From assembly GCA_963771005.1 (NCBI GenBank), contig CAVYRO010000008.1, forward strand, positions 197,029 to 261,028: 64,000 nt of DNA. The letters are read 5' to 3'. Position 1 is the stretch's first letter. Each line of letters opens with the position of its first letter. The notes below the pieces were generated by a model that saw only the letters and a list, made by a program, of their open reading frames with translations, had not been told where the DNA came from and did not search any database. The stretch comes from an uncultured Bacteroidales bacterium (GTDB taxonomy: Bacteria; Bacteroidota; Bacteroidia; Bacteroidales; GCA-2748055). Below, piece after piece: positions 1-64,000 of this stretch. Both the position numbers and the translations under genes were made by a program.

Positions 1-714
1 ATAATCCGTATTTGTTTCTAAAAATTTAGAAATAGACTCAATACCTATTTTTGTTTTACCAACTCCTGGTGCTCCGGATAATATTATTAAATCTTCTGTT
101 TTCAAGTGATTCAATATTTCCTCAATCTCAGTTTTTCTATGAAGAAACTTATTGTCTAAAGGAGTCGAAAGTTGATTTTCTTTGTTATTGTACTCAGCAA
201 TAAATCTGTCAAATGGCAGTATTTGACCAGTATCAATTGGTATACCTAGGAAATCCTTAGAAAGTAAAATGTACTTTGAAATTATCTCTATTGCCAAAGT
301 ATCAATGCCAATAAGTTCAATCCTTACATTTTTCGAGTTTGCATATGTTTGAATTTGTGTCTCTTCTTCGACTGTCAACCGAGAATTAAAACAAACGATA
401 ATTTGATAAACAAGGTCAGCTGATATCCCTGTTTTAGCAGGGTCTGAACATTTATTAATGTCATCTGAAATTTTGGAAACTTTAGATTCAGCTTGTGTTG
501 TATACTCTATATATGCTAATTTATTATCTGAAAGACGTACAAAACTATCAGGAGTGCCTTGGATAGTCTTTTGTTTACCTAGTTGACTTCCTGTACGATT
601 GAAACTACTATATTCCGTTTCTCTTAAAATTAGATAAGCATCACAAAGATTCTGAAATCCAGCGGGGTCAATCGCGATTAACTTTTGTTCTATGAGTTGT
701 AATCTACCTGTCAT
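1..714 (-). CDS. P-loop NTPase, N-terminal 238 aa only (C-terminus lies beyond the window); N-terminal region of unknown, possibly nuclease-like, fold
   Basis: Manual reverse translation from ATG at 714-712: MTGRLQLIEQKL...HLKTEDLIILSGAPGVGKTKIGIESISKFLETNTDY. Walker A motif is GAPGVGKT. The frame is open to position 1. It is absent from the ORF track because it has no stop in the window. Confidence 0.65.
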   Translation of the reverse strand, partial: MTGRLQLIEQKLIAIDPAGFQNLCDAYLILRETEYSSFNRTGSQLGKQKTIQGTPDSFVRLSDNKLAYIEYTTQAESKVSKISDDINKCSDPAKTGISADLVYQIIVCFNSRLTVEEETQIQTYANSKNVRIELIGIDTLAIEIISKYILLSKDFLGIPIDTGQILPFDRFIAEYNNKENQLSTPLDNKFLHRKTEIEEILNHLKTEDLIILSGAPGVGKTKIGIESISKFLETNTDY

Positions 715-833
715 TTTGTAATCAATCAATTGTGTGATGGCAAAAATTTGGCTCTTTTACAAGCTGAAGCATCAGCAAGTGGGATAGAGCTTGTAAAAGT
801 GCCAAATGTGCGTCGGCTGATTTTTACAATGAA

Positions 834-969
834 TGCCAACGGTCACTTGTATGTGGTCGGGCGGGATTTCGAAGAGAAATCGTGTCAGACCCGCAGGAAA
901 GTGAACAGCAAAGGTCTGACTTGTCAGACCGCTAAAACCCCCGCCTGCCATATACAATTTGTTAGCACC
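834..969 (-). repeat. attC-like recombination site 0
   Basis: TGCCAAC (834-840) ... GTTAGCACC (961-969). Stems are TTGTATGTGG/CCATATACAA and GGGCGGG/CCCGCC. The loop contains GGGATTTCGAAG, which is shared with other sites. Confidence 0.75.
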
Positions 970-971
970 AG

Positions 972-1499
972 TTATTTTTTCTTAATATTCTCAAGTATTT
1001 TAACAACTTCATCGAATGTGTCAATTGAATAACTTACACCTATGACTTGACTAAATTCATTATCGTTTCTTTTTATAAAATAAATTCCGTCTGATTGTCG
1101 AAAACTTGCGCCATTGTCTTGTATATAGTAAAAGCGACCTTGAAGTTCATCTCCATTGAAAATATCCTTGAAACTATCAAGTCTACGATATGTGTCGGGA
1201 AGTGGTTTACTGATAGAATCTCCATAATTAAGAAAAAAAGTTTCTCCTGAAATGGCAAATACTACTTTGTTGTCTTTCCTTTGTTTTGAAAATTGAAAAC
1301 CTTCTTCATTGGGTTGTCGACCAAGTCCCACGTAAGTTTCGGGAAAAGAAATAGTCAGTTCATCATTTAGTTCTTCTTCTATCCAAGCAGTTGAGGATAA
1401 ATTATCATTGTCTTTCTTACAACTTTGAAATAATGTTGTTGCAATAATCAGAACAACTGTCAATAATATTGGAACTTCAATTTTTTTTGTTGGTTTCAT
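972..1499 (-). CDS. Small lipoprotein, unknown function (cassette cargo)
   Basis: 175-aa ORF. N-terminus MKPTKKIEVPILLTVVLIIATTLFQSCKKD has a signal peptide and lipobox Cys. Confidence 0.6.
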   Translation of the reverse strand: MKPTKKIEVPILLTVVLIIATTLFQSCKKDNDNLSSTAWIEEELNDELTISFPETYVGLGRQPNEEGFQFSKQRKDNKVVFAISGETFFLNYGDSISKPLPDTYRRLDSFKDIFNGDELQGRFYYIQDNGASFRQSDGIYFIKRNDNEFSQVIGVSYSIDTFDEVVKILENIKKK

Positions 1500-1556
1500 C
1501 TTGTTTTATTTTTTCATAAAAGATGATTCTTAACATATTTTGGTTGCGTCATAATT

Positions 1557-1689
1557 GGTGCTAACGTTTCGCGTATATGTGACGCAGCTACCTGCGACTG
1601 AGCTTTGTAAGCTAAAGATACATAATTTTTCAGAATTGTTTTATTCGAAGCTGTGATGGTAGCTGTGGCACATATACGCGGTTAGGCAC
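1557..1689 (-). repeat. attC-like recombination site 1
   Basis: GGTGCTAAC (1557-1565), GTTTC, GCGTATATGTGACGCAGCTACC ... GGTAGCTGTGGCACATATACGC, G, GTTAGGCAC (1681-1689). Confidence 0.8.
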
Positions 1690-1696
1690 TGGGCTT

Positions 1697-2401
1697 CTAT
1701 CCAAGTCTGATTATTTTTACTTTTCCGTTAGTATAGGTCAATTTTAATAATGTGTTGTTCTCAATATATGCTATATCGTTTAATGATCCAATACAAATTT
1801 TGATAGGAGTATTTTTTTCATTGGGAACAAATATTCTTAATTCATTTTGATGACTGAACTTCTCATGTTTTCGAAATATTCCAATTCGACCTGAATAATC
1901 ATTTGGATAATATGATACTCTACGAAATGCAACATCCTCATAGCCATTTTCGCTTAAGCTTTTAATTATTCGATTAATAAAGTCTTTTGGTTTATAAATT
2001 AGAATGATAGATTCTCCAAATGATTTTGTATCAAACTTTAATTCTTCACTCTCATCCAATAGGTGTTCACTAAAGATGCCACTCAGACAATAAATATTTC
2101 CTTTTTTCTCTGAATCATTAACCATCACGGCATTAGCTGCATTTAAAGCAATTCCATCTTTGTTAATGTCCTTTCCAACATCGCACATTCTAACTTTGAC
2201 ATCGCCTAGAAACAATCTGTTTGAAATTCCATCATTAGGATCGGTACGATCTTCATTTTGATCACATATTCTTATGTAATCAAGTGTATTAAAGTAAATC
2301 TCACCTTTATCATACAGAGATTTAATATGTTCTGGATTTCCTCTTCGATACAGGAAATATAGAGTATTATCCTCAATCCATACTGTATTATCTTTTGTCA
2401 T
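1697..2401 (-). CDS. Hypothetical protein (single-gene cassette)
   Basis: 234-aa intact ORF filling the space between two attC-like sites. I recognise no motif with confidence. Confidence 0.5.
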   Translation of the reverse strand: MTKDNTVWIEDNTLYFLYRRGNPEHIKSLYDKGEIYFNTLDYIRICDQNEDRTDPNDGISNRLFLGDVKVRMCDVGKDINKDGIALNAANAVMVNDSEKKGNIYCLSGIFSEHLLDESEELKFDTKSFGESIILIYKPKDFINRIIKSLSENGYEDVAFRRVSYYPNDYSGRIGIFRKHEKFSHQNELRIFVPNEKNTPIKICIGSLNDIAYIENNTLLKLTYTNGKVKIIRLG

Positions 2402-2432
2402 AAAATAATATTTTCGAAGGTTTCATAGCCTT

Positions 2433-2564
2433 GTGCCTAACGTACGAGGCTAAAAACCGGCGGTCAACAGTGCACCACCCCTTAACCTACTAAATTTATT
2501 TTTTTTTGCACTTTCCCCCGAAACTTCCTGTCGCACGCTGGTATTTTAGCCTTTGTTAGAGGCC
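2433..2564 (-). repeat. attC-like recombination site 2a (belongs to ORF-less cassette copy 1)
   Basis: GTGCCTAAC (2433-2441), GTACG, AGGCTAAAAACCGGCGG ... CGCTGGTATTTTAGCCT, TT, GTTAGAGGCC (2555-2564). Near-identical to site 6a. Confidence 0.8.
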
Positions 2565-2807
2565 GGTTGTATGCGCGCTGGCAGACTGCTGATCTACTTT
2601 CCGTTCCCTGTCAGCCCACTCCAACCCTTTGCATATTCCCGCCTTTACTCACTGCGAGCGATGGATAATTGAAAACAGAGCGAGCGGCCAACTGGCTTTT
2701 AAAATATTCTGCCCCAACCCTGAAGCACTAACCTTATTTACCCTTCCGTATGCCCGCAAACCGTGCGTGGGGTAGGATGTGCCTCATGATAAGGATTTTA
2801 CTCAACT
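2565..2807 (-). other. ORF-less cassette body, copy 1 (candidate noncoding RNA or regulatory cassette)
   Basis: About 243 bp with no ORF of 60 aa or more on any frame. It is GC-richer than neighbouring cassette genes, bounded by attC-like sites 2a and 2b, and repeated at 7033-7275. Confidence 0.6.
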
Positions 2808-2940
2808 GGCCTCTAACGTTTGACAATATGGCCAGTAAGGGATAGCGGGTGATTTCTTATCACGATACACGAAAAGTTGAAGCGTGCTACAAACCTTCGC
2901 AAACCACCGAAACCCTTATTGGCTATATTGTGTGTTGGCA
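2808..2940 (-). repeat. attC-like recombination site 2b
   Basis: GGCCTCTAAC (2808-2817), GTTTG, ACAATATGGCCAGTAAGGG ... CCCTTATTGGCTATATTGT, GT, GTTGGCA (2934-2940). It overlaps the last codons of the radical SAM ORF. Confidence 0.8.
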
Positions 2941-4000
2941 TTTCGTTGCTTTTTCTATTTTCTCATTATAGCAAACTAATACATTTTTCTTATCTCCATG
3001 CCAATTATGAAATCCATTTCCCTGGCAATCTTTAAATTTTTTGCAAGATTCACATTGACCAACTCTTGTCCAATCCCTATTTCGAAATGGTTGAAATTTG
3101 TTTTCCCAAACCTCATAAAAATTATCCGTATAAATATTTCCTTGAGAAAAAGTCCTATCAATATTGGGACAGGCAGAAATTGAACCATCAATAAGAATTG
3201 AGCCGATATTAATCCCGGCTCTGCAAAAAAAGTATGAATCCCTTACCAATGGCTCATATTTTCCTACATATCCTTCACAACTAAATTTTACATCAATTTC
3301 TTTGGATTTTCGGCTCTCTGCTATAAAATCCATTAATTGAACAAATTGATTGTTAGTTAACAATAATTCTGGATTATGAGCAGCTCTCCCGATAGGAATA
3401 ATTGTAAATAATCTCCATGCCTTGACATTTTTCGAAATTAACAATTCACTAATCTGTTCAAGTTCATTGATATTCTTTTGATTTACACAAGTTACAATAT
3501 CGAAGTTAATTCGATTGGAAGTTGATGCCAATTCAATTGCCTTTATTACTTTATCGAAACTCTTTTCATTATTTCTCAACCAATTATGAGATTCCTTTAG
3601 GCCGTCTAAACTGATTGTTAATGCACCCATTCCAGCATTTAGCAATGAAATATGTCTCTGCTTATCGTATAAATGACCGTTTGAAACTATCGACCATTTA
3701 AAACCATCGTTTTCGCAATTCTTTTCCACAAAGTTCTAAGTCCTTTCGTAAAAGAGGTTCTCCTCCTGTAAATACAATGGTGAAATTTTGTGGTATGCTT
3801 TTTATTGAATCAACTGCCTTAAAAAGAACTTCTGCTGGCATATCTTTATGCATACTATTTTTTGAGCAATCACTCCCGCAATGCAAACAATTCAGATTAC
3901 ATCGTGTAGTACACTCCCAAAATAAGTAATTCAGTTCGTGAAGTTTTATTTCCGAATCTCTAAATTTTCTGAAACTATATTTTTTAAATTTAGTGAGCAT
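2923..4000 (-). CDS. Radical SAM / SPASM-domain enzyme, split by one frameshift near 3700-3730
   Basis: ORF 3698-4000 carries the CxxxCxxC cluster (CNLNCLHC) and GGEPLL. ORF 2923-3729 continues the fold and ends with Cys-rich SPASM-like segments (FFCRAG...SACPN, GQCESCKKFKDCQGNG). The break lies in an A-rich run. Confidence 0.75.
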
Positions 4001-4366
4001 CTATTTTTCTTCCATGGCTATATCTAAGAATACTTTTTTGCTTAAATCGGTCAACACAGTATCCTTTTCAATATAAAGTCCGTTTTGTGTAGAATCAATA
4101 TCTTGAAATTGGAGGGTTAATTCTTCAAGCATTTCTGTATAAAACGAAAACTTACCTTCATCATTTGTTAACTCATATTGCATATTTTCGGCAATAGAAA
4201 CTTTAATTCCCTTAATTGGTAATCCTGAGGTCTTAGATTTTACTTGTCCTTCAAGTAATAAATCCGGTTTAATATCCTGAGGTGTTCCATAACATGCTTG
4301 AAAAACAAACAATGCTGATGTTAAACTTAACCCTCCGACTATTTTTCTAAGCAAATTTCTTTTCAT
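4001..4366 (-). CDS. Small lipoprotein with carboxypeptidase-regulatory-like beta-sandwich, partner of the radical SAM enzyme
   Basis: Likely start at ATG 4366-4364: MKRNLLRKIVGGLSLTSALFVFQACYG, with a lipobox. The LLLEGQVKSKTSGLPIKGIKVSI...NDEGKFSF pattern is present. Its stop abuts the radical SAM start at 4000. The longer track ORF (to 4537) runs through the attC-like site. Confidence 0.6.
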   Translation of the reverse strand: MKRNLLRKIVGGLSLTSALFVFQACYGTPQDIKPDLLLEGQVKSKTSGLPIKGIKVSIAENMQYELTNDEGKFSFYTEMLEELTLQFQDIDSTQNGLYIEKDTVLTDLSKKVFLDIAMEEK

Positions 4367-4425
4367 GTTTTTCTTTTTATTATCTTGATGATTTTCAAGG
4401 TTAGCAGGTTGTTTCCTGCAATGAA

Positions 4426-4553
4426 TGCCAACGTTTCGCGTATATGTTGCGTACCGTTTACGACAAACGTCGTAAACACGGTTAAGCATAAATTTACGAG
4501 AAATTATTGTAAAGACCGAGGACCCGGTATGCAACATATACGCTGTTAGGCAC
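4426..4553 (-). repeat. attC-like recombination site 3
   Basis: TGCCAAC (4426-4432), GTTTC, GCGTATATGTTGCGTACCG ... CGGTATGCAACATATACGC, T, GTTAGGCAC (4545-4553). Confidence 0.8.
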
Positions 4554-4558
4554 AGGTT

Positions 4559-4861
4559 TTATTTATTTAAAGTGATGTCATAAATTAATAGTATTACTAA
4601 CCAAGTAACTGGCGAAAGAATAAGACTGAATAATACATATCTATAGATTCGTAAATGCTTTTTATAATCGATTTTTTCTTTTTTAGATCTTTCCAATTCA
4701 GTATATAGAAATCTAAGAGCTTCAAAAATAGGTTCTGCAAAATGACGATATGTATAGTTGAATTTAGATTTTAAGTAATTCCTTAAAATATAACTACTTG
4801 CTATCATATTTATTAATGATGTCACGAAAAGAAATACAAATATCTTATCCACTAAATTCAT
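4559..4861 (-). CDS. Small membrane protein, unknown function (single-gene cassette)
   Basis: 100-aa ORF with hydrophobic segments at both ends (IFVFLFVTSLINMIASSYIL; YVLFSLILSPVTWLVILLIY). Confidence 0.5.
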   Translation of the reverse strand: MNLVDKIFVFLFVTSLINMIASSYILRNYLKSKFNYTYRHFAEPIFEALRFLYTELERSKKEKIDYKKHLRIYRYVLFSLILSPVTWLVILLIYDITLNK

Positions 4862-4878
4862 CTTAGTTTCTCAAACTT

Positions 4879-5016
4879 GTGCCTAACGTGCGGCGGTTAC
4901 CGTATTTGCCGGCATTCGGAGACGAAAACTTTCATCCGAAATTACTGCCGATTAAATGCTCAAACCTCTAAATACTCAAAAAACCAGGCAATTACGGTTA
5001 CCGCATGTTGTAGGGC
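4879..5016 (-). repeat. attC-like recombination site 4
   Basis: GTGCCTAAC (4879-4887) ... GGCAATTACGGTTACCGCAT, GTTGTAGGGC (5007-5016). Stems are GCGG..TTACCGTA..TTGCC / GGCAA..TACGGTTA..CCGC. Confidence 0.75.
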
Positions 5017-5020
5017 GTAG

Positions 5021-5998
5021 TTATTCATACGCTTTAAATTGTCTCTCCATAAATCCCTTTATATATTTCTCTTGGTCTCTACTATATTTAATTCTTCCAT
5101 CTTTTGTCTCAATCTCTTTCCAACATTTAATATCACTGTAATTAAATTCGGTATCAGGAATCCTATGAATGATAAATTCTGTCTCATAAATTTTAGGCTC
5201 CATATTTTCATATTGCACTGTATCAAATCCATATAAGCGAATTGTATTTAAATCAACCTTATCAATTGACATTCTGAATTTTTCGTCGTTGTATCGAGTT
5301 ATTAGCAAATCCCTAATTACTATATCGTATCTAACAGGTATTCCTTTTCCTATTATAGATGAATACTGATAAATCGAATCATTAAGAAAAAGGTATTCTG
5401 TATAAGTACTATCAGCAGTGCTGTACCAATTTCCAATCAAGGTATCTGCAAGACTATTAAACTCTCTATTCGCAACTTTCTTTAGATCGAAATTATAGCA
5501 TTCAATATAGTTTCTTCTTGGTCGAGGTGGTTGTTTTACAAGAGGACTATCTAACTTAAGAATTTTGTCATAATCATTATGTTTTACTTTTTTATTCTCC
5601 AATTGCCAGCTTTCATTCGTTTTTTTGAAGCTAATTGAGCCAGATACATATATAAAATTTTCCAGTTCTTGCCAAGAGTTAATACAAAATCCATAATCAA
5701 TATTATTGGATGAGTAATCAAGTCTTATAGTTTCAAACCAAAATTTCGCACCCCAAAAAAATAAGTCCTCTTTTGACTTTGTAAAAATTAACCTTACGGA
5801 ACTAATAATTGTATCAGAAATATTAAATGGTAATCCATTTGAATTAATAAAAAGAGTATCAATCTCTCCGCTCGATAGAATTGAAGATTCTTTAATTGTC
5901 TCAATTGTTAATAAAACATAATCATCTGGATTAATCTGTTTTGTAAATCCATGAAAACTAAAGAATGTCAAAATTATCAGTAAAGAATATATCTTCAT
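5021..5998 (-). CDS. Exported protein, unknown function (single-gene cassette)
   Basis: 325-aa intact ORF with N-terminal signal-like MKIYSLLIILTFFSFHGF. Confidence 0.5.
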   Translation of the reverse strand: MKIYSLLIILTFFSFHGFTKQINPDDYVLLTIETIKESSILSSGEIDTLFINSNGLPFNISDTIISSVRLIFTKSKEDLFFWGAKFWFETIRLDYSSNNIDYGFCINSWQELENFIYVSGSISFKKTNESWQLENKKVKHNDYDKILKLDSPLVKQPPRPRRNYIECYNFDLKKVANREFNSLADTLIGNWYSTADSTYTEYLFLNDSIYQYSSIIGKGIPVRYDIVIRDLLITRYNDEKFRMSIDKVDLNTIRLYGFDTVQYENMEPKIYETEFIIHRIPDTEFNYSDIKCWKEIETKDGRIKYSRDQEKYIKGFMERQFKAYE

Positions 5999-6034
5999 TT
6001 ATATGTTATTTTTATGCAGGATGCTCTTCACTAT

Positions 6035-6171
6035 GCCCTACAACGTATGGCAATATGCGGAGGCCGGGATTTCGAAGCTCCAACTTATCAAACCGTTACA
6101 ATTTTGAGTAAATGTACAAAAGTTTAAAATACCCACATCCCCCGGCTTACGTATATTGCGTGTTGTGTTGC
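6035..6171 (-). repeat. attC-like recombination site 5
   Basis: GCCCTACAAC (6035-6044), GTATG, GCAATATGCGGAGGCCGGG ... CCCCCGGCTTACGTATATTGC, GT, GTTGTGTTGC (6162-6171). Confidence 0.8.
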
Positions 6172-6179
6172 GTATTTTA

Positions 6180-6869
6180 TCATCCATTCTCTTTTATAGC
6201 TCTATTTATCAATTTTGAAATCTTTCTCATCTTTGATTTTCGTCCTTTAATCAACGGTGTATCGCCCTGTTTTCCAATCAAAACGACAAAATATTCGCGA
6301 TAAAATAATCCATAAATGCCAAATAATAATAAAAAGATTCCAATAAAAAATGTTATTGTTATTATCCCGATAATAATCATCACAATACCGATAAAAACAA
6401 AGCTAGAGTTGTCATCCTTTCTTATTGTTGAATTATCAAAGTCAGTTAATTCATAACTTCTCCCACCACAGTTTACATATAATCCATTTAGTACTAAATC
6501 CTTGCTCGTATAAAATATTTTTTTCCGTTTATTCTTCTCTTTTTGTTTTTTTTCTTTTTCCTTTCGTTCAAGTTCATTCAATAAATCATTAACTGAAGAA
6601 TTTCTATAACCACTTTGATTATAGCTCGAACTTGAATTTGAGGAAAAGTAATCTGATGAATTAAATTTTGAATCAAATTGTGCTCTCTTATTATCATCTA
6701 TCAGAATGTCATAAGCTTCCTTAATTTCCTTAAATCGATCTTCAAAGAATTTATCACTATTTTGTTTATCGGGATGAAATTTTGTAGCATAAATTCTATA
6801 TGCTTTTTTAATATCATCCTTTGAGCATTCTGGTAATAATCCAAGTATTTGATAATAATTTTTCAGCAT
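6180..6869 (-). CDS. J-domain (DnaJ-like) protein with C-terminal transmembrane segments
   Basis: N-terminus NYYQILGLLPECSKDDIKKAYRIYATKFHPDKQ carries the J-domain HPD motif. There is a Lys/Glu-rich linker and C-terminal hydrophobic stretches (FVFIGIVMIIIGIITITFFIGIFLLLFGIYGLF). Confidence 0.7.
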   Translation of the reverse strand: MLKNYYQILGLLPECSKDDIKKAYRIYATKFHPDKQNSDKFFEDRFKEIKEAYDILIDDNKRAQFDSKFNSSDYFSSNSSSSYNQSGYRNSSVNDLLNELERKEKEKKQKEKNKRKKIFYTSKDLVLNGLYVNCGGRSYELTDFDNSTIRKDDNSSFVFIGIVMIIIGIITITFFIGIFLLLFGIYGLFYREYFVVLIGKQGDTPLIKGRKSKMRKISKLINRAIKENG

Positions 6870-6900
6870 TTGGCTATTGTATCTGTCGTTCTCCTAATAT

Positions 6901-7032
6901 GCAACACAACGTACGAGGCTAAAAACCGGCGGTCAACAGTGCACCACCCTTTAACCCACTAATTTTATTTTTTTTGCACTATCCCCCGAAACTTCCTGTC
7001 GCACGCTGGTATTTTAGCCTTTGTTAGAGGCC
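6901..7032 (-). repeat. attC-like recombination site 6a (belongs to ORF-less cassette copy 2)
   Basis: GCAACACAAC (6901-6910), then sequence near-identical to site 2a, ending GTTAGAGGCC (7023-7032). Confidence 0.8.
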
Positions 7033-7275
7033 GGTTGTATGCGCGCTGGCTGATTGCTGATTTACTTTCCGTTCCCTGTCAGCCCGCTACAACCCTTTGC
7101 ACATTCCCGCCTTTACTCACTGCGAGCGATGGATAATTGAAAACAGAGCGATCGGCCACCTGGCTTTCAAAACATTCTGCCCTAACCATCAACCACTAAC
7201 CTCATTTACCCTTCCGTATGTCCGCAAACCGTGCGTTGGGTAGGCTGTGCCTCACGATAAGGATTTTACTCAACT
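7033..7275 (-). other. ORF-less cassette body, copy 2
   Basis: Aligns with 2565-2807 along its whole length with scattered substitutions. No ORF of 60 aa or more. Confidence 0.6.
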
Positions 7276-7410
7276 GGCCTCTAACGCTCGCAGCTAGGCC
7301 CAGTGCGGGCTTTCGAAGCGATTTCTGTCAAACGAGTAAAAAGTTAATTTGAAAAAATGACATTTGCAAACCACTGAGCTGCCCGCATTGGGTTTAGCTG
7401 TTGTTAGCAA
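7276..7410 (-). repeat. attC-like recombination site 6b
   Basis: GGCCTCTAAC (7276-7285), GCTCG, CAGCTAGGCCCAGTGCGGGC ... GCCCGCATTGGGTTTAGCTG, TT, GTTAGCAA (7403-7410). Confidence 0.8.
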
Positions 7411-7417
7411 CTGGCCG

Positions 7418-7750
7418 CTATTCCATCAGTCCCTTTACTTCAAGGTAAAGTGGTGACAACTCTTTTTTTATGATTGCCCAAATCATCGAAGAGTCTACTG
7501 CATCGTAAGCATGTATGATACGATTTCGAAATCCAACAATTTTCCGGGCGTTGAATAGACTTATTTCAGGATGAATCAGGTCGAATTTGTTTACAGCTTC
7601 TCCGATTATTCCTAATTGTCTTTCAACGGCACTTTGAGTTTTCAGATCTTTTACATAATCTGTAAATGAGGAAATGTTGGATGTGAAGTCCTCAATTAAT
7701 TCAATAGCATGAATGATATCATCCAGGTATTTTAACCCCTTTTCCGTCAT
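7418..7750 (-). CDS. hepT: HEPN-domain toxin (DUF86/HepT family) of a HEPN-MNT toxin-antitoxin pair
   Basis: 110-aa ORF with the Rx4-6H HEPN motif (FRNRIIHAYD). It overlaps the 3' end of the upstream nucleotidyltransferase gene. Confidence 0.8.
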   Translation of the reverse strand: MTEKGLKYLDDIIHAIELIEDFTSNISSFTDYVKDLKTQSAVERQLGIIGEAVNKFDLIHPEISLFNARKIVGFRNRIIHAYDAVDSSMIWAIIKKELSPLYLEVKGLME

Positions 7751-8054
7751 AGATTAAAACTTTAGATGAATCAATGCTTTTTCTAAGATATGGGTTTCGA
7801 ATGGATGAATCAGTCAATAAATCGACCTTGGTATGAAAAAACAGTTCAAATGTGTCCCACAAAGAAATTAATTTCTCACCTCTTTCGATTGGATCAGAAG
7901 CGTCAATTTCCACAAGCAAATCAATATCACTTTTTTCTTTATCGAATTTATCAGTCGTCGATGAACCAAAAGCATACAAGTATTTAACATTATGAATTTT
8001 ACACAAATTCAAGAAGTTAATTCTGTCTTTTAATATCTTTTCTCGAATAACCAT
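7719..8054 (-). CDS. mntA: Minimal nucleotidyltransferase (MNT) antitoxin
   Basis: Start taken at ATG 8054-8052 (MVIREKILKD...). The NTase signature is YAFGSSTTDKFDKEKSDIDLLV (GS ... DxD). Confidence 0.75.
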   Translation of the reverse strand: MVIREKILKDRINFLNLCKIHNVKYLYAFGSSTTDKFDKEKSDIDLLVEIDASDPIERGEKLISLWDTFELFFHTKVDLLTDSSIRNPYLRKSIDSSKVLIYDGKGVKIPG

Positions 8055-8119
8055 AAAGCAAAGATAACTGATTTTAAGCAATTGTCAATTTCGTTTATAG
8101 TTTGTTGGTTCTCGGCTGG

Positions 8120-8253
8120 TTGCTAACGGTCGCGTGTATGAGTAGTGGCGGACTTCGAAGCACTTTCCAATCAAGATACACAGAATTTGATGCGAGGCAG
8201 AACACTCGAATACGCTACACCCCCCGCCATTACTTATACACGATGTTGGCGGT
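8120..8253 (-). repeat. attC-like recombination site 7
   Basis: TTGCTAAC (8120-8127), GGTCGC, GTGTATGAGTAGTGGCGG ... CCGCCATTACTTATACAC, GAT, GTTGGCGGT (8245-8253). It overlaps the last 8 codons of the methyltransferase ORF. Confidence 0.8.
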
Positions 8254-9132
8254 AGTTTTGTTTTTTATTAATTTGTATCTTATTGGATTCCAGTCGTTAT
8301 TGGCAGGTTTGTCTAATTTGAAATTGAAAAATAATATCTCGTTACCTTTTCTAATTTTATAAGCAGTATGATTAAATGAATACTCTTTGTTCTCGTATTC
8401 TTTATATAACTTTTTTATTTCAGGAACATTATCGTATGATACAATCCAATTAATCTCTTTTATACTTTTAATCTTTTCGCTTACAATTCTGTGATTTTCA
8501 TCACTATAATGATTCATATATAAAGTACTAGCCTTATGATAGTAAGGAGGGTCAAAATATAAAATGACATTTGAATTGTCAGTTTCCATTTCAATTTTGT
8601 CTATTAATTTTAATGCGTCTTTTTTATATAGTTTTATATCTTTCTTTCGAGAAGCAATTTTTCTAATTCTTTGCTTAATTTCTTCTTTGTTAAATCTACA
8701 GTCGATATTATAATCGCTTTTTTGCTCATATCCACCAATCGGCCCACCATTAATGATACCTGAATGATTTGTTCTATTTAAAAACAATGTAGAGAATCCT
8801 AACTCCAATAAACCAACTTTTTCTTTATAGCTTTGAACCTCTTTTAGCTTAAACCAATTTTCAATAGTAACTTCTGTTTTATCAATAAGTTCGCATAATT
8901 CTTCGCTCTTATTTAAAACAGAATACCAGAAAGCATAAATAGAACGGTCTTTATCATTTATAATCACTTTTTTTACAAAACCTTCAAATAGCAAGAACAA
9001 TGCAACAGATGCACCACCTGCATATGGTTCAACATATAAACCATTAATATTCCTGTCTATGCAAATTTTTGCAATAAATGCAGAGAGTTTGTTTTTCCCC
9101 CCTGGGTATCTAAGTGGCGAATAAAAAATCAT
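8230..9132 (-). CDS. Dam-family (D12 class) N6-adenine DNA methyltransferase
   Basis: 300-aa ORF with N-terminal PLRYPGGK, EPYAGGASV (SAM binding) and catalytic DPPY (ILYFDPPYYH). Confidence 0.85.
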   Translation of the reverse strand: MIFYSPLRYPGGKNKLSAFIAKICIDRNINGLYVEPYAGGASVALFLLFEGFVKKVIINDKDRSIYAFWYSVLNKSEELCELIDKTEVTIENWFKLKEVQSYKEKVGLLELGFSTLFLNRTNHSGIINGGPIGGYEQKSDYNIDCRFNKEEIKQRIRKIASRKKDIKLYKKDALKLIDKIEMETDNSNVILYFDPPYYHKASTLYMNHYSDENHRIVSEKIKSIKEINWIVSYDNVPEIKKLYKEYENKEYSFNHTAYKIRKGNEILFFNFKLDKPANNDWNPIRYKLIKNKTTANIVYK

Positions 9133-10514
9133 TTTCTTTTAAAATAATATTCAAGTATCTCTCCAATAATGAAAGAGTTTTTTAAAATTCCATCTTTAGC
9201 CACAGTAATGTTCCCATGTGCATACTTTGCAAGCATACCTTCAAGATTATTACCACCATCTAACCAATCAGTTGTCAAAGATAAATAGTTAACTGAGTCT
9301 TTTTCCAAACTCATTTCTTTTTTGGCAATCTTCAGAAAATCATTGTATAGTTGGTCTTTTTTTGATTTGTCGGAGTCACTTTCGTCAAAATACACCCTTG
9401 CGGCTACTTCGGTTATTAATCTCAAGGACATCCCAATTATTGGCAAAACTGTAGAATCAAATTCGTTTTTTTCATAAATGTTCAATATTGCACGATAAAG
9501 GTCATTGACTTTCCCTGCTTTTAGAGCCAAGGATTTGCCAAATAATGTATTGTTTTCTTTAGAAGTTGGAGTTTTTCTAGGAGGTAAAGTAATTGGAGTC
9601 TGTTCGGCTTTCTTTGTTCCCAATTTAACTGTTTCATTGCCAAATATGTCAGTCTTTTTATTTTTCTCTATATCGCTATTTACTTTAGCTACATTTTCAG
9701 ATTTTACACTTTCTAAATAACTTTTTATCTCAGGATTTTTGTTTAGTTCCCTTGTATCAACCGTATTGCCTTCAAAATCCTTCTTTTTTAAAACATTATG
9801 AATGATGACTTTCAGTTTATCAGGAAAGGTTTTATCTGTATAAGTTAACTCTCCATTTTCATCTGTGCTTAATCCAAATGTTTCCTTTGCAGGGCCAGTT
9901 GCTATAAACCTATAAAAAGTTGTAACATATCCTTGTCCAAGTACTTCATTAATTATTTCATTTGGTAAATCTAGTTTTCTAACAAATTCAGTAATCGCAA
10001 TCTTAATTTTAGTGTTCTGACTTTCAATACCTCTACGTTTTGAATAATTTATTTTTTCAGGTTCAAGCCATCCCACTTGATTGTTTCCTTTTGCGTGTTT
10101 CCTGTCAATATAGCGATAACACTGGTCTTTGTCTTCTGATACAAGACAATCAAGCAAAAAATTAGTGTCAATATTTATCGTTGATTTTTTATTTATTAGT
10201 GAAGTGTAGAACTTTTTATCAATATCAATAACCAACTCAGGATTTGATAATAATTTATATCCAGCAAGCCTTCTATTGCCTTCTAATACAATTAATTTAT
10301 CTGTTGAATCCCATACAACAACTTTTTCCAAATGTGGTAAGTCAATATCATTGACAATTTCGTCAACAAACTCTTTAAGCTTAAAGTTAGGTTTTGATAA
10401 AAAGTATTTAATAAGTTCTTTTTCGTCAGAATTATAATACTGGTCTGGAAATCGAGCATTCTCATCCCAAAGGAAAAGTTTTTCAATCGGTACTTTTTTC
10501 TCTGTAAAATTCAT
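9129..10514 (-). CDS. ParB/sulfiredoxin-fold N-terminal domain protein with a large uncharacterised C-terminal region
   Basis: 461-aa ORF. The N-terminal segment LIVLEGNRRLAGYKLL resembles the ParB-like nuclease-domain GxxR box. There is a 4-nt start/stop overlap with the methyltransferase gene. Confidence 0.55.
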   Translation of the reverse strand: MNFTEKKVPIEKLFLWDENARFPDQYYNSDEKELIKYFLSKPNFKLKEFVDEIVNDIDLPHLEKVVVWDSTDKLIVLEGNRRLAGYKLLSNPELVIDIDKKFYTSLINKKSTINIDTNFLLDCLVSEDKDQCYRYIDRKHAKGNNQVGWLEPEKINYSKRRGIESQNTKIKIAITEFVRKLDLPNEIINEVLGQGYVTTFYRFIATGPAKETFGLSTDENGELTYTDKTFPDKLKVIIHNVLKKKDFEGNTVDTRELNKNPEIKSYLESVKSENVAKVNSDIEKNKKTDIFGNETVKLGTKKAEQTPITLPPRKTPTSKENNTLFGKSLALKAGKVNDLYRAILNIYEKNEFDSTVLPIIGMSLRLITEVAARVYFDESDSDKSKKDQLYNDFLKIAKKEMSLEKDSVNYLSLTTDWLDGGNNLEGMLAKYAHGNITVAKDGILKNSFIIGEILEYYFKRK

Positions 10515-10583
10515 AATATTTCTATTTATAGAGTTCTTTTTGTCTAGTTAATATATTTAAAAAGAAACTTGTATTGACACCAG

Positions 10584-11351
10584 TTATTCTTTATTTTTAA
10601 CATAAATATGCTTAATATGTGTATTTTCTACTTCTTTCTCTTCTATATCAAAGTGAACATTCAAAGATTTAATTAGTGGAGTAAGTTTCGGGAAACCATA
10701 ATTACGAGAATCAAAATCAGGTTTCTTTTTCATAAGTAGCCCTCCAACTTCAGCAAGAAATGCCCATCCATTATCATCAGCCAAATCACCAATTGTCCCT
10801 TTTAATAACTTAATTAATTCATCATCAATTGTATCAATATCTATAGTTGTTGTTGTAACAGGAATACGAGATTGATTAGTTACAATACTTTCTGTTGTTT
10901 TTATTTCCGATATTCCAATAATTTCAATATAAATAAATTTGTCACATGCAACTATAAAAGGATTTGGAGTCTTTTTTTCACCAATCCCAACAACTAACAT
11001 TCCAGACTCCCTTAATCTAATTGCCAATCTTGTAAAATCACTATCGCTTGAAACAAGACAAAATCCGTCAACTTTCTGGCTATGCAATATATCCATTGCA
11101 TCAATAATCATAGCTGAATCTGTTGCGTTTTTTCCTGTTGTATAACTGTATTGTTGAATTGGTGTTATTGCGTGTTCTAATAAAGCTGGCTTCCATCCTG
11201 ATACAGTTGGTTTTGTCCAGTCTCCATAGATTCTCTTAATAGTTGGAATTCCAAGTTTTGCAATTTCATCTAGCATCCCCTTAATGTTTGAATAAGGAAT
11301 ATTATCTGCATCAATTAATACTGCTAATTTTAAATCATCTTTTTGTCTCAT
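10584..11351 (-). CDS. NYN-domain (PIN-like RNase) protein with C-terminal OST-HTH/LOTUS domain
   Basis: 255-aa ORF. LAVLIDADNIP...GKNATDSAMIIDAMDIL...FCLVSSDSDFTRLAIRLRESG is typical of the NYN fold. The C-terminal GWAFLAEVGGLLMKKKPDFDSRNYGFPKLTPLIKSL is LOTUS-like. Confidence 0.75.
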   Translation of the reverse strand: MRQKDDLKLAVLIDADNIPYSNIKGMLDEIAKLGIPTIKRIYGDWTKPTVSGWKPALLEHAITPIQQYSYTTGKNATDSAMIIDAMDILHSQKVDGFCLVSSDSDFTRLAIRLRESGMLVVGIGEKKTPNPFIVACDKFIYIEIIGISEIKTTESIVTNQSRIPVTTTTIDIDTIDDELIKLLKGTIGDLADDNGWAFLAEVGGLLMKKKPDFDSRNYGFPKLTPLIKSLNVHFDIEEKEVENTHIKHIYVKNKE

Positions 11352-11370
11352 GGTTGTACTTTTTTAAATT

Positions 11371-11506
11371 ACCGCCAACGGTTGGTGTATGAGGCGTTGG
11401 GCATTTCAACGCACTTCACTGTCAAACCGCTGATATGTTTATAAAATGTACTCATGTTTCAATTAACCACATGCTGCCCAATGACTTATACACATTGTTG
11501 TGCGGT
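11371..11506 (-). repeat. attC-like recombination site 8
   Basis: ACCGCCAAC (11371-11379), GGTTG, GTGTATGAGGCGTTGGGCA ... TGCCCAATGACTTATACAC, ATT, GTTGTGCGGT (11497-11506). Confidence 0.8.
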
Positions 11507-11631
11507 CGTACTTTTTCTTCAGTCAGGGTGGGCAAAGGCATACTCTTTGACAAGTTTTGGTCGTGGGGTTGACTTTTTGCGCGACTTGGCAATGTGTATG
11601 GCTTTAGCGAGGGCATTTCTATTTCTCCGAT

Positions 11632-13479
11632 TTATGGATTTAAAATGTCATATAAAATATCACCGGCTTTCGTGAGATTTCTCAACAAGTCATCTATTGT
11701 TATTTCTGCAACTCCTCTGTCGTTATAGGTCACATTTAGTCCAATAATTGCTTTATCAATTGTAAAAGGACTTTCCTTTATTTTAGTTAATCTATCACCA
11801 CCAGGATATGCTTCAGGGGGTACTCCTGTCGGTTTGGCAAACTGAACTCCTTCTCGTGTCCAGTCTTTAAAATGTATTGTAACCGGACTTTTTGTATTTG
11901 TGCCGTTATTAGTTACAGAGTAAATATTCTTTGCAATTTCGATTTTTGCTTGGTAATTAATCGCAGGTAAATTCAAATCAAACATGCTTCCTTTTGCAAC
12001 AAGTAATGTCCTCTCAGGTAGCGTAATATTTTTTAAGGCATCAATAACTTTAAAAGCAGCTAGAAGGTCATTTTTGTATATCGGACTTTCCAGGTCGTTG
12101 TGCGACATCGGATTAAAAAGAATGCTTTTGTATAAATACAAACTTTCAATTAAAATCATAGGCGGTTCAATTCCTAAATCGTCATAATATCGTTTAAGGT
12201 TGTCTATCAGCGTTTCAAGATTTGGTGGTTTTACTAAGCCTTTTAACCCTTCACCGACAGAATAGGTTGCCAACAATTTTTCGTGAAATAAATTTTCACA
12301 TTCTTTTCGCAAAGCATTAGCGCAAGCAGGGAAATCATAAACATTAAAGTAGGCTTTTGCTTTTTCAAAATTGGTCTTGTCTTGATGAATAATTTCGGGT
12401 CCTTCAGTTCCTTTGTAAAACTCAACAAATTTCCAGTCCCCAAGATTTAACTTCGCAACTTCATACCAGTGGCGGTCATAGGTTGTAATAAAAACCTGAA
12501 AATCTTTAAATACTTTATCTGCTTCGGCAACTTCTTTTTCTTGAAGCAATTGTAATAATTTCAACCTGTTTTCATTATCCAGACCGATTAAAATATCATC
12601 TAAGAATAAAGGTTTTATCTTCCTTGAAAAAGGACTTTGTTTAACAATCGCACCTAAGAAAATACTTATGGCAATAGCTGAAAGCTTTGCTTCATTTAAA
12701 ACAAACTGAGGATTATGGGCATCTAAATAAATTCCAGCACTTTCAACCAAAAGCAAAATCTTACTTTCAGTGATATTACCCCATTGATTTGTTGTTATTG
12801 TTCTACGTTGGAACTCAATTTTCAAGTCAGGGATTAGTTTTTCTAAAATTTTATTTACTGTTGGGGCTAAATAGTCAGGATTCCCGGTTAAAAATAATTT
12901 GTTAATCGCATTGTTAAATGCAATCGCTTTTTGTTCTACCGAAGCTTTCTTTTGCCGGGCAAAATAAAATTCATGACCACTGCCGAAAGGCTTATTACTT
13001 TCTTCTGCTACATCTGTCCAAAGTTTACCTAATTCAATGCCACCTGTTATAGTTTGAGATTTGAAATGTTTTAGTACACCATTTATTACAAGGTCGAAAA
13101 CATTGATTTGTTTACCAATTTTAATGTTGTGAACTGACAGCAAGTGTTTGTAGGTTATAAAACTCTTTAATCGGTTTGCATCTGTAATTGCTGGTGTTGC
13201 AGTAGTTTTTGTTGTATCGTTTAAGGTAAATTTTGCACCACCTTCAAATTCTACTTCTATTGAACAATCAGTTCCACCGTCATTAAGAAATAAGTTACGA
13301 AGAGCTGACATATCTATGTTTTCAACACTGGATTGAAAGAAGTCTTTTAGTGCATAATAAAACGAGCTTTTACCGCTTCCGTTTTCTCCATACATGAAAA
13401 CATTTTTACCACCAATTGGAATTTTCTCTTCCTTGGTAAATGCTTTATATTTATCAATGGTTACATTTTGGATTCTCAT
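11632..13479 (-). CDS. ABC/SMC-type (RecF-like) ATPase
   Basis: 615-aa intact ORF with Walker A GENGSGKSS near the N-terminus and Walker B/D-loop LFLDDILIGLD. Its ATG overlaps the methyltransferase stop (ATGA at 13476-13479). Confidence 0.7.
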   Translation of the reverse strand: MRIQNVTIDKYKAFTKEEKIPIGGKNVFMYGENGSGKSSFYYALKDFFQSSVENIDMSALRNLFLNDGGTDCSIEVEFEGGAKFTLNDTTKTTATPAITDANRLKSFITYKHLLSVHNIKIGKQINVFDLVINGVLKHFKSQTITGGIELGKLWTDVAEESNKPFGSGHEFYFARQKKASVEQKAIAFNNAINKLFLTGNPDYLAPTVNKILEKLIPDLKIEFQRRTITTNQWGNITESKILLLVESAGIYLDAHNPQFVLNEAKLSAIAISIFLGAIVKQSPFSRKIKPLFLDDILIGLDNENRLKLLQLLQEKEVAEADKVFKDFQVFITTYDRHWYEVAKLNLGDWKFVEFYKGTEGPEIIHQDKTNFEKAKAYFNVYDFPACANALRKECENLFHEKLLATYSVGEGLKGLVKPPNLETLIDNLKRYYDDLGIEPPMILIESLYLYKSILFNPMSHNDLESPIYKNDLLAAFKVIDALKNITLPERTLLVAKGSMFDLNLPAINYQAKIEIAKNIYSVTNNGTNTKSPVTIHFKDWTREGVQFAKPTGVPPEAYPGGDRLTKIKESPFTIDKAIIGLNVTYNDRGVAEITIDDLLRNLTKAGDILYDILNP

Positions 13480-16400
13480 TTTAAAGCTTCTTTTATTATT
13501 CTCACTTCTTCAATGCTGTCCAGAGTCTCAATGGCATATTTTACCGGGTGGTTGTCGTCATACAAACGTTCAAACTCACTTTGTACAATTGCCAATTTTT
13601 CTTCCGGACTCATGGTCTCATTTATTGGTTTTAGATTACCTAAGTGTTTGATTATTTCTTTATCAGCTGATTTGAGTTCTTTGGGGAAGTAAAGTTCATA
13701 AACTATTTCATTTATCAATTCAAAGAAAAACTGTTCATACAATTCATTTAATGAAAAGGAAAAAATGCAATACTGCCTAATGACTATTATTAAATTAGCA
13801 ATATCAGAATCATATGAAGGCAACGGAAAATTCCGAATATCAGTCACAAGAATTTTAGGAAAATCACCTTTTGTTGCTTTAGGTGAAGCATTAAAATGAT
13901 AGAAGGTTGCAATAGTTGAATTTAGAATTCCCCATAACCATTCAAGTGAATAACTGGTATTTTCCTTATTTATAATCGAAATAATTTGTGGGTCATTAAC
14001 CAGATGTTCTTCAACAATGCAGGCAATTATTGTTGGATTAGTAATTTCTCTAACTAAAACTCTCTTCCTATTAAAGTACCTTGGCTCGATATAGCCAGCA
14101 AGGTGTTTGCCATACCATATGTATGAATCAGCTTTCGAGTAACTGTATTTATTCAGGTTCCTACCTTGAATTTCTTGTTCATATTCTGATGATATTTTTT
14201 CAGTACTATGCCATTCTCTATTGTCAACAATAGAATTTCCATTTTCTTTTCCATAGGTTTTTATTAAATCACTCCTTCTGTATGGAATATAACCTTGCGA
14301 TATGTCAAACAAATTTTCAAGATTATTTCTTTTTTCTGTTATCCTCTTTATAGTTTCGACAGTAGTTGGGCTTAATTTAAATGCTAATCCCCAATTTTTA
14401 TTGAAAGATGTGATTTCTTCTTTTGAAATTTCTAATCTTGGTCTTGAAATTAATTCTATGAAACTATTTGCCTCATTGGTATTTCGATATCCAATACTAA
14501 TTGTTTCTTTAGTTAAACCTTTAGACCAATTGAAAATTGTATTTCTTACAACTGCACTCTCAAAAAACTTAAAGTTTGTACAATCCAAAATTTCATTTAC
14601 TGTCCACCTATCTAAAATCTTATTTCTATAATTTTCAGCAAATACATTAAACAATATGGAATTAGGAATTATAAAGGTATTGCATCCATTATTGTGTAAA
14701 AGCTTGAAAGAAAGTTCTATGAAAAAATAGTATATCTCATAATCAGGGACTTTTTCAAATTGCTTCAAAACTATCTTTCTGTAATCATCTTTTATTGATA
14801 CACCATATGGTGGATTTCCAATCACCACATCAAAACCGCCCTTTTCGTGCCAAACCTCTGAGAAATAGAGTTTGAAATCAAAGTCGATTTTATATCCTGC
14901 AAATTCTTCAATCTCATCTAATAGTTGTCTGATTTTCTTGTTTATCTGTAGGCGAAGTTCTTTCTTTTTAGTTTCATTTGTTTCATCATAAAAAAGTGGT
15001 TTTAATCTTTCTATTTCTTTTAGAAGTTCATCATTTGGTAAAACATCTGTTGGCTTACCAATTAATGAGTTGCCGCAAACAATTTTATAATCCAGATTTG
15101 GCAGGGTTTCAATGGGGTCAAGGTCATCTTCGTCGACCACAAGCGAAAGCCACAAACGCAAACGGGCAATATCAATTGCTGAAGCATCAATATCTACTCC
15201 GTAAATGCTTTCTTGAATAATATGGCGTTTTAATCGATAGATATAACGACTTTCGTTGATACTCTCGTGAAACTGAAAACCAAAGCCATCTAATTTTTTA
15301 TTCAAATAAGCATTGCTTAAATGCGGCATTAATACTAATTGTGCATTTACTAATTCATGTAACAAACCCACCGGAAAAGCCCCCGAGCCAATAGCAGGGT
15401 CGCAAATTCGTATTTCTGTTAATTTCCGGTCAATCAACTCTGCATTATTTCTAATGCTTTCAGGAATTTGGTATTTATAATCTTTGGTTTCTGTTCCTTT
15501 GTTTGCAACACGCTGGTCGTTTTCCAACGCAAAGTTTCCTTCTCGAATATAAACTTCTATGTCGTCTTTCTTAACTTTTTCTTCCAGTGCATTGTCCAAA
15601 TAATGTATCAGGCTTTCCTGGCACATATAATGCACAATTTCACGCGGAGTATAAAACGCGCCATTACCTTTTCGATCGTTTATCATCGAAAAGATTTTCA
15701 AAAACTTTTCCCAACATTTCCGGGTCAACAGCTACTTCTTTGTCCAGCGGCTCGTCTTCTTTTATGGTAAAGTTGTAGCGGTCAAAAACATCCAAAACTC
15801 CGGTTCCCTTATCTCCGGCTTTGTTTTTTTCTTCATTACTGAAATAGATTTTCGGGAATGGTAATGTTGGCAGTTTCCCAATCGTATTCTGCTTCAAACA
15901 ATCCTCCATTTAAAAATGGAATCCGGCAATCAAATCGTTTGTAATAAGAGTTTTCATTGTTCCGTTCTTTTGCCAATGCTTCGTAAAACAAGGGTTGCAG
16001 AATAATCTTTAAAGTAATTTTGGTTTTTTCTTTGAGCTTCTTCAAACAATTCCTGAATAAAACGTTTTTTTCCTTTTCCCCAATGTTCGTTTTGTGGTAC
16101 ACCCAGCCAGCCTTTTTTCTGCAAAAAATAGAGAAATACAATTTGCCCGAGTAGTTTTTTTGTAAATCGGGTGTTGTCAATATTCGCCTTTTCTAATTCG
16201 GATTGAATGTGCGTGTCGTTTTCAAAATGTTCGTACAGTTTAACATACAAATCTTTGTATTGACCGAAAAATTCATCGGTGACTTTTTCAATGCTAAAAG
16301 CATTTTCAATTTCTTCAATGGTAGGATTATTGCATATGTTTTGAAGTAATGGCAGAATTTGGTTTTTGCGTGTATGTGCTTTTTCATATTCACCCACCAG

Positions 16401-16867
16401 AAAGGAATACCTTTTTGCAGGTGTAAATTCTTTTCGGGTTTTTACCTTTTGTTTTTCTTCATCTAAGATACGACTGATGTTCGAGTTTAATGAACGAAAA
16501 ACGCCAGTCGGCTCCATCATCTTCTTTTGAATAAAAAGCAACAAGAGCATAATCTTTTTCAAATTTGCTCAGGTGTTTAATCACAAAATTTCGTAATGCG
16601 GTTCTGGCTCGTTCCAGTTTCGCACCGCTTTTCACTTCAACAATTAAAACGTCCAGCGCTTCGCCTTCCGGGTCAATGTACTTGCCAATTCGTTTGTAGG
16701 TGTTGATGTGTTCTTTGTGGTCGTCCCAAATATATTGTCCGCTGTAGACATTGCTTTTGGGTTCAATATCATTCAGCAAGTTTTTGACAAACAGTGTAAA
16801 CCGGCTTTCATCAAACCTTTACTTGAATGTTTCTTCGATTAAGTGATATGGCAGTATTTTTATCCAT
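13476..16867 (-). CDS. Large Eco57I/type IIG-like N6-adenine DNA methyltransferase; N-terminal third fragmented by frameshifts
   Basis: The intact 750-aa C-terminal ORF carries CDPAIGSGAFP (SAM motif I) and VVIGNPPYG (motif IV). The fragments 15664-15909, 15836-16180, 15954-16562 and 16459-16779 read as one continuous N-terminal region (e.g. QIVFLYFLQKKGWLG). The proposed ATG at 16867-16865 (MDKNTAISL...) comes from manual translation. Confidence 0.7.
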
Positions 16868-19800
16868 AATTATTTAATAAGGTATCCTGATAAAATGACT
16901 TCACGTTTTTGAAAAGCTTTTTTCGTGCTGTACTGTTTTCAATGGCAATTGCTCGAATGTGTTTTCTTAAAATATTGAGTGCTTCCAATGGGTCGATGGT
17001 TTTTTCCAATTCATTTTTAATGTCCCGGGCAGTGCGTTTTGCCATTGTACCCAGCTACTAAAATATTTTTCACACTTTCTAATAAATTCATCGTCCGAAT
17101 CGGTAAAGCTTTTGACAGTTTTTAAAGATTTATCTTTTAAGCGTTTTTCGATGTATTTTACATTTGAACGCCCGCCGGCGAGTTTTTTGCGGTTCATCGC
17201 CAATGGTGGTGTCCAACTCAAAGCGAGCCCTGTTTGTCTGTAAAAGATGGTAATAATCGTCAGGGATTTTTGCCCTTTTGGTTAAAGGTTTACATTCCAG
17301 ATTATAAACTGCATCAAAAAAAGTAATTTCATCTGAGCTGCCCTTTTTGTTGAGATAGAATTTTTTGAGTTTACCAATCCTGAAAAAAGTAAGTAGTTGA
17401 TTGGCTTCAATTTTTGACTTTTATAAATCCTGAACGGGCTTTTTTAGGTAGGTTTTTTATTTTTTGAAATAAATCAGGATTTTCATCTCTTATTTTTCGC
17501 ATCATTTCCAGATACTTCAATTCCGAATCGCCTTCTTCATCTTCTCCGGTGTAGGCCTTTTTGTTATTCAAGGTGTTAAACAATTCCTGACTTCCAATTT
17601 CTTCGCCATCGGTCAGGTATTTGGCATCTTCACCCAAAATATCATGAAACATCTGGATTTTATTGGTGATGTTCATTTCCAATCCAAGATGTGCATCCGA
17701 TTGTGTTGTTGGGAAGAAATTAAAAATATGCACATTTGTCAAATGCTGACTTCCCAAACGATTCACACGTCCGGCTCTTTGTAGCACTCTGGTTGGATTC
17801 CAGGGCAAATCGTAATTGATAACCACATTTGACCGATGAAGGTTAATTCCTTCAGCCAAAACATCGGTGGCAATCAGAATTCTCAAATCATTAACTTGTT
17901 CTTTTGGTTTTTCTATTTGGGTCGTAATTGGCTTGAATAATATCGCGTGAAACAGTGTGATTTGATGTTAGTTTCAAATCTGAGTGACGTCCGCCTTTAC
18001 TGGAATAAAACATTACCTATTTAGGAAATTCGTTTAGCAAAGCTTCATAAATGTAATCACCTGTTTCTTTTGATTCTGTGAAAATTACAAGCTTATTGTT
18101 CTATTCAAGTGATTTGGTTTTCTTTGATTCAAAAATGAACTGTTCAAGTTTCGGGTCTGAGTCAACAGTTCTGCCATAATTCTTTTACTTGTTTAAAACT
18201 TTTAAATCAAATTCAAGTTTTGTTTTAAAGTCTTTTTTAAAGTCTTTTGAATCATATTTGTTGGCTTTGTCTTCTTCAACCAATTCATCGAGTTTATCAA
18301 TGTCATCATTTCTCAAGCAGGTCGTAAACATCTACTTTTTTGCTGATATAAACTGTTCCAGAATCGAACATTGAGATAAAGTTTTCATAAGAAAGAATAA
18401 AACGGTCAACACTTTGCCGAAAAGCGTAAAAACTACTTTCCAAACGTTTAACAAGAATTCCTTTCATAAATCCTCCAACATTTCGCTGTTGTTGTTTTTC
18501 AAACTCACTTAGCTGCTTTATTTCCAATGTAAAAAAGCAACGGCGTGTATCTGGAATAGGTAAAGTGTGTAGGAGTTTTATCGTTTGCTTTAAAAGTGTT
18601 TTCAAATTCACCTTCGTATTCATATACAATTTTCTGCGGGTCTTTCACATTCAGGAAAAACCAAACCTTGTTTAAGAATATCGCCTTTAAAATAAGTAAC
18701 AACATCTGACCGTGTTCTTCGAACCATGACATATCTTAAAATGTTGTTTTTAATTTCGTTTGAAACTTCTTTAATGAGAATTTTATAAGCAGGGTCATCT
18801 TTTTCAACTTTCTTTAGCTTGGTTCTTAATGAATTAAAAAACTTTTCAAGATTTGGCACTCCGGGAATAGTTGACTGTTTTGGAGCCTGAAATAATTTAA
18901 GTTGTGCAAAAATATCATCAACCGTATTGTTTAAAGGAGTTGCAGTAACAAGAATTACTTTTTTGCCCCGGCAAATATCCAATAAGGTTGGCATATGATT
19001 GTGTGTTTTCATTTCTGAAACGGTGTGCTTCATCCACAACAATATAATCGTATCGTTCTAATCCTTTTTTAATGATGTGTTCCAGTTTACCAAGCGATTC
19101 AACTTCAAAACTTCGGATACCAAAATCAAATAAAGAATCTTTCCAGTAATCCTTTCAACACAGGAGGACAAACAACTAAAGTTCTGCCCTGAATTTGTTG
19201 AAGAAGTAAAGCTGTAATAAATGTTTTACCAAGACCAACAACATCAGCAAGAAAAACGCCATTGTATGCTTCCAGAATTTTCTTTGCCTGAATTGCAGCC
19301 TGACTTTGATATTTTAATTTCATAAATCCATCTGGCAGAAATGGGTCAAACTGGTCTTCCAGATTTATGTCTTCTTCCAAGTATTCATAAATTAATTTCA
19401 GATAAAATTCGTATGGAGTAATTTGATCATTTAACCATGTTTTTGTTGTAATTGTGTCAACAAAATCATCTGAAATATCAACAGATTCATTCCAAAGCTC
19501 ATTAAACTGGTTTTCTGCAAATTTAACATCTAATGTTTTCCTCAACTCAACATTAAATTCTCGGTTTGCCACAAAGCCAGATTCAGAAAAATTACTTGAA
19601 CCAGTAATTACAAAACCATAATCTCTGTCTTCAGGATGGAATCTGCCTATGTAAACTTTTGCATGAATATTTTTTGATGGATAGGCTCTTATTTCTAATT
19701 TTTTTCCATTTCCTCCAATTGCTTTATCATCTGCTGGATTTTTACATTCTTGTTGTAAAAATTCAATAAATTTCCGAATTCCAATTTCTAAGCTTGTTAT

Positions 19801-20143
19801 CATTTTCATCACTTGTTTCAATTTCAGTTTTCAGGTTTGCCTGAAATTGTTTTTTTGTTCTTTGATGCGATTCAAAATCAATCATTCCGATTTGCTCGTG
19901 ATATTGCAAAATATCATAAGAATCTCTGTCAACGCTTAAACCAACAAGTATTCTGACTTTTTCAACAGGTTCAAGTGATTCATACAATTGATAAAAACCA
20001 CTTGCCCTGAAATAACCAACAAGTACATCAAAAAGTTGAGTGTCTTTTAGTGTTGCTTTAAATCGATTTAATAAACTACTTCCATTTTCATTTGTGAAAA
20101 ATGTCAAGTCAGTTTGGTCAATATTATTTGTCTTCTTATCCAT
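16860..20143 (-). CDS. Phospholipase-D-like nuclease domain fused to SNF2-family helicase; heavily fragmented (8 or more frame breaks)
   Basis: 19763-20143 and 19126-19821 give the PLD region ([18 protein letters not shown]) and helicase motif I ([10 protein letters not shown]). 18620-19042 gives [11 protein letters not shown]. 17407-17886 gives helicase-C motifs ([31 protein letters not shown]). Short fragments continue to a stop at 16860. Confidence 0.7.
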
Positions 20144-20156
20144 TAAATTCAGTTAT

Positions 20157-20438
20157 TTACTCGATTGATTTAATTGTTTCTTGTAAACCAATCTTCAAAT
20201 ATTCCAACTCGCCCAGTTCTGTTAAAATCATTGATTTGATAAATTCAATTTGAATTTCCTTTTCCGGTTTGTCAAGTGTATCGGATAGGATTGGAATCAT
20301 TTCGGTCGTTGCACGTCTTTCATTGCGTTCAATCTTGCTTAACAATGAAGTATCAATGTCAAGTGCAGCAGCAACTTTTCTAAGGGGTAATTCTTTGTCT
20401 TCTCTTGCTTTCCGTAAGTATTCACCAAATGATTTCAT
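20157..20438 (-). CDS. XRE-family helix-turn-helix transcriptional regulator
   Basis: 93-aa ORF. FGEYLRKAREDKELPLRKVAAALDIDTSLLSKIERNERR is a canonical HTH_3-type segment. It is the first gene of the 9.1-kb cassette. Confidence 0.8.
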   Translation of the reverse strand: MKSFGEYLRKAREDKELPLRKVAAALDIDTSLLSKIERNERRATTEMIPILSDTLDKPEKEIQIEFIKSMILTELGELEYLKIGLQETIKSIE

Positions 20439-20603
20439 CTTGTCAATTTATTTTAGACGATTCTGTCCAAAAATACATCTTTTTTATTTTGTTTTTCCAT
20501 CAGCGGGTCGGAAAAGATTAAGCTCTTTTGGTTTTTTTAGGGTTGGCATTTTGTGTCGGCAAAAAACCAAATGTGCTTAATGTGCGTGGGGCTTTTTCAG
20601 TAT

Positions 20604-20741
20604 GCCGCACAACGTTTGACAATATGGCAAGTGGCGGTTTGCGGAGCGCGTCTGTATCCACCGTTGAAAAAGTTTGAAGCGGGCTACAATGCCCGAATTT
20701 ACTACTATCCCCGCCATTTGCTATATTGTGTGTTAGGGGGC
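20604..20741 (-). repeat. attC-like recombination site 9
   Basis: GCCGCACAAC (20604-20613), GTTTG, ACAATATGGCAAGTGGCGG ... CCGCCATTTGCTATATTGT, GT, GTTAGGGGGC (20732-20741). Confidence 0.8.
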
Positions 20742-20748
20742 GTTAATA

Positions 20749-21250
20749 TTATATTGTTGTCATTCTAAAATCTTTCCATCTTATGATTTCGGAATATGGA
20801 AATTCATTCTTTATGTGTTTTTTATATTTTGTCCTTGCTAACAGAAAAATTATTTGATTATCATCAATTTCAATATTTCTCTTGGCAATCTTATTTCTCA
20901 ATTTTGGAATATTAGAAATTAAATAATTCAAATTATTTTCATTTACTCCATTTTTTGAATTTCTATCTCTGATTTTTAATGGCTCATCGATTATATCAAT
21001 TAAGAAAATCCCCTTATCTCTGAAGTTCTATTAAAAACTTTTCATATTCAACCACATCTCTTGGTACGGTGTCAAAATAGTGATAAAAAATCGTTGCTGG
21101 TAAGCTGGTGTTTTCTTCCCTAATTCTGTTTTGAATAGTATCAGGTAAATAAAAATACTTTTTACCAGAAAAAGGAGGTGCTTCTCCAATTAGTAAAGTC
21201 TTAATTTTTAATGGTCTATATTTCTCGGAAATTTTAAAATAGTTTATCAT
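20749..21250 (-). CDS. Hypothetical protein, probably one gene split by a frameshift (track ORFs 21014-21250 and 20749-20931)
   Basis: The two short ORFs are adjacent and co-directional. The open frame of the second extends upstream almost to the stop of the first. No confident motif. Confidence 0.35.
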
Positions 21251-21681
21251 TTCACTATATCATATTGTTCGTAAAGTCCAATATTATCATACAAAGACAA
21301 TTTACCATTATTTTCAATTAAATAATAATCATTGTATCCATCCCCCATTAAGGCTTTGATAATAAATGTTTGTCTCCCAGATTTTGTCTTGGTATCTAAT
21401 TCCCACTTTTTACCAATCTTTAACTTCTCAATCTCCATCTCATTTATGTAGTAAACACCATTTTTTTTAAAAATTACAACCAAAACACCATCACCCTGAC
21501 TCCATTTGCCGAGAATATCAACAGATTTATTCTCTGCTAAAAATTTAATCATTAGTTTATCAGTTTTTGAATTATCAGTACTTGTATTTTTTTTTGTATC
21601 ATCATAATATGGAGCTGTCATTATAATTTCTAAATCAGGGTCAAAATGAGATGTAGCCCAAGCTCCTGAACCAACTTTCAT
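21247..21681 (-). CDS. Hypothetical protein
   Basis: 144-aa ORF with a 4-nt stop/start overlap with the next gene. Confidence 0.45.
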   Translation of the reverse strand: MKVGSGAWATSHFDPDLEIIMTAPYYDDTKKNTSTDNSKTDKLMIKFLAENKSVDILGKWSQGDGVLVVIFKKNGVYYINEMEIEKLKIGKKWELDTKTKSGRQTFIIKALMGDGYNDYYLIENNGKLSLYDNIGLYEQYDIVK

Positions 21682-21720
21682 TCCTGGTAGATAGTAGCAT
21701 ATAAATATCCTTTCATAATC

Positions 21721-22002
21721 CTAATTTAGTTCATTTTTTAGTTTTTTTGCCAATTTTTCAATTGAAGTTTTTTTAAACTCTTTATTTAATCGAACATCTA
21801 TACTTGCTTTAATTGAGGGAATAGATTCTTGTTTTATAATGGAATACTCATCAAAGATTTCATCATAATCAGTTTTATTAATATAATTATCAGATTGTTT
21901 ATCATCTCGATTTAGAACAAACTTCATCATTCCGAAAATGAAAATAACAACAACAATCCCTATTATAATTTCGAATTTTTTATCATTACTTTTTTTGTCC
22001 AT
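21721..22002 (-). CDS. Small membrane-anchored protein
   Basis: 93-aa ORF with a single N-terminal hydrophobic helix (FEIIIGIVVVIFIFGMMKFV). Confidence 0.45.
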   Translation of the reverse strand: MDKKSNDKKFEIIIGIVVVIFIFGMMKFVLNRDDKQSDNYINKTDYDEIFDEYSIIKQESIPSIKASIDVRLNKEFKKTSIEKLAKKLKNELN

Positions 22003-22055
22003 TTTTAATCTTATTTATCAGTTATATTGTCAACTGTCGGTTTGTTTGGTTTAAT

Positions 22056-22190
22056 GCCCCCTAACGGTGGCAATATGCAAAGTTTGGGATTACGGAGCGA
22101 TTCACTATCAAGCTACACGGCACTTGATGCGAGCCACAACCCTTGAATAACCTATTAAACCCCAATTTTGTATATTGCATGTTGTGTGCC
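22056..22190 (-). repeat. attC-like recombination site 10
   Basis: GCCCCCTAAC (22056-22065), GGTG, GCAATATGCAAAGTTTGGG ... CCCCAATTTTGTATATTGC, AT, GTTGTGTGCC (22181-22190). Confidence 0.8.
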
Positions 22191-22198
22191 GTAATTTT

Positions 22199-22534
22199 TT
22201 ATTTTTCTTTATTATTCATCAAATCTTTAGTATCGTTTATATATCTACGCTTCACATAAATCAATATTGACGGTCGAGTAGTACTCTCAGATATAATGCT
22301 GTTGTCATATCTAACTATTTCAACCTTATCAATCCAATCAGGATTAATCATTTTTAAAGTCAATGAATCAATTAGTAATTTATCCTTTTTTAAAACTAAT
22401 ACAAATTGGGCATTTTTATAATTAATATCCTTGCTTATGAAGGTTGAGCTACTTTTTGTTGTATCATTTTGAGCATGCAAGTTACTGCTGAAAAATATCA
22501 ACGAAGCAAATAAAAGTCTATATATTTTAATCAT
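22199..22534 (-). CDS. Small exported protein
   Basis: 111-aa ORF with signal-like N-terminus MIKIYRLLFASLIFFSSNLHAQ. Confidence 0.5.
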   Translation of the reverse strand: MIKIYRLLFASLIFFSSNLHAQNDTTKSSSTFISKDINYKNAQFVLVLKKDKLLIDSLTLKMINPDWIDKVEIVRYDNSIISESTTRPSILIYVKRRYINDTKDLMNNKEK

Positions 22535-22540
22535 GACAAA

Positions 22541-22939
22541 TCATTTTAATAAAAAATCAAATGTATCCTTTGTTACACTCTTAGTATACTGTCGGCTTTT
22601 GCCTTCTTTATCAATAAATCCAACAACTACAAAATCCTTAAATATCAAAAATCTAAAATCTTTACCAATTATTATCATATCAGATGGAGCATATGAAGCT
22701 GGTGAACTTTGCCAATCATCAGAGTTGTCAGTAAACCATTTTTTTAATTGGCTGTATTTGATCGAATTACAATCAATAATCCGATCTGTCGAATCACTTT
22801 TTAAAAAATATCCATCAGAATTAAATTTAAGTGTCAATCGCTGGTTGTTTTTAATTAATTCTGCAGTTTCAATCTTTACATTACATGAATTTAAAACAAT
22901 CAAAGAAATAAAACATATTATTATAGTAAATTGCTTCAT
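22541..22939 (-). CDS. Small lipoprotein
   Basis: Start taken at ATG 22939-22937 (MKQFTIIICFISLIVLNSCN, with a lipobox). The longer track ORF start lies inside the attC-like site. Confidence 0.5.
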   Translation of the reverse strand: MKQFTIIICFISLIVLNSCNVKIETAELIKNNQRLTLKFNSDGYFLKSDSTDRIIDCNSIKYSQLKKWFTDNSDDWQSSPASYAPSDMIIIGKDFRFLIFKDFVVVGFIDKEGKSRQYTKSVTKDTFDFLLK

Positions 22940-22957
22940 AAGTGCGGTTTTTATTAT

Positions 22958-23093
22958 GGCACACAACGTTTGATGGTATGGTGTCGTGCGGGATTACGAA
23001 GCGATTTCCTATCAGTTTACACCGACTTTTTTTACGAGCCACAAACGCTCGAAAACCTCTGAAACCCGCATGCACTATACCATGTGTTGGCGT
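22958..23093 (-). repeat. attC-like recombination site 11
   Basis: GGCACACAAC (22958-22967), GTTTG, ATGGTATGGTGTCGTGCGGG ... CCCGCATGCACTATACCAT, GT, GTTGGCGT (23086-23093). Confidence 0.8.
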
Positions 23094-23205
23094 TTCGTGC
23101 TTTGTTCCTGTCAGTCCGTGGGTTGGCAAGGCAAGCTCTTTGGCTGGTTTTGGAAGTGCATTGGCATATGAGACCAGACAATGTGCTTGACTTTTGTTGG
23201 ATGAA

Positions 23206-23575
23206 TCAATTAATATACATGAAAGATTGAGGAGGTGTCGCATTATAGTGTTCCTTTATACATAAAGCTTCATCATAAACCCTAGTCTCTTTAATTTTAA
23301 TGGCGTATCCTTTTTCTCTGCTTTTAAAATAGTTAAAGAAATACTTCTTATCGATTCCTGCAAATTCCTTAGTGGCATTCCATAAATCTGTTGGTTCTCC
23401 ACTTAATATTGATTCTATATCAAATTCTCCAATTACCTTCTGAACCTGAAGAAGAATATACAACCACTGTTTTAATATTGGGATTTTTAAATAATGACCT
23501 TCTGAATTCATATTTTTTTATCCCTGCGAATATTTTATCTGCAAATTCTGGTTTAATCGATAATAATACTTTCAT
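23206..23575 (-). CDS. ASCH-domain (PUA-like) protein, one frameshift
   Basis: Manual translation from ATG 23575-23573 gives MKVLLSIKPEFADKIFAGIKKYEFRRSLFKNPNIKTVVVYSSS. The track ORF then continues ...VQKVIGEFDIESILSGEPTDLW...GYAIKIKETRVYDE...PPQSFMY. The pattern is typical of small ASCH proteins. Confidence 0.6.
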
Positions 23576-23601
23576 CACTCTTTGTCTCCGTTATTATAGT
23601 T

Positions 23602-25067
23602 TTAAACTGTTCCTTCGTAATTTTCACGAATCCTCTTGGTGCTGATTCTGTAATCTTTAATAATCCCTAATTTAATTAATTGTTCAAGATTAATTCTTTT
23701 CGGAAATGAATAATTATAGAAAAAATTAACAATAAACGGTCTATTACGGGGATTAAAATTCCACCATTTTTTAAGCTCATCATTTGTAAAAATACTTCTC
23801 TTCCTACATTTTAAAATAAAATCGTTTTCGTCTTTTATGTCTGTGATTATGTTTTCAACAGTACCAATCGTCGAAATTACACTTTTATATTTACCACCTG
23901 TACGATAAAATATAATCAAATCTCCGGTTTTTAAGCCCTTTTCCCACGAGCGTGAAATGTATGCCTTCCTGATTGCATTTCTATGAAGCTCATTTTCGAC
24001 AAAATCCATTGGAGATTCTGTTGTTAAAATGGAGTCTGGTAATAATTCTGTATGATAATCGGGCCAAATTGGGCATAGGAAAATATTAGTATTACAAGAG
24101 ATATAAGGATATGTTAATTTTGGGTCAATTATATTGAATGCAGGTGAAAAATCCCTTGTGAGGACAATTTCTTCGCCACAACTTGATTTTTTCAGTTCCA
24201 TGTTCGGCAAACCCCCAAGTTTTAAGCATTTCAATTAATCTCTTCTGCTCTTCACGTTTATCAAATATAGTTACATAAATTTCATTGACTTTATTTACAA
24301 CTGCATTATCAAATATTATTTTTAAAAACCTTTCGCCTAATCGAACCCCATTACTCTCAACTTTAAATGTTCCAATTTTAAGTCTCTTTTTGGGTGTAAA
24401 GACAGGTGTAATATCCGAATAATTTTCATCTGTATTTTCAACTTTCACATATAGAAAAGAAAGAACATTTTCTTGGTTTTCTGTAATATATGCGGTTTCT
24501 TCAGATTTTTTATTAAACCAATTATCGAAACCAGGGTAATCCTCTCTGAAACTATCAAAAAAAGTATCTTTTAAGTTTACATTGCCAAATAATTTTTTTG
24601 ATACGCTCAGTACTTTATAATCAACTAAATGAGGATTTTCAGAAACAACTTTTTCTAAAAATGAATTGATGTTAAATACTTTCTCTGAAATGCCAAGCCT
24701 TTCGGCTTTTTTATGTATTTTTTTATCTTCTGTTACAAGTATGTCAGTTCGTCCACAAAATACTTCATTAAGAAGTTGTGTGTCATTTTTATCATTTTCA
24801 TTGTTATCCATCTCCTCCGATACATTTTTAACAGAATCGTCAAGTGGAGCAGTGGTTTGTAATTCGTTATAGCTTTTGAGTTTAATCTTTAAAGTCTCCA
24901 CGGCAGGTTTGTTGGAATTTTTATTTATTTCTTGATATAGTAATCGGATGTATACATTTTGTGTACTTAGCCTTATCCAACCATTTAAAAAGTATACCAA
25001 TATCTCGATTAACAACAGTACTTGTCTCACGGTGAATTATAATATTTGTATCAAGAAGTGCTTTCAT
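23602..25067 (-). CDS. Multidomain protein: N-terminal PIN-like segment, GNAT-like acetyltransferase segment, C-terminal PUA/ASCH-like segment; at least 2 frameshifts
   Basis: Manual translation from ATG 25067-25065 gives MKALLDTNIIIHRE... and later ILVTEDKKIHKKAERLG (PIN-like). The middle region has LKIGTFKV...GVRLGERFLKIIFDNAV...EIYVTIF (GNAT-like). The C-terminal ORF 23602-24234 has KTGDLIIFYRTGG...ISTIGTVENI (PUA-like). All domain calls come from motif resemblance only. Confidence 0.45.
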
Positions 25068-25256
25068 AGATTACGCTTAAATAATTTGTAAGGTATAAAA
25101 TCTTTGTTCAGCGCGTAAGGAAAAAATAGCTCTTTTACCAACAGAAGAAATTGCAAGTGGGTCAGGGTTGGTAAATGTGCTATTTGTGCGCAGGGTTTTC
25201 ATAGCTTTTATTTTATCGAATTACGAAATTTTCCTTCGGAGCCGCTGACAGCATGA

Positions 25257-25386
25257 ACGCTAACGGTCACCGGTAAGTTTCGTTGCCAGGGTTGTTGTGC
25301 TTGTTAAAATCATTAATTATCGTTAATCCGAATTTACGAATTCGGAGCGAACCTGGCAATGAAATTTACCGGATGTTGTGTGGCGT
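25257..25386 (-). repeat. attC-like recombination site 12 (first attC after the attI-like site)
   Basis: ACGCTAAC (25257-25264), GGTCA, CCGGTAAGTTTCGTTGCCAGG ... CCTGGCAATGAAATTTACCGG, AT, GTTGTGTGGCGT (25375-25386). Confidence 0.8.
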
Positions 25387-25393
25387 GCTATTT

Positions 25394-25687
25394 TTAAAAT
25401 ATCCTTTTTATGTTTTTCCGGCTAATATGGAGATAAACAATGGATACTTTAAAATCTACGATATTGTAAAAAATGGTGGTTTGCTTACTTAGAACAGCTT
25501 TTCGGAGGTGGGGATTATAGGTCGAGACAGGAAACATATAAGGATTCTGAATAATCAGTCCAAGCTGTTTATTTAATTTGTGCTTAAAACGATCAATCTC
25601 CTTCTGGGTCGATCGACTTGATAAATAATCTAGAATTTCTTCCAGATTTTTCAGGGATTCATCTGACCAATGAAGTTTATAATCCAT
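25394..25687 (-). CDS. RelE/ParE-family type II toxin
   Basis: 97-aa ORF whose start overlaps the end of a small upstream antitoxin-like ORF. The sequence style (MDYKLHWSDESLKNLEEILDYL...) matches plasmid-stabilisation toxins of Bacteroidota. Confidence 0.65.
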   Translation of the reverse strand: MDYKLHWSDESLKNLEEILDYLSSRSTQKEIDRFKHKLNKQLGLIIQNPYMFPVSTYNPHLRKAVLSKQTTIFYNIVDFKVSIVYLHISRKNIKRIF

Positions 25688-25904
25688 ATTTTTTCTTCAC
25701 TACTTCATGAGGTGTGGTTCTCCCTTGTTTAATGTCCTGTATCCCTCTTTCTATACTTGCCCGCTCATCATCGGAGAGATCATCCCACCAATCATGGCCC
25801 GAAGACCAGGAATCTTTAATAAGTTTTAAATACTCAATAGTCTCTTTATCTTCCAGTTTGGCAAGCCATTCTATCAACTCTAATTTTATTGTTTCCTGTT
25901 CCAT
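25677..25904 (-). CDS. Putative antitoxin of the RelE/ParE pair
   Basis: Start taken at ATG 25904-25902 (MEQETIKLELIEWLAKLEDKETIEYLKLIK...). About 75 aa, overlapping the toxin start by 11 nt. The longer track ORF begins inside the attI-like region. Confidence 0.55.
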   Translation of the reverse strand: MEQETIKLELIEWLAKLEDKETIEYLKLIKDSWSSGHDWWDDLSDDERASIERGIQDIKQGRTTPHEVVKKKYGL

Positions 25905-25966
25905 CACCTTTTTTTTCAAAGTTATGAAATTTTTGGTACTTTTTAATCGATAGGTGCTCTTTGCAT

Positions 25967-26030
25967 GACACACAACGTTTTTATATACGCAATATTACGA
26001 TATATAGATGTATATCGTAATATTGCGTAT
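25967..26030 (-). other. attI-like primary recombination site
   Basis: ACACACAAC (25967-25975), GTTTT, then a perfect 21-bp inverted repeat TATACGCAATATTACGATATA (25983-26003) / TATATCGTAATATTGCGTATA (26010-26030) around TAGATG. It has only one AAC/GTT box, no second box on the recombinase side, and is the last site before the recombinase gene. Confidence 0.6.
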
Positions 26031-26265
26031 AATATCTCCTGTCTGAAACTTTTAAAATTTTTCTGAACTACACGATGATCCTGTTTCCCTTTCCTTGTCC
26101 ACCCCCCCAGTGCTTTTCCTGTTTTTTGATTTATATGTCACTGTAAAACACTATCTTAAGGAAACCCGGTCGAATAAATCCTAAATGCTTCTTTCATTAC
26201 AGGTCCACTTAAAGCTAAAGGAAAAATTCCGAATTTCCAACCTTTGGCCGGAATTTCCTCCAACC

Positions 26266-27855
26266 TCACCCGATATCCAACTCATCAAAAGGATTTTTTT
26301 CATCCGTGTTTTTACGGCTGGTTACATGGGTGTATATTTCGGTGGTCTTGATGCTGCTGTGTCCCAACTTTTCCTGCAATGCCCTTATGTCCTTCGTCAG
26401 TTCGTAATCGTGCGTCGCAAAAGTATGCCTTACTTTATGAGGAGTTATGTCCTTATCGACGCCGGCCCGCACGGCTGCACGCTTCACAACTTTCTCAACA
26501 CTCCCTCGTGAATATTTCCCGCCGTTCATTCCTTCAAAAAGATATACCGAAGGCTTGTACCGTTCCATATATTTCTCGTAAAAAGGATCAAATTTCGCCG
26601 GAATGGGCACATAACGCTCCTTCCTTCCCTTGCCCATTATCAACAATTGCCGCCTTTCCCAGTCAAAATGGTCAAGTTTGCAGTCCAGGACTTCGGCTAA
26701 TCTCATCCCGGTAGCATATAATATTATGATCAGGGTCTTATGCTTGATGTTTCGGGTAACCTCAATCATCTTCTTTATCTCATCGGTATTCAGGAACTTC
26801 GGTAAAGTTTTTCCCAATTTGGGCCGGTCAATGAAATAAAATTTTCTTTCCCCGCCTTTGACTTTCTCATAATAAAACTTAATGGCATTGATGGCCAGAT
26901 TCAGGGTTGATTCAGAAACATTCCTCTCCACATTTAGATACATCAGAAATGACCTTATCTCATCTTCCGTGATCTTATCAATCTCTACTGTGTCGAAAAA
27001 ATTAATAAACTCCGTAAACATGGAAGTATAATTCCTGCAGGTATTCTTACTGTACCTTAACTCTTTCAGCTTGAAGATATACGTATCCGGACAGGGCCGG
27101 AAATTTTCAATCTCATCCCTTCTCTTTCTTTTTTTAACGGGTCCCCCCTTTACATCCTCTATGCAGGAAAAGGATTTTCCTAAAGCCGTGATAATGTTCT
27201 GCAATTGCCTGAGAAACAGTTCAGAAAAAGGGATTGAAAAGCATTTGTTCATTTTGTCATACTTCCAGTATGGGAATTCTTTGATTTTCTTGATTAAATC
27301 TTTGTTGTACTTACCGATAATCTTTAATCTGCCCGATGCAGTCCTGACGATCCGGATATCGGTATCAAATGCCGGGGACGAAATTTCATCTTCCTTCATT
27401 AATTCCGCATCCTTTAACCTGGTTCCAAAGTAGGATCGGATTTTATCAAGATTAGTTCCGAAATTTGTCACCTGCCAAAGCCTGTTCGTCCAATCCCAGT
27501 TGCTGTATCTAATTAATTCCTTGATGAACCGGAGGTCAGCTTCATTTTTCTCCATTTTAACCAGGATCTTTTTTTCAAAAACCTGCATAAGAACTGGCTC
27601 TGAACCTTCCGGATCCCCCTCCTTTTCCTTAGGTTTATCTGTAGAGGAGGCACTTTTTTCCTGATATTCAAGATTTGGAAACATCCTCTTTATCTCACTG
27701 AAGGCTTCACGCGTATACGGAATATGCCACGATCTATACGTCTTGCTCCAGGTACAACCTTTGATCGTCTTTATTTTTTCTTTTGTGGAAGTATCATAGG
27801 GGAATTTCAGAAGTATACGATACTCTCCGTGATGCAGGATTTTTTCCAGTTCCAT
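26266..27855 (-). CDS. Tyrosine site-specific recombinase (XerC/D-like catalytic domain) with a 240-aa N-terminal extension of three related modules
   Basis: 529-aa intact ORF. Catalytic motifs are ATGMRLAEV (Arg), GKGRKER (Lys), HKVRHTFAT (HxxR) and LGHSSIKTTEIYTHV (His, Tyr). The SAM-like core-binding segment is YSKNTCRNYTSMFTEFINFF...STLNLAINAIKFYY. Only 58 aa lie between GKGRKER and HKVRH by my count. Confidence 0.9.
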   Translation of the reverse strand: MELEKILHHGEYRILLKFPYDTSTKEKIKTIKGCTWSKTYRSWHIPYTREAFSEIKRMFPNLEYQEKSASSTDKPKEKEGDPEGSEPVLMQVFEKKILVKMEKNEADLRFIKELIRYSNWDWTNRLWQVTNFGTNLDKIRSYFGTRLKDAELMKEDEISSPAFDTDIRIVRTASGRLKIIGKYNKDLIKKIKEFPYWKYDKMNKCFSIPFSELFLRQLQNIITALGKSFSCIEDVKGGPVKKRKRRDEIENFRPCPDTYIFKLKELRYSKNTCRNYTSMFTEFINFFDTVEIDKITEDEIRSFLMYLNVERNVSESTLNLAINAIKFYYEKVKGGERKFYFIDRPKLGKTLPKFLNTDEIKKMIEVTRNIKHKTLIIILYATGMRLAEVLDCKLDHFDWERRQLLIMGKGRKERYVPIPAKFDPFYEKYMERYKPSVYLFEGMNGGKYSRGSVEKVVKRAAVRAGVDKDITPHKVRHTFATHDYELTKDIRALQEKLGHSSIKTTEIYTHVTSRKNTDEKNPFDELDIG

Positions 27856-28089
27856 GGCTTTGAATTTTTAAAGGTATTAATGATGACCCTGGTCTTCTAT
27901 TTACCACTTAATGGAAAAAACAGGAAAATCTCGCCCTGCCTGATTAGCTTTTTTTCAAAAAATTTTGCTTTAACCTTTCTGGATTTTGAAGTCATACTGC
28001 AGTACTAAGTATGCAAGTAAGCCCCATGCAATCTCATTTCTGCTTCAGGCAATCTTTTGCTCGATTACCAGCCATCAGGTCACAGCGAT

Positions 28090-28608
28090 TCACCTGAAGA
28101 AATGTCGCGGAAACGGGATGATCTCATTAACCGAGCTCTCATATTTCTCGTATTCCTCCCCAAATATCCTTTTTAATACACTTGTTTCACCATGGATGGA
28201 GAGCCTGAAGCCAATATACAAAACAATGGAAATAGAAAATGTCAGGCCTGAATGAAAAATAATTGCCATTGAAGGTATTATAAAAACGATCACAGACGAG
28301 TATATCGGATTCCGGCAAAGACGAAAAGGCCCTTTAGTGATGAGTTCACCAGGTTTAAAGTATTTCAGGAAGAAAACAGCAGAATAGATCCAGAAGATAA
28401 TCCCGGTCCCGAGCCAGATGAATCCTGCAACTTTAGCATATATGACATCCAGGAACTTTAAATCCAGGAATCCGGGATACATAAACATTACTACCGAGGC
28501 CAGGATTATGTATGGCAGGCTTACTATTGCCAGTTTTGGTCCGCAACCAAAAAGTGTCATAGATGTATTCATTATATCCTTATTAGTATTTGCAAGAAAA
28601 CTCGACAA
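28090..28608 (-). CDS. Isoprenylcysteine carboxyl / phospholipid methyltransferase-family membrane protein
   Basis: 172-aa polytopic ORF with GPFRLCRNPIYSS, matching the family motif G-x-Y/F-x-x-x-R-N/H-P-x-Y. Confidence 0.7.
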   Translation of the reverse strand: MSSFLANTNKDIMNTSMTLFGCGPKLAIVSLPYIILASVVMFMYPGFLDLKFLDVIYAKVAGFIWLGTGIIFWIYSAVFFLKYFKPGELITKGPFRLCRNPIYSSVIVFIIPSMAIIFHSGLTFSISIVLYIGFRLSIHGETSVLKRIFGEEYEKYESSVNEIIPFPRHFFR

Positions 28609-29349
28609 CCCTTCGACTTCGCTCAGGGACCGGCAACTTCATTCAAGAGGGTGAACTTAATCCGCCTACCGGATAGCACTATTAAAAATACCCCATTCTT
28701 TCCATATTTTGAATTTTTTAACCCATAAAATTTCTGGTGATGAGATTCCTGTTATCGCAGCAGCTTATCGGTATGGGTTTTACCAAACAGCCGATTTTAA
28801 ATTAACATCCTAATCCCATGACCTATACTGGTTAACCGCGTTATCAGATCCGGAAAAAAATCCTGTTTTTATACTGCCAGAAATAATCATACCATAACTT
28901 CAGGGTGGCGCTCAGCGACAGGGCAAACCCAGAAAACACCGGTCCCAGCCGGTCAAAAGTGAAGGAGACGAGAGGCGTGGCGATGTAATCACCCGATACA
29001 ATTACCGGGGAGCGGACCGTGTGAGCCTTACTTCCGCCTGGAACTTTACATGAAAGATCCTGTCCTCTGAACACAATTCCCTCTACCGGTGTTATTTATC
29101 AGAGGTTATAAAAAGGCTTGACGGGTCGTGCATCCCCCCGCCCCATGTGAGTCGTCTGTTTTTTGAATGGAACCTTTACTGAATAATTTTTTGTTAAATG
29201 GAGCCCGGAAATGGAGGTCGAGTGTCGAACATTCAATTCTTCCCCTGACCCGTGCCAGACAAAACGGGCTCACTGAAAATTGTTTAATCTGACTATTTGG
29301 AACTAACCCGGAGAGCTTCACCCCTTTCCGTATTAAATGAAAGCCGGTC

Positions 29350-29949
29350 ATGGAAGAGCATGATTTGATAGCCAGGATCAGGAAAGACGATGAAAAAGCT
29401 TTCGAGACGCTTTTCAGGAAATATTTTCAGGATCTTCTCAATTATGCCGGATTTTACATCGGCGACAAGCAACTTGCAGAGGACATTGTTCAGGATATCT
29501 TCCTGAAACTCTGGAGGTCAAGGAGGTCACTGAACATTAAAATCAGTATCAGGGGTTATCTGATCAAGTGGATCCACAACGAATGTATCAGCTTCCTCCG
29601 CCATGAAACGGCCAGGCACAAACACAGCGAGGTGCACCGCATGAAACTCCGGGAAGCACAGATCATGAACCGGCTGTTCAGCGAGACCGGCCTGAACCTC
29701 TTATTCGAAAAAGAGATCGATGTCCTCGTGTTGAATGCCCTCGAGAAACTTCCGGATCAAACAAGAAGAATTTACCTCCTGTCACGGGACCAGCACCTCA
29801 CCAACAAGGAAATCGCCAAAAGCTTTCATCTCACCGAAAAATCCATCGAATACCATATTACCCGTGCCCTCGAACTTTTAAGGATCGCCCTGAAAGACTA
29901 CCTCGTTGTTTTCCTGGCCACCGGCCTCCTTTTTCCATTTTTTTTCTGA
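29350..29949 (+). CDS. ECF-type RNA polymerase sigma-70 factor
   Basis: 199-aa ORF with region 2 (AFETLFRKYFQDLLNYA...DIVQDIFLKLW) and region 4 HTH (LTNKEIAKSFHLTEKSIEYHITRAL). It sits directly upstream of a FecR-like gene. Confidence 0.85.
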   Translation: MEEHDLIARIRKDDEKAFETLFRKYFQDLLNYAGFYIGDKQLAEDIVQDIFLKLWRSRRSLNIKISIRGYLIKWIHNECISFLRHETARHKHSEVHRMKLREAQIMNRLFSETGLNLLFEKEIDVLVLNALEKLPDQTRRIYLLSRDQHLTNKEIAKSFHLTEKSIEYHITRALELLRIALKDYLVVFLATGLLFPFFF

Positions 29950-30010
29950 ATCCGTTTAGGGATAAACGGCTCGCGGACGTCTCTTAAATACATACCTTGT
30001 TTTTAAGCTC

Positions 30011-31141
30011 ATGTCCGATTCAACCATTATTAAATTTCTTTTAGGCACAGCCACTCCCGAAGAAACCGATGCCCTTTTCGCCTGGCTTAATGAAGATACC
30101 GCCAATCGTCTTAAATATTTTGAAGTCAAAAGGATCTTCCTGGAAAGTCATGGTCCCGGCAAGGCAAATGTCGACCAGGCCTGGGAACGTATGCATCTTT
30201 CGTTACGCAGGGAGCAGGAGGACGGTCGGCTCTCCCATGGCAAAGGCCGGAGACTCTCACCTTTATATATCCTGGTTGCAGCCACCTTTGCGCTCCTGGT
30301 TATTACTACCTCGTATTTTGCCTTCAGGCTTCAGAATTTCAGGCAGATAACGGCCAAAGCGAACGAGATCAACGTTCCCTACGGCTCCAGGATCAGCATG
30401 GTTCTGCCCGACGGATCAAAGGTATGGCTTAATTCGGGAAGCAAACTGACCTACAATGCCGGTTTCGGACTGAATATCAGGAATGTTGATCTCACCGGCG
30501 AAGCCTTCTTCGATATCCGTCTCAATGCAAAAGTCCCCTTCATTGTCACAACCAGCGATCTCTCCATCCGCGTCCTGGGAACCGTTTTTAATGTCAGGTC
30601 CTACCCCGACGACAAGGTCATCGAAACGACCCTGGTCAGGGGAAGGATCGAGGTTAATTCCCTGAATGCCGGTGACAGGCAGAATACGATCGTCCTTTCA
30701 CCCCATGAAAAACTTATCTATACAAAGGCCGACAAAACCCTTGCACGGAGTCCCGCACAGGAAAATCAAGCCACCTCCCCCGCCGGAACCGCAGCCCAAA
30801 TAAAATCCGAAACAAGGATACATGTTGCCAAAATAGAATACCCTGAGAATGACGGTTCATGGAAGGACGGGAAACTGATCCTCAGGTCCGAACCCCTGGA
30901 GAACATCACCCGGCAGTTGGAACGACATTATAATGTACAGATCATCTTCCGGGATGATTCCATAAAGAATATAAAATTCACCGGCGTCCTCGACCAGGTC
31001 ACGATCGAAGAGGTGATGCGCGCGATTTCCAGCGCCTCGCCCATTAAATATGCGATAGACAAAAATGTGATAACCCTGAGATATGTAAAAAGATCAAAAA
31101 GCAAAAAGCCGGAAAATGCGGCCACATTTTCCGGCAGATAG
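30011..31141 (+). CDS. FecR-family anti-sigma factor / transmembrane sensor
   Basis: 376-aa ORF with a central TM helix (LYILVAATFALLVITTSYFAF) and a FecR-type periplasmic segment (LPDGSKVWLNSGSKLTY...VDLTGEAFFDI...PFIVTTSDLSIRVLGTVFNV). Confidence 0.85.
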   Translation: MSDSTIIKFLLGTATPEETDALFAWLNEDTANRLKYFEVKRIFLESHGPGKANVDQAWERMHLSLRREQEDGRLSHGKGRRLSPLYILVAATFALLVITTSYFAFRLQNFRQITAKANEINVPYGSRISMVLPDGSKVWLNSGSKLTYNAGFGLNIRNVDLTGEAFFDIRLNAKVPFIVTTSDLSIRVLGTVFNVRSYPDDKVIETTLVRGRIEVNSLNAGDRQNTIVLSPHEKLIYTKADKTLARSPAQENQATSPAGTAAQIKSETRIHVAKIEYPENDGSWKDGKLILRSEPLENITRQLERHYNVQIIFRDDSIKNIKFTGVLDQVTIEEVMRAISSASPIKYAIDKNVITLRYVKRSKSKKPENAATFSGR

Positions 31142-31209
31142 ATTAAAAACCCCAATCCGGGGAACGTGTTCCCGGGAACGGAATGTTTAACACTTAAACG
31201 TCTAAATTT

Positions 31210-34200
31210 ATGAAAACTAACGATGACAAGCATGCTATTTTCAAAAAAAATAGCATCAAAAAAATTCTACTCATTATGAAACTAACGTTATACCTTTTCA
31301 TTTTGACTGTTTTCCATGTGGCGGCTGCGGATGTCTTTTCACAGGACAACCTGATCAGTCTTAACATGAAAAACGCGACGGTACGCGATGTTGTAGGGGA
31401 GATCGGAAAGCAATCCAATATCGATTTCTTCTACAATGACAATCTGAAGGAATTAAACACGATAGTCAACGTTTCCGCAGAGAACCAGCCGGTTGAGAAT
31501 GTCCTTCAAGGAGCTCTTTCACAGGCGAATATGAGGTATGAGGCGATCAAGGACAATTTCGTCGTACTCATCCCGGGCATCAGCGAAATTAAACAACAAA
31601 CTACAGTTACCGGTAAGGTAACAAATACAGCAGGCGAACCTATGGTCGGGGTCACCGTGGTGGTCAAGGGAACCGATAACGGGACCATTACGAACCTCGA
31701 AGGGAAATATACCATACCGGTTTCCGGGGCAGATGCTGTCCTGGTTTTCTCATTCGTGGGCATGGAGACCAGGGAAGTACCTGTCTCCGGGCAGACGGTG
31801 ATCGATGTATCGCTCTCCGAATCAGCCGTCGGTCTTGAAGAAGTCGTGGCTATCGGTTATGGCACCGTCAGAAAAAGCGATCTCACGGGTGCGGTCGGAT
31901 CGGTGAATGCAAAAGATATTTCACGGTCCAATTTTGTACAAACGACCGAAGCGTTACAGGGACAGGTGGCCGGTGTCAGTATTGCCAGGTCGAATTCTAT
32001 GCCGGGCGCCGATTACAATATAGATATCCGGGGCCTCAGTTCCATCAATTTCAGCAACGCTCCCCTCGTGGTTATCGACGGTGTGATGGGTGGCAATCTC
32101 AATACGCTGAACCCCAGTGATATTGCTTCCATCGACGTATTGAAGGATGCTTCTGCCACAGCCATCTACGGGTCAAGGGGTGCAAACGGGGTGATCATCG
32201 TTACCACCAAAAAAGGTGCGACGGGGAAACCAAAGGTGACACTCGACAGCTATATCGGTGTAAAGGTAACCTCACATCTCCCCGATATCATGAATGCCCA
32301 GCAGTTCGCGAAAGCCTATACGGAGGATGTGGCGCTGACCAATGGCACACCTGATAAATTTACTTCCACCGAGCAGGCAACGATCGATGAAGGAAGATCC
32401 ACCGACTGGGTCGATCTGATCACCGATCCTGTTCCTCAAACGAGTCATGTCCTGGCAGTGTCCGGCGGGAACGGAAAGTACAAGGTACTATTTCTCGGGA
32501 GGTTATCTGAACGAACACGGAAATGTGATCAACACCGATTTTACCCGGTACAATCTCAAGGGAAGTATCGAGAGTAAATTCAATGATGTGGTCAAGGCAG
32601 GATTCACGAGTTACTATACTTACAGCCTGCAAAACCAGGGTTCCTTCGAAGCTCTGCGTTCAGCCTACAGGGCACGCCCTACAGGGGTGAACCTGTACAA
32701 GGATGTTATCAATCCCCAGGAGAACAATGAACTCGACTGGAATGGCTACGCTGTCTGGATGGGGATAAATGATCACCAGGTCCTGAATCCGGTTGTTGAA
32801 GGGGATGCGGAAAATTACAAGTATGAGACACGGAGGGGAAACCTGCTGGCGAATGCCTTTGTGGAACTGACGCCCTTCAGGAACTTCTCGCTGAGATCTT
32901 CCATGTCGACATCGACCTCCAATATGAGGCTAGGGGACTTCCGCGGCACGTATACCAAGTCGCAGAAAACAACGAGCAAACCCAGGGCTGAGTATAATAC
33001 GGAAAACTTTACATCTTATACCTGGGATAATATCCTGAATTATAAAATCGTGGCCGGCCAGCACCAGGTTAATTTTTCGGCTATTCAGAGTACATTCCAG
33101 GAAAGAACGGAATCTTCAGATATCCAGGTCGAGAATCTTCCTTATAACTCCATCTGGTACAATGTAGGTTCTGCCGGAACGATCAATGGCGTAAGCAGTA
33201 ACCTGATCAAGCGTACACTCCTGTCATACATGGGCCGACTGAACTATTCCTGGGCCGACCAGGTGCTTTTCACTGCATCCGGACGCTGGGACGGGTCTTC
33301 GGTCCTGGCTCCGGGGCATAAATGGGCTTTCTTCCCCTCGGCCGCCCTGGCATGGAGGATCAGTGAAACTTCCTTCCTGAATGATGTGGATTTCCTGTCC
33401 AGCCTGAAACTGAGGTTGAGTTACGGCATCGTAGGGAATGATGTGGTACCCCCATACGGAACACAGGCCAACCTCATAAGCACGCCCTACGATTTTGACG
33501 GAGTCGGCAGCGTTCGGACTCGCCCCTTCAACACTCGGCAACCAGGACCTGAAATGGGAGATGAGCAAGGAGCTGAATTTCGGCATCGACGCCGCCATTC
33601 TTGAATAACAGGATCTACGCATCGATCGATCTTTACAACAGGAATACCGTGGACCTGATCCTTAACCAGAAACTCCCCACTTCATCCGGCTTCGAGGATG
33701 TTACTTCAAATGTGGGTAAGGTTCAGAATAAAGGAATAGAGGTCACCCTCAATACCGTTAATATAGTCGCGGGCGATTTCAGGTGGAGCACCAATCTCAA
33801 TTTCTCGGCAAACCACAATGAGATCAAGGAGCTCTATGGAGGCGGCATCACTGCTGATAAAGGGAACGGCTGGTTCGTAGGGGAATCACTGAACTCCAAT
33901 TACTACTTCAAATTTGACGGTATATGGCAGGAGAATGAGGCAGACCAGGCAACAGCCTATGGGCAGGAACCCGGTTCGGTAAAGGTGGTCGATCAAAACA
34001 GCGATGGTAAGATCTCCTCTTCAGGTGATGATCGACGACAGGGTAATTCTGGGTACCGAACTTCCGAAATGGATCGGCGGTATGACCAATACGATGAGTT
34101 TCAAGAATTTTGATTTCTCATTCTTTATCTATACACGCCAGGGCGTGCAGTTCAGGAACGGGATGCTGTCCGGGACCATGGGTGAAGTGACCAATGGCCG

Positions 34201-34525
34201 CTACAATCACCTGAACCTGAATTACTGGACTCCAAATAATCCTACCAATGATTATTTCGGGCTTACCATGTCCAACCCTTACCGCCAGGCAATTGAATAC
34301 CAGGATGCATCCTTTGTACGCGTTGCGAATATCACCCTGGGTTACAATTTTCCCGGCAGCCTGCTGAACAAATGGCAGATCGGTAATTTCCGCATTTATG
34401 CACAGGTTAACAATCCCTTTGTATTCACGGACTATGTCAGTTTTGATCCTGAATACAATTCAAATACCTACAGAGATAATGTACCCTTTACGACATACCT
34501 TTTTGGCATAAGCCTGGGTATCTGA
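31210..34525 (+). CDS. SusC/RagA-family TonB-dependent transporter with N-terminal STN signalling domain; 3 frame breaks
   Basis: Track ORFs 31210-32577, 32447-33604, 33601-34113 and 34004-34525 are collinear pieces. The STN-like region is MKNATVRDVVGEIGKQSNIDFFY. The carboxypeptidase-regulatory-like region is VTGKVTNTAGEPMVGVTVVVKGT. Plug motifs are VVAIGYGTVRKSDLTGAV and DVLKDASATAIYGSRGANGVIIVTTKKG. SGGN..TRYYFSGGY lies across the first break. Confidence 0.9.
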
Positions 34526-34558
34526 AAATAGATTGTTTGACCATAAAAATATAAGAAA

Positions 34559-36385
34559 ATGAAGCTATATAACAAATGGAACATCATTCTGGCATGTTAT
34601 CCTTCTCATAGCGGGATCCGGATGTCAGAACTTTCTCGAAGAAGAACCCGTATCCAATATCACCGCGGATTCCTATTATATTGATGCAGAACGGGTTTGA
34701 AGACCTGGTTAAATCTTCCTATACTCTGCTTCGCGATATCTCACAGCAGCGGAACCTTGTCCTGCTGGGCACGGATATGTTCACGAGCCTCGGCTGGGCT
34801 AAGCCTTCGGATGCCGGCAACGGCCTGGATCTTTACGATGTCAGGATGAATTCTGAAGAAGGCTCACTAAAATCCCTCTGGGATTTGCTCTACCGTGAGA
34901 TCGGCCGGACGAACACGGCAATTACCCGTGCGCCCGGCATCGATATGGATGAAGAGCTCAAAACAGTGAGGGTTGGTGAGGAAAAATTCCTCCGGGCCTA
35001 CTGTTACTTTCAGCTGGTTCAGCAATGGGGAGATGTACCGATGCCACTTGAAGAGACTACGACGGCCAGCAAAAAGGTCGATCGCGTTGCTGTCAGCCGA
35101 TGTGTATACCCAGATCCTGAAAGACCTGACCGATGCAGAAGCAGTCCTTCCGGAAACGGCCTCCGATTACGGCCGGGCAACGAAGGGTGCTGCCCGGTTT
35201 CTTCTCTCCAGGGTATACCTTACCAGGGGATGGAATTATAATAATTCCCTGGGTGGATCGGCGGCCGATTTCGATAAAGCGCTTCAGTTTGCGGACGATA
35301 TCATCGATGCCTATCCGCTTGCCGAACACTACAGCGATCTTTTCCCCCAGCATTCCGAGAATCCTCTCACGGAAACCTTCCCCTCTCAGAATGACCGGAA
35401 TCCCGAAATTGTTTTTGCCGTGCAGTACAGTGATGATGTGCTGACCTACCTCGGGGATCCGTCAAACCCCGATGCACTCCCGGGCAATAATGCCCATTCA
35501 ATATTCGGGGGCGGAGTGGAGGAAATGCCCGGTCAAAATTCCAGAACCAGCGAATATAACAGGCACCTGAATGATTTCGTCGTTACGCCGGCAATGTACC
35601 GATTATATGATCCTCAATTGGACAACCGGTACCAATGGAATTTCGTGGATGCCATCGTTGCCCTTCACGACGTGAAAAATTTCCAGCCGGTCATTGGTGA
35701 TACAACCATCAAGATCAATATCAGCGCCGGTGATACAGTGGTCAGGTACCGTGCCTGGAATAATCCCGCAGATCCTTCGGAAAAAGGGATCGATGTCGGG
35801 GGTGACAAACCCTATGCCGTGCTTAACACGAGCGATTTCGGGACCATCGGGAAAACCGCATACCATGATGAATTTAAGACCCCGCTGATGTGGAAATTCT
35901 GGCAACCCGGCATCCCTTACGGAGATGCTTACGGCACTACGGATTTCATCCTTTTCCGGTCGGCCGAAGCCTATCTTATCGCTTCCGAAGCCATCGTGAA
36001 AGGAGCTTCAGGCGGCAAACTGGGTGATGCATCGGTTTATTACAATAAGGTCCTCGATCGCGCCCTTGGGGATGATAAAGGAGAGATGCCCTACCGAGCC
36101 GCCGATCCGGCAGCCGTTGGAACGCTTGATTCCGTCTCCTACAGGGCCACTCCCGGTAACGTGACAATTGACATGATCCTCAATGAACGGGCCAGGGAAC
36201 TTCTCGGGGAAGGTATGCGCTGGTACGATCTGAAAAGAACAGGCAAACTGATCGAACGCACGACGGAAATGAATCCCTGGACAGCAGCCAAAGGCCAGAT
36301 GGACCAGCATCATCTGGTGCGGCCTCTGCCCCAGAGCGAGATCGACCTGTCTTCACCGGCGATATCTCAAAATGAAAATTATTAA
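34559..36385 (+). CDS. SusD/RagB-family outer-membrane glycan-binding lipoprotein; frameshifted
   Basis: ATG at 34559 (MKLYNKWNIIL...) shifts frame into ...QNFLEEEPVSNITADSYY, then into track ORFs 34681-35241 and 34973-36385. The C-terminal ILNERARELLGEGMRWYDLKRTGKL is a typical SusD ending. Confidence 0.8.
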
Positions 36386-36553
36386 TGATAATTTGTTGTT
36401 TAAAAGAAGTTGAATGTGAAATTCGCAGGAGGAACATGGAACCTGGAAAGCGGATTCCGGTCAGTATACCGGGACAGATGACGCGGGATCCGCTTCCCAA
36501 ATTCATCCACCTATTCCATATTCCCGGAATTTTAATCAATAGGAATTCATATT

Positions 36554-39001
36554 ATGACAGAAAGCACGAGTAGACCATTTCTCACCCTCCTAAGTTTTCT
36601 TACTCTGGTTCTCAACAACTCTTCACTTGCCCAAAAGCAAGACCCGGATACATTTTCCGGAATAAAAATGCAATGCGAAGATCTCTATCATGGGGCAGGC
36701 GCCCCCGATAGCCTGGTACAACCCATTGTCGATGCCGCGAATTCGAGGTGGTTATTCTTTTCCTCTGCCTGCAGGCCCTTCGGAATGGTCAATCTTAGTC
36801 CGGATATGGCTGTTGATGGCGCCTGGAATTCCGGATACCGGTATAATGAGGATACAATACTTTTTTTCAGCCATATCCATGCCTGGCAGATGTCGGGAAT
36901 ACCGGTCATGCCCGTAACCGGCCGTTTCAAAGGTCAGTTGGGTCCTCACGTATACGGGTCCCTGTACTCCCACGATAATGAATTTATCCGGCCCGGTTAT
37001 CATGCCGTTTATCTCAAAAGCTACGGTATATGGGCTGAACTCACTTCCACGACGAGGGTGGGATTTCACCGCTATACCTTCCCTGCCGGGGGTGACAGGT
37101 ACATTCTGCTCGACCTGGGAACCCTGCTGGGTCCCTCCGGAACAAAGGAAGGACTGGCCAGGATGACCAGCCGGAAGGAGATCGAAGGCTATGCCGTCAT
37201 GGAGAAGACCAGCCGCCGGCCCAAACCGCTGAAAGTTTACTATGTTATGCAGTTTGATACCCCGTTTGAGAGCATGGCTGCCTGGCAGAATGGCAGGATC
37301 CTCGGCACGGTGGAGAATTTTACGGGTCCGGATGGTGGCGTTTTTATGAAAATTCCTTCGACCGGTAAAAATACCGTTCTCATGAAGGTGGGTATATCCT
37401 ATACCGGCATTGAAGCCGCCCGTGAAAATATCCGGGCCGAATTGCCGGGGTGGAACTTTGACGCGGCCGTGCATGATTCATACCGCGAATGGAATGATTA
37501 CCTCGGCCGTATTGAGGTCAGGGGAGGTACATTCATTCAGCGAAGGCGTTTTTATACCGATCTCTGGCATGCCTTGCAGGGTAGAAGGATCATCAGTGAT
37601 GTGAAAGGAACCTACCCGGACAATACGGGACCCGAAACACGTACCGGTCAGATTCCCCCGGGAAAGGACGGAAAACCCGCCTTCAATCATTTCAATTCGG
37701 ATTCCTTCTGGGGTGCCCAATGGACGCTTAACACGCTATGGGATCTTGTATATCCGGAGATCACGGAGCAGTTTATCAGGTCCATGTTACGGATGTACGA
37801 CGACGGAGGACTAATCCCCCGCGGCCCTTCCGGTGGAAATTATACTTTCGTGATGACCGGCGCCTCAAGCACGCCTTTTATCGTGAGCGCCTGGATGAAG
37901 GGGATCCGCGGATTCGATGGAGAGAAAGCGTACGAAGGAATGCGGAAGAATGCCTTCCCCGGCGGACTGATGAGCAAGGCAGGTTATGAGCATAAAACGT
38001 ATCGGGGCGGTGGAATAGAATATTACATAGAGAAAGGATATGTTCCCTATCCCCTGGGAGATAAAACCTGGGGAGCTCACCAGGACGGTGCCGGTCAGAC
38101 CCTCGAATATGCCTACCAGGACTGGTGCCTCGCGCAGATGGCCCGGGCACTCGGTAAGGAAGAAGATTACCGGCTCTTCATGGAACGGGCGACGAACTAT
38201 AAAAATCTTTATGACCCGGGATCGGGCTGGATGCGGCCCAGAAACAGGGACGGCAACTGGTTTGAACCTTTTGATCCCCTGGCTGTCGATGAAGGTTTTG
38301 TGGAATCCAATGCAGCACAGGCCACCTGGTTCGTTCCCCATGATGTCAAAGGCCTGGCCGGTCTGATGGGAGGAAGGGACAGCCTTGTACAAAAACTCGA
38401 CCGTTCGTTCCGGATCTCGGAACAAACCGATTTTCATGAGAAAAAATTTAACACCGATGATCCCTTTGTAAAAGCGGAAAGGGCGCGGACATATATAAAT
38501 TACGGGAATCAGCCATCCATGGAAGTGGCATTTATCTTCAACTATGCAGGCGCCCCCTGGCTGACGCAATATTGGTCAAGGGAAGTGGTCAACCGGATCT
38601 ATTCGGACCTCACGCCTGAGAAAGGGTATAACGGCGACGAAGACCAGGGGCTCATGGGGTCGCTGGCCGTGCTGATGAAGATCGGGCTTTTCGACCTCCA
38701 GGGGGGCGCGGCACTCAATCCGGTTTATGAGATCGGCAGCCCGCTTTTTAACGAAGTGGTTATTCACCTCGATCCGCATTTTTATCCCGGGAAGACCTTT
38801 ACGATCACCGCCAGGGATAACAGCGACGGTAACCGGTTTATACAAAACGCCGAGCTTAACGGAAAGCCGCTGGAAAAATGCTGGTTTATACATGATGACA
38901 TTGTTTCAGGGGGCCGGCTCATCCTGCAAATGGGTGCTGTCCCCGACAAAAATTGGGGAAGCGCTCCCGGTGACGCTCCTCCCTCGATGTCGGATCAGTA
39001 A
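36554..39001 (+). CDS. GH92-like glycoside hydrolase (divergent alpha-mannosidase family member)
   Basis: 815-aa intact ORF with signal peptide. Motifs are RPFGMVNLSPD, GYRYNEDTILFFSHIH..SG, and C-terminal YNGDEDQGLMGS resembling the GH92 acid/base region. Confidence 0.6.
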   Translation: MTESTSRPFLTLLSFLTLVLNNSSLAQKQDPDTFSGIKMQCEDLYHGAGAPDSLVQPIVDAANSRWLFFSSACRPFGMVNLSPDMAVDGAWNSGYRYNEDTILFFSHIHAWQMSGIPVMPVTGRFKGQLGPHVYGSLYSHDNEFIRPGYHAVYLKSYGIWAELTSTTRVGFHRYTFPAGGDRYILLDLGTLLGPSGTKEGLARMTSRKEIEGYAVMEKTSRRPKPLKVYYVMQFDTPFESMAAWQNGRILGTVENFTGPDGGVFMKIPSTGKNTVLMKVGISYTGIEAARENIRAELPGWNFDAAVHDSYREWNDYLGRIEVRGGTFIQRRRFYTDLWHALQGRRIISDVKGTYPDNTGPETRTGQIPPGKDGKPAFNHFNSDSFWGAQWTLNTLWDLVYPEITEQFIRSMLRMYDDGGLIPRGPSGGNYTFVMTGASSTPFIVSAWMKGIRGFDGEKAYEGMRKNAFPGGLMSKAGYEHKTYRGGGIEYYIEKGYVPYPLGDKTWGAHQDGAGQTLEYAYQDWCLAQMARALGKEEDYRLFMERATNYKNLYDPGSGWMRPRNRDGNWFEPFDPLAVDEGFVESNAAQATWFVPHDVKGLAGLMGGRDSLVQKLDRSFRISEQTDFHEKKFNTDDPFVKAERARTYINYGNQPSMEVAFIFNYAGAPWLTQYWSREVVNRIYSDLTPEKGYNGDEDQGLMGSLAVLMKIGLFDLQGGAALNPVYEIGSPLFNEVVIHLDPHFYPGKTFTITARDNSDGNRFIQNAELNGKPLEKCWFIHDDIVSGGRLILQMGAVPDKNWGSAPGDAPPSMSDQ

Positions 39002-39132
39002 GTGATTCGCAACCTTATGATCAATTTGTTCTGTTGCCGGTATAAATGGAACATTCCGAAGGATTGCTGCAGTAAATTTCAAATACAGGTCACTCCCGGA
39101 CCGGCCGGGATGGGATTATAAAAGTAAATGGA

Positions 39133-39879
39133 ATGATCATTACCCATATCCTTACTATGTTCTTCCTTTATCAGCTAAATGGATCCCCGGTTGGGGATAC
39201 CGTGAAACAACCGGGCGACGGGGAACCGCAAAAAGGAAAATTGATCTATGAGAACCCTTTTTCGGGGCCTGATGATGTAAAGGAATGGATAATGGAAGGA
39301 CCGGGCGAGCTAAAGTTCCGGGGCGGATGGATGGAAATGTTCTCCCGGCAACCCCTGTGGGATCATGTTTTCTGGTGCCCGCAGGATTTCCCGGCTTCCT
39401 TTGTGGCTGAATGGGAAGCCCGGAACATGCAGCCCGACAGCGGGCTGCTCATTATTTTTTTCGCGGCAAAGGGTGATTCGGGACAGGATATTTTTGCACC
39501 CGGTATGCCGGAACGGGACGGCACCTTCCGGTATTATAACCGGGGACGTATCGCCTGCTATCATATCTCCTACTATGCAAACAACCCGAAAAATCCGGAA
39601 AGAAACGATTCACACCTGCGAAAGGACCCGATGTTTGCCCTCCTGCAGACGGGACCGCCGGGAATTCCTAAAAATTCGACGGCGATCCACAAAATGCGGC
39701 TTATAAAAGATAAAGGACATATCCTGATGTTCGTGGACGGGAGGAAGATCATCGATGTTACCGATGACGGATCAAAAAACGGCCCGGTTTATGGCAGCGG
39801 GAAGATCGGCTTCCGCCAGATGCGGTGGTCGCATTTCGGTTATCGGAATTTCAGGGTCTGGGAATTGAAAAAACCATGA
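39133..39879 (+). CDS. DUF1961 (YesU-like, concanavalin-type) protein
   Basis: 248-aa ORF. The pattern WIMEGPGELKFRGGWMEMFS...FWCPQDFPASFVAEWE...GKIGFRQMRWSHFGYRNFRVWEL is recalled from DUF1961 proteins of pectin/rhamnogalacturonan loci. Family assignment is from memory. Confidence 0.5.
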   Translation: MIITHILTMFFLYQLNGSPVGDTVKQPGDGEPQKGKLIYENPFSGPDDVKEWIMEGPGELKFRGGWMEMFSRQPLWDHVFWCPQDFPASFVAEWEARNMQPDSGLLIIFFAAKGDSGQDIFAPGMPERDGTFRYYNRGRIACYHISYYANNPKNPERNDSHLRKDPMFALLQTGPPGIPKNSTAIHKMRLIKDKGHILMFVDGRKIIDVTDDGSKNGPVYGSGKIGFRQMRWSHFGYRNFRVWELKKP

Positions 39880-39933
39880 TGATATGCATATTCAACATAA
39901 AACAGCATAGAAAAATGAAGGGTATTAAATACA

Positions 39934-41331
39934 ATGGCCTTGCTGCTTCTTTCGTGCATCCGGCTAAGCAGCGCCCAGTCTTCGGAGAAACCGAATTTTA
40001 TATTTATCCTGACGGATGACCTGGGATGGACGGGCACATCTTCAATGATGGATCCCCGCTATCCGGCTTCGCGAAGTGATTACCACGAGACCCCGAATAT
40101 CGACCGCCTGGGGAATGAAGGCATGAGATTCACCAACGGGTATGCCCCGGCAGCCATCTGTTCTCCTTCGCGCAGGGCCATACAGTACGGGCAGACACCG
40201 CTAAGGGAGGGAGATATTACCTTCCCGGAAAGATATGATCCCCATTCTCATGCCTGGCTGACAATTCCCGGGATGCTCAAGGCAGCCGATCCCTCCTACA
40301 GGGCTGCCCATTATGGGAAATGGGACCTCAGGGCAGGGATTTTTCCGGAAGACCTGGGTTATGACGAGAGTGACGGAAATACGGGCAACAGGAACGGGGA
40401 TGTCATGTCGGATAAATCCACCAAATGGACGGCCGTTTATCTGAACAATGATCCGAAAAGAATTGAGACGCTCACAGGTAGAGCCGTCAATTTTATTGAA
40501 AGGCAGGTCCGGGACGGGAATCCTTTTTACCTGCAGGTATCTCATTATGCAACGCATGTTGATTTTCAGACGAGGGAAAACACCTATCAAAAGTACCTTA
40601 AGAAGGAAAAGGGCGAAATCCATGACCATGCCGCATTCGCAGGTATGCTCGAAAACCTGGACGATGGCATAGGACGTATTCTCGATGAAGTGGAGAAGCT
40701 GGGAATTTCAGCCAACACTTTCATCATCCTCATGGCGGATAACGGGGGCGTGGAATTCATCCCTCCGGTAAGGAACAGGCTGGATCCTCCCTCGAAGTTC
40801 AGCCGGAAAATGAGGAATTATCCGCTCAGGGGCGGAAAATGGGTTCTTTACGAAGGGGGGATCCGTGTTCCCTTTATGGTGAAAGGACCGGGCATACCCG
40901 CGGGAAGCTATTGCAATAAGGCAGTGACAGGCTGCGACATTCTTCCAACGCTGGCCGTACTCGCAGGGTATCCTTCGCCTCTCCCCGCTTATGTGGATGG
41001 CGGCAACATTGCACCGCTCTTCTCGGATCCTGAAAACAATACGGTGAAGAGGGAACATCCTGAATTATTCTTCTACAGGTACAACAAAGGGTATCCCCAT
41101 GAGGCTGTTATCCGCGACGACCTTAAACTAATCCGGTTCCTGAAGACGGGAAAGAGCGAACTTTATAATATTTCGGAGGACGTGGGAGAGACCAACGATC
41201 TCTCGGAGAAAATGCCTGCTAAAGTGTTGGAACTTCAGCATGAGCTCGATGATTATATGAAGGAAGTAGATGCCGAGGCGATCCGGAATTCATCCGGAAA
41301 CGAAAAGAAAGACAACGATGATGATGATTAG
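39934..41331 (+). CDS. Formylglycine-dependent sulfatase (S1 family)
   Basis: 465-aa intact ORF with signal peptide. Motifs are PNFIFILTDDLGW and CSPSRRAIQYG (CxPxR). Confidence 0.85.
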   Translation: MALLLLSCIRLSSAQSSEKPNFIFILTDDLGWTGTSSMMDPRYPASRSDYHETPNIDRLGNEGMRFTNGYAPAAICSPSRRAIQYGQTPLREGDITFPERYDPHSHAWLTIPGMLKAADPSYRAAHYGKWDLRAGIFPEDLGYDESDGNTGNRNGDVMSDKSTKWTAVYLNNDPKRIETLTGRAVNFIERQVRDGNPFYLQVSHYATHVDFQTRENTYQKYLKKEKGEIHDHAAFAGMLENLDDGIGRILDEVEKLGISANTFIILMADNGGVEFIPPVRNRLDPPSKFSRKMRNYPLRGGKWVLYEGGIRVPFMVKGPGIPAGSYCNKAVTGCDILPTLAVLAGYPSPLPAYVDGGNIAPLFSDPENNTVKREHPELFFYRYNKGYPHEAVIRDDLKLIRFLKTGKSELYNISEDVGETNDLSEKMPAKVLELQHELDDYMKEVDAEAIRNSSGNEKKDNDDDD

Positions 41332-43918
41332 AAAACTTGCATTAATGGTGATCCTTTCTTTCAGTAGCGTGATTCACCCGGAAAAACAGGTCAATCCTGC
41401 CGCCTTTCCGGGTGATTACCCCGTTCTGCATCCAAAATTCAGGCAATGGGCTGCCCCTTCCGCGGGCGAAAAAGTCCGTTTCAATCCCCCTGCCCTGCTA
41501 TGGCCTGCGGCGAAAGGAAAAAGTGTGACCTACGAGGTAAGACTTTCCCCGCGAAAGGATTTCACCGGACCGGGGCTTATCCGGGCAGAAGGAATATCAA
41601 TGGCCGTTTTCAACCCTCACATGATGCTTTCACAAGGGTACTGGTATTGGCAATACCGGGTATCCAGCCGGACAATGGTCGGAGGTGAATGAATTCATGG
41701 TTTCTCCGGATGCGATCGGCTTTGCCTCTCCCCCGCCGGAAACCTTGCTTTCAAATATACCGCGGCATCACCCGAGAGTTTTAGCCGGCCTTGACAGTCT
41801 CAATGTTTTTCGTAAGTCTACAGTCGCCTTGCCCGACGCACAGGTCATCATCCGTGAAGCCGGTGAGCTGCTGGGGGAACCCGTTATGAATGAATCGGAG
41901 GGCGAACGGGAGATCCGCGGAAAACGGGATTTCCGGGATAAGAAACTGGCGATGCGGGCCAGCATGAAAATCAGCAATTTCATGTACGGGGCCATCGATC
42001 ATTTCTGCAAGGCATGGATCCTCACCGGCGATAATAAATATGCCGGCGGTGCCATCCGTTTTGGGATGGAAGTGGCATCATGGGATCCGGAAGGTCTGAC
42101 GGCGTTGAGCGATTTCGGTGATGCAAGGTGCATGCTTGCCACGGCGCTCGTATTTGACACCTTTCATGACAGGCTTACCGCCAGATCAGCGATCTGCACT
42201 TGTTAAAGCCACAAAGGCCAGGGCTGACAGGATCTATGCATCCTGGGTAAACTACATCGATCCGAAGATATTATCGAACCATGTATGGCAGTATATCCTG
42301 GATTATTTCTATCAATCGGCCCTCGCCCTGTACGGGGAAACTGACGATGCAGGAAAATGGCTGACTTATGCGTACGAGCTGTGGTTTGCCAGGGCTCCTG
42401 TTCTCGGGGGCAGAGACGGGGCCTGGGTCAATGGTTTTTCCTATTTCCGTCTTAACATGGAAACCCTTCTTGACATCCCGGCAAGCATAAAGAATTACAC
42501 CGGGTTTGATTTATGCAGGCAGGCATCCCTGGTACCGGGATAATGTGAAATGGCTGATCTATGGTTTCCCGCCGGGGTCCTCAAGTGACGGGTTCGGAGA
42601 TAATTGTGAAGAACTTTTCGCCCCCGGGCAGGAATACCTGGCCTGGGCCGATGCCCTCAGCAAGCTGACGGGCAGCGGGGCAGCTTCATGGTATGTCTCT
42701 GAAATCGCCGAATGACCGGGGACTTCAGCTGCAGGATGCCGGGATGCTGAGGTGGTTCAGACTGAAATATCTCCGGGAAAATGAAGCTGCCGCACCCGAA
42801 AAGCCCGGGAACTGGCCATTGTCAAAAGCCTTTTACGATGCCGGAGTGGTGGAAATGCATACCGATCTTGGCAAATACGCCCCGCGACCTGATGGTAGCC
42901 ATGCGTTCCAGTCCGTATGGGGCTTACGGCCATATGCTGGCCGATCAGAATACCTTCCAGATCCTGTACGGCGGAAAACGGCTTTTTTATAATTCAGGCT
43001 TTAAGATCGATATGAAAGATCCCCACAGGCTGGGCTGGTACAAGCATACCCGGGGCCATAACGGCATCCTCGTCGATAACCTGGGCCAGCCTTTTGATAC
43101 GGAAGCTTATGGCTATATCGCCCGTTTTATCAACGGCAAAGCAATGTCGTTTGCCCTGGGAGATGCCTCGCAGGCTTACAGCAGCGCCGAAGAGGACCAG
43201 GATGCAGGATTGAAAAAATTCCGCCGCTATATCCTTCTGCTCAGGCCGGATATCGTAATTGTTTATGATGACCTGGAGGCTGATCACCGTGCAGACTGGG
43301 AATGGCTCGTTCACAGCCCGGGAAAGATCATTCCGGATACGGCAGTAAATACCTTTTCAGCCGGCAACGAAGAGGTATCATCAAAAACGTACTTTTATGC
43401 TTCGGGACCTGTCCGTTGGTCTCTTGCCGATACCTTCGCCATCGCGGCAACGAACTGGGCAGGAAAAACGGACGAAGAGGGCGAACCCGTTCATTATGAG
43501 AATACCCAGGTTCATCTTTCGGCAGGAACAATCCATAAATCGGAAAAAATGCGTTTTCTGGCTGTTTTCATGATCGGTCCCGGCAGGCCCCCTGGGAACG
43601 GGACGGTGAGCCATAATGAAAGGATCCGGGGTGTTTCAGACCGGCGACTGGATCATCAAGGCCGAAATGGACACTACCGTCGCTGCCCGGATCGGGGTCA
43701 CAAAGAGAGATGGTTCCGTTTATTTTTCTTCATCAGCCGACACTCTCCGTTACAACGGAAAATCGTATACGGGGTCCGAACCGGGGAGCTCAAAATTGGT
43801 GGAAAATAATGACGGAAAGTATCTCCTTTTCAGAATGCGGGGAAAAAATCCCTGCAGTGGTGAAAGAAATCCCTCCCCGGTATACAACGGGGGTCAACAG
43901 GAAGGAGGAATGATATGA
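41318..43918 (+). CDS. Heparinase II/III-like polysaccharide lyase family protein with DUF4962-type N-terminus; 5 or more frame breaks
   Basis: Collinear track ORFs are 41270-41692, 41685-42206, 42118-42543, 42506-42715, 42693-42992, 42781-43809 and 43616-43918. The N-terminus is MMMIRKLALMVILSF...RFNPPALLWPAAKGKSVTYEVRLS. The C-terminal-domain motif is WYKHTRGHNGILVDNLGQ. The start overlaps the upstream sulfatase stop. Confidence 0.6.
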
Positions 43919-45506
43919 AGAAATCAATGAAACAAAAGCTCCTGGTTCTGGGTGGGATCAGCGTTATCCTTGGCGGTTGCGATCCGGTAAGATCCGGCCA
44001 GGAAAATTATCCGCAGCCCAATATCCTTTTTGCCATCTCCGATGATCAGTCATACCCTTACTGTTCAGCCTATGGAACCGGAGGGGTGAGTACACCGGCT
44101 TTCGACCAGGTAGCCCGGAGCGGCATCCTCTTTAACAATGCTTATGTGGCAGCTCCCCAATGCAGCCCCTCGCGTGCTGCAATACTTACCGGGCTTAATA
44201 TATGGCAGCTCGAGGAAGCAGGTACTCATAGCAGTTATTTCCCCAAAAAATTTCCGGTCTTCACCGACTTGCTTGAACAGAACGGGTATAAGATCGGTTA
44301 CACCGGGAAAGGATGGGCACCCGGTAACTGGAAGGATGCCGGGTGGAGCCGGAATCCGGCAGGCCCGGAATATAACGGCAGTAAATTCGATTCGGTCCCC
44401 GCCGCCGGTATCAGTCCGGTTAACTATTTTGCCAATTTTAAGAAATTTTACCAGGAAAAAACGGAAGGCCAGCCCTTCTTCTTCTGGTACGGGGGACATG
44501 AGCCGCACCGCGCCTATGAGGCCGGATCGGGAAAAGGCACGGGAATAAAATATAACCTTCCTCCCGGGTTTTCTTCCTGAGGATTCCCTGGTTCTCAGCG
44601 ATATCGATGATTATGTCTTTGAGATCGAATGGTTTGACAAACAACTTGGTAAAATGCTGGACTTCCTCCGTGAAAAAGGTGAACTGAATAATACGGTCGT
44701 AGTTGTCACCTCCGATAACGGGATGCCCTTTCCTTCCGCCAAGGCCAACCTCATGGAATTCGGTACGCATGTACCGCTGGCCATAAGCTGGCCGCAAGAG
44801 ATCAAACCGGGCCAGGAACGTGATCAGCTGGTCAGTATGATCGATCTCGCTCCGACTTTCCTTGACCTGGGGGGCGTTAAAGATGATTCCCGAGATGACC
44901 GGGAAAAGTCTTGAGGATCTTCTCATGCCGGAGAATGATAAACCGGTCCCTGCGCATCGTTCCTATATCCTTACGGGCAGGGAGAGGCATACCCATGCCC
45001 GGCCCGATAATCTCGGGTACCCGGCAAGGGCCATCCGCGATAAGAAATTCCTGTACATCGAGAACCTTAAACCTTATCTCTGGCCTGCAGGTGATCCCCC
45101 GCCTCATTTTGAAGGAAAGGAAGTGGTGCCTCCCGGATATAAAGAAATCGGTGAAGGATACAATGATATTGATGATGGTCCTACCAAGACCTGGCTTATC
45201 GATAACCGGGATGAATGGCCTGAATATTTTGAGGAAGGATATGCAAAACGTCCTGCGGAACAGTTGTACGATCTTATGAATGATCCTTCCTGTATGCATA
45301 ATCTCGCCGGGGAAAGCGACTTCGATTCCATCCGGACCACTCTCAAATCAACGCTTGAGGAAAAATTAACAAGACAGGGCGACCCCAGGATGCTCGGATA
45401 CGGGGATATTTTCGACAGCTACCCCAGGTTCGCTCCCATGCGGAATTTTCCCGGTTTCAAAAAACGCGGAGAGTATAATCCTGAATTCCAAATCAAAAAT
45501 GAATAA
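43915..45506 (+). CDS. Formylglycine-dependent sulfatase; 2 frame breaks
   Basis: Pieces are 43915-44580, 44654-44914 and 44862-45506. Motifs are PNILFAISDDQSYPY, CSPSRAAILTG and VVVTSDNGMPFP. Confidence 0.8.
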
Positions 45507-47031
45507 GAACATCCTGCTTCCGGTAATGTTTTTGCTCGGGTCGCATGTCCCCGACAAACCTCCGGTAAAAAAGATACCGGTCATCATCATTATGTCGGAT
45601 CAACTGAGGTATGATGCCTTAGGCAAATTCACTCCGAATATCAATTCCCTGAAGGAGGAGGGTATTACCTTTAACAATGCTTACTGTGCCTGCCCTCTTT
45701 GTGCCCCTTCCCGGGGGTCGTTTTTCACAGGCCTTTATCCGGACAATTCGGGTTCCCTCATCAATGGATGGGCCAAAGAAGATGAACATTACCGGGATGT
45801 GAAAGCCGGGACTCCCAATCTTTACCAGGCAATGGAAGGCATATGGGACAGCCGGCATATCGGGAAACAACATTTCTTCACTGCTGACCGGATCGACCAG
45901 GATCCTGGCTCCCGTACCCGCTGGATCACGAAAAAGGATTACCACAAATGGCTGAAAAAGCAAAATATTCCCGCACCCGGCGGCAGGGAGTATTCCGATA
46001 AGGCTCCGGAGCTTATCTCTGAGGATTTCACCCGGCTGAAATCCTATTCCATCCCCGAAACAGGGATATACAAACCGGGTATCGAATACTATTTCGATCA
46101 TTATATTGCCGGGAAGGCGGTTGATGCGATCCATGAAAAAAGGGAAAATGACAAACCCTTGCTGATCAACGCCATGTTCCTCGCACCACATCCACCCTTG
46201 TCGGTTCCCGAGCCGTATTTCAGCAGGATTAAACAGGACGAACTGGATATCCCTGAAAATGTGGGGGTCTGGTATGACGGGCAGTCACCGCTCCAGATGT
46301 ATAATCTTACCGGTTTCTTCGGATCGCGTTACTCCAGGAAGGAATGGTCAGCCATCTGGCCGAAATACATGGGGCTGGTCAGCCTGCTCGACGATGAGGT
46401 GGGAAGAATACTTCAGGCCTTGAAAAATGAAGGATTGTATGATAAGGCGCTGATCATCTTTACGGCCGACCACGGCGAAATGCTGGGCAGTCATTCCTTA
46501 TGGCAGAAGATGTGCATGTACGAGGAATCGGTCCGCGTGCCGCTCATCATCAAATTTCCTTCGGATTTCAGTCCTGCCATTCATAGATCTGATGAATTGG
46601 TGAGTCTCATCGATATCTGGCCCACCCTGAAAGATTACCTCGGTCTCGAAGTCCCCGGAACCACCGACGGCATCTCCCTCATGCCTCTTGTCAAAGGTCA
46701 GGAGGCGCCGAGGAAGAGGATCTTTATCCAGTATGACGGGAATGCCGCCTATGGCAATAACCAGCGATGCGTGGTGGAAGGAAAACGTAAACTTATTGTG
46801 GACACCTTTAAGGATGAGGTATACCTGGAACTCTATGATGTAGGGAGCGATCCCCGGGAAAAAGTTAATCTTGCCCTTGATCCCGGAAACGGGGATATGG
46901 TGAAAGATCTTCTCGGCACGGTCCGTACATTCATGAGAGAAAATAACGATCGACTCGTTCTCCCCGCTTCGGTTTATGAAACTTTCATGAAAAATTATAC
47001 GCCTGCGGAAGATGAGGGCGGTGATGAATAG
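45499..47031 (+). CDS. Formylglycine-dependent sulfatase
   Basis: 510-aa intact ORF with VIIIMSDQLRYDALG, CAPSRGSFFTG and IIFTADHGEMLG. Confidence 0.85.
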   Translation: MNKNILLPVMFLLGSHVPDKPPVKKIPVIIIMSDQLRYDALGKFTPNINSLKEEGITFNNAYCACPLCAPSRGSFFTGLYPDNSGSLINGWAKEDEHYRDVKAGTPNLYQAMEGIWDSRHIGKQHFFTADRIDQDPGSRTRWITKKDYHKWLKKQNIPAPGGREYSDKAPELISEDFTRLKSYSIPETGIYKPGIEYYFDHYIAGKAVDAIHEKRENDKPLLINAMFLAPHPPLSVPEPYFSRIKQDELDIPENVGVWYDGQSPLQMYNLTGFFGSRYSRKEWSAIWPKYMGLVSLLDDEVGRILQALKNEGLYDKALIIFTADHGEMLGSHSLWQKMCMYEESVRVPLIIKFPSDFSPAIHRSDELVSLIDIWPTLKDYLGLEVPGTTDGISLMPLVKGQEAPRKRIFIQYDGNAAYGNNQRCVVEGKRKLIVDTFKDEVYLELYDVGSDPREKVNLALDPGNGDMVKDLLGTVRTFMRENNDRLVLPASVYETFMKNYTPAEDEGGDE

Positions 47032-47055
47032 ACGGATTAAAATAAAAGCGTGCTT

Positions 47056-48613
47056 ATGAACCTTGCAGTAAAAATAACCCTTCTTGCCGGGGCCGCAGTA
47101 TGGGGAGCCGGATGTGGCCGGGGAACCGGAGCTCAGCCATCAGGAGGATACACCCACGCGGCCGAATATCCTGATCATCCTGGCTGATGACCTGGGATAT
47201 GGGGATGTTTCGGCTTATAATCCGGGGGAAAAGATCAAGACACCCAACATTGACACTCTGGCTTCCCGGGGTATGCGGTTTACCGATGCCCATGCGCCAT
47301 CGTCGGTATGTACGCCCACCCGTTACAGCATTCTCACAGGCCGCTATTGCTGGCGAAGCCGTCTTCCCAAAAGTGTACTCAGGGGTTACGGCCGCGCTCT
47401 CATCCAAAAAGACAGGCCCACTATCGCCGGCATACTGAAAGAAAGGGGATACGAAACAGCAGTGATCGGCAAATGGCATCTCGGACTGGACTGGGTTGTT
47501 AAAAACGGGCGTGAAGACGCGCTTGAAGTGCCTGAAAATTCAGACAGCATAAGAGTGGTAACGGATATGGATCCGGATGCCATCGATTTCAGCCGTCCAC
47601 CGACCGACGGTCCGTTGACCCATGGTTTCGACTATTCCTATATCCTGCCGGCATCGCTGGATATGGAACCCTACTGTTACCTCAGGAACGACACGCTGAC
47701 AGCGCTTCCCACATCGCATACGCCCGGGAACGACCTGAATACCGGTTATACCGGGGCTTTCTGGCGGGCAGGGCTGATGGCTCCGGATTTCAAATTTCCG
47801 GAAGTCCTCCCGGCATTCACCTCGGATGCGGTAAAATATATCCATGACCATAGCGGGAGGGACAAACCCTGGTTCCTTTATTTTGCCATGACGGCCCCAC
47901 ACACTCCTTGGCTGCCTTCCAAAGAGTTCAAAGGATCGTCGGAAGCCGGTCAGTACGGTGATTTTGTGACCATGGTCGACGCCATGGTGGGAAAGGTGGC
48001 AGGGGCTTTGAAGGAGAGCGGACAGGAGGATAATACGCTGCTGATCTTCACCAGCGATAACGGCCCCTTTTGGAGGCCTGCATTTATTCAGAAATTCGAC
48101 CACCGTGCCGCCTATATCTATCGCGGCATGAAGGCCGATGCCTGGGACGGAGGGCACCGGATCCCGTTTATCGTCTGCTGGCCCGGGAAAGTGAAACCCG
48201 GTGCGAAAAGTGATGTAACCTTGACCCTCGCCGATATAATGGCCACGCTGATGGATGTCCAGGGGCTGGATCCGGAAAAAGCACCGGGAGAAGACAGCTA
48301 CAGCATACTTCCGGTACTGCTTGGCAAGTCGGACATTATCCGCGGGCAGGATGCCGTTGTGCATGAATCTTCACACGGACTTTTCGCCATCCGAAAAGGC
48401 AAATGGAAACTCATTGAAGGAAGGGGATCAGGCGGGTTCAGTGAACCTGTGACCTATGATCCCAAACCCGGGGAACCAAAAGGCCAGCTCTATGATATGG
48501 ATGCCGACCCGTCAGAGACCAATAACCTTTACCAGGATAAACCGGAAATTGTGAAAGAACTCCGGCGTGGACTTGACAGTATTAAAGAAATTAAGGAAAA
48601 TGAAAACCGGTAA
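47056..48613 (+). CDS. Formylglycine-dependent sulfatase (arylsulfatase-like); frame break just after the signal peptide
   Basis: ATG at 47056 gives MNLAVKITLLAGAAVWGAGC in one frame. The main ORF 47084-48613 has PNILIILADDLGYGD, CTPTRYSILTG and LIFTSDNGP. Confidence 0.8.
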
Positions 48614-48763
48614 TTGGACGGCTATCGCCAACCGGATGACCGGGTAGATACGAAACACAATCTGTGATAATCTGTGTAATCCGTGGTGAAAAAACCGAAT
48701 CTGGAAACATCCCGAAACCGGCTCCCGGAACTTACATACTAACAAAATTAAAAAATAATTCCC

Positions 48764-50315
48764 ATGAAAACGCTTATAATACTAATCTCACTCATTCCTC
48801 TCCAGTCTTCCATCTATTCGCAGAAATACAACATCGCGGATATGGGGGCAAAAGGAGACGGCGTAACGATCAATACCAAAATGATCCAGGATGTCATCGA
48901 CCGTGCCTCCGGCAACGGAGGGGGAATGGTGATCATCCCTGAGGGGCGGTTCCTTTCCGGCACTATCATGCTGAAATCCGGGGTGGAGCTTCACCTCGAA
49001 GAAAATGCCGTCTTGCTGGGAAGTACCGATCCCTATGATTATCCCTTAATGAAAGAAGTTCTCGGCAGTGATAGAAAGCCGGAACATCAGCGTGGCGCCC
49101 TGATCCTTGCGGAAAACCAGGATAACATCAAAATTTCGGGTCCCGGAACCATCGACGGACAGGGCCGTGAGCTTGCCCTTGCCATCGACAGCCTGTATTA
49201 TGCCGGTGTCCTCGACATTAAGTATTATAATCTGCGGCGAAAGAGACCCGGAAGACGGCCCGGGGATATCGTCTTTTACCGGTGCAATAATGCCGGCGTT
49301 ACCGGGGTCACGATCAAAAATTCAGGCTCCTGGGTGCAGACCTATGAATTATGCCATAATCTCATTATCGATCAGATCAGGGTCGAGAGTGATGCCTACT
49401 GGAACAATGACGGGTTGGATATCGTGGACTGCGTGAATGCCAGGGTCACGAATTGCTATGTCAATTCAGCCGATGACGGGATCTGCCTGAAATCGGAGAA
49501 CGAAGGTTACTTTTGCGATAGTATCTATGTGGCAAATTGCACTGTCAGGTCAAGTGCGAGCGCTGTTAAATTCGGCACGGCTTCCGTGGGCGGGTTTAAA
49601 AATATTGTCATCAGACATATTTATGTCTACGATACCTTCCGTTCGGCCGTTGCCCTGGAATCGGTTGATGGCGGCGATCTTGAAAATGTCCTGGTCGACA
49701 GTGTGATCGCCGTGAATACGGGGAATCCCATTTTTATCCGGCTCGGACACAGGAACGGGGATAGCCATACCGGCAGCCTGAAAAATGTCATCGTCAGGAA
49801 TATCCAGGCCCAGGTACCCTATTCCGTTCCCGATATTAACTACGAGATCCGGGGACCGGAGCTGGACTTCTTCCATAATCCCTTTCCGTCGTCCATTACC
49901 GGCATTCCCGGGCACATGGTCGAAAATGTGACCCTGGAAAATATTCACATCACTTATCCGGGCCGGGGCAACAAGGGATATGCCTATTTGCCGGTTTACC
50001 GTTTGCAGTCGGTGCCGGAGGTGGAAGAACCAGTACCCGGAGTTTTCGATGTTCGGGGAGCTGCCCGCCTGGGCTTTTTATGTAAGGCATGTGAAAGGAC
50101 TGACTTTGAAAAATATTACGGTCAAGGCGGAAGCTGATGACTACCGCCCGGCATTCGTGTTCGATGATGTTCAGGATCTGCAAATTGACCGGGTTCATAT
50201 CTCAAAATCGAACAAAAACGCCCCTATCGTGCTGAAACAGGTATCGGGGGAACAAATTGAGGATGTTTTTATACCCGGATTTGAGGGTAAGAAGATAGAA
50301 ATGATAAAAAAATAG
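48764..50315 (+). CDS. GH28-family glycoside hydrolase (polygalacturonase/rhamnogalacturonase-like); one frame break near 49980-50137
   Basis: YNIADMGAKGDGVTINTKMIQDVIDRAS..GGGMVIIPEGRFLSG. Catalytic-region motifs are NNDGLDIVDC and SADDGICLKS. The tail ORF 49980-50315 is collinear. Confidence 0.75.
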
Positions 50316-50365
50316 AATGAAATAATCGATCAAGTGGATTCCGTTATACCTTTAAAATCAAAACA

Positions 50366-51914
50366 ATGAAATATCCAGTAAAAATATTCCTGCTTGCTTT
50401 AATCTTTGGTCTTTCCGTACAATGGCAGGTAAGCGGAAGTACAATACCAAAACATGTATTTAATGTAAAGGATTACGGTGCTGCCGGTGATGGCTCAACA
50501 ATGGATACGAGAGCCATTAACAATTGTATCGATTCGGCCTCTGCTGCCGGTGGCGGCACGGTTTATTTCCCGGCCGGAGAATATCTGACCGGTTCCATCC
50601 ATCTGAAAAGCAATATCGGGCTCTTCATCGGTCCGGGCGCCGTTATCGTGGCGACATCCTATGATGATTCGGCCGAATACGACAAGGCGGAACCTGCCAT
50701 CAATGATATTTACCAGGATTTCGGCCACAGTCATTTTCAAAACAGCCTGATCTGGGGAGAAAATCTGCATGATATTTCCATCACCGGTACCGGCATGATC
50801 TGGGGCAGCGGATTGGTTAAGAATTTAATGGGGATGAACCGTCCCGACTATCCGAACAAATCCATATCCCTCCTTTCCTGCCGTAATGTGATCATCCGGG
50901 ATATCTCGATCCTTCACGGGGGTTGGTTCGCCATTCTTGCCACAGGAGTCGATAATCTGACCATTGACAACCTGAAAATAGATACAAACCGGGATGGCAT
51001 GGATATCGATTGTTGCCGGAACGTCAGGATATCCGAACTGTACGGTGAATTCTCCCGGTGATGACGGTATCTGCCTCAAGAGTTCCTTTGCCCTGGGTTA
51101 TCCGCGGAGCACGGAGAACGTGACTATCAGTGACTGCCAGGTAAGCGGGTACATCGAAGGAAGCCTTCTCGACGGAACCTTCATGAAACAGGAGTGGGAA
51201 GGCAGAGGTCCCACGGGCCGGATAAAATTCGGGACCGAGTCGAATGGGGGCTTTAAAAATATTACCATCACGAACTGCGTCTTTGACCATTGCCGCGGTC
51301 TTGCGCTCGAAACTGTTGACGGCGCCATACTGGAAGACGTCACCATCAGCAATATCACGATGCGGGACATCATGAATTCACCCATCTTCATCAGGCTCGG
51401 AGCACGAATGCGGGCCCCCGACAGCATGGCTGTAGGCGTCTGCCGGAGGATCATCATCAGCAACGTCATCGTATATAACGCGGTAGATACCAATTCGGCT
51501 TCTATCATCAGCGGGATCCCGGGTCATGAGATCGAAGACCTGCACCTGAGCAACATCCATATTTATTACAAGGGGGAAGGAACAGAAAAAATGGCAGCCG
51601 GAAATGTTCCCGAGTACGAAAAGGATTACCCCGAACCCGACAAATTCAAAACCGTTCCTGCTTATGGTTTTTTTATAAGGCATGTCAGGAATCTGGATAT
51701 GACCGACATCTCGGTGAAGTTCCTCAACCCGGAGAAAAGACCTCCTTTCTTCCTCGAAGACGTATCAGGAGCACGTTTCAGAAACATTGAAGCCGAAACA
51801 ACGAAGGGAGTGCCCGTTTTTAACCTGAATGACACCAGGGATCTGACTTTCCGGAGTGTGGCAGGTGTAAAGGATGCCAGACTCGCAAAGACAGACCATT
51901 CCAAATTACAATGA
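50366..51914 (+). CDS. GH28-family glycoside hydrolase; one frame break near 50994-51061
   Basis: FNVKDYGAAGDGSTMDTRAINNCIDSAS..GGGTVYFPAGEYLTG. Motifs are NRDGMDIDCC and GDDGICLKS across the break. Confidence 0.75.
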
Positions 51915-51954
51915 CCGGCAGAGATCTGCTGTAAAAATATAAAACACCGAAATA

Positions 51955-53430
51955 ATGAAAGCTTCAGCGGTTATTCTCTTAATGCTCGCAATGTCCGTAT
52001 GGGGATGCTCATCCTCCCGGCCGCATGAAGGTCCCTTCTTTACCACCGGTATCAAAATAGGGGAAGTGACACCCAACCAGGCCATCGTATGGGCAAGACT
52101 TACGAGGGATCCCATCCGCGTTCCCGATTCGGCGCCCGTTCCGGTTATCCTGTATAAGGATCCGCAGACGGGTGATTTCGGTCCCAAACCTGACGGCGAC
52201 TCACGACCGGATCTGGAACCCCGGGTTACCTACCCTGAGGGTACAGATATAAATTCCATTGCGGGGGCAGTGCCGGGTGCACCAGGTGACGTGCGTTTTT
52301 CATGGAGGAACGGCGGCGGTGATTGGGAAAGATCCCCCTGGCAGCCGGTGAACACGGAACATGATTTTACCACCCGCTTTACGATCAAAGGCCTTATGCC
52401 GGCGACCGGTTACGAATTGAAAGTCGAAGCCAGGCCACAAAACGGTCAATCCCTTTCCGATACCCTTTCCGGAAGTTTCACAACAGCGCCCGCCCCTGAT
52501 GTCCCGGCTGATGTCACTTTTATGGCCGTGACCGGCCAGGCTTATCCCGACAGGGATGACAACAGCAACGGGTTTAAGATCTACAAGGCCATGCTCAGAC
52601 AGGATCCCGATTTTTTTGTCCATACCGGCGATATTATTTATTACGACCAGTATGCCAAAAACCTGGAACTGGCCCGCTGGCACTGGCAGCGCATGTACAG
52701 CTTCCCTAACCTCCTGGATTTCCACCGCCGGGTAGTGAGCTATTTTGAAAAAGATGACCACGATACCTGGATGAATGATTGCTGGCCCACCATGGAAACC
52801 AAATTTATGGGTGATTTCACCTTTAAACAGGGCCAGCAGGTTTTCCTGGACGAAGTTCCGATGGGTACCCGGACTTACCGTACTTTCCGCTGGGGAAAGG
52901 ATCTCCAGGTATGGCTCGTGGAAGGGCGGGATTTCCGTGTTTCCAATGATATGCCCGACGGACCCGGAAAAACGATCTGGGGCGAAGAACAACTCGAATG
53001 GTTTGAGAAAACTGCCGGCGAATCCGATGCGACCTTTAAGGTACTTATTACTCCCACGCCAGTTGTGGGTCCCGACCGTCCACAGAAAGATGACAATTAC
53101 GCCAATAGCGGTTTTCAGTATGAAGGACAAAAGATCCGCGATTTTATTGCAAAACAGCCCCGTATGTATGTAGTCACCGGCGACCGCCACTGGCAATACG
53201 TTTCGAAGGATGATAAAACAGGCATCATGGAATTTAGCACGGGCCCCGAAAGCGATCAGCATGCCGGGGGATGGAAACAGGGCGATAAACGGCCGGAGCA
53301 TTTATACCTCAATGTGGTTGGCGGCTATCTCGAAGTCTCGGTCTATCATAAAAACAATAAACCGGGAATCGTTTTCCGGCATCATGATGTGGACGGGAAG
53401 GTATTGTTTGAATACGGGGAGGGTGTATAG
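51955..53430 (+). CDS. PhoD-like metallophosphatase
   Basis: 491-aa intact ORF with a lipoprotein-like N-terminus (LLMLAMSVWGCSSS). The PhoD_N-like segment is IKIGEVTPNQAIVWARLTRD. The metallophosphoesterase-like segment is FFVHTGDIIYYD. Confidence 0.55.
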   Translation: MKASAVILLMLAMSVWGCSSSRPHEGPFFTTGIKIGEVTPNQAIVWARLTRDPIRVPDSAPVPVILYKDPQTGDFGPKPDGDSRPDLEPRVTYPEGTDINSIAGAVPGAPGDVRFSWRNGGGDWERSPWQPVNTEHDFTTRFTIKGLMPATGYELKVEARPQNGQSLSDTLSGSFTTAPAPDVPADVTFMAVTGQAYPDRDDNSNGFKIYKAMLRQDPDFFVHTGDIIYYDQYAKNLELARWHWQRMYSFPNLLDFHRRVVSYFEKDDHDTWMNDCWPTMETKFMGDFTFKQGQQVFLDEVPMGTRTYRTFRWGKDLQVWLVEGRDFRVSNDMPDGPGKTIWGEEQLEWFEKTAGESDATFKVLITPTPVVGPDRPQKDDNYANSGFQYEGQKIRDFIAKQPRMYVVTGDRHWQYVSKDDKTGIMEFSTGPESDQHAGGWKQGDKRPEHLYLNVVGGYLEVSVYHKNNKPGIVFRHHDVDGKVLFEYGEGV

Positions 53431-53449
53431 GTGTAAACTATGCGTGCTC

Positions 53450-53477
53450 TGCGGTTAAATAAAAAATAGTAACCGCA
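53450..53477 (+). terminator. Stem-loop 20 nt after the PhoD-like stop codon (possible terminator)
   Basis: TGCGGTTA (53450-53457) pairs with TAACCGCA (53470-53477) around a 12-nt A-rich loop. There is no clear U-tract. Confidence 0.3.
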
Positions 53478-53510
53478 AAGGTCGCAAAGGTTGCGCAAAG
53501 ATCGCAAAGG
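53473..53510. repeat. Four tandem copies of a 9-10 bp unit containing GCAAAG(G)
   Basis: ccGCAAAGGtcGCAAAGGttgcGCAAAGatcGCAAAGG, read directly at 53473-53510. Confidence 0.7.
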
Positions 53511-53552
53511 GAGGAGGGAACTTGAGTTTGTCCTTTTTCAGAATGTCCAAAA

Positions 53553-53637
53553 ATTGTAATACAATACATAAAAAAACGATATATTGTGTATTGCGATACA
53601 AAAAATTTGAAAAAAAATTGTATTACATTACATAAAA
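53553..53637. promoter_or_regulatory. AT-rich direct repeats upstream of the GH78 gene (candidate operator/promoter region)
   Basis: ATTGTAATACAATACATAAAA (53553-53573) and ATTGTATTACATTACATAAAA (53617-53637) match at 19 of 21 positions. A looser copy, ATTGTGTATTGCGATACAAAA, lies between them. Confidence 0.35.
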
Positions 53638-53751
53638 CAACCGGTGTAGTAAATTTTAATCTTTCTGCCTTATGGCTGTGGATAAGCAATTTAATTTTAT
53701 GAAAAAAATAAATCCTCCAATCAACCAATCAACAAATCAACAAATCAACAA

Positions 53752-56037
53752 ATGAACAGGTTACACCTTATAAAAATATCTCTTCTCCTCCTGCCGGGGC
53801 TGATCTTGCCGGTCTGCGGTATGCATGCCGGAAATGTCCCCACCCATCTCAGCATAAATTTTCTCACCCGTACCGGTCAGGTCTTCCTCAATGGTTATCC
53901 TGTTAACACTCCTCTCGCCGCGGCCGCGGCCGGAAATGAAAATTATGAGTACGCTGAAATTGCACAGGATCATCCCTTCTTCGGATGGGTCGTTCCTTCC
54001 TCCGGTGACAGCACATTACAGGCAGGTTACCGGATCCTGGTATCTTCCTCGATGGAAAAGATCCGGAATGACACCGGCGACATCTGGGACTCCGGGAAGG
54101 TGGAAAATGATGCATCGATAAACGTGCGGTATAAGGGTAAGCCACTGGAACCGGGAAATGTCTATTACTGGAAAGTGAAGACCTGGGATAACCATGACGT
54201 TGAATCCGGATATTCCGCTGTTTCTGCATTCCGCACAGCCAATGAAATGACAGGTTATGCCACGGCACGCTATCCCCTGCAGAAAGAAGACGAATATCCG
54301 GTGAGCATTAAACCCGTTTCAGACAGCCTGACCTTCATCGATTTCGGGAAGGATGCCTTCGGCCGCCTGAGACTCAGCCTTCAGGGCCTACCCGGAATTG
54401 ACAGCATTACCATCAGCCTTGGAGAGGCTGAGAAAAATGGGAGGATTGACAGGGAACCCGGCGGTACGATACGTTTTTCCATGTATAAACTGGCGCTGCG
54501 GGGCGGCTGGAACACCTACATCATCGCCATCCGGCCCGATATGAGAAACACACGTCCGGGAGCCATCCCGATGCCGGCATACACAGGCGATGTAACCCCG
54601 TTCCGCTACTGTGAGATCGAGGGATATCCATCCGACATTCCAGGATACCAGATTATCCGCGAGATGACATTCTACCCTTTCGACGAAACGGAGTCCTTTT
54701 TTACAAGCTCCGATTCAATCCTGAACGCTGTATGGGATCTCTGCAAATATTCAATAAAAGCCACGTCTTTCACCGGAACCTACGTGGACGGCGACCGCGA
54801 AAGAAAGCCTTACGAGGCGGATGCGCTGATCAACCAGCTCGGACAATACGGAGTGACCCGCGAATACAGCATGGCACGCCATACGCTGGAATATCTTATT
54901 TTTCATGCCACATGGCCCACCGAATGGATACTGCAAACGGAACTTATGGCCTGGCACGATTACATGTACACCGGGAATACATCTCTTTTTGAGAAGTATT
55001 ACGATGAGTTGAAAGCTAAGACTATGATGCCGCTTGAGGATAAATTCGGGTTTATCAGCAGCCGATCAGGTAAGGTAACACCCGGGCTGCTTGAATCCAT
55101 CCATCTCAATGACCAGCTTCGTGACAATGTGGACTGGCCGCATTCGGGAGGTCTCGGACTTAGTAAAAAAGAACCCGGGGAAACGGACGGTTTCATCTTC
55201 GAGGATGTGAATACAGTGGTAAATGCCTTTTACTTCAAGGCGCTGGAGATAATGGCCGGAGTTGCCGGGATCACAGGTCGGAAAGAGGATAGTGCCATGT
55301 TTGCATATCATGCAGCCAGGCTGAATAAATCATTCAATGTTTTCCTGTTTAATAAACTGGGAAAAGTCTACCGTGATGGCATCGGAACCCGCCATGCCTC
55401 TCTCCATGCCAATATGTTTCCCCTGGAATTCGGACTGGTGCCTGAAAAATACGACGATGATATCCTCGATTTCATCCGGACAAGGGGCATGGCCTGTAGC
55501 GTTTACGGCGCCCAGTTCCTTCTGGATGCCCTTTACGATCAGAATGAGGCAGGCTATGCACTTGATCTGTTGACTTCGACATCCTCCCGGAGCTGGTACA
55601 ACATGATCAGGGCAGGTTCGACAATTACAATGGAGGCCTGGGATAATAAATACAAGCCGAACCAGGACTGGAACCATGCCTGGGGTGCGGCACCGGCGAA
55701 TATTATCCCGCGCAAACTGATGGGTATCGAACCCCTGGAACCAGGCTTCCGCAAGATCCGGATAAAACCCCGGCCGGATGATCTCGAACACGCGGAGATA
55801 AAAGTTCCAACGATCCGGGGAGAGGTAACGGTTTCCTTCCTGAATAAAGCCGGGGAACCTTTCACACTTGACGTCACAACACCTGCCAATACAATCGCAG
55901 AGATTTACCTTCCCTACCCGTCAGGATCACAAAAAATAACCTCAGACGGTGAACCGGTTTCCTTTGCAAGGGAGGGAAAATATGCCGTCGTTCATAATGT
56001 CGGATCCGGGAGTCATACTTTCAGCATAGAGGAATAA
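53752..56037 (+). CDS. GH78-family alpha-L-rhamnosidase
   Basis: 761-aa intact ORF. The N-terminal domain pattern is PFFGWVV...LQAGYRILVSSS...IWDSGKVENDASINVRYKGKPLEPGNVYYWKVKTWD. The six-hairpin region has TYVDGDRERKPYEADA. Confidence 0.75.
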   Translation: MNRLHLIKISLLLLPGLILPVCGMHAGNVPTHLSINFLTRTGQVFLNGYPVNTPLAAAAAGNENYEYAEIAQDHPFFGWVVPSSGDSTLQAGYRILVSSSMEKIRNDTGDIWDSGKVENDASINVRYKGKPLEPGNVYYWKVKTWDNHDVESGYSAVSAFRTANEMTGYATARYPLQKEDEYPVSIKPVSDSLTFIDFGKDAFGRLRLSLQGLPGIDSITISLGEAEKNGRIDREPGGTIRFSMYKLALRGGWNTYIIAIRPDMRNTRPGAIPMPAYTGDVTPFRYCEIEGYPSDIPGYQIIREMTFYPFDETESFFTSSDSILNAVWDLCKYSIKATSFTGTYVDGDRERKPYEADALINQLGQYGVTREYSMARHTLEYLIFHATWPTEWILQTELMAWHDYMYTGNTSLFEKYYDELKAKTMMPLEDKFGFISSRSGKVTPGLLESIHLNDQLRDNVDWPHSGGLGLSKKEPGETDGFIFEDVNTVVNAFYFKALEIMAGVAGITGRKEDSAMFAYHAARLNKSFNVFLFNKLGKVYRDGIGTRHASLHANMFPLEFGLVPEKYDDDILDFIRTRGMACSVYGAQFLLDALYDQNEAGYALDLLTSTSSRSWYNMIRAGSTITMEAWDNKYKPNQDWNHAWGAAPANIIPRKLMGIEPLEPGFRKIRIKPRPDDLEHAEIKVPTIRGEVTVSFLNKAGEPFTLDVTTPANTIAEIYLPYPSGSQKITSDGEPVSFAREGKYAVVHNVGSGSHTFSIEE

Positions 56038-56049
56038 TTCAGAAGATAG

Positions 56050-56430
56050 ATGAAGGAGCCATCGCGCATGAAAATAAAATCAGGAATGAGAAAAGCATTT
56101 TACCTTGCCGACGGGGTTTCGAACGGGGAGGGAATTTATACATTCACGAGCATTCAATCCCTGGAATCGGATGCTCCCGCCGTATTCTCCTTTACGGACC
56201 ATGGCCATCATTTCACCGGAGATTATAAGGGAATAGCGGTGATAAAGGTGGACAGCGAAGGAAACCTTCAAAAACTGGCTGCAACGGGTTTTAGTTCGAT
56301 GAACCGGGATAATCATGTGATTTTACGCGCCGGTTCTCCCTGCGATATTTTCGTTACACCCGGGAAAAACGGATGGCATGCGGTGGTGGCAGATAAAGAG
56401 CACCATGTACAAATATTCGCGGAAGAGTAA
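56050..56430 (+). CDS. Hypothetical protein
   Basis: 126-aa ORF between two glycosidase genes. No signal peptide or motif recognised. Confidence 0.35.
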   Translation: MKEPSRMKIKSGMRKAFYLADGVSNGEGIYTFTSIQSLESDAPAVFSFTDHGHHFTGDYKGIAVIKVDSEGNLQKLAATGFSSMNRDNHVILRAGSPCDIFVTPGKNGWHAVVADKEHHVQIFAEE

Positions 56431-56463
56431 AAATTGATTTTTACAGAATGTATTATTCTGATT

Positions 56464-58485
56464 ATGAGACTTAGAAACATTTTATTCCTGAGCTTCACCA
56501 TTCTCGTCACCGGTTTTTTCACAAGTTGCCGGCATTCATATGAGGTATGGCTGGATGATCTTGAAATCAAAAAGTATTCGCAGGATATAAGTTCACCTTT
56601 ACCTGTCAATCCCGGCAGCGGGGATACGATAAAAATAGGAGACCAAAAATTTAACCGGGGTATCGGCGTGAAGTTCGTCAGTGCCCTGTCCTTTTTCCCC
56701 AATGGAAAGGCGAAAAGATTTACGGCTTCTGCAGGGCCCGGCATGAATGCCCCGGATCCCACGCCTGTGAAATTCTATGTCATCGGGGACCGGAAGATCC
56801 TGTTTGAGAGCAGGATCATGGGCAGGGGCGAACCGCCCGAGGATATCGATGTCAGCCTGGAGGGTATCAGAGGGGTGGGGTTGCTCGTTGTGAAAGCAGG
56901 TGAAATCCGCCAAAGATCCGTTTCCTGGTGGGCGGATGCAAAATTTATTATGCTTGAGGACAAAGGCCTTCAGCCTGTCATGGACAGCGAAAAAAAATAC
57001 ATACTTACGCCTTCGCCGGGCGATACACCAGAGATCCATTCGGCGAAAGTTTTCGGGGCTACCCCCGGTAACCCGTTCTTTTATACCATTGCAGCCACAG
57101 GGATCCATCCACTCCATTATTCTGCCAGGCATCTTCCGCCAGGTCTCACGCTGGATCCGGTGACGGGGATCATTACCGGTCGTATAAACCGGAGAGGAAC
57201 CTGGCAGGTTAGACTGAAGGTGCAGAATGCTTCCGGCGAAGATGAACAGGCACTAACCATCATATCCGGCGATACGATTGCACTCACTCCGCCGATGGGA
57301 TGGAACGGATGGAATTCCTGGGCCAGGGACATTGACAGGGAAAAGGTGATCTCGTCTGCCGATGCCATGGTCAACTCAGGACTGGCCGGTTTCGGCTGGA
57401 CCTACATTAATATCGATGATACGTGGGAGGGACAGAGAGGAGGCCTGTATAACGGCATTCAGCCCAATGAAAAATTCCGGGATTTTGCGGAAATGGTAGA
57501 TTATATTCATTCACTCGGACTGAAAGCAGGATTGTATTCAACGCCCTGGATCAGCACATATGCGGGGTATACCGGTTGCTCTTCCCCTTTCAGTGAAGGG
57601 TATTTTCCGGATTCTGTCAGGGAAAACCACAGGGAATACCGCTATGTGGGGAGATATACCTTTGAACCGGAAGATGCCCGGCAAATGGCAGCGTGGGGTA
57701 TTGATTTCCTTAAATACGACTGGCATCTGACATTGCCACCGGCTGAACGAATGCTGGATGCCCTGAGGCATTCGGGAAGAGATATCGTTTACAGCCTTTC
57801 CAATTCGGCTCCTTTCGATCAGGCTGCACAATGGGCTGAAACCGCTAACATGTGGCGAACAGGGGGTGATATCAGAGATACCTGGCTGAGCCTGTACTCG
57901 TCGGCATTTTCCATCGATAAATGGGCCCCCTTTGCTGGTCCGGGGCACTGGAACGATCCGGATATGCTAGTGTTGGGAAATGTCTCCACCGGAATGGATT
58001 TGCATCCCACGCGGCTCACACCCGATGAGCAATACAGTCATATGAGTATCTACTGCCTGCTGTCGGCCCCCCTGATCCTGGGATGCCCCCTGGAGTCGCT
58101 CGATCCCTTCACCATCAACCTGCTGACAAATGACGAGGTCCTGGAAATTGACCAGGATCCCCTCGGAAAACCTGCCAGATTAAAAAAGAATGAAAACGGT
58201 GTGCAGATCTGGGTCAAAACGATGGAGGATGGCAGTTATGCAGCCGGGATTTTCAATACCGCAGAATATGGCAATACGCCGGATTCTTTTTTCCGCTGGG
58301 GCGATGAAAAACCTTTGGAATTCACATTCGATCCCGCATCTGTAGGCTTGACCGGCAAATGGAGATTTCGTGATGTATGGCGCCAGAAAGATCTTGACGA
58401 GGGTAATCCGGCACCAACATTCACCATTCCTTTTCACGGCGTGATACTATTAAAAATGATCTCCATTAAAGACGCTACAAAATGA
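56464..58485 (+). CDS. GH27-family alpha-galactosidase-like enzyme with N-terminal NPCBM-like and Ig-like domains
   Basis: Start taken at ATG 56464 (MRLRNILFLSFTILVTGFFTSC, with a lipobox). IGDQKFNRGIGV is NPCBM-like. LPPGLTLDPVTGIITG is an Ig-like repeat. PPMGWNGWNSW and YINIDDTWEG are GH27 signatures. Confidence 0.75.
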   Translation: MRLRNILFLSFTILVTGFFTSCRHSYEVWLDDLEIKKYSQDISSPLPVNPGSGDTIKIGDQKFNRGIGVKFVSALSFFPNGKAKRFTASAGPGMNAPDPTPVKFYVIGDRKILFESRIMGRGEPPEDIDVSLEGIRGVGLLVVKAGEIRQRSVSWWADAKFIMLEDKGLQPVMDSEKKYILTPSPGDTPEIHSAKVFGATPGNPFFYTIAATGIHPLHYSARHLPPGLTLDPVTGIITGRINRRGTWQVRLKVQNASGEDEQALTIISGDTIALTPPMGWNGWNSWARDIDREKVISSADAMVNSGLAGFGWTYINIDDTWEGQRGGLYNGIQPNEKFRDFAEMVDYIHSLGLKAGLYSTPWISTYAGYTGCSSPFSEGYFPDSVRENHREYRYVGRYTFEPEDARQMAAWGIDFLKYDWHLTLPPAERMLDALRHSGRDIVYSLSNSAPFDQAAQWAETANMWRTGGDIRDTWLSLYSSAFSIDKWAPFAGPGHWNDPDMLVLGNVSTGMDLHPTRLTPDEQYSHMSIYCLLSAPLILGCPLESLDPFTINLLTNDEVLEIDQDPLGKPARLKKNENGVQIWVKTMEDGSYAAGIFNTAEYGNTPDSFFRWGDEKPLEFTFDPASVGLTGKWRFRDVWRQKDLDEGNPAPTFTIPFHGVILLKMISIKDATK

Positions 58486-58553
58486 GGATGTTATTCAATA
58501 CCGTATTTCTTTTACCGGTTCGTCCGGTTAATGATCAGAAAAACAGGCACATC

Positions 58554-60863
58554 ATGACTGGAACTTTACAAATATGGTTTTATGCCCTTGCCGCCATACT
58601 GCTTATGATAAATACAACGGTCACGGCCCAGCGGGATCTGACCCGGTATGTCGATCCGCTTACAGGGTCTATGAATTCAATGGAACTTTCCGCAGGCAAT
58701 ACCTATCCCTGTATCGCTTTGCCTTTTGCCATGAATCACTGGACTCCCCAAACTGCGATGAACGGTGAACGGTGGCAATACTCCTATACCTCACATCAGA
58801 TCACCGGACTGAAGGAGACGCATCAGCCGAGTCCCTGGGTCGGGGATTATGGCGTTCTGTCTCTTATGCCTACGGTAGGACCGCCCAAATTCCTGGAAAA
58901 GGACCGGCAAAGCTGGTATTCCCATCAGTCGGAGGTGGCCCTCCCCGGATATTACCGTGTTTACCTGGCCGCGCATGACATCACCGCCGAAATGGCGCCC
59001 TCTGAAAGGGGCTGCATGATGCAGTTCACTTATCCGGAAACCGCCCGCGCCAATGTCGTTATAGATGCCTTTGATCAGGGTTCATATATCAGGGTAACGC
59101 CCGGAAAGCAAAAGGTGGAAGGTTATACTACTTTTCATAACGGGGGAAAGGAGGATCTGCCCGGTAACTTCAAAAACTATTTCATCATCATTTTTGACAA
59201 GCCCTTCGATCATTTTTTGACCTGGGCGGACTCATCATTCACGGCAGGAAAGAAGGAAGCCAACGCCAACAGGACGGGAGCCGTGGTGACCTTCAACACC
59301 CGGCCGGGTGAGAAAATCGTGGCCAGGGTGGCTTCTTCCTTTATCAGTATGGAGCAGGCGGAACTGAACTTATCCCGGGAAATCGGAAGGAAATCATTCG
59401 CCAAGGTAAGGGAAGAAGGAACGGATGCATGGAACAGCTATCTCTCGAAATTTCTCGTGGCGGACAGCGGGATAAATGATCTGGACCATGTGCGGATGTT
59501 CTATACCTGCCTCTACCGGATGCTGCTATATCCGCGCAGGTTCTTCGAATACGATGCCACGGGAAAGATCATGCATTACAGCCCGTACAACGGAAAAGTC
59601 CTCCCCGGAAGAATGTATACCGATAATGGTTTCTGGGATACTTTCAGGGCCGAACACCCTTTCTTTACTCTCTTTTTCCCGGACCTTAGCTCGCATATCC
59701 TGGAAGGGCTCGCCAATACCTACCGGGAGAGCGGGTGGCTTCCGGAATGGGCATCACCCGGTCATATCAATTGCATGATCGGCTCCAATTCGGCATCGGT
59801 GATCGCCTCAGCTTACCTGAACGGGGTAAAGAGTGCAGATATCGATGTATTATGGAATGCAGTTTATAAAAATGCCTACCATGCCCATCCCTCGATCACA
59901 TCCGTTGGACGGGCCGGGATTGCAGAATATGACAGGCTGGGTTACGTTCCCTTCGATATCATCAACGAGAGCGCCGCCCGGACACTGGAGTATGCCTATG
60001 ATGATTTTTGCGTTTACAGGCTGGCCCAAAACCTGCACAAAGACAGGGAGATCATTGAGACCTTTCGTAAGCGGGCCATGAATTATAAAAACCTGTTTTA
60101 CGATAAATATAAACTGATGGCCGGCAAGGACTCAGCCGGTAACTTCAGGCCCGGTTTCAATCCTTTTGCCTGGGGAGGCGATTTCACCGAAGGGAACAGC
60201 TGGCATTATACATGGAGCGTGCTCCATGATCCACGCGGACTGGAAAAATTGATGGGCGGACAGAAGATCTTTGTGCAAATGCTGGATACTGTTTTTAGTA
60301 TGCCCCCGGTATTTGACGATAGCTATTACGGTAAAGTCATCCATGAGATCCGTGAGATGCAGATCGAGGGCTTCGGACAGTATGCTCACGGTAACCAACC
60401 CATTCAGCATATGATCTACCTGTACGACTGGGCGGGGAACCCTGGAAGGCGCAGTACTGGGTCGCGGCAGGTGATGGACAGACTCTATCATCCTTCTCCC
60501 GATGGTTACTGCGGCGATGAAGACAACGGTCAGACTTCCGCCTGGTATGTCTTTTCGGCTCTGGGTTTCTATCCGGTTTGTCCGGTAACGGGTGAATATG
60601 CCATCGGATCGCCCTTGTTCAGGGAAGTGAGAATCACTCTTCCTAATGGCAAATTACTGGAATTGAAAGCCGATAGCAATGGTGAAAAAAGCGTTTATAT
60701 AAACGGCATCACCATTGACGGTGAACCTTATTCGAAAAATTATTTTACACGTACCCTGCTTCAGGAAGGAGGAACAATAGATTTTCAGATGTCATCCAAA
60801 CCAAATACCGGAAGGGGAACTCAAAAAGCTGATTTCCCTTATTCCTTTTCCGATGAAGAATAA
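58554..60863 (+). CDS. GH92-family alpha-mannosidase
   Basis: Start taken at ATG 58554 (MTGTLQIWFYALAAILLMINTTVTAQ). Motifs are GNTYPCIALPFAMNHWTPQT, THQPSPWVGDYG and CGDEDNGQTSAWYVFSALGFYPVCP. Confidence 0.8.
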   Translation: MTGTLQIWFYALAAILLMINTTVTAQRDLTRYVDPLTGSMNSMELSAGNTYPCIALPFAMNHWTPQTAMNGERWQYSYTSHQITGLKETHQPSPWVGDYGVLSLMPTVGPPKFLEKDRQSWYSHQSEVALPGYYRVYLAAHDITAEMAPSERGCMMQFTYPETARANVVIDAFDQGSYIRVTPGKQKVEGYTTFHNGGKEDLPGNFKNYFIIIFDKPFDHFLTWADSSFTAGKKEANANRTGAVVTFNTRPGEKIVARVASSFISMEQAELNLSREIGRKSFAKVREEGTDAWNSYLSKFLVADSGINDLDHVRMFYTCLYRMLLYPRRFFEYDATGKIMHYSPYNGKVLPGRMYTDNGFWDTFRAEHPFFTLFFPDLSSHILEGLANTYRESGWLPEWASPGHINCMIGSNSASVIASAYLNGVKSADIDVLWNAVYKNAYHAHPSITSVGRAGIAEYDRLGYVPFDIINESAARTLEYAYDDFCVYRLAQNLHKDREIIETFRKRAMNYKNLFYDKYKLMAGKDSAGNFRPGFNPFAWGGDFTEGNSWHYTWSVLHDPRGLEKLMGGQKIFVQMLDTVFSMPPVFDDSYYGKVIHEIREMQIEGFGQYAHGNQPIQHMIYLYDWAGNPGRRSTGSRQVMDRLYHPSPDGYCGDEDNGQTSAWYVFSALGFYPVCPVTGEYAIGSPLFREVRITLPNGKLLELKADSNGEKSVYINGITIDGEPYSKNYFTRTLLQEGGTIDFQMSSKPNTGRGTQKADFPYSFSDEE

Positions 60864-60961
60864 CGCTTTTTAAAAGTAAAAACGAAAATGTTGATCCCGT
60901 AATTCAAAATTACAGGCATGGTTTTCACCGGGAAAACTTCAAAAAACGTCAACGGATAAAA

Positions 60962-63900
60962 ATGCGTGTCATGGTAAAAAGAATTCAAATAAAACAACGT
61001 CTTTTATTAGGGGGATTGTCTTTGATGGCGGCACTGGTGTTAACCGGCGGACGCTCATTTGAGATACGGACGGATCGTTTATATTCGCTGAAAATGATGC
61101 CGGAAGATTCGCTCAGGGAACATTTTCTGCAACCGTCCCGGGCTTATACCATTCTGCCTTTCTGGTCATGGAACAATACCCTCAGAAAGGACAGGCTCAA
61201 CTGGCAAATGGATCAGATGATGGGCAAGGGGATTTACGGAGCATTCATGCATGCCCGCGCCGGCATCGACTCCAGTGAAACTCCTTATTTCTCTGAAGGC
61301 TGGTGGGATGCGGTCGAATCGACGGTAAAACATGCCGGTGAAAACGGTTTTTATGCCGGTTTGTATGACGAGGATAAATGGCCCAGCGGCAGTGCAGGTG
61401 GAAGGGTCATTGCCCGGAATCCCGGTGAATTTATCAAAAAGGCCATGCATTACACATCTTTCGAAGTAATAGGCCCGCAGACTGTACGGCTGGAATTGAT
61501 GGACAGGCCGTACGCGTTGTTTGCCGGGAAAACAGATGAAAGGGGAAGGTACGACAGCCGGACACAGAAAGATCTCACCGCGTTTGCCGGGCAGGAATGG
61601 GGCGTGCCGCCGGGAAGGTGGGTGATCACAGCATTTAAAATTGTAAAAGACCCACATGAACAGATTGACTACCTCGACACAGCTGCGGTGGCCGCATTTC
61701 TCCATGTGACCCATGATGAGTATTACAAACGTCTGGCCCCTTATTTCGGAAATACCATCCCGGGCGTTTTCTTCGACGAGATCTATGCCAGTTTTTCAGA
61801 CCGGTTTCATAACCTTTTCTGGACCGACGATTTTGACACGGCATTTTTATCACAAAAGTCCTATGATCTCAGGAATAAACTTCCGCTCCTGGTCCTCGAA
61901 GATCCCGACAGCTCCGCCGGGGTGAGGTACGATTATTTCGACGTCGTCAGGGACCTGTACGCCAGGGCGTGGTTTAAACAATATGCCGGCTGGGGCGATG
62001 ATCATCATATATGGGTCACCGGACATACTACCGAGCTGATGTCCCAGTTCAACAGGCAGTCTGATTATTTTTACACCATGGGACAGCTCCAGGTGCCTGG
62101 AACCGATATTGAGGATTTCAGGTACAGCTATCCGCGTCATATCGATTTCTACAGCCCGAAGCAGATCAGTTCCATTGGCCATATGTACGGGAAAAAACGG
62201 ATCATGGCGGAAACCATGGGGGGAGGGGGCTATACCATACCCCTGGAAGAGTACCGGTATGGTTCAGCCATGCTCGGGGTTTACGGTATCAATATGTTCG
62301 TTCCGCATTTGTTTCACTATTCCCAGGAACTTCCTGTGAACCAGGCCGACTGGCCGCCGAGCTGGTTTTACCGGAATCCTTACTGGAAATATTTCAAGCC
62401 GCTGGCTCAATTCATGCAACGGCTTTCGTATATGAACAGCCAGGGTCATCATGTCTGCGATGTGGCCGTGCTTTATCCGCTTACAGATTTGTGGCTCGCC
62501 AGTTTCGGAGCAACTCCCGATCCTGAGTTTTATACGGCAGTGCAAAGGCTCCTTCTGGAAGAACATATCGACTATGACGTCATCGACCCCTATTCCCTGT
62601 CGAAGGCCGGAACCGATTCCCTGGGACTGAAGATTGCCGGTGAACACTACCGGTTTCTCATTCTGCCCTCTCTCACTGCAGTCAGCCGGGGGGACCTGGA
62701 AAAAATCACCGAATTCGTTGCCAACGGGGGTGTCCTCATCTCTGTGGCCGGGATGCCCGTGGAATCGGACGTGAAAAGTCCGGTAGATCCGGAGGTGAGA
62801 AAAGCCATGAATGACATCTTCGGTTTCGATTACAAAGATCTGAGTAGCCGCGATTACCATACCTGGGGAAAGGAAAAAATTCACAGGTATACGGTAGATA
62901 AAAAGGAATCCGGAGGCATAGGCATTTTTACCTGGTATCCGGAAGAATTACCGCAATCATCCGGCGCTTTGCCCAGGCAGACGTTCTCATTCCGGGGAAC
63001 GACAGCCAATGGATCAGGTACAATCATCGCCGGGTGGGCAACAGGGAAATCTACTTTCTTGTGAACGGACATCACAGGGCCGATACGCTTTGGTCAGTTT
63101 AAGAAGTAAGGGTATTCCATGGCTGTGGCAGCCCGAAACCGGAGAAGTCAGTCGCCTGACGAATTTCAGGGAAAATGGTGACAGACTCGAGGTCATGATG
63201 GAATTTTGGTCAATGGGAAGCCTGTTATATCGTGGTTGAGCCCGGCAAGGCTGCAGGACATGAATGGCTGGTCAGATCCACAGATCTCACGGACATGAAA
63301 ATAAATCATCATGGCAATGGAATCGATATTACCGGCTGGGCACCGGCTTCAGGAAGTCATTCGGTCACAATGGAGAAAACGGATTGTGCCGTAACAAAAG
63401 ACTGGCGGGACGGGGAGATTCTGCAGGAAATCCGTCTCGACGGGACCTGGCATTTTCAACTCAGTCCCTCATCTCTCGATTACACATGGGCTCCTGGCAT
63501 TGACAGCGACACGGTGGAACTGCCTGTCATGGAATTCAGTCCGGTGGAGGCAGAGGGTAAATCCACATCGACCTCTCTCAATCCTCAATCTGGCGATTCC
63601 CGGAAAAGAGTGAAGATTGAAGATGCCTACAATCACAAAGAAGGTTGTCAGCGTTATCTCAGCGACTGGGATGCATGGTGGATCAGCTATTATGAATATG
63701 GAAAGCACATCGCTGAAATCAAAGGGGGGACCTGGTATTTCCGCAAATCATTTAACCTCCCTGGGCGCATAAAGAAAGCCACGCTGGAAATGACGGGGGA
63801 TAAGGCTTATGAACTAATTCGTAAACGGCCGGCTAACCGGAAGTGACAATGACTGGAAATCTGTTGAAAAATATGACTTTGCAGATTTCCTGAGGACGGG

Positions 63901-64000
63901 GAAAAATGAGATCCTTGTGAAAGTTACTCATGGCGAAGGATTGTTGTTACAGGGACGGATCGATATGAAAGGAGGCGAGCCGTTGATGATTTTATCTGAC
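60962..64000 (+). CDS. Large glycoside hydrolase, GH106-like (alpha-L-rhamnosidase-type jelly-roll family); several frame breaks, 3' end beyond the window
   Basis: N-terminal PSRAYTILPFWSWNNTL...GIYGAFMHARAG...YDEDKWPSGSAGG is recalled from GH106-type enzymes. Track ORFs 60962-63064, 63009-63239 and 63232-63846, plus the open frame to 64000, are collinear. Family call is from memory of motifs. Confidence 0.45.

Follow-up and report, generated by a model that had tools for sequence, protein, structure and literature searches.

Is the 9-kb stretch between two successive attC sites in an integron array one gene cassette, and what would its four genes do together? The 64-kb window, the whole stretch of DNA analysed, comes from an uncultured Bacteroidota-like bacterium and carries 15 attC sites, as detected with a covariance model (R1) built from the window's own sites. 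With this model, no attC site was found between 11505 and 20606, and the best internal match (8.7 bits, E = 2) spanned only the unstructured middle of the model. The attC of the preceding cassette (20607–20739, minus strand; 109.3 bits, E = 6.8e-25) has the R′ box ..AAACG|TTGTGC, which gives the left recombination junction, with G|TT at 20613|20612. The cassette's own attC (11373–11504, minus strand; 89.7 bits, E = 3.9e-20) has the R′ box ..ACCG|TTGGCG, with its G at 11379. Counted from crossover to crossover (G|TT to G|TT), 20612 down to 11379 on the minus strand is a single integron gene cassette of 9,234 bp. A preliminary description had likewise seen a single cassette without internal sites; its interval, 11507–20603, is what separates the two flanking attC sites rather than the crossover-to-crossover unit. 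The attC stems covary: across the array, 13 of 16 pairs show compensatory changes. The two flanking sites share the strand of the other 13 and are in register with them.

Within a chromosomal integron array, the cassette apparently holds the fifth position, counted from the recombinase end. GC content is about 28–41% in the array and about 44–55% in the flanking host DNA. A gene for a tyrosine recombinase of 529 amino acids (26266–27855, minus strand), a candidate integron integrase, heads the array and points the same way as the cassettes. Its score is just under one curated integron-integrase cut-off (219.1 bits against 220 for NCBIfam NF040815, "tyrosine recombinase/integron integrase") and well under another (180 bits against 265 for TIGR02249, "integron integrase"). 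Defence genes were also seen in neighbouring cassettes: PD-Lambda-5, PDC-M11A and a pVip-like gene.

All four genes of the operon are on the minus strand, and Pfam matches support each of the four assignments made earlier (HTH regulator, PLD/SNF2 protein, methyltransferase and ATPase). The 5′ leader upstream of the HTH gene (20439–20612), conserved in the related loci L001 and L090, contains TATTTTTG about 35 nt before the HTH ATG. This sequence fits the Bacteroides -7 promoter consensus TAnnTTTG and would be the cassette's own promoter element. The XRE-type HTH protein (20157–20438) is intact at 93 amino acids, with PF01381 at 1.1e-08 and weak PADLOC matches to HTH_VI, capH and Control_protein. 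It is 98% identical to its L001 counterpart (dN/dS 0.06) and is probably the controller of the operon, similar to a C-protein.

The second gene (from approximately 16860 to 20143) encodes a fusion of a PLD (HKD) nuclease with an SNF2 helicase, with Pfam PLDc_2, SNF2-rel_dom and Helicase_C matches on its fragments. In this copy, about 16 frameshifts and one TAG at 18019 interrupt its reading frame. The helicase has 1085 amino acids in intact relatives, and a tblastn search with the L001 helicase spanned residues 1–1085; the repaired helicase showed 93.5% identity. In L001, the helicase and methyltransferase genes are 2 nt apart.

The third gene (about 13476–16866) encodes a PglX/Type IIG-like, gamma-class N6-adenine methyltransferase (Pfam Eco57I, 5e-32; TaqI_C, 5e-15), which has 1108–1160 amino acids in relatives. 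Its N-terminal part of about 380 amino acids is frame-broken here, while an intact ORF of 750 amino acids (15728–13476) carries NPPY and TaqI_C and matches Eco57I, N6_Mtase, MmeI_Mtase and TaqI_C. The methyltransferase of L001 matched PADLOC PDLC03596 over its full length (640 bits). The AF2 model of a relative, P0282, aligned over its full length with BrxX/PglX and also matched MmeI and BpuSI. In the N-terminal part, D67...E79-x-K81 sits where a PD-(D/E)xK motif is expected; this putative motif has degenerate E/K positions in about 20% of the relatives. The target-recognition domain (13720–14790) is hypervariable, with 13–30% identity between cassette variants, against 90–100% in the segments flanking it. 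DNA alignments break at 14772–14805 and pick up again at about 13706.

The fourth gene (11632–13479) encodes an intact ABC ATPase of 615 amino acids (Pfam SMC_N and AAA_15). Its start and the methyltransferase stop share 4 nt (ATGA), an overlap noticed before. The protein has a Rad50/SMC-like head (residues ~1–360) with a very short coiled-coil insert, a helical bundle (370–483) and a beta-rich C-terminal domain. Its AF2 model (pLDDT 85.9) had Rad50 and SMC/cohesin heads as top Foldseek matches, with E about 1e-11. The ATPase family has 635 representatives at E ≤ 1e-30, and neither PADLOC nor NCBIfam gave a specific match for the ATPase.

At least six further contigs, one of them an isolate genome, carry the cassette in intact form between the same attC boundaries. 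L001, L005, L006, L075 and L074 (the isolate Rudanella paleaurantiibacter HX-22-17) have attC on both flanks, and at least 12 further loci have it on one flank only. Three short-read contigs of 9.0–9.3 kb consist of the four genes and little more, and the L090 contig has attC sequence at both ends. A homologous own attC is at the same position in L001, L005, L006, L008 and L090, and similarity to L001, L005 and L090 ends inside the flanking attC sites. Outside the cassette, no similarity was found to 14 other cassette-bearing loci, and the flanking cassettes are unrelated between loci. The large cassette is a recurrent cassette family, not a one-off. That it is far above the usual size had been stated before; the largest known cassettes were quoted in 2016 as ~2 kb (PMC4889954), and 9.2 kb is more than four times that length.

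Mobility of a 9-kb unit is unexpected because published excision and capture drop with cassette length, with no recovery whatever for a 4-kb Vibrio cholerae cassette (bioRxiv 10.64898/2026.03.17.712381; PMC5371416); we infer it for the 9.2-kb cassette. The closest parallel in setting is with defence cassettes of sedentary chromosomal integrons (bioRxiv 10.1101/2024.07.02.601686, 10.1101/2024.07.02.601719), where, as here, attC-bounded defence genes lie among other defence cassettes. Those cassettes, described in Vibrio, are small and "streamlined", and long multi-gene loci of the BREX and CRISPR-Cas type were reported to be wholly absent from integrons. In contrast, the present cassette has 9.2 kb and four genes, two of about 1,100 codons each, and belongs to the host group Bacteroidota/Chlorobiota.

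The four-gene operon is intact in L001–L007 and L090, and the recurrence of the four-gene set, a check proposed in the preliminary description, was confirmed on L001, L003–L007 and L090. Of 56 species loci that could be tested, 50 have the genes for helicase, methyltransferase and ATPase in collinear order, and by record titles these loci span at least ten phylum-level groups. The gap between methyltransferase and ATPase is 0–3 bp in ten of the collinear loci; in 32 of the 50, 0.2–4.8 kb of other genes lie there, including DUF262/GmrSD-like and Schlafen/AlbA_2-like genes (named from N-terminal sequences only). ATPase subfamilies are swapped between loci: for example, a helicase may be 80% identical and the ATPase 38%. 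The module also occurs without attC flanks in L002/L012 (Mucilaginibacter) and in many other genomes.

No named multi-gene system in PADLOC or NCBIfam fits the intact orthologues. PADLOC reported for them only "REase_MTase_IIG" (the methyltransferase) and an unnamed candidate, "C3a139 HKD+Snf2" (the helicase), and scores against NCBIfam DrmD, PglX and phospholipD_antiphage were far under the cut-offs. DISARM, BREX, Hma/DUF499 and PbeABCD were each rejected as the identity of the operon by features that distinguish them. The preliminary description was thus right that no named system fits; the closest described relatives, however, are not DISARM but HKD-SNF2 restriction-modification-like systems (Type-2 BREX-related and PbeABCD) and PglX/Type IIG enzymes.

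The Type-2 "BREX-related", DUF499-centred systems (PMC12839542), a family that includes Hma (PMC8565338, PMC11232893), share with the cassette a core of SNF2 helicase, N6-adenine methyltransferase and ATPase. Their helicase has an N-terminal HKD nuclease (PMC12839542), as here, and their action is predicted to be restriction-modification-like; the cassette methyltransferase likewise has a PglX/BrxX-like fold. However, the cassette ATPase is a 615-aa Rad50/SMC-like ABC protein, not a DUF499 AAA+ protein, and a DUF3780 gene is lacking. The match to HmaA is confined to the helicase core (92 bits), and neither HmaB nor HmaC is among the PADLOC matches listed. PbeABCD, anchored by a CxC ABC ATPase (PMC10853773), pairs an HKD endonuclease-SF2 helicase fusion with an ABC ATPase and in some cases includes DNA methylases, and the PLD region of the cassette matches PbeA weakly. 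The cassette differs in lacking the DndE-like RHH protein and the small disordered protein, in an ATPase without a long coiled coil or CxC zinc hook, and in an N6-adenine PglX/Type IIG methylase instead of a cytosine methylase. With Type IIG/IIL enzymes (MmeI, BpuSI, DrdV) and BREX PglX/BrxX, the methyltransferase has a common layout: N-terminal alpha/beta, helical, gamma-class NPPY methyltransferase and C-terminal target-recognition domains. Type IIG enzymes act alone, whereas this one comes in obligate linkage with a nuclease-helicase and an ATPase; of BREX, PglZ, BrxC, BrxA/B and BrxL are all absent from the cassette.

Three other readings of the locus were weighed against this. A class 1 DISARM in reduced or divergent form is a highly improbable identity for the operon. 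PLD, SNF2 and Eco57I-type adenine methyltransferase domains are accessory components of class 1 DISARM and common to the cassette, PADLOC and NCBIfam gave matches to DrmD, DrmC and DrmMI, and a class 2 DISARM-like cluster adjoins the operon in L001. Yet DrmA and DrmB (DUF1998/MZB) are absent from the cassette and all intact copies, as the preliminary description had noted for this one, and their homologues are absent in the 50 collinear loci. DrmD scored 148 bits against a cut-off of 610, the best methyltransferase model was Type IIG (640 bits against 83 for DrmMI), the PLD domain forms one protein with the helicase, whereas that of DISARM stands alone as DrmC, and the ABC ATPase is extra. A 9-kb defence island inserted between cassettes or separate attC clusters, with coincidental attC sites at its ends, would account for a length so far above the ~2 kb quoted for the largest cassettes (PMC4889954), for the copies not flanked by attC and for the division of the array at this point that the default 4-kb rule of IntegronFinder would make. 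This is very unlikely, as in independent contigs the homology sets in with the TT in the R′ box upstream and finishes within the homologous own attC, the neighbours differ between loci and both flanking sites are co-stranded and in register with the rest. An ATPase that is an independent defence gene comparable to those of Gabija, PARIS or Lamassu, a habitual neighbour and not a subunit, is somewhat less easily dismissed but still unlikely; adjacency would then reflect the tendency of defence genes to cluster with, or sit within, restriction-modification loci. The intervening genes in 32 of the 50 loci, the fall of ATPase identity to 35–45% with loss or replacement of the C-terminal domain where the helicase keeps 63–80%, and weak PADLOC matches to LmuB, AriA, mad3, PtuA and GajA fit this. 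The strand and order kept in 50 of 56 loci across those phylum-level groups, the 0–3 bp gaps, the ATGA overlap in the window, the constant presence of the ATPase inside the same attC-bounded cassette and the lack of a partner nuclease typical of Gabija, PARIS and Septu argue that it belongs to the operon.

The remaining question is whether the frame breaks are real. Compared with four intact relatives, this copy has 21 private frameshifting indels, from 19789 to 15685, and 1–2 in-frame stops. None of the frameshifts was in the ATPase, the HTH protein or the aligned C-terminal region of the methyltransferase, the comparison covering the sequence outside the target-recognition segment, which is unalignable at the DNA level. 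An independent Logan contig, 100% identical across 14838–11506, confirms the intact part and ends exactly where the sequence becomes common to other variants. Multi-copy SusC/SusD genes and one further cassette gene in the window are frame-broken as well. Real breaks would mean a recently inactivated system with its nuclease-helicase and methyltransferase N-terminal domain destroyed, leaving an orphan methyltransferase (the 750-aa ORF with NPPY and target-recognition domain) and the ATPase, for example through selection against toxic restriction. In support of this explanation, the breaks keep to the helicase and the methyltransferase N-terminus and leave the ATPase and the regions for catalysis and recognition untouched, there is one clear nonsense substitution (18019), the NCBI annotation has a 736-aa methyltransferase CDS, and restriction-modification systems are well known to lose the restriction part while keeping the methyltransferase. 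The private nonsynonymous excess is modest (17 nonsynonymous to 57 synonymous in the broken zone, 6 to 36 in the intact zone). Against it, the repaired helicase and methyltransferase have dN/dS values of 0.086 and 0.074, the same level as the 0.088 of the intact ATPase, and only about 10–13 excess random substitutions accompany the 21 indels, an indel-to-substitution ratio of about 2:1, while in natural bacterial mutation substitutions far outnumber indels. There were 19 insertions and 2 deletions, with only 3 of 18 single-base insertions in homopolymers, the opposite of bacterial pseudogenes, which are typically deletion-biased. The four relatives have 0, 0, 5 and 1 private indels, a single frameshift suffices for inactivation so that there is no selective reason for 21, and the remaining frame breaks in the window sit in multi-copy gene families. 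With about 5 frameshifts per kb here and about 0.1 per kb in the remaining window, an artefact must assume a special local cause. We judge a local patch of assembly error likely and real decay a possible but clearly weaker explanation; the breaks seen in the preliminary description are thus present where it placed them but probably do not reflect decay.

The cassette is very probably a self-contained, self-regulated, ATP-dependent restriction-modification-like defence operon, carried as one very large unit of a chromosomal array. Its four-gene content, cassette boundaries, recurrence in several arrays and cross-phylum linkage of the three large genes are directly established, and a restriction mechanism is suggested by its domains and known analogues. 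The XRE-HTH protein would control expression from the cassette's own promoter, like the C-proteins of restriction-modification systems, and this promoter would free the operon from the distant integron promoter. The methyltransferase may use its swappable target-recognition domain to read a short motif and put m6A on host DNA. On unmethylated invader DNA, it would recruit or license the HKD-nuclease/SNF2 motor for translocation and cutting, a step resembling that of Res (Type III), HsdR (Type I) and the HKD-helicase of Type-2 BREX-related systems. More speculatively, the Rad50/SMC-like ABC ATPase might bind or clamp DNA and sense or regulate the restriction step. If the frameshifts are assembly errors, the organism probably carries a functional system. 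The cassette would represent a variant ATP-dependent restriction-modification-like system, packaged as an exceptionally large, recurrent integron cassette.

The GC content of the window was about 28-41% from position 1 to about 28,000 and about 44-55% in the remainder, where genes of a Bacteroidota type (ECF sigma/FecR, SusC/SusD, glycosidase and sulfatase) were found. The low-GC part is a cassette array on the minus strand. A strict search for attC sites by regular expression and complementarity returned zero sites because it disallowed bulged bases, and it was replaced by motif-anchored folding and then by a covariance model. Folding revealed attC-like sites of about 130 nt, each with a ..YAAC box, an imperfect stem with bulged bases and a CGTTRRR box. 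Fifteen such sites could be aligned, with compensatory changes in 13 of the 16 predicted stem pairs. A 164-nt candidate from the folding screen (15685-15522) lay inside the methyltransferase gene, lacked the attC architecture and was rejected. The covariance model built from the window's own sites (R1), run with filters off across all 64 kb, recovered exactly those 15 sites at 64-118 bits, and everything else in the window scored 13 bits or less.

As a cassette we accepted a unit flanked by attC sites with R''/R' boxes (..AAC / GTT..) and an imperfect paired stem, with no site inside. The attC site of the preceding cassette (20607-20739, minus strand) scored 109 bits with R1, and the cassette's own attC site (11373-11504, minus strand) scored 90 bits. 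Measured from G|TT to G|TT in the R' boxes, the cassette extends from 20612 to 11379 on the minus strand and is 9,234 bp long. The preliminary description had seen no attC site between the two flanking ones, and R1 agreed: with filters off, its best match in 11505-20606 reached 8.7 bits (E = 2), lacked R boxes and corresponded only to the unstructured middle of the model. The region 11379-20612 is therefore a single integron gene cassette.

The four genes of the cassette, all on the minus strand, had been described accurately from the sequence, and we found the same genes, the same domains and the same overlap between the ATPase and methyltransferase genes. An intact XRE-HTH gene of 93 aa (20438-20157) is followed by a helicase gene starting at 20143, whose pieces match PLDc_2 in the N-terminal part of the protein and SNF2-rel_dom and Helicase_C after it. 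The methyltransferase gene is intact in its last 750 codons (15728-13476), which match Eco57I, N6_Mtase, MmeI_Mtase and TaqI_C. The ATPase gene is intact (13479-11632, 615 aa; SMC_N, AAA_15, AAA_21), and its ATG overlaps the methyltransferase stop by 4 nt. In the leader, TATTTTTG lies about 35 nt upstream of the HTH start and fits the Bacteroides -7 consensus. In a sigma-70 scan for promoters, sites were no more frequent than in shuffled sequence, and the sigma-70 consensus is an improbable one for the host. A promoter of its own at TATTTTTG would allow expression of the cassette without the need for an integron promoter.

The array comprises at least 14 cassettes, with 15 attC sites across 834-25382, and continues past the window start. 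At its head, co-directional with the cassettes, is the gene for an Xer/IntI-like tyrosine recombinase of 529 aa (27855-26266, minus strand), which carries an extra N-terminal extension of about 250 aa. Its scores were 219.1 bits against NF040815 ("tyrosine recombinase/integron integrase", cut-off 220) and 180 bits, in two stretches, against TIGR02249 (cut-off 265). Because both are below the cut-offs, this protein is a plausible integron integrase, not a certified one. An inverted repeat near 25979, with AAAAACG|TTGTGTG at its end, is a possible attI.

The next cassette (8253-11372), of about 3.1 kb, is another multi-gene defence cassette. Its three genes encode an NYN + OST-HTH/LOTUS protein (10584-11351), the PD-Lambda-5 A subunit (9129-10514) and the PD-Lambda-5 B subunit, a Dam-like methyltransferase (8230-9132, 370 bits). 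A cassette protein at 2923-3729 has a partial match to the prokaryotic viperin pVip (radical SAM, 1e-14). A cassette of about 375 bp (attC included) that has no ORF is present twice in the array, at 2435-2810 and 6904-7278, in copies that are 93-96% identical.

We looked for the cassette in the contigs that encode the closest relatives of its ATPase. The preliminary description had asked whether the four-gene set recurs elsewhere, and it does: all four genes were intact in L001, L003-L007 and L090, with sizes of 93 aa for the HTH protein, 1084-1085 aa for the helicase, 1108-1147 aa for the methyltransferase and 615-617 aa for the ATPase. In three contigs (L001, L005 and L006), R1 placed one site directly upstream of the HTH gene and another directly downstream of the ATPase gene; in L003 and L008, it found a site on one side. 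R1 had been built without sites from these contigs. Among GTDB species representatives, attC sites were present on both sides in L075 and in the isolate Rudanella paleaurantiibacter HX-22-17 (L074), and on one side in at least 12 further loci, including Anaerophaga thermohalophila DSM 12881.

The first bases past the crossover G|TT were TTGTGCGGCATACTG in the window, L001 and L090 alike, and the sequences past the flanking attC sites were unrelated between loci. Three short-read contigs (9,039, 9,111 and 9,294 bp) contained the four genes and little else, and L090 had attC sequence at both ends. Such contigs fit assembly breaks at repeats and are no proof of circles. Such recurrence is what one expects of a cassette placed in different arrays. 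Elsewhere, attC-bounded units with embedded genes exceed 10 kb, as in L053.

Several observations concern the surroundings of these copies. An 807-bp contig (L010) from an anaerobic digester metagenome (SRR3166067) encodes an HTH protein identical to that of the window, which hints at the digester as a habitat of this cassette lineage. In L001, a class 2 DISARM-like cluster lies directly past the attC of the cassette (12216-21848), with genes for Vsr, a C5 methylase, DrmE_C, NERD/PhoH, a DEAD helicase and an MZB (DUF1998) protein. Because no attC was found in these 9.7 kb, the cluster either lies beyond the array or forms a further very large cassette. The cassette that follows the module in L005 (11644-13767) and L006 (10423-12546) carries the gene for an AAA_15/AAA_21 ATPase of 707 aa and is likely to be another defence cassette.

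A scan with the ATPase alignment, one genome per species, gave 79 loci, of which the 56 with at least 7.5 kb upstream were testable. In 50 of these 56, genes for the PLD-SNF2 helicase, the methyltransferase and the ATPase occurred in that order on one strand. By record title, the collinear loci belong to at least ten phylum-level groups, the hosts including Bacteroidota, Chlorobiaceae, Planctomycetes, Acidobacteriota, Caldilineaceae, cyanobacteria, Gammaproteobacteria, Desulfobacterota-type lineages, Victivallales and a Peptococcales genome. The gap between the methyltransferase and ATPase genes was about 60 bp or less in 18 of the 50 loci (0-3 bp in 10 of those), and the other 32 had 0.2-4.8 kb of other genes there; loci with embedded genes include L020-L033, L052, L053, L072, L078 and L079. 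As seen from N-terminal sequences only, the embedded genes include Schlafen/AlbA_2-like genes, DUF262/GmrSD-like genes (465 and 617 aa) and a pair for proteins of about 659 and 420 aa. Embedding of this kind is typical of restriction-modification loci. Judged from this gene order, the helicase-methyltransferase-ATPase gene set is a conserved system.

The methyltransferase of L001 matched the PADLOC model REase_MTase_IIG (PDLC03596) over its full length with 640 bits, and the fragments of the window methyltransferase cover much of the same model. The protein has methyltransferase and target-recognition domains in one polypeptide and matches the family model, as expected of a Type IIG enzyme. 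An AF2 model of P0282, a full-length relative (pLDDT 77.7), aligned with BREX BrxX/PglX over about 1,090 columns and also matched CamA, MmeI, BpuSI and DrdV in Foldseek. In the N-terminal domain, the predicted order of strands and helices fits a PD-(D/E)xK nuclease with D67...E79-x-K81. Among 50 relatives, D67 was present in 48, E79 in 40 (Q in the other 10) and K81 in 44; the E and K are present in the window copy. Because E is changed to Q in 10 of the 50 and K is replaced in 6, the putative nuclease activity of this domain is uncertain. Between cassette variants, the methyltransferase was 90-100% identical except at about 314-670 of the intact fragment (DNA about 14,790-13,720), where identity fell to 13-30%. 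This segment is a swapped target-recognition domain.

The helicase orthologue scored 185 bits against "C3a139 HKD+Snf2" of PADLOC, above DrmD, PLD_Helicase and HmaA. For the ATPase orthologue, PADLOC returned only weak N-terminal P-loop matches to LmuB, AriA and mad3. In the NCBIfam scan of the intact orthologues, all scores were far below the cut-offs (phospholipD_antiphage, for example, 153 bits against 1100). No solved structure was close by sequence to the cassette proteins. The AF2 model of the ATPase (pLDDT 85.9) has a Rad50/SMC-type ABC head, then a helical bundle and then a beta-rich C-terminal domain, with only short helices (174-196, 205-215 and 263-284) in the position of the coiled coil. 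The ATPase has more than 1,600 relatives, and its family has 635 representatives at E <= 1e-30 among 1.84 billion.

We compared the cassette with the known systems that it resembles. DISARM had been set aside in the preliminary description, and it stays so: neither drmA (helicase) nor drmB (DUF1998/MZB) of class 1 was found in the four-gene cassette or its intact copies, and the models for DrmD, DrmMI and DrmC were not passed (DrmD of NCBIfam, 148 bits against 610; DrmMI of PADLOC, 83 bits for the L001 methyltransferase against 640 for Type IIG). BREX was rejected, with PglZ, BrxC, BrxA/B and BrxL all absent from the cassette; the likeness is limited to the BrxX-like fold of the methyltransferase, and scores with the NCBIfam PglX models were 26-35 bits, where 400-900 would be needed.

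Hma and the DUF499-centred "BREX-related" systems also combine a helicase, a methyltransferase and an ATPase, with the DUF499 ATPase as the defining component (PMC8565338, PMC11232893, PMC12839542). The Type-2 BREX-related system has an N-terminal HKD on its helicase and is further defined by a stand-alone DUF3780 protein, present in 98% of loci (PMC12839542). Our cassette shares with Type-2 the N-terminal HKD on a Swi2/Snf2 helicase and an N6-methyltransferase (Eco57I, N6_Mtase). Its ATPase, however, has a Rad50/SMC ABC head with SMC_N, AAA_15 and AAA_21 only and is not a DUF499 AAA+ protein; HmaC was not among the matches listed in the PADLOC scan of orthologues; and no DUF3780 or any fifth gene was found in the window cassette, L001-L007 or L090. 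With both the DUF499 ATPase and the DUF3780 protein absent, this assignment was rejected. PbeABCD/CxC-ABC systems pair an HKD-helicase with an ABC ATPase of the CxC type, which has a long coiled coil and a zinc hook, and also include a DndE-like RHH protein and cytosine methylases (PMC10853773). The cassette ATPase lacks a long coiled coil in the AF2 model and the cassette has no DndE-like gene. PbeABCD, Gabija, PARIS and Lamassu were each rejected for a missing defining component.

The PADLOC and NCBIfam scans of intact orthologues thus bear out the earlier statement that no named multi-gene system fits. The most fitting description of the system is a further variant within the family of restriction-modification-like systems, and with current tools it would show up only as "RM type IIG". 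An earlier in silico mention of the ABC ATPase clade is conceivable, most likely in Krishnan et al. 2020.

When the window was compared with four intact relatives, 21 frameshifting events proved to be private to it, all between 19789 and 15685. They comprise 18 single-base insertions (only 3 in homopolymers), one 2-nt insertion and two single-base deletions. Two further private events are in frame. The four relatives have 0, 0, 5 and 1 private indels. When the indels were removed, the helicase was 93.5% identical to that of L001 with a dN/dS of 0.086, and the methyltransferase had a dN/dS of 0.074, indistinguishable from the intact ATPase (0.088) and HTH (0.062) genes. Private nonsynonymous and synonymous changes numbered 17:57 in the broken zone, 6:36 in the intact zone, 3:33 in L001 and 4:48 in L005, so that the nonsynonymous excess in the broken zone is small, equal to roughly 10-13 random substitutions against 21 indels. 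In natural decay, substitutions far outnumber indels and deletions are favoured, whereas an insertion-rich, context-blind spectrum has the look of sequencing or consensus error. The breaks might be real and reflect a very recent inactivation; we regard this as the less likely reading, since the insertion-rich excess of indels over substitutions is the opposite of natural decay. They are probably an assembly patch that resisted polishing because reads from related copies interfered. The shared part of the cassette is indeed multi-variant in the sample.

Other records bear on the region as follows. An independent contig of 3,333 bp (run ERR11594398) was 100% identical across 14838-11506, the intact part only. 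Its ends fall exactly on the attC and on the conserved NPPY region, where sharing with other cassette variants begins. The sequence look-up found the 126-aa truncated helicase product nowhere on record, and for the HTH protein yielded a single contig, whose 807 bp stop short of the first frameshift. The host proteins of the 1.87-Mb contig had no close relatives. Inspection for inserted bases as merged alleles of neighbouring polymorphic sites gave no clear pattern. Elsewhere in the window, PDC-M11A, a PADLOC candidate, is split into overlapping ORFs at 24125-25030 (profile 33-293) and 23602-24234 (290-471), a further frame break in a cassette gene, and short ORFs also occur at 41-44 kb. In the host DNA (31210-36385), a SusC-like gene lies in four ORFs and a SusD-like gene in two; three +1 shifts and one -1 shift would account for the changes of frame. 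Bacteroidota usually carry several copies of SusC/SusD genes, and these breaks suggest that indel errors have remained in multi-copy families of the assembly. The case illustrates how, in a metagenome-assembled genome, indel errors concentrated in one patch can be mistaken for pseudogenisation.

From the layout we infer an ATP-dependent restriction-modification system. The sequence-reading m6A methyltransferase would mark self DNA, the HKD-nuclease/SNF2 motor would restrict unmarked DNA, and the HTH controller would set the timing of expression. The SMC-like ABC ATPase would probably serve as a sensor or regulator that engages DNA.

The largest known cassettes were of about 2 kb in 2016, according to the IntegronFinder paper, and that program clusters attC sites within 4 kb (PMC4889954). 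Cassette excision and capture drop with length (PMC5371416), and a 4-kb Vibrio cholerae cassette was missing from a capture screen (bioRxiv 10.64898/2026.03.17.712381). A survey of integron defence found streamlined systems only, with long loci such as BREX and CRISPR-Cas absent (bioRxiv 10.1101/2024.07.02.601686). The 9.2-kb four-gene cassette, with identical attC junctions in unrelated arrays including that of a cultured isolate, is unexpected in this light and challenges such a size limit, and default integron annotation has a blind spot for cassettes of this size.

We lean slightly towards the view that integrons of Bacteroidota and Chlorobiota mobilise cassettes of about 9-11 kb, each with a complete, self-regulated, ATP-dependent restriction-modification-like system of an as-yet-unnamed type that combines an HKD-SNF2 motor, a short Rad50-like ABC ATPase and a PglX-like m6A methyltransferase whose specificity can be swapped. 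Integron recombination would then not be confined to cassettes of about 2 kb or less, and the reported absence of long defence loci would result in part from Vibrio-centred sampling and the 4-kb attC-clustering rule of IntegronFinder. The helicase-methyltransferase-ATPase set is widespread, yet current tools see a lone "Type IIG" enzyme. Its cultured carriers include Rudanella paleaurantiibacter, Mucilaginibacter aurantiaciroseus, Sphingobacterium athyrii and Geofilum rubicundum. The cassette variants, which differ almost only in the target-recognition domain, provide a natural series for the study of changes in specificity.

Follow-up and report, generated by a model that had tools for sequence, protein, structure and literature searches.

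What is the short palindromic site that lies between a tyrosine recombinase gene and a long cassette array in this stretch of Bacteroidales DNA? The stretch analysed, 64,000 nt long and called the window below, carries on its minus strand the recombinase gene, then a site composed of a palindrome and a GTT box, and then 15 attC sites, which is the classic layout of an integron. An earlier, sequence-only reading of this DNA had taken the site to be attI. Comparison of the same locus in relatives, in which the palindrome side is fixed and the cassette side is variable, supported this interpretation. On this comparative evidence we consider the site to be the attI of an integron-like cassette system, its double-stranded primary insertion site, with a probability of roughly 0.8; the binding and recombination that this implies are inferred.

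A four-part palindrome beside a single GTT box

On the plus strand, positions 25968–25983 read ACACACAAC GTTTTTA and are followed by the palindrome TATACGCAATATTACGATATA / TAGATG / TATATCGTAATATTGCGTATA, which extends to 26031. The repeat finder placed the arms at 25984–26004 and 26011–26031, each 21 nt long and 100% complementary to the other, around a 6-nt loop. The perfect 21-nt inverted repeat beside a single AAC/GTT box described in the sequence-only reading is therefore present in the sequence; the start it had given for the site also stands, whereas the site ends at 26031, one base past its 26030. Among repeats with a loop of 10 nt or less, no other perfect one in the 64-kb window is as long as this palindrome, and no other reaches 12 nt. 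As a chance control, 30 composition-preserving block shuffles of the window gave longest repeats of 8–12 nt. The folding energy of the palindrome is about –20 kcal/mol (–19 to –20) on either strand, with a z score of about –6.5. The gap between the single AAC/GTT box (25969–25976) and the palindrome is 7 nt, and the gap between the palindrome and the recombinase ORF, which begins at 26266 with its stop codon included, is 234 nt. The sequence-only reading had put the stop codon 236 bp away. No GTT/AAC partner box was found in the 28 nt on the recombinase side of the palindrome, as had been noted earlier. The palindrome is short and perfect, unlike the 116–125-nt attC sites of the window, and as the site lacks an inverse-core partner, it does not count as an attC.

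Each 21-nt arm is itself an imperfect palindrome of 10 + 11 nt, and in the cassette sense (minus strand) the site is laid out as [TATACGCAAT][ATTACGATATA] CATCTA [TATATCGTAAT][ATTGCGTATA] TAAAAAC G|TTGTGTG. All features below are given as minus-strand sequence. The R box of the site (25969..25976), GTTGTGTG, is complementary to the R'' sequence of the first attC, CACACAAC; read as CACACAAC, the box is likewise complementary to GTTGTGTG of this adjoining attC (25262–25377). It begins with the putative crossover triplet GTT (25976–25974), of which the part from TT onwards is cassette-derived, and relatives diverge at or just past this GTT. Next to it, the 7-nt spacer TAAAAAC (25977..25983) is the presumed overlap or central region. 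The proximal half-site ATTGCGTATA (25984..25993), the presumed L arm of the core site, fits the TTGCGTWTA consensus of the family and is identical in the closest relative. It is followed by the second half-site TATATCGTAAT (25994..26004), which is inverted relative to the proximal one, by the 6-nt centre (26005..26010, TAGATG when read on the plus strand and delimited by the repeat finder), by the third half-site ATTACGATATA (26011..26021), and by the distal half-site TATACGCAAT (26022..26031), which is again identical in the closest relative. The 10-mer of the distal half-site has no other mismatch-free copy in the window, and we found no extra half-site copies beyond chance elsewhere in it, for example near the recombinase promoter.

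The remaining 234 nt between the palindrome and the stop codon (26032..26265, minus strand) are poorly conserved. The Bacteroidota-type promoter motif TAnnTTTG is absent from this spacer in the window; in some relatives a TAnnTTTG is seen just past the recombinase stop codon. Rfam and tRNA scans of the window returned no matches.

The attC array and the recombinase

A crude scan for AAC...GTT pairs with complementary inner boxes between them gave 12 attC sites of 116–125 nt. Three further sites were placed from their predicted inverse-core sequences, bringing the total to the 15 counted previously. From AAC to GTT, in plus-strand coordinates, the sites lie at 838–969, 1563–1683, 2439–2563, 2815–2936, 4430–4547, 4885–5009, 6042–6164, 6908–7031, 7283–7405, 8125–8247, 11377–11499, 20611–20734, 22063–22183, 22967–23088 and 25262–25377. 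Together they form an array on the minus strand (838..25377) that continues past the window start. On that strand each site follows the pattern YAAC, a spacer of 1–3 nt, an inner box, a loop, a second inner box, a spacer of 4–6 nt and GTTR. Throughout the array, what follows the GTT of each site reappears in reverse complement just ahead of the AAC of the next site, and this R'-to-R'' chain is unbroken. It starts at attI, where GTTGTGTG (25976–25969) is answered by CACACAAC in the attC at 25262–25377. Such a chain of complementarity is expected if the cassettes were circularised and then reinserted by crossover at G|TT. The sequence-only reading had matched the attI box to the flank of another attC, its site 12, and CACACAAC does match the GTTGTGTG flank of the site at 22063–22183; the complementarity to the first attC is the more pertinent relation. 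It had also seen motifs of the palindrome arms in the inner boxes of the attC sites. GCAATAT or GTATA(T/C) is indeed present in several inner boxes, but the likeness is only a loose, TATA-centred one and its register to GTT is off by about 2 nt. Thus, while the attI interpretation itself stood, binding determinants shared with the attC inner boxes are less well supported.

The bottom (plus) strand folds more stably than its complement in 10 of 12 attC sites, with summed energies of –259 versus –225 kcal/mol. In the predicted minimum-free-energy folds of this strand a bulge of 2–5 nt adjoins the R box, and a 1x1 mismatch is frequent 10–12 bp into the stem; single-base bulges do not occur in these folds. 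The G+C content is 33% in the array, 41% in the recombinase gene and 50% in the flanking genome. The first cassette, including its own attC, occupies 25264..25975 (minus strand) and is bounded by the attI G|TTGTGTG and the R' G of the first attC. Its two ORFs are a small one without an assigned function (25677–25973) and one for a ParE-like toxin (25394–25687; ParE_toxin, 23.2 bits against a cut-off of 23). A cassette of 9 kb carries an Eco57I/MmeI-type methylase together with PLD and helicase fragments, and arrays associated with this recombinase family carry restriction-modification, DarTG and toxin-antitoxin cassettes.

The presumed integrase (26266..27855, minus strand) is a tyrosine recombinase of 529 aa with matches to Pfam PF13495 and PF00589. 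It consists of three N-terminal HARP-like domains (residues ~1–60, 87–146 and 165–225), a SAM-like core-binding domain and a catalytic domain. In AlphaFold models the first 250 residues fold into three predicted domains of beta-beta-alpha-beta-beta-alpha type, inside which pLDDT exceeds 90. The NCBIfam integron-integrase model TIGR02249 matched at 180 bits against a cut-off of 265, in two separate stretches, and the XerA model at 219 bits, with a cut-off of 220. The structures nearest in fold are those of VchIntIA and XerA. In the comparison with VchIntIA (2a3v), residues 267–428 and 451–522 align to 17–179 and 245–316, so that 22 residues of the recombinase stand opposite the 65-residue specific domain of VchIntIA. 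The recombinase aligns to archaeal XerA structures without a break. None of the 25 aligned family members has a long IntI-type insertion, and the presumed catalytic residues are conserved across all 25. The recombinase resembles Xer proteins and is no canonical IntI, as it lacks the IntI-specific insertion near patch III.

Pfam HARP (PF07443) matches 15 of the 25 family members, with a best E value of 1.1e-5. The match of the window protein itself is weak (10.4 bits against a gathering cut-off of 25, E = 0.48), and all local fold matches of the N-terminal repeats, to the HARP domain of SMARCAL1 (4o66, 27% identity), to the XPB damage-recognition domain and to the MotA DNA-binding domain, are weak as well. 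A DNA-binding role of these domains is inferred. The repeats have the beta-beta-alpha-beta-beta-alpha size and order of SMARCAL1 HARP, from which the window protein differs in the weakness of its match. To our knowledge HARP is known from annealing helicases and not from recombinases.

More than 900 full-length homologues of the recombinase exist, at ~540 aa and ~40% identity. Those with names all carry Bacteroidota names (Bacteroidales, Chitinophagales, Sphingobacteriales and Thermonemataceae) and are annotated only as XerD or site-specific integrase, and many members of the family have an attC array downstream. The window recombinase is the only tyrosine recombinase in the window, and a protein search of genome contigs with it returned only an unrelated Rickettsiaceae Xer. 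The exact window recombinase was absent from the contig index searched. Because a second copy of the window locus is missing, the behaviour of its attI is inferred from relatives at 41–61% recombinase identity.

The site in related loci

A recombinase 41% identical to that of the window (P0029) was found on four contigs from four samples (L002–L005). These contigs are identical in the genes upstream, in the recombinase and in the next 181 nt downstream. The last letters common to them are ATAAACGCAAGTTT...AAACTTGCGTTTAT ACAAAT (elsewhere given as ...TTGCGTTTAT ACAAAT). In L003–L005 the next letters are GTT, followed by two different first cassettes, GTTATATAAA in L003 and L005 versus GTTAGGCAAC in L004, with the split at GTTA; in L002 there is no GTT at the junction. 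L003 and L005 have a short first cassette in common and split right past the GTT of its attC, and the same was observed for L061 versus L062. L013 and L018 share a 36-nt island, CAGATATATACGCAATATTGCGTATATTCACTCGTT, which comprises palindrome, spacer and GTT; their other intergenic DNA has diverged and their cassettes differ.

The closest relative, L087, has a recombinase 61% identical to that of the window. Its site reads TATACGCAAT ATTGCGCATTATA ... ATAATGCGCAAT ATTGCGTATA CACAAAT GTTGTCCGCC, again a palindrome of four half-sites, with a perfect inverted repeat of 22 nt. L087 shares its outer half-sites with the window and keeps the 7-nt spacer and GTT, in front of a cassette that differs from the window's. 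The inner half-sites are unlike those of the window (ATAATGCGCAAT is the equivalent of the second half-site), yet the arms remain perfectly complementary. Outside attI, the spacer up to the stop codon is barely alignable between the two loci, and only attI is conserved across the alignment. The centre between the inner half-sites measures 6 nt in the window and roughly 4–8 nt in L087, and most other lineages have no such arrangement. In L002–L005, L013/L018, L087 and the window alike, the site sits at the junction between a conserved integrase side and variable cassettes. An ordinary attC at this position in relatives, which the sequence-only reading had named as an outcome that would refute it, was not seen.

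The boundary can also be placed from the cassette side. The R'' of the first attC detected predicts a GTTnnnn beside the repeats in the window and in L006, L007, L034, L055, L057, L061/L062, L064 and L075. The GTT core, the counterpart of the GTTRRRY core of integron attI sites, is thus matched by the R'' of the first attC (in the window, GTTGTGTG versus CACACAAC), and the breakpoints in relatives fall at GTT. When 21 lineages (42–90% protein identity) were anchored on this GTT, a consensus TTGCGTWTA appeared at –16 to –8, with 15–19 of the 21 agreeing at each of its eight specified positions. The consensus spacer is 7 nt long and A-rich with a pyrimidine at –1, and a purine follows GTT; the window, TTGCGTATA TAAAAAC GTTG, fits exactly. 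Pairwise identity was 47% in the attI zone versus 30% in control DNA. The other copies of the motif vary by lineage: there are two to four in total, inverted back-to-back or 16–27 nt apart with an extra direct copy, and the gaps or loops between half-sites in relatives range from 0 to 27 nt. A simple search for a repeat with GTT succeeded at 27 of 62 family loci versus 11% of shuffles, and about half of the loci gave no clear pattern in it. We found no correlation between recombinase identity and the identity of attI-proximal DNA (Spearman 0.09, p = 0.2), so co-evolution of recombinase and attI is not demonstrated.

Sense-oriented attC-like sites numbered 36 in 163 kb downstream of the recombinases versus 6 in 343 kb upstream. 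Moreover, of 32 long metagenome contigs, 22 break off no more than 1.7 kb past the recombinase stop codon, which is expected if the region varies within populations.

Taken as attI, the site would work as follows, by inference from its anatomy and from the relatives. The proximal half-site ATTGCGTATA would be the left arm of a tyrosine-recombinase core site and GTTGTGTG the right arm, the presumed place of strand exchange, giving a core [ATTGCGTATA]-7 bp-[G|TTGTGTG] in which the 7 bp between the arms would be the overlap region. The three upstream half-sites may be accessory binding sites that favour attI x attC synapsis, possibly by loading extra recombinase protomers or the N-terminal HARP-like domains; the protein that binds them is itself inferred, as are this accessory role and action of the site as a double strand. 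The partner would presumably be the folded bottom strand (plus strand of the window) of the attC on an excised cassette. Exchange of a single strand at GTT, a chemistry likewise inferred, followed by replication would leave the new cassette next to the recombinase gene on its downstream side, with the same orientation. We also considered a single-stranded, folded attI, but with no strand for the R box to pair with, this is unlikely.

Competing explanations and known systems

The palindrome could instead be the operator of a separate dimeric transcription factor that controls the cassettes or the recombinase and merely lies beside the crossover GTT. We regard this as unlikely, although it cannot be excluded: perfect palindromes are typical of operators, and a weak sigma-70-like match (TTTAAA, 16 nt, TATTAT at 26056–26029, minus strand) overlaps the distal edge of the palindrome on the cassette strand. 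Such matches, however, are at chance level (4 found versus 3.7 expected), and no conserved regulator gene adjoins the recombinase. The proximal half-site, moreover, keeps its fixed 7-nt phase with GTT in all 21 lineages while the other half-sites vary (two to four copies, gaps of 0–27 nt, direct or inverted), and half-sites so variable in number, spacing and orientation are more in keeping with recombinase arm sites than with a dimer operator. The same phasing, and a conservation that is specific to the sequence TTGCGTWTA, count against a hairpin that serves only to terminate recombinase transcription and plays no part in recombination. For a terminator the hairpin is plausibly located, 234 nt past the stop codon on the transcribed strand, and its fold of –19 to –20 kcal/mol is stable. 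Its stem, however, is AT-rich and is followed by TAAAAACG on the recombinase strand, without a T-run; a scan for terminator-like sites found none; and the palindromes of relatives either are loop-less or have 16–27-nt loops holding a third direct copy, neither of which would terminate. We give this explanation, the second outcome named as refuting in the sequence-only reading, almost no credence. The operator of the ParE toxin-antitoxin cassette was considered separately and rejected, as the palindrome lies on the non-cassette side of the crossover and is conserved despite a different first cassette.

An explanation that is partly compatible with the attI reading is that the recombinase is a single-protein Xer chromosome-dimer resolvase and the palindrome its dif-like site, with the cassettes exploiting Xer beside dif. 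In single-recombinase Xer systems such as XerS/difSL, dif adjoins the gene. The catalytic core is Xer-like, falling one bit short of the XerA cut-off (219 versus 220) and aligning continuously to XerA. The inner half-sites and their 6-nt centre form an 11-6-11 arrangement in the window, which we take to resemble an Xer core site, and the arm, TTGCG(Y)AT(A/T)A, presumably resembles the XerC arm of dif. Against this, the 11-6-11 arrangement is missing from most lineages, whose half-sites are only back-to-back or direct; the GTT to which crossovers map is outside the palindrome and not at its centre; and the cassettes have 120-nt attC hairpins with AAC/GTT boxes. Nor does the locus look like a terminus: near 30 kb the cumulative GC skew passes through a minimum, with genes diverging, where a terminus would give a maximum, and the recombinase gene is AT-rich relative to its host (41% versus 50% G+C). 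A resolvase as the whole explanation therefore seems improbable to us. Less credible still is that the array is a CALIN, an attC cluster without its own integrase, next to a recombinase and palindrome that come from an unrelated integrative element. The recombinase does fail the criteria for IntI, and a published analysis judged recombinases without the IntI domain near attC sites not to be integron integrases. Yet the association recurs in dozens of lineages, in the same orientation and with the array starting at the conserved site, and the upstream flanks are unrelated between lineages. Full-length family members were also absent from the 80 best viral-contig matches, which are ordinary integrases matched over the catalytic half only.

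The attI reading thus places the site in a known kind of system, one of attI, attC and a tyrosine recombinase. IntI reads attI as a double-stranded sequence and attC as a folded bottom strand (PMC8946536). The additional domain of IntI has been reported as necessary for activity (Messier and Roy 2001, as cited in PMC4889954), and IntegronFinder defines and searches for IntI by this specific domain (PMC4889954). Surveying complete genomes, its authors met recombinases without the domain near attC sites only here and there, and with very few attC sites beside them. For Bacteroidetes, a single complete integron was reported, with essentially nothing else but In0 elements (PMC9024848). In the literature searched we found no description of the family to which the window recombinase belongs, although such absence is no proof of novelty. 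As the kind of system is known and the variant undescribed in that literature, we consider this attI new as a variant. It looks like the attI of an undescribed integron class. We lean, by a narrow balance, towards a more specific proposal, namely that this class is distinct and widespread in Bacteroidota and that its Xer-like integrase, devoid of the IntI domain, uses three HARP-like domains, acting as structure-specific DNA binders, to deal with a folded attC and a multi-half-site attI. If so, single-strand cassette capture either evolved independently or persists without a domain deemed essential, and integron-finding tools would report no more than orphan attC clusters at such loci. A functional family would mean that a major phylum has an integron class of its own, missed by current tools. 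The attI offers a defined, short double-stranded substrate (TTGCGTATA, 7 nt and GTT, plus three further half-sites) that could test integron-type recombination without the IntI domain and the contribution of the HARP-like domains.

Compared with attI1 of class 1 integrons, the window site is likewise a primary insertion site adjoining an integrase gene, with its crossover at a GTT core (its double-stranded action being inferred here). It likewise has one proper core (L, spacer and R) plus extra upstream copies of the motif, and no inverse-core partner. The accessory repeats of attI1 favour attI x attC recombination, and attI sites are integrase-specific and co-evolve with their integrases (PMC8946536). 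The window site shares this specificity of sequence to an integrase lineage, although co-evolution, as said, remains undemonstrated for it. In contrast to the two direct repeats DR1/DR2 of attI1, the extra sites in the window form a perfect palindrome of four half-sites. The family motif TTGCGTWTA is unrelated to that of attI1, and the site lies past the 3' end of the integrase gene, whereas attI1 lies upstream of the 5' end. Integrons with an inverted integrase, in Treponema and others (PMC4889954), also have the integrase oriented as the cassettes and attC sites, but theirs is a bona fide IntI with the specific domain.

The IntIA/attIA/VCR system of Vibrio cholerae, an example of a sedentary chromosomal integron, is similar in having a long array (here at least 15 cassettes in 26 kb) of mutually similar attC sites of ~120 nt, with AAC...GTT boxes, R'/R'' bookkeeping and a bottom strand that folds better, and in carrying toxin-antitoxin and defence cassettes. 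It differs in that attIA is reported to be without accessory repeats (PMC8946536). The window integrase, compared with VchIntIA, has 22 instead of 65 residues at the specific domain and ~250 extra N-terminal residues, and the attC folds predicted here have a 2–5-nt bulge by the R box and not single extrahelical bases as in Vibrio. With the Xer/dif systems (XerA, XerC/D, XerS and XerH) the window shares catalytic and SAM-like core-binding domains, which are closest to those of XerA and IntI, and a core site consisting of an arm, a 6–7-bp centre and a second arm. It departs from them in the three added HARP-like domains of its recombinase, and in a locus that is not terminus-like, is tied to cassette arrays and has an integron-type GTT crossover. 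The genes that flank this locus encode an ECF sigma factor, FecR and a SusC-type TonB-dependent receptor, an arrangement that we take to be associated with Bacteroidota.

Predicted strand choice at the attC sites and the core of the proposed attI

In the predicted bottom-strand folds of the window attC sites, a bulge of 2–5 nt (GTTTC or GTTTGA) separated the R box from the inner stem, as in the sites at 1563-1683, 4430-4547 and 8125-8247, and a 1x1 mismatch 10–12 bp into the stem was often present. Unlike canonical attC sites, in which single extrahelical bases are present, these predicted folds of the window sites contained no single extrahelical bases. Extrahelical attC bases are read by the IntI-specific domain. 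Their absence here is notable because the window recombinase lacks that domain. At the sites 22967-23088 and 25262-25377, an R'' box (the inverse-core box) was imperfectly complementary to the R' box (the core box with the crossover GTT) that precedes it (AACGCCAAC vs GTTAGCGTT). The imperfect pair would form a G-T wobble on the bottom strand and a C-A mismatch on the top strand, a pattern that, judged from sequence, is consistent with the bottom strand folding to serve as the substrate.

The inner half-sites of the proposed attI, ATTACGATATA and TATATCGTAAT (window 25994-26021, minus strand), flank a 6-nt centre, and the resulting 11-6-11 unit is similar to a symmetric Xer core site. The locus with the closest relative of the window recombinase, L087, has the inner half-sites TTGCGCATTA, whose resemblance to the XerC arm of dif looks closer still than that of the window half-sites. 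This 11-6-11 arrangement was missing from most other lineages.

Base composition and junctions in relatives

The G+C content changed in a sharp step across the window, from 33% in the array to 41% in the recombinase gene and 50% in the host flank. The integron platform itself has the look of DNA foreign to its host. Among the metagenome loci with homologous recombinases (L007-L086), 32 contigs extend 5 kb or more upstream of the recombinase gene, and 22 of these ended within 1.7 kb past its stop codon. This strong asymmetry of contig ends suggests that assemblies break where the sequence differs among members of a population. At the junction in L002 (11800-11830), the copy of the P0029 recombinase locus in a 4.3-Mb genome, the sequence reads ...TTGCGTTTATACAAAT|AAATTGGG and GTT is absent. 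The first gene there is LinB-like, with its 5' end apparently cut off. This junction without GTT probably arose when attI underwent a deletion or some illegitimate event.

Cassette content, a conserved leader and possible sharing between lineages

A single 'cassette' of 9.1 kb (window 11499-20611), with complementary boxes GTTGTGCGG and CCGCACAAC at its ends, contains an Eco57I/MmeI-type methylase, PLD fragments and helicase fragments. A cassette in a Chitinophagales array was 71% identical to its 5' 400 nt. That this identity is found despite only 41% identity between the two recombinases suggests, at the level of sequence comparison, a cassette pool common to the two lineages.

Some cassettes, in unrelated genomes, begin directly after the R' box with a conserved leader of ~90–130 nt. 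Its copies are 78–86% identical and it includes the inverted repeat TTTGGTTTTT...AAAAACCAAA. In the window it forms the 5' start of the 9-kb cassette (20480-20618, minus strand), with a second copy at about 720-830; in loci with homologous recombinases it lies at +177 to +310 (L004), +95 to +190 (L018) and +6040 (L002). Downstream of the leader in L002 and the window are a small HTH gene and restriction-modification or defence genes. The leader may be a cassette-borne promoter or a controller-protein operator.

Two ORF-less cassettes of ~250 nt each (window 6908-7405 and 2439-2936) are near-identical, as are their attC sites, and look as if one had been duplicated or the same cassette had been inserted twice. 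In the related locus L006, the first cassette beyond attI opens with a gene (11686-12048) for a single-strand DNA-binding protein (SSB), a curious cargo in view of the single-stranded substrates that the system is presumed to use.

Follow-up and report, generated by a model that had tools for sequence, protein, structure and literature searches.

The tyrosine recombinase encoded at positions 26266-27855 of the window (the whole stretch of 64,000 nucleotides that was analyzed) is quite probably the site-specific recombinase of a sedentary, chromosomal, integron-like cassette array in a member of the Bacteroidota, and the best reading of the evidence is that the system belongs to a new class of integrons whose recombinase is not an IntI. 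The linkage of the recombinase gene, an attI-like site and the array, their orientation and the variation of cassettes between strains are common to several Bacteroidota orders; the cassette boundaries lie at GTT, and the stems of the sites that close the cassettes keep their pairing as the sequence changes. We found no published description of such a system in the literature on integrons and CALIN in Bacteroidota, on HARP domains combined with recombinases or integrons, and on attC sites combined with Xer-like enzymes.

Organization of the platform and the cassette array

The layout runs from the recombinase gene to an attI-like site, in which a short palindrome is followed after ~6 nt by GTT, and on into co-oriented cassettes, each closed by an imperfect palindrome of ~130 nt that is bounded by YAAC-A ... 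C-GTTR. This arrangement, namely, a recombinase gene, attI and cassettes each ending in a site, which is the layout of integrons, is found in the window and in relatives. The main elements in the window are as follows.

26266-27855, minus strand: tyrosine recombinase gene, 529 aa (ORF, domain search, alignments)
25974-26031, minus strand: attI-like site (inverted repeat and match to the family motif)
1-25973, minus strand: cassette array, continuing past the window start (GC content and ORF orientation)
11504-20606, minus strand: single 9.1-kb multi-gene cassette (annotation of ORFs)
6904-7278, minus strand: duplicated ORF-less cassette, copy 2 (copy comparison)
2435-2810, minus strand: duplicated ORF-less cassette, copy 1 (copy comparison)

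The array extends over at least 26 kb downstream of the recombinase gene, with all ORFs in the orientation of that gene and with a GC content of 0.30-0.36, compared to ~0.50 in the chromosome to the right. The attI-like site consists of a perfect 21-nt inverted repeat (25984-26004 / 26011-26031) followed by TAAAAAC and then by GTT, at which the first cassette of the window begins. It fits the family motif TTGCGT[AT]TAT-N6-GTT[AG], which is present beside the gene in 15 further loci; in several loci, attI contains two direct copies and one inverted copy of one sequence-conserved motif (ATAAACGCAA).

The two copies of the ORF-less cassette are 93-96% identical, the identity extending precisely from the GTT of one flanking site to that of the other, and this cassette displays no unusual RNA structure (z = +0.92). 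The 9.1-kb cassette encodes an HTH regulator, a fragmented PLD-SNF2-helicase, an Eco57I/MmeI-type methyltransferase and an SMC-like ATPase, a gene set that recurs in the array of a Chitinophagales relative (contig L001). Elsewhere, the array encodes ParE and HepT toxins, restriction-modification and other defense genes, and many proteins of unknown function; these contents fit sedentary integrons, and no conjugation or phage genes were detected in the array of the window. An exact search of the fetched homologue loci with the 5' cassette motif gave no match.

Variation between strains starts at a sharply defined point. One identical recombinase (P0029) is encoded on four contigs that share identical upstream genes and carry different cassettes, and the four diverge exactly after ...TTGCGTTTATACAAAT; the exception to the boundary rule is L001, the one contig of the four in which the sequence past the junction does not start with GTT. 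In at least nine loci, including that of the isolate Thermoflexibacter ruber DSM 9560, a gene for a single-stranded DNA-binding protein (SSB; PF00436, E 8e-36) is located between the recombinase gene and attI. Many contigs end shortly past the platform: 43 of 66 stop less than 1.5 kb after the recombinase gene, and at least 5 kb of upstream sequence is available in 51 of 80.

A recombinase without the IntI insertion and with HARP-like modules

The ORF of the recombinase is intact and comprises three HARP-like modules, a core-binding domain and a catalytic domain.

27676-27855, minus strand: HARP-like module 1, residues 1-60 (profile comparison and AlphaFold2)
27400-27594, minus strand: HARP-like module 2, residues 88-152 (profile comparison and AlphaFold2)
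27157-27360, minus strand: HARP-like module 3, residues 166-233 (profile comparison and AlphaFold2)
26854-27081, minus strand: core-binding (SAM-like) domain, residues 259-334 (Pfam match 266-334)
26320-26799, minus strand: catalytic domain Phage_integrase, residues 353-512 (Pfam and alignment)

The complete set of tyrosine recombinase catalytic residues, R-K-H-R-H-Y, is represented by R385, K412, H473, R476, H499 and Y508. In an alignment of 119 homologues, five catalytic residues are invariant or nearly so, and the position of H473 is occupied by H in 97 of the 119 sequences, by K in 18 and by R in 3. Exactly 58 aa separate GKGRKER from HKVRH in the window recombinase, and the K-to-H distance across the 119 homologues is 60-62 aa, as in Xer proteins. 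An earlier note on this DNA had described the catalytic domain as complete, its spacing as Xer-like and the gene as co-oriented with the cassettes; all three observations hold, the spacing being common to the family and the orientation being shared by all cassette ORFs and 15 attC-like sites 3' of the gene.

The IntI-specific insertion (I2 helix, near patch III) is treated in the literature as defining and essential (PMC9668308, PMC4889954, PMC4792948). The match of the window recombinase to the V. cholerae IntI structure (2a3v) is split, with query residues 267-428 aligned to chain residues 17-179 and query residues 451-522 to chain residues 245-316; between these segments, 22 query residues face 65 residues of the chain, so that ~43 aa are missing. 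In a multiple alignment that included Vibrio IntIA, IntI1, E. coli XerC and XerD and two XerA, the insertion is seen in the two IntI alone. Its absence, which the earlier note had proposed and which an alignment showing the insertion would have refuted, is borne out by both comparisons, and these rule out a classical IntI with an overlooked insertion.

Comparison with curated protein models leads to a similar picture. The two IntI models match in two stretches and remain under their cut-offs (TIGR02249, 180.2 bits against 265; NF011946, 120.6 bits against 435), and the equivalog models of XerC (186 bits against 335.15) and XerD (172.8 bits against 329.6) are far under theirs. The best curated model, NF040815 'XerA / integron integrase', scores 219.1 bits, just under its cut-off of 220, and among PDB entries P. 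abyssi XerA matches best. In an unrooted neighbor-joining tree of 16 sequences and 276 columns in which two IntI were sampled, the family splits from the group formed by IntI, Xer and XerA with 100% bootstrap support and is not nested in IntI. Both comparisons had been suggested in the earlier note: the profiles place the recombinase under the IntI, XerC and XerD cut-offs alike, and in the small unrooted phylogeny, with its two IntI, the family groups neither with IntI nor with Xer/XerA.

The three related modules that the earlier note had discerned in the N-terminal region are homologous by profile-profile comparison of family sub-alignments (modules 1 and 2, probability 93.6%, E 2e-7; modules 1 and 3, 97.9%, E 5e-13; modules 2 and 3, 95.5%, E 1.5e-8). 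The structure prediction for which that note had called points the same way: the AlphaFold2 model of residues 1-255 (pLDDT 87.6) contains three beta-beta-alpha-beta-beta-alpha repeats, at 2-58, 88-152 and 166-233, joined by linkers predicted to be disordered. The relationship to HARP emerges at the level of the family. In the window recombinase itself, Pfam HARP (PF07443) has no match and a weak match to DUF5710 is found instead; three homologues reach 30.7, 26.4 and 25.3 bits against a gathering score of 25, and HARP matches at E <= 0.01 are present in 25 of 64 family members (best E 9.5e-8). The sole significant PDB match of the family profile is the HARP domain of SMARCAL1 (4o66, E 9.4e-4), which aligns with module 3, the one that is retained in the Fulvitalea relative. 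Neither the three-module nor the one-module model retrieved anything significant with Foldseek, HARP ranking 16th and 8th, respectively, with E > 0.2. Triplication is not required, since an array is also headed by a relative of 435 aa in which one module is clear.

The HARP domain of SMARCAL1 binds single-strand/double-strand junctions and is a domain for the recognition of DNA structure (forks and junctions). Because of the family-level homology to this structure-specific DNA-binding domain, it is plausible that the triplicated modules recognize the folded sites. The tightly fixed site length, ~131 nt, and the SSB gene of some platforms fit this idea.

Conservation of structure in the attC-like sites and their linkage to the recombinase

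Fifteen attC-like sites are present in the window, imperfect palindromes that measure 124-134 nt and have AAC...GTT at their ends. All are in a single orientation and inside the array; none was found in the other 38 kb of the window.

25258-25381, minus strand: attC-like site 1, 124 nt, closing a ParE toxin-antitoxin cassette
22961-23092, minus strand: attC-like site, 132 nt
22059-22187, minus strand: attC-like site, 129 nt
20607-20738, minus strand: attC-like site, 132 nt
11373-11503, minus strand: attC-like site, 131 nt
8121-8251, minus strand: attC-like site, 131 nt
7279-7409, minus strand: attC-like site, 131 nt
6904-7029, minus strand: attC-like site, 126 nt, of the duplicated ORF-less cassette, copy 2
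6038-6168, minus strand: attC-like site, 131 nt
4881-5013, minus strand: attC-like site, 133 nt
4426-4551, minus strand: attC-like site, 126 nt
2811-2940, minus strand: attC-like site, 130 nt
2435-2561, minus strand: attC-like site, 127 nt, of the duplicated ORF-less cassette, copy 1
1559-1687, minus strand: attC-like site, 129 nt
834-967, minus strand: attC-like site, 134 nt

The site at 6904-7029 was left out of model building and was nevertheless recovered by the covariance model. Within the consensus MYAAC-A ... C-GTTRK (62-65 sites), AAC and GTT are invariant, and the ends conform to the core-site pattern RYYYAAC ... GTTRRRY, several of them exactly (e.g. GCCTAAC / GTTAGGC). In an alignment of 67 sites from 22 sources, which was fitted to the covariance model, 91.9% of the stem cells pair, while shuffles reach 63.8%; covariation scores 0.674, compared to 0.177 for shuffled alignments (0.674 was reached in none of 500 shuffles) and at most 0.096 with the partners slid, and compensatory changes occur at all 14 of the 14 stem pairs. 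By covariation in this model-fitted alignment, the sites keep structure rather than sequence, as attC sites do, and since the stem sequence is free to vary while pairing is kept, recognition appears to be structure-based rather than sequence-based.

The predicted bottom-strand folds have stems of ~19 bp and an asymmetric internal loop of ~5 x 2 nt beside the AAC/GTT pairing, and no conserved bulged (extrahelical) bases are apparent in them. The central region of the sites harbors conserved motifs, and the length is tightly fixed at ~131 nt. A.C mismatches of the top strand become G.T wobbles in the bottom strand, one of them, beside AAC/GTT, being nearly invariant (64 of 65 sites). The bottom strand is the more stable one in 48 of 64 sites (Wilcoxon p = 1e-5), with a small mean advantage (-1.5 kcal/mol) and with sites selected by a model that was built on the bottom strand and allowed G-U pairs. 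Positions 1-30000 of the window have no match in Rfam, which means that known RNA families include neither the sites nor the ORF-less cassette nor the 70-nt element. The 28-bp pdif modules, which consist of two 11-bp arms and a 6-bp spacer and alternate in orientation, were rejected as a match for sites of 124-134 nt in a single orientation.

Homologues of the recombinase number at least 961 at E <= 1e-10 and, among 120 listed, are mostly of ~520-590 aa; at ~40% identity, they are found in at least 164 species-representative genomes, nearly all labelled Bacteroidota, a phylum from which classical integrons are almost absent (PMC9024848). The system is present in the isolates T. ruber DSM 9560, Arcicella aurantiaca DSM 22214 and Fulvitalea axinellae DSM 100852. 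Public annotation describes family members as 'site-specific integrase' or 'XerD'. No family member was found on 2.9 million viral contigs, and the plasmid collection contained shorter relatives alone, with no full-length member.

Searching 84 homologue loci with the covariance model derived from the window sites gave 54 matches, 53 of them downstream of and co-oriented with the recombinase gene and one upstream; of 18 loci in which the downstream sequence exceeds 2.4 kb, 3 gave no match at E <= 0.01. At least 20 loci, spread over several orders of the Bacteroidota, show the same orientation and the same order of gene, attI and array. The linkage rules out the chance adjacency of recombinase and array that the earlier note had considered, under which homologues would never adjoin such arrays. 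Given that the insertion is absent and the homologues are systematically linked to arrays, the inference of a novel integron recombinase, first made in that note, is well supported by comparative genomics.

Proposed mechanism, alternatives and comparison with known systems

Cassettes would be inserted and excised by the recombinase through strand exchange at G|TT, as in integrons. The attC-like partner, at least, may take part as a single strand that is folded, and then most probably as the bottom one, because G.T wobbles there replace A.C mismatches and the fold is slightly better; use of a folded single strand is also suggested by the dedicated SSB gene in the platforms of some relatives. 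No conserved bulged bases are apparent in the predicted folds, and I2, the helix that would read them, is missing from the enzyme; in the most speculative part of the scheme, the folded site could be recognized, and the strand chosen, through the HARP-like modules in combination with the fixed site length and the conserved central motifs. The complete proposition, a class of Bacteroidota integrons in which hairpin sites are recombined without the I2/extrahelical device, via HARP modules and with SSB helping in some lineages, is put forward tentatively, its chances falling a little short of even. If true, it would represent an independent route to hairpin recombination or a missing intermediate in the origin of integrons.

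A system of modules recombined by a Xer-type enzyme on duplex DNA, like the dif modules of Acinetobacter plasmids or the IMEX elements, is the alternative that we take most seriously although we consider it unlikely. Under this scenario, the palindromes are double-stranded sites, recombination follows a complete Holliday-junction pathway and the N-terminal modules are arm-type or accessory binders of duplex DNA, for example, at the attI ATAAACGCAA repeats. Such repeats of one conserved motif, two direct and one inverted, could indeed be duplex binding sites, and the Xer-like spacing of the catalytic domain, its top score with the XerA model and the lack of apparent conserved extrahelical bases in the predicted folds are all compatible with this possibility. 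The sites themselves speak against it: their stem sequences vary freely as long as pairing is kept, and they are 124-134 nt long, in one orientation and with asymmetric 5-nt/2-nt spacers, as opposed to alternating 28-bp dif-like cores. The change of top-strand A.C to bottom-strand G.T, with the nearly invariant case beside AAC/GTT (64 of 65), the SSB encoded in some platforms and the relationship of the modules to HARP count against it as well.

Two further alternatives would detach the recombinase from the array. That the cassettes are moved by another enzyme, the array being a relic CALIN or served by an IntI elsewhere and the gene being a neighboring Xer or island integrase, is very unlikely: the IntegronFinder rule (PF00589 plus intI_Cterm) would not call this gene an IntI, but at least 20 loci repeat the order and orientation of gene, attI and array, with 53 of 54 site matches downstream; the point at which variation begins is sharply defined and adjoins the gene, as does the conserved attI motif, and assemblies break directly after the gene. 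Moreover, classical integrons are almost absent from Bacteroidetes (PMC9024848), and the cases of Cury et al. involved no more than two attC sites. Least probable of all, to the point of being barely credible, is an ordinary integrase of an island, ICE or prophage, with the low-GC region as the island and the palindromes as REP-like repeats or terminators. The low-GC block does adjoin the integrase, and the public names ('site-specific integrase', 'XerD') would suit such an enzyme; however, cassette duplication has exact GTT boundaries, strains with an identical integrase differ by cassette and not by island, and the repeats keep strictly to one strand and to one side of the gene. The gene content of the array, devoid of conjugation and phage genes, and the absence of the family from the 2.9 million viral contigs led us to reject a phage or ICE integrase.

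The reading as a new class of integron can be set against several known systems. With classical integrons (class 1, the Vibrio superintegron), the arrays share a Xer/IntI-type tyrosine recombinase at one end, an attI junction with a G|TT crossover, and co-oriented cassettes ending in AAC/GTT imperfect palindromes that conserve structure over sequence; the sites are homogeneous within an array, toxin-antitoxin and defense cassettes are present, and arrays vary between strains. They differ in that no conserved bulges are apparent in the predicted folds, the length is fixed at ~131 nt and central motifs are conserved, attI is a small conserved palindrome, SSB is encoded in some platforms, and the host phylum is one with almost no reported integrons (PMC9024848). 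Unlike classical IntI, the recombinase lacks the I2 insertion and, across the family, carries one to three N-terminal HARP-like modules. Inverted-integrase integrons (Treponema/Spirochaetota and others) likewise have the integrase oriented with the cassettes and attI downstream (PMC4889954, PMC9668308), but their integrases are true IntI that contain the additional domain and lack a HARP-like N-terminus.

XerA, XerC and XerD resemble the window recombinase in catalytic domain spacing, in the best curated model (NF040815) and, for XerA, in the best PDB match, but lack its 250-aa N-terminal extension; the family adjoins arrays of 130-nt hairpin-forming sites in one orientation rather than a single 28-bp dif or alternating pdif sites. 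The modules resemble the SMARCAL1 HARP (PF07443; 4o66) in their size of ~55 aa, tandem copies and family-level sequence matches, but are fused to a tyrosine recombinase instead of an SNF2 ATPase, with a window copy too diverged for Pfam and a Foldseek match that is not significant. HARP is known from replication-fork remodelling, and a HARP-like domain at work on a recombinase would mean a new role for it.

Were the sites to be recognized by the attC model of IntegronFinder, that program would list the array as a CALIN, since the neighboring recombinase lacks intI_Cterm; unlike a CALIN, the array is always headed by an intact recombinase of a specific conserved family and by its own attI-like site. 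Standard tools call Bacteroidetes nearly integron-free; in this phylum, a major one in the environment and in the gut, hundreds of arrays rich in defense and toxin-antitoxin genes would have escaped notice or been filed as orphan clusters. With family members in the isolates T. ruber, A. aurantiaca and F. axinellae, the system is amenable to culture work. In the current view of the field, I2 and the extrahelical bases of attC co-evolved, which leads to a stated chicken-and-egg problem of how attC arrays could have preceded I2 (PMC4792948, PMC7790495). A large recombinase family that heads attC-like arrays without I2 challenges the definition of IntI; it may be read as an intermediate form or as a second solution, and it makes the question testable.

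Catalytic domain and N-terminal modules of the recombinase

The recombinase gene and the domains that Pfam recognizes in its product are the following:

26266-27855, minus strand: tyrosine recombinase gene, an ORF of 529 aa
residues 266-334: SAM-like core-binding domain (Pfam)
residues 353-512: Phage_integrase catalytic domain (Pfam, E 5.8e-37)

The complete catalytic domain claimed in an earlier note is borne out by this Phage_integrase match and by the presence of all six residues, namely, R385, K412, H473, R476, H499 and Y508; among the full-length homologues, five of these are invariant or nearly so, and the position of H473 is occupied by histidine in 97 of 119. The spacing between GKGRKER and HKVRH that was reported there as 58 aa is exact for the window protein, and the K-to-H distance is 60-62 aa throughout the family. 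The alignment to V. cholerae IntI (2a3v) splits into two parts, with query residues 267-428 matching chain residues 17-179 and query residues 451-522 matching 245-316, and 22 query residues lie opposite 65 residues of IntI. The Vibrio integron integrase, IntI1, E. coli XerC and XerD (these four taken from annotated records) were also aligned with two XerA and ten family members; only the two IntI have the insertion and, as part of it, the ALQEKYP/ALERKYP stretch. By both comparisons, the hallmark insertion of IntI is absent from the window protein, in agreement with the earlier note.

The three related N-terminal modules proposed in the same note prove to be true repeats on both profile-profile comparison and an AlphaFold2 model. 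Module profiles, made from three segments cut out of the 119-sequence family alignment, match one another with homology probabilities of 93.6%, 97.9% and 95.5% (E 2e-7 to 5e-13). In the model of residues 1-255 (65-sequence alignment as input; pLDDT 87.6), a predicted beta-beta-alpha-beta-beta-alpha unit occurs three times, at residues 2-58, 88-152 and 166-233, with disordered linkers, and a separate structure prediction for a single module gives an agreeing fold.

No Pfam model reached these modules in the window protein. The HARP domain (PF07443) scores 30.7, 26.4 and 25.3 bits (cut-off 25) in three of the five homologues tested, and is found in 25 of 64 family members at E <= 0.01 (best 9.5e-8). 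When the profile of the family N-terminus was compared with all PDB sequences, the one significant match was the SMARCAL1 HARP substrate-recognition domain (4o66, E 9.4e-4), which aligns to module 3; Foldseek searches with the module models returned nothing significant. On the balance of these Pfam, PDB and Foldseek results, we term the modules HARP-like at the level of the family, with moderate confidence. Searched exhaustively, the N-terminus by itself retrieved 684 representative proteins at E <= 0.001, and most of the matches among those listed look, by length, like fragments or full-length members of the recombinase family, so the module seems to be largely confined to this family.

The cassette array in the window

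Over positions 1-26000, the GC content is 0.30-0.36 versus ~0.50 to the right of the recombinase gene, and the minus strand holds nearly all sizeable ORFs. Between the array genes lie 15 imperfect palindromes of 124-134 nt, the attC-like sites. On the cassette strand, each site opens with YAAC and 2 nt, continues through a long stem, a central region and the return of the stem, and closes with 5 nt and GTTR; in several, the core sites have the textbook form (GCCTAAC and GTTAGGC, for example). When 14 of these sites were used to build a covariance model (the site model), it recovered the full set of 15, the omitted site among them, and had no other match in the 64 kb. The main features of the array are:

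25974-26031, minus strand: attI-like site at the array head, a perfect 21-nt inverted repeat, then TAAAAAC, then GTT
2435-2810 and 6904-7278, minus strand: two copies, 93-96% identical, of a 376-nt ORF-less cassette
11504-20606, minus strand: 9.1-kb cassette with an HTH gene, a broken PLD-SNF2-helicase gene, an Eco57I/MmeI-type methyltransferase and an SMC-like ATPase

The likeness between the two copies of the ORF-less cassette begins exactly at the GTT of the site before the cassette and ends exactly at that of its own site, and the neighbours of the copies differ; these boundaries are what exchange of the integron type at G|TT produces. This cassette is GC-richer than its neighbours, with no ORF of at least 80 aa listed inside, no Rfam match and a predicted RNA structure that is not unusual (z = +0.92).

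Among the products of the window cassettes are a ParE toxin pair and a HepT toxin, together with a D12 methyltransferase, an NYN-LOTUS protein, a protein with a DnaJ domain and a truncated radical-SAM protein; many others have no family. The gene for the HepT-like RNase toxin (7418-7750) and a 120-aa ORF upstream of it overlap, and the stretch 7418-8081 probably represents a HepT/MntA cassette, as the array's second toxin-antitoxin pair. The 9.1-kb cassette, because its helicase gene is split into several ORFs, looks like a decaying defence cassette. Its set of HTH, PLD-SNF2-helicase and MmeI/Eco57I-type methyltransferase genes (window 11504-20606) is also present in a Chitinophagales array (L001, 17826-21629). 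In another homologue locus (L002, 12125-19510), a 7.4-kb stretch between two attC-like sites contains a whole type I restriction-modification system, in which DarT and a Macro-domain gene are inserted between hsdS and hsdR.

Just after the starting GTT, three cassettes contain a conserved element of ~70 nt (743-812, 20527-20600 and 25121-25190, minus strand) that carries the motif CGCACATTnAGCACATTTG (3 matches versus 0.05 expected by chance) and, in two copies, a 20-nt hairpin. Sequences resembling this element, which may be a cassette-borne promoter or leader, also start cassettes in two homologue loci (L003 and L061).

Linkage of the family to arrays and signs of activity

A search of 5.8 billion proteins detected at least 961 homologues at E <= 1e-10; among the 120 listed, most have ~520-590 aa and are 37-45% identical over the full length, and the listed homologues come from Bacteroidota wherever the source gives a name. 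Their public annotation is generic ('tyrosine-type recombinase/integrase', 'site-specific integrase', 'XerD'). Scanning one genome per species, we found the N-terminus-specific pattern in 164 genomes, which belong to Bacteroidales, Cytophagales, Spirosomataceae, Thermonemataceae, Chitinophaga, Pedobacter, Lentimicrobium and Saprospiraceae; the exceptions, three contigs labelled otherwise (two Bifidobacteriaceae/Bifidobacterium, one Roseobacteraceae), are probably binning errors. The closest non-Bacteroidota match among those listed is a tyrosine recombinase encoded on many Acinetobacter plasmids (e.g. NZ_CP104735.1, 1489-2202), 44% identical to window residues 292-528 and annotated TnpF in one record.

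The survey of homologues beside palindrome arrays that the earlier note had suggested supports the association. In 84 homologue loci, the site model gave 54 matches at E <= 0.01, of which 53 are downstream of the recombinase gene and co-oriented and one is upstream, in a search that covered more upstream than downstream sequence; by our own tally, matches occur in 15 of the 18 loci whose downstream sequence exceeds 2.4 kb. On this evidence, array linkage is a property of the recombinase family and not of the window locus alone. The sole upstream match, in the opposite orientation (L057, 1281-1414; 28.9 bits, E 0.0025), may be due to chance or part of a second array.

A megaplasmid of Fulvitalea axinellae encodes a 435-aa relative with a single clear module, annotated 'xerA: site-specific tyrosine recombinase/integron integrase'. 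This relative stands at the head of an array in which the site model has eight matches, some of them only 67-77 nt long; three modules are thus not essential. On pFA3 of Fulvitalea axinellae (L085), WP_338395429.1 is encoded twice (13600-14031 and 18690-19121) within a plasmid-borne array that also contains two IS3 copies and 67-77-nt site variants beside 131-nt sites.

One Chitinophagales homologue (P0029, 41% identical) is encoded as an identical protein on four contigs with common upstream genes. Downstream, these contigs match up to ...TTGCGTTTATACAAAT and then continue into different cassettes starting GTTATAT... or GTTAGGC...; one of the four has no GTT start after the junction, and two have the first cassette in common and diverge from the second onward. 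The junction motif TTGCGT[TA]TAT-N6-GTT[AG], which the window fits, is found in 15 other loci, preceded by its own inverted copy and often by an additional direct copy. Of the 66 contigs with a complete gene, 43 stop less than 1.5 kb downstream; on the upstream side, 51 of 80 contigs extend for 5 kb or more. In Thermoflexibacter ruber, an isolate, the contig stops right at the attI GTTAGC. Such breaks after the gene would be expected as an assembly effect of a variable or repeat-rich array.

Site recognition and relationship to known integrons

Across 67 sites from 22 sources, stem pairing reaches 91.9% versus 63.8% in shuffles, compensatory changes are present in all 14 stem pairs, and the covariation score is 0.674 versus 0.177 when shuffled and at most 0.096 with partners slid, in an alignment that, being fitted to the site model, somewhat favours structure. 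The length is 129-133 nt in 54 of the 67, and the central region contains conserved motifs. In the predicted folds, an asymmetric loop of ~5 x 2 nt adjoins the core pairing, and conserved bulged bases are not apparent. In 64 of 65 sites, the nucleotide that follows AAC and the one that precedes GTT are opposed as an A.C mismatch on the cassette strand but as a G.T wobble on the other strand, and 38 of 67 sites have another wobble inside the stem. For 48 of 64 sites, folding is predicted to be more favourable on the bottom strand (mean difference -1.5 kcal/mol, p = 1e-5).

At least nine loci have an SSB gene of 120 aa (PF00436, E 8e-36) placed between the recombinase gene and attI, for example:

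L012, 11663-12025: SSB gene, 120 aa, PF00436 (Thermoflexibacter ruber DSM 9560)

The other SSB-bearing loci are L008, L015, L027, L031, L039, L043, L053 and L058; the final codons of the gene extend into the first of the direct repeats of the attI motif. The window platform has no SSB gene between the recombinase gene and attI. From the wobbles, the bottom-strand folding, the SSB gene, the HARP relationship, the fixed site length and the central motifs, we infer, as the favoured reading, that the attC-like substrate would be a folded single strand and that the extra DNA-binding modules of the recombinase would read the folded site.

With NF040815 (XerA / integron integrase), the window protein reaches 219.1 bits against a cut-off of 220; with the IntI model TIGR02249 it reaches 180.2 against 265, and the XerC and XerD models give 186 and 172.8. 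Family-wide, the order differs slightly in that IntI comes second (best E: XerA 1.5e-71, IntI 2.2e-68, XerD 7.5e-59, XerC 1.6e-56). In a small neighbour-joining tree, 100% bootstrap support separates the family from IntI, Xer and XerA; the two IntI are joined at 100%, and Xer and XerA at 96%. Within this sample, the family is therefore a separate lineage, which may or may not be sister to IntI. The additional domain has been described as a defining characteristic of IntI (PMC9668308) that co-evolved with the extrahelical bases (PMC4792948); since this defining feature is absent, we do not file the recombinase as IntI.

No prior description of this system was found in the literature searched, most subscription journals being outside its coverage; according to IntegronFinder 2.0, Bacteroidetes have In0 elements and one complete integron (Salinibacter) only (PMC9024848). 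The orientation of the gene with the cassettes is not itself new, being that of inverted-integrase integrons, and the system as a whole has the architecture by which an integron is defined.
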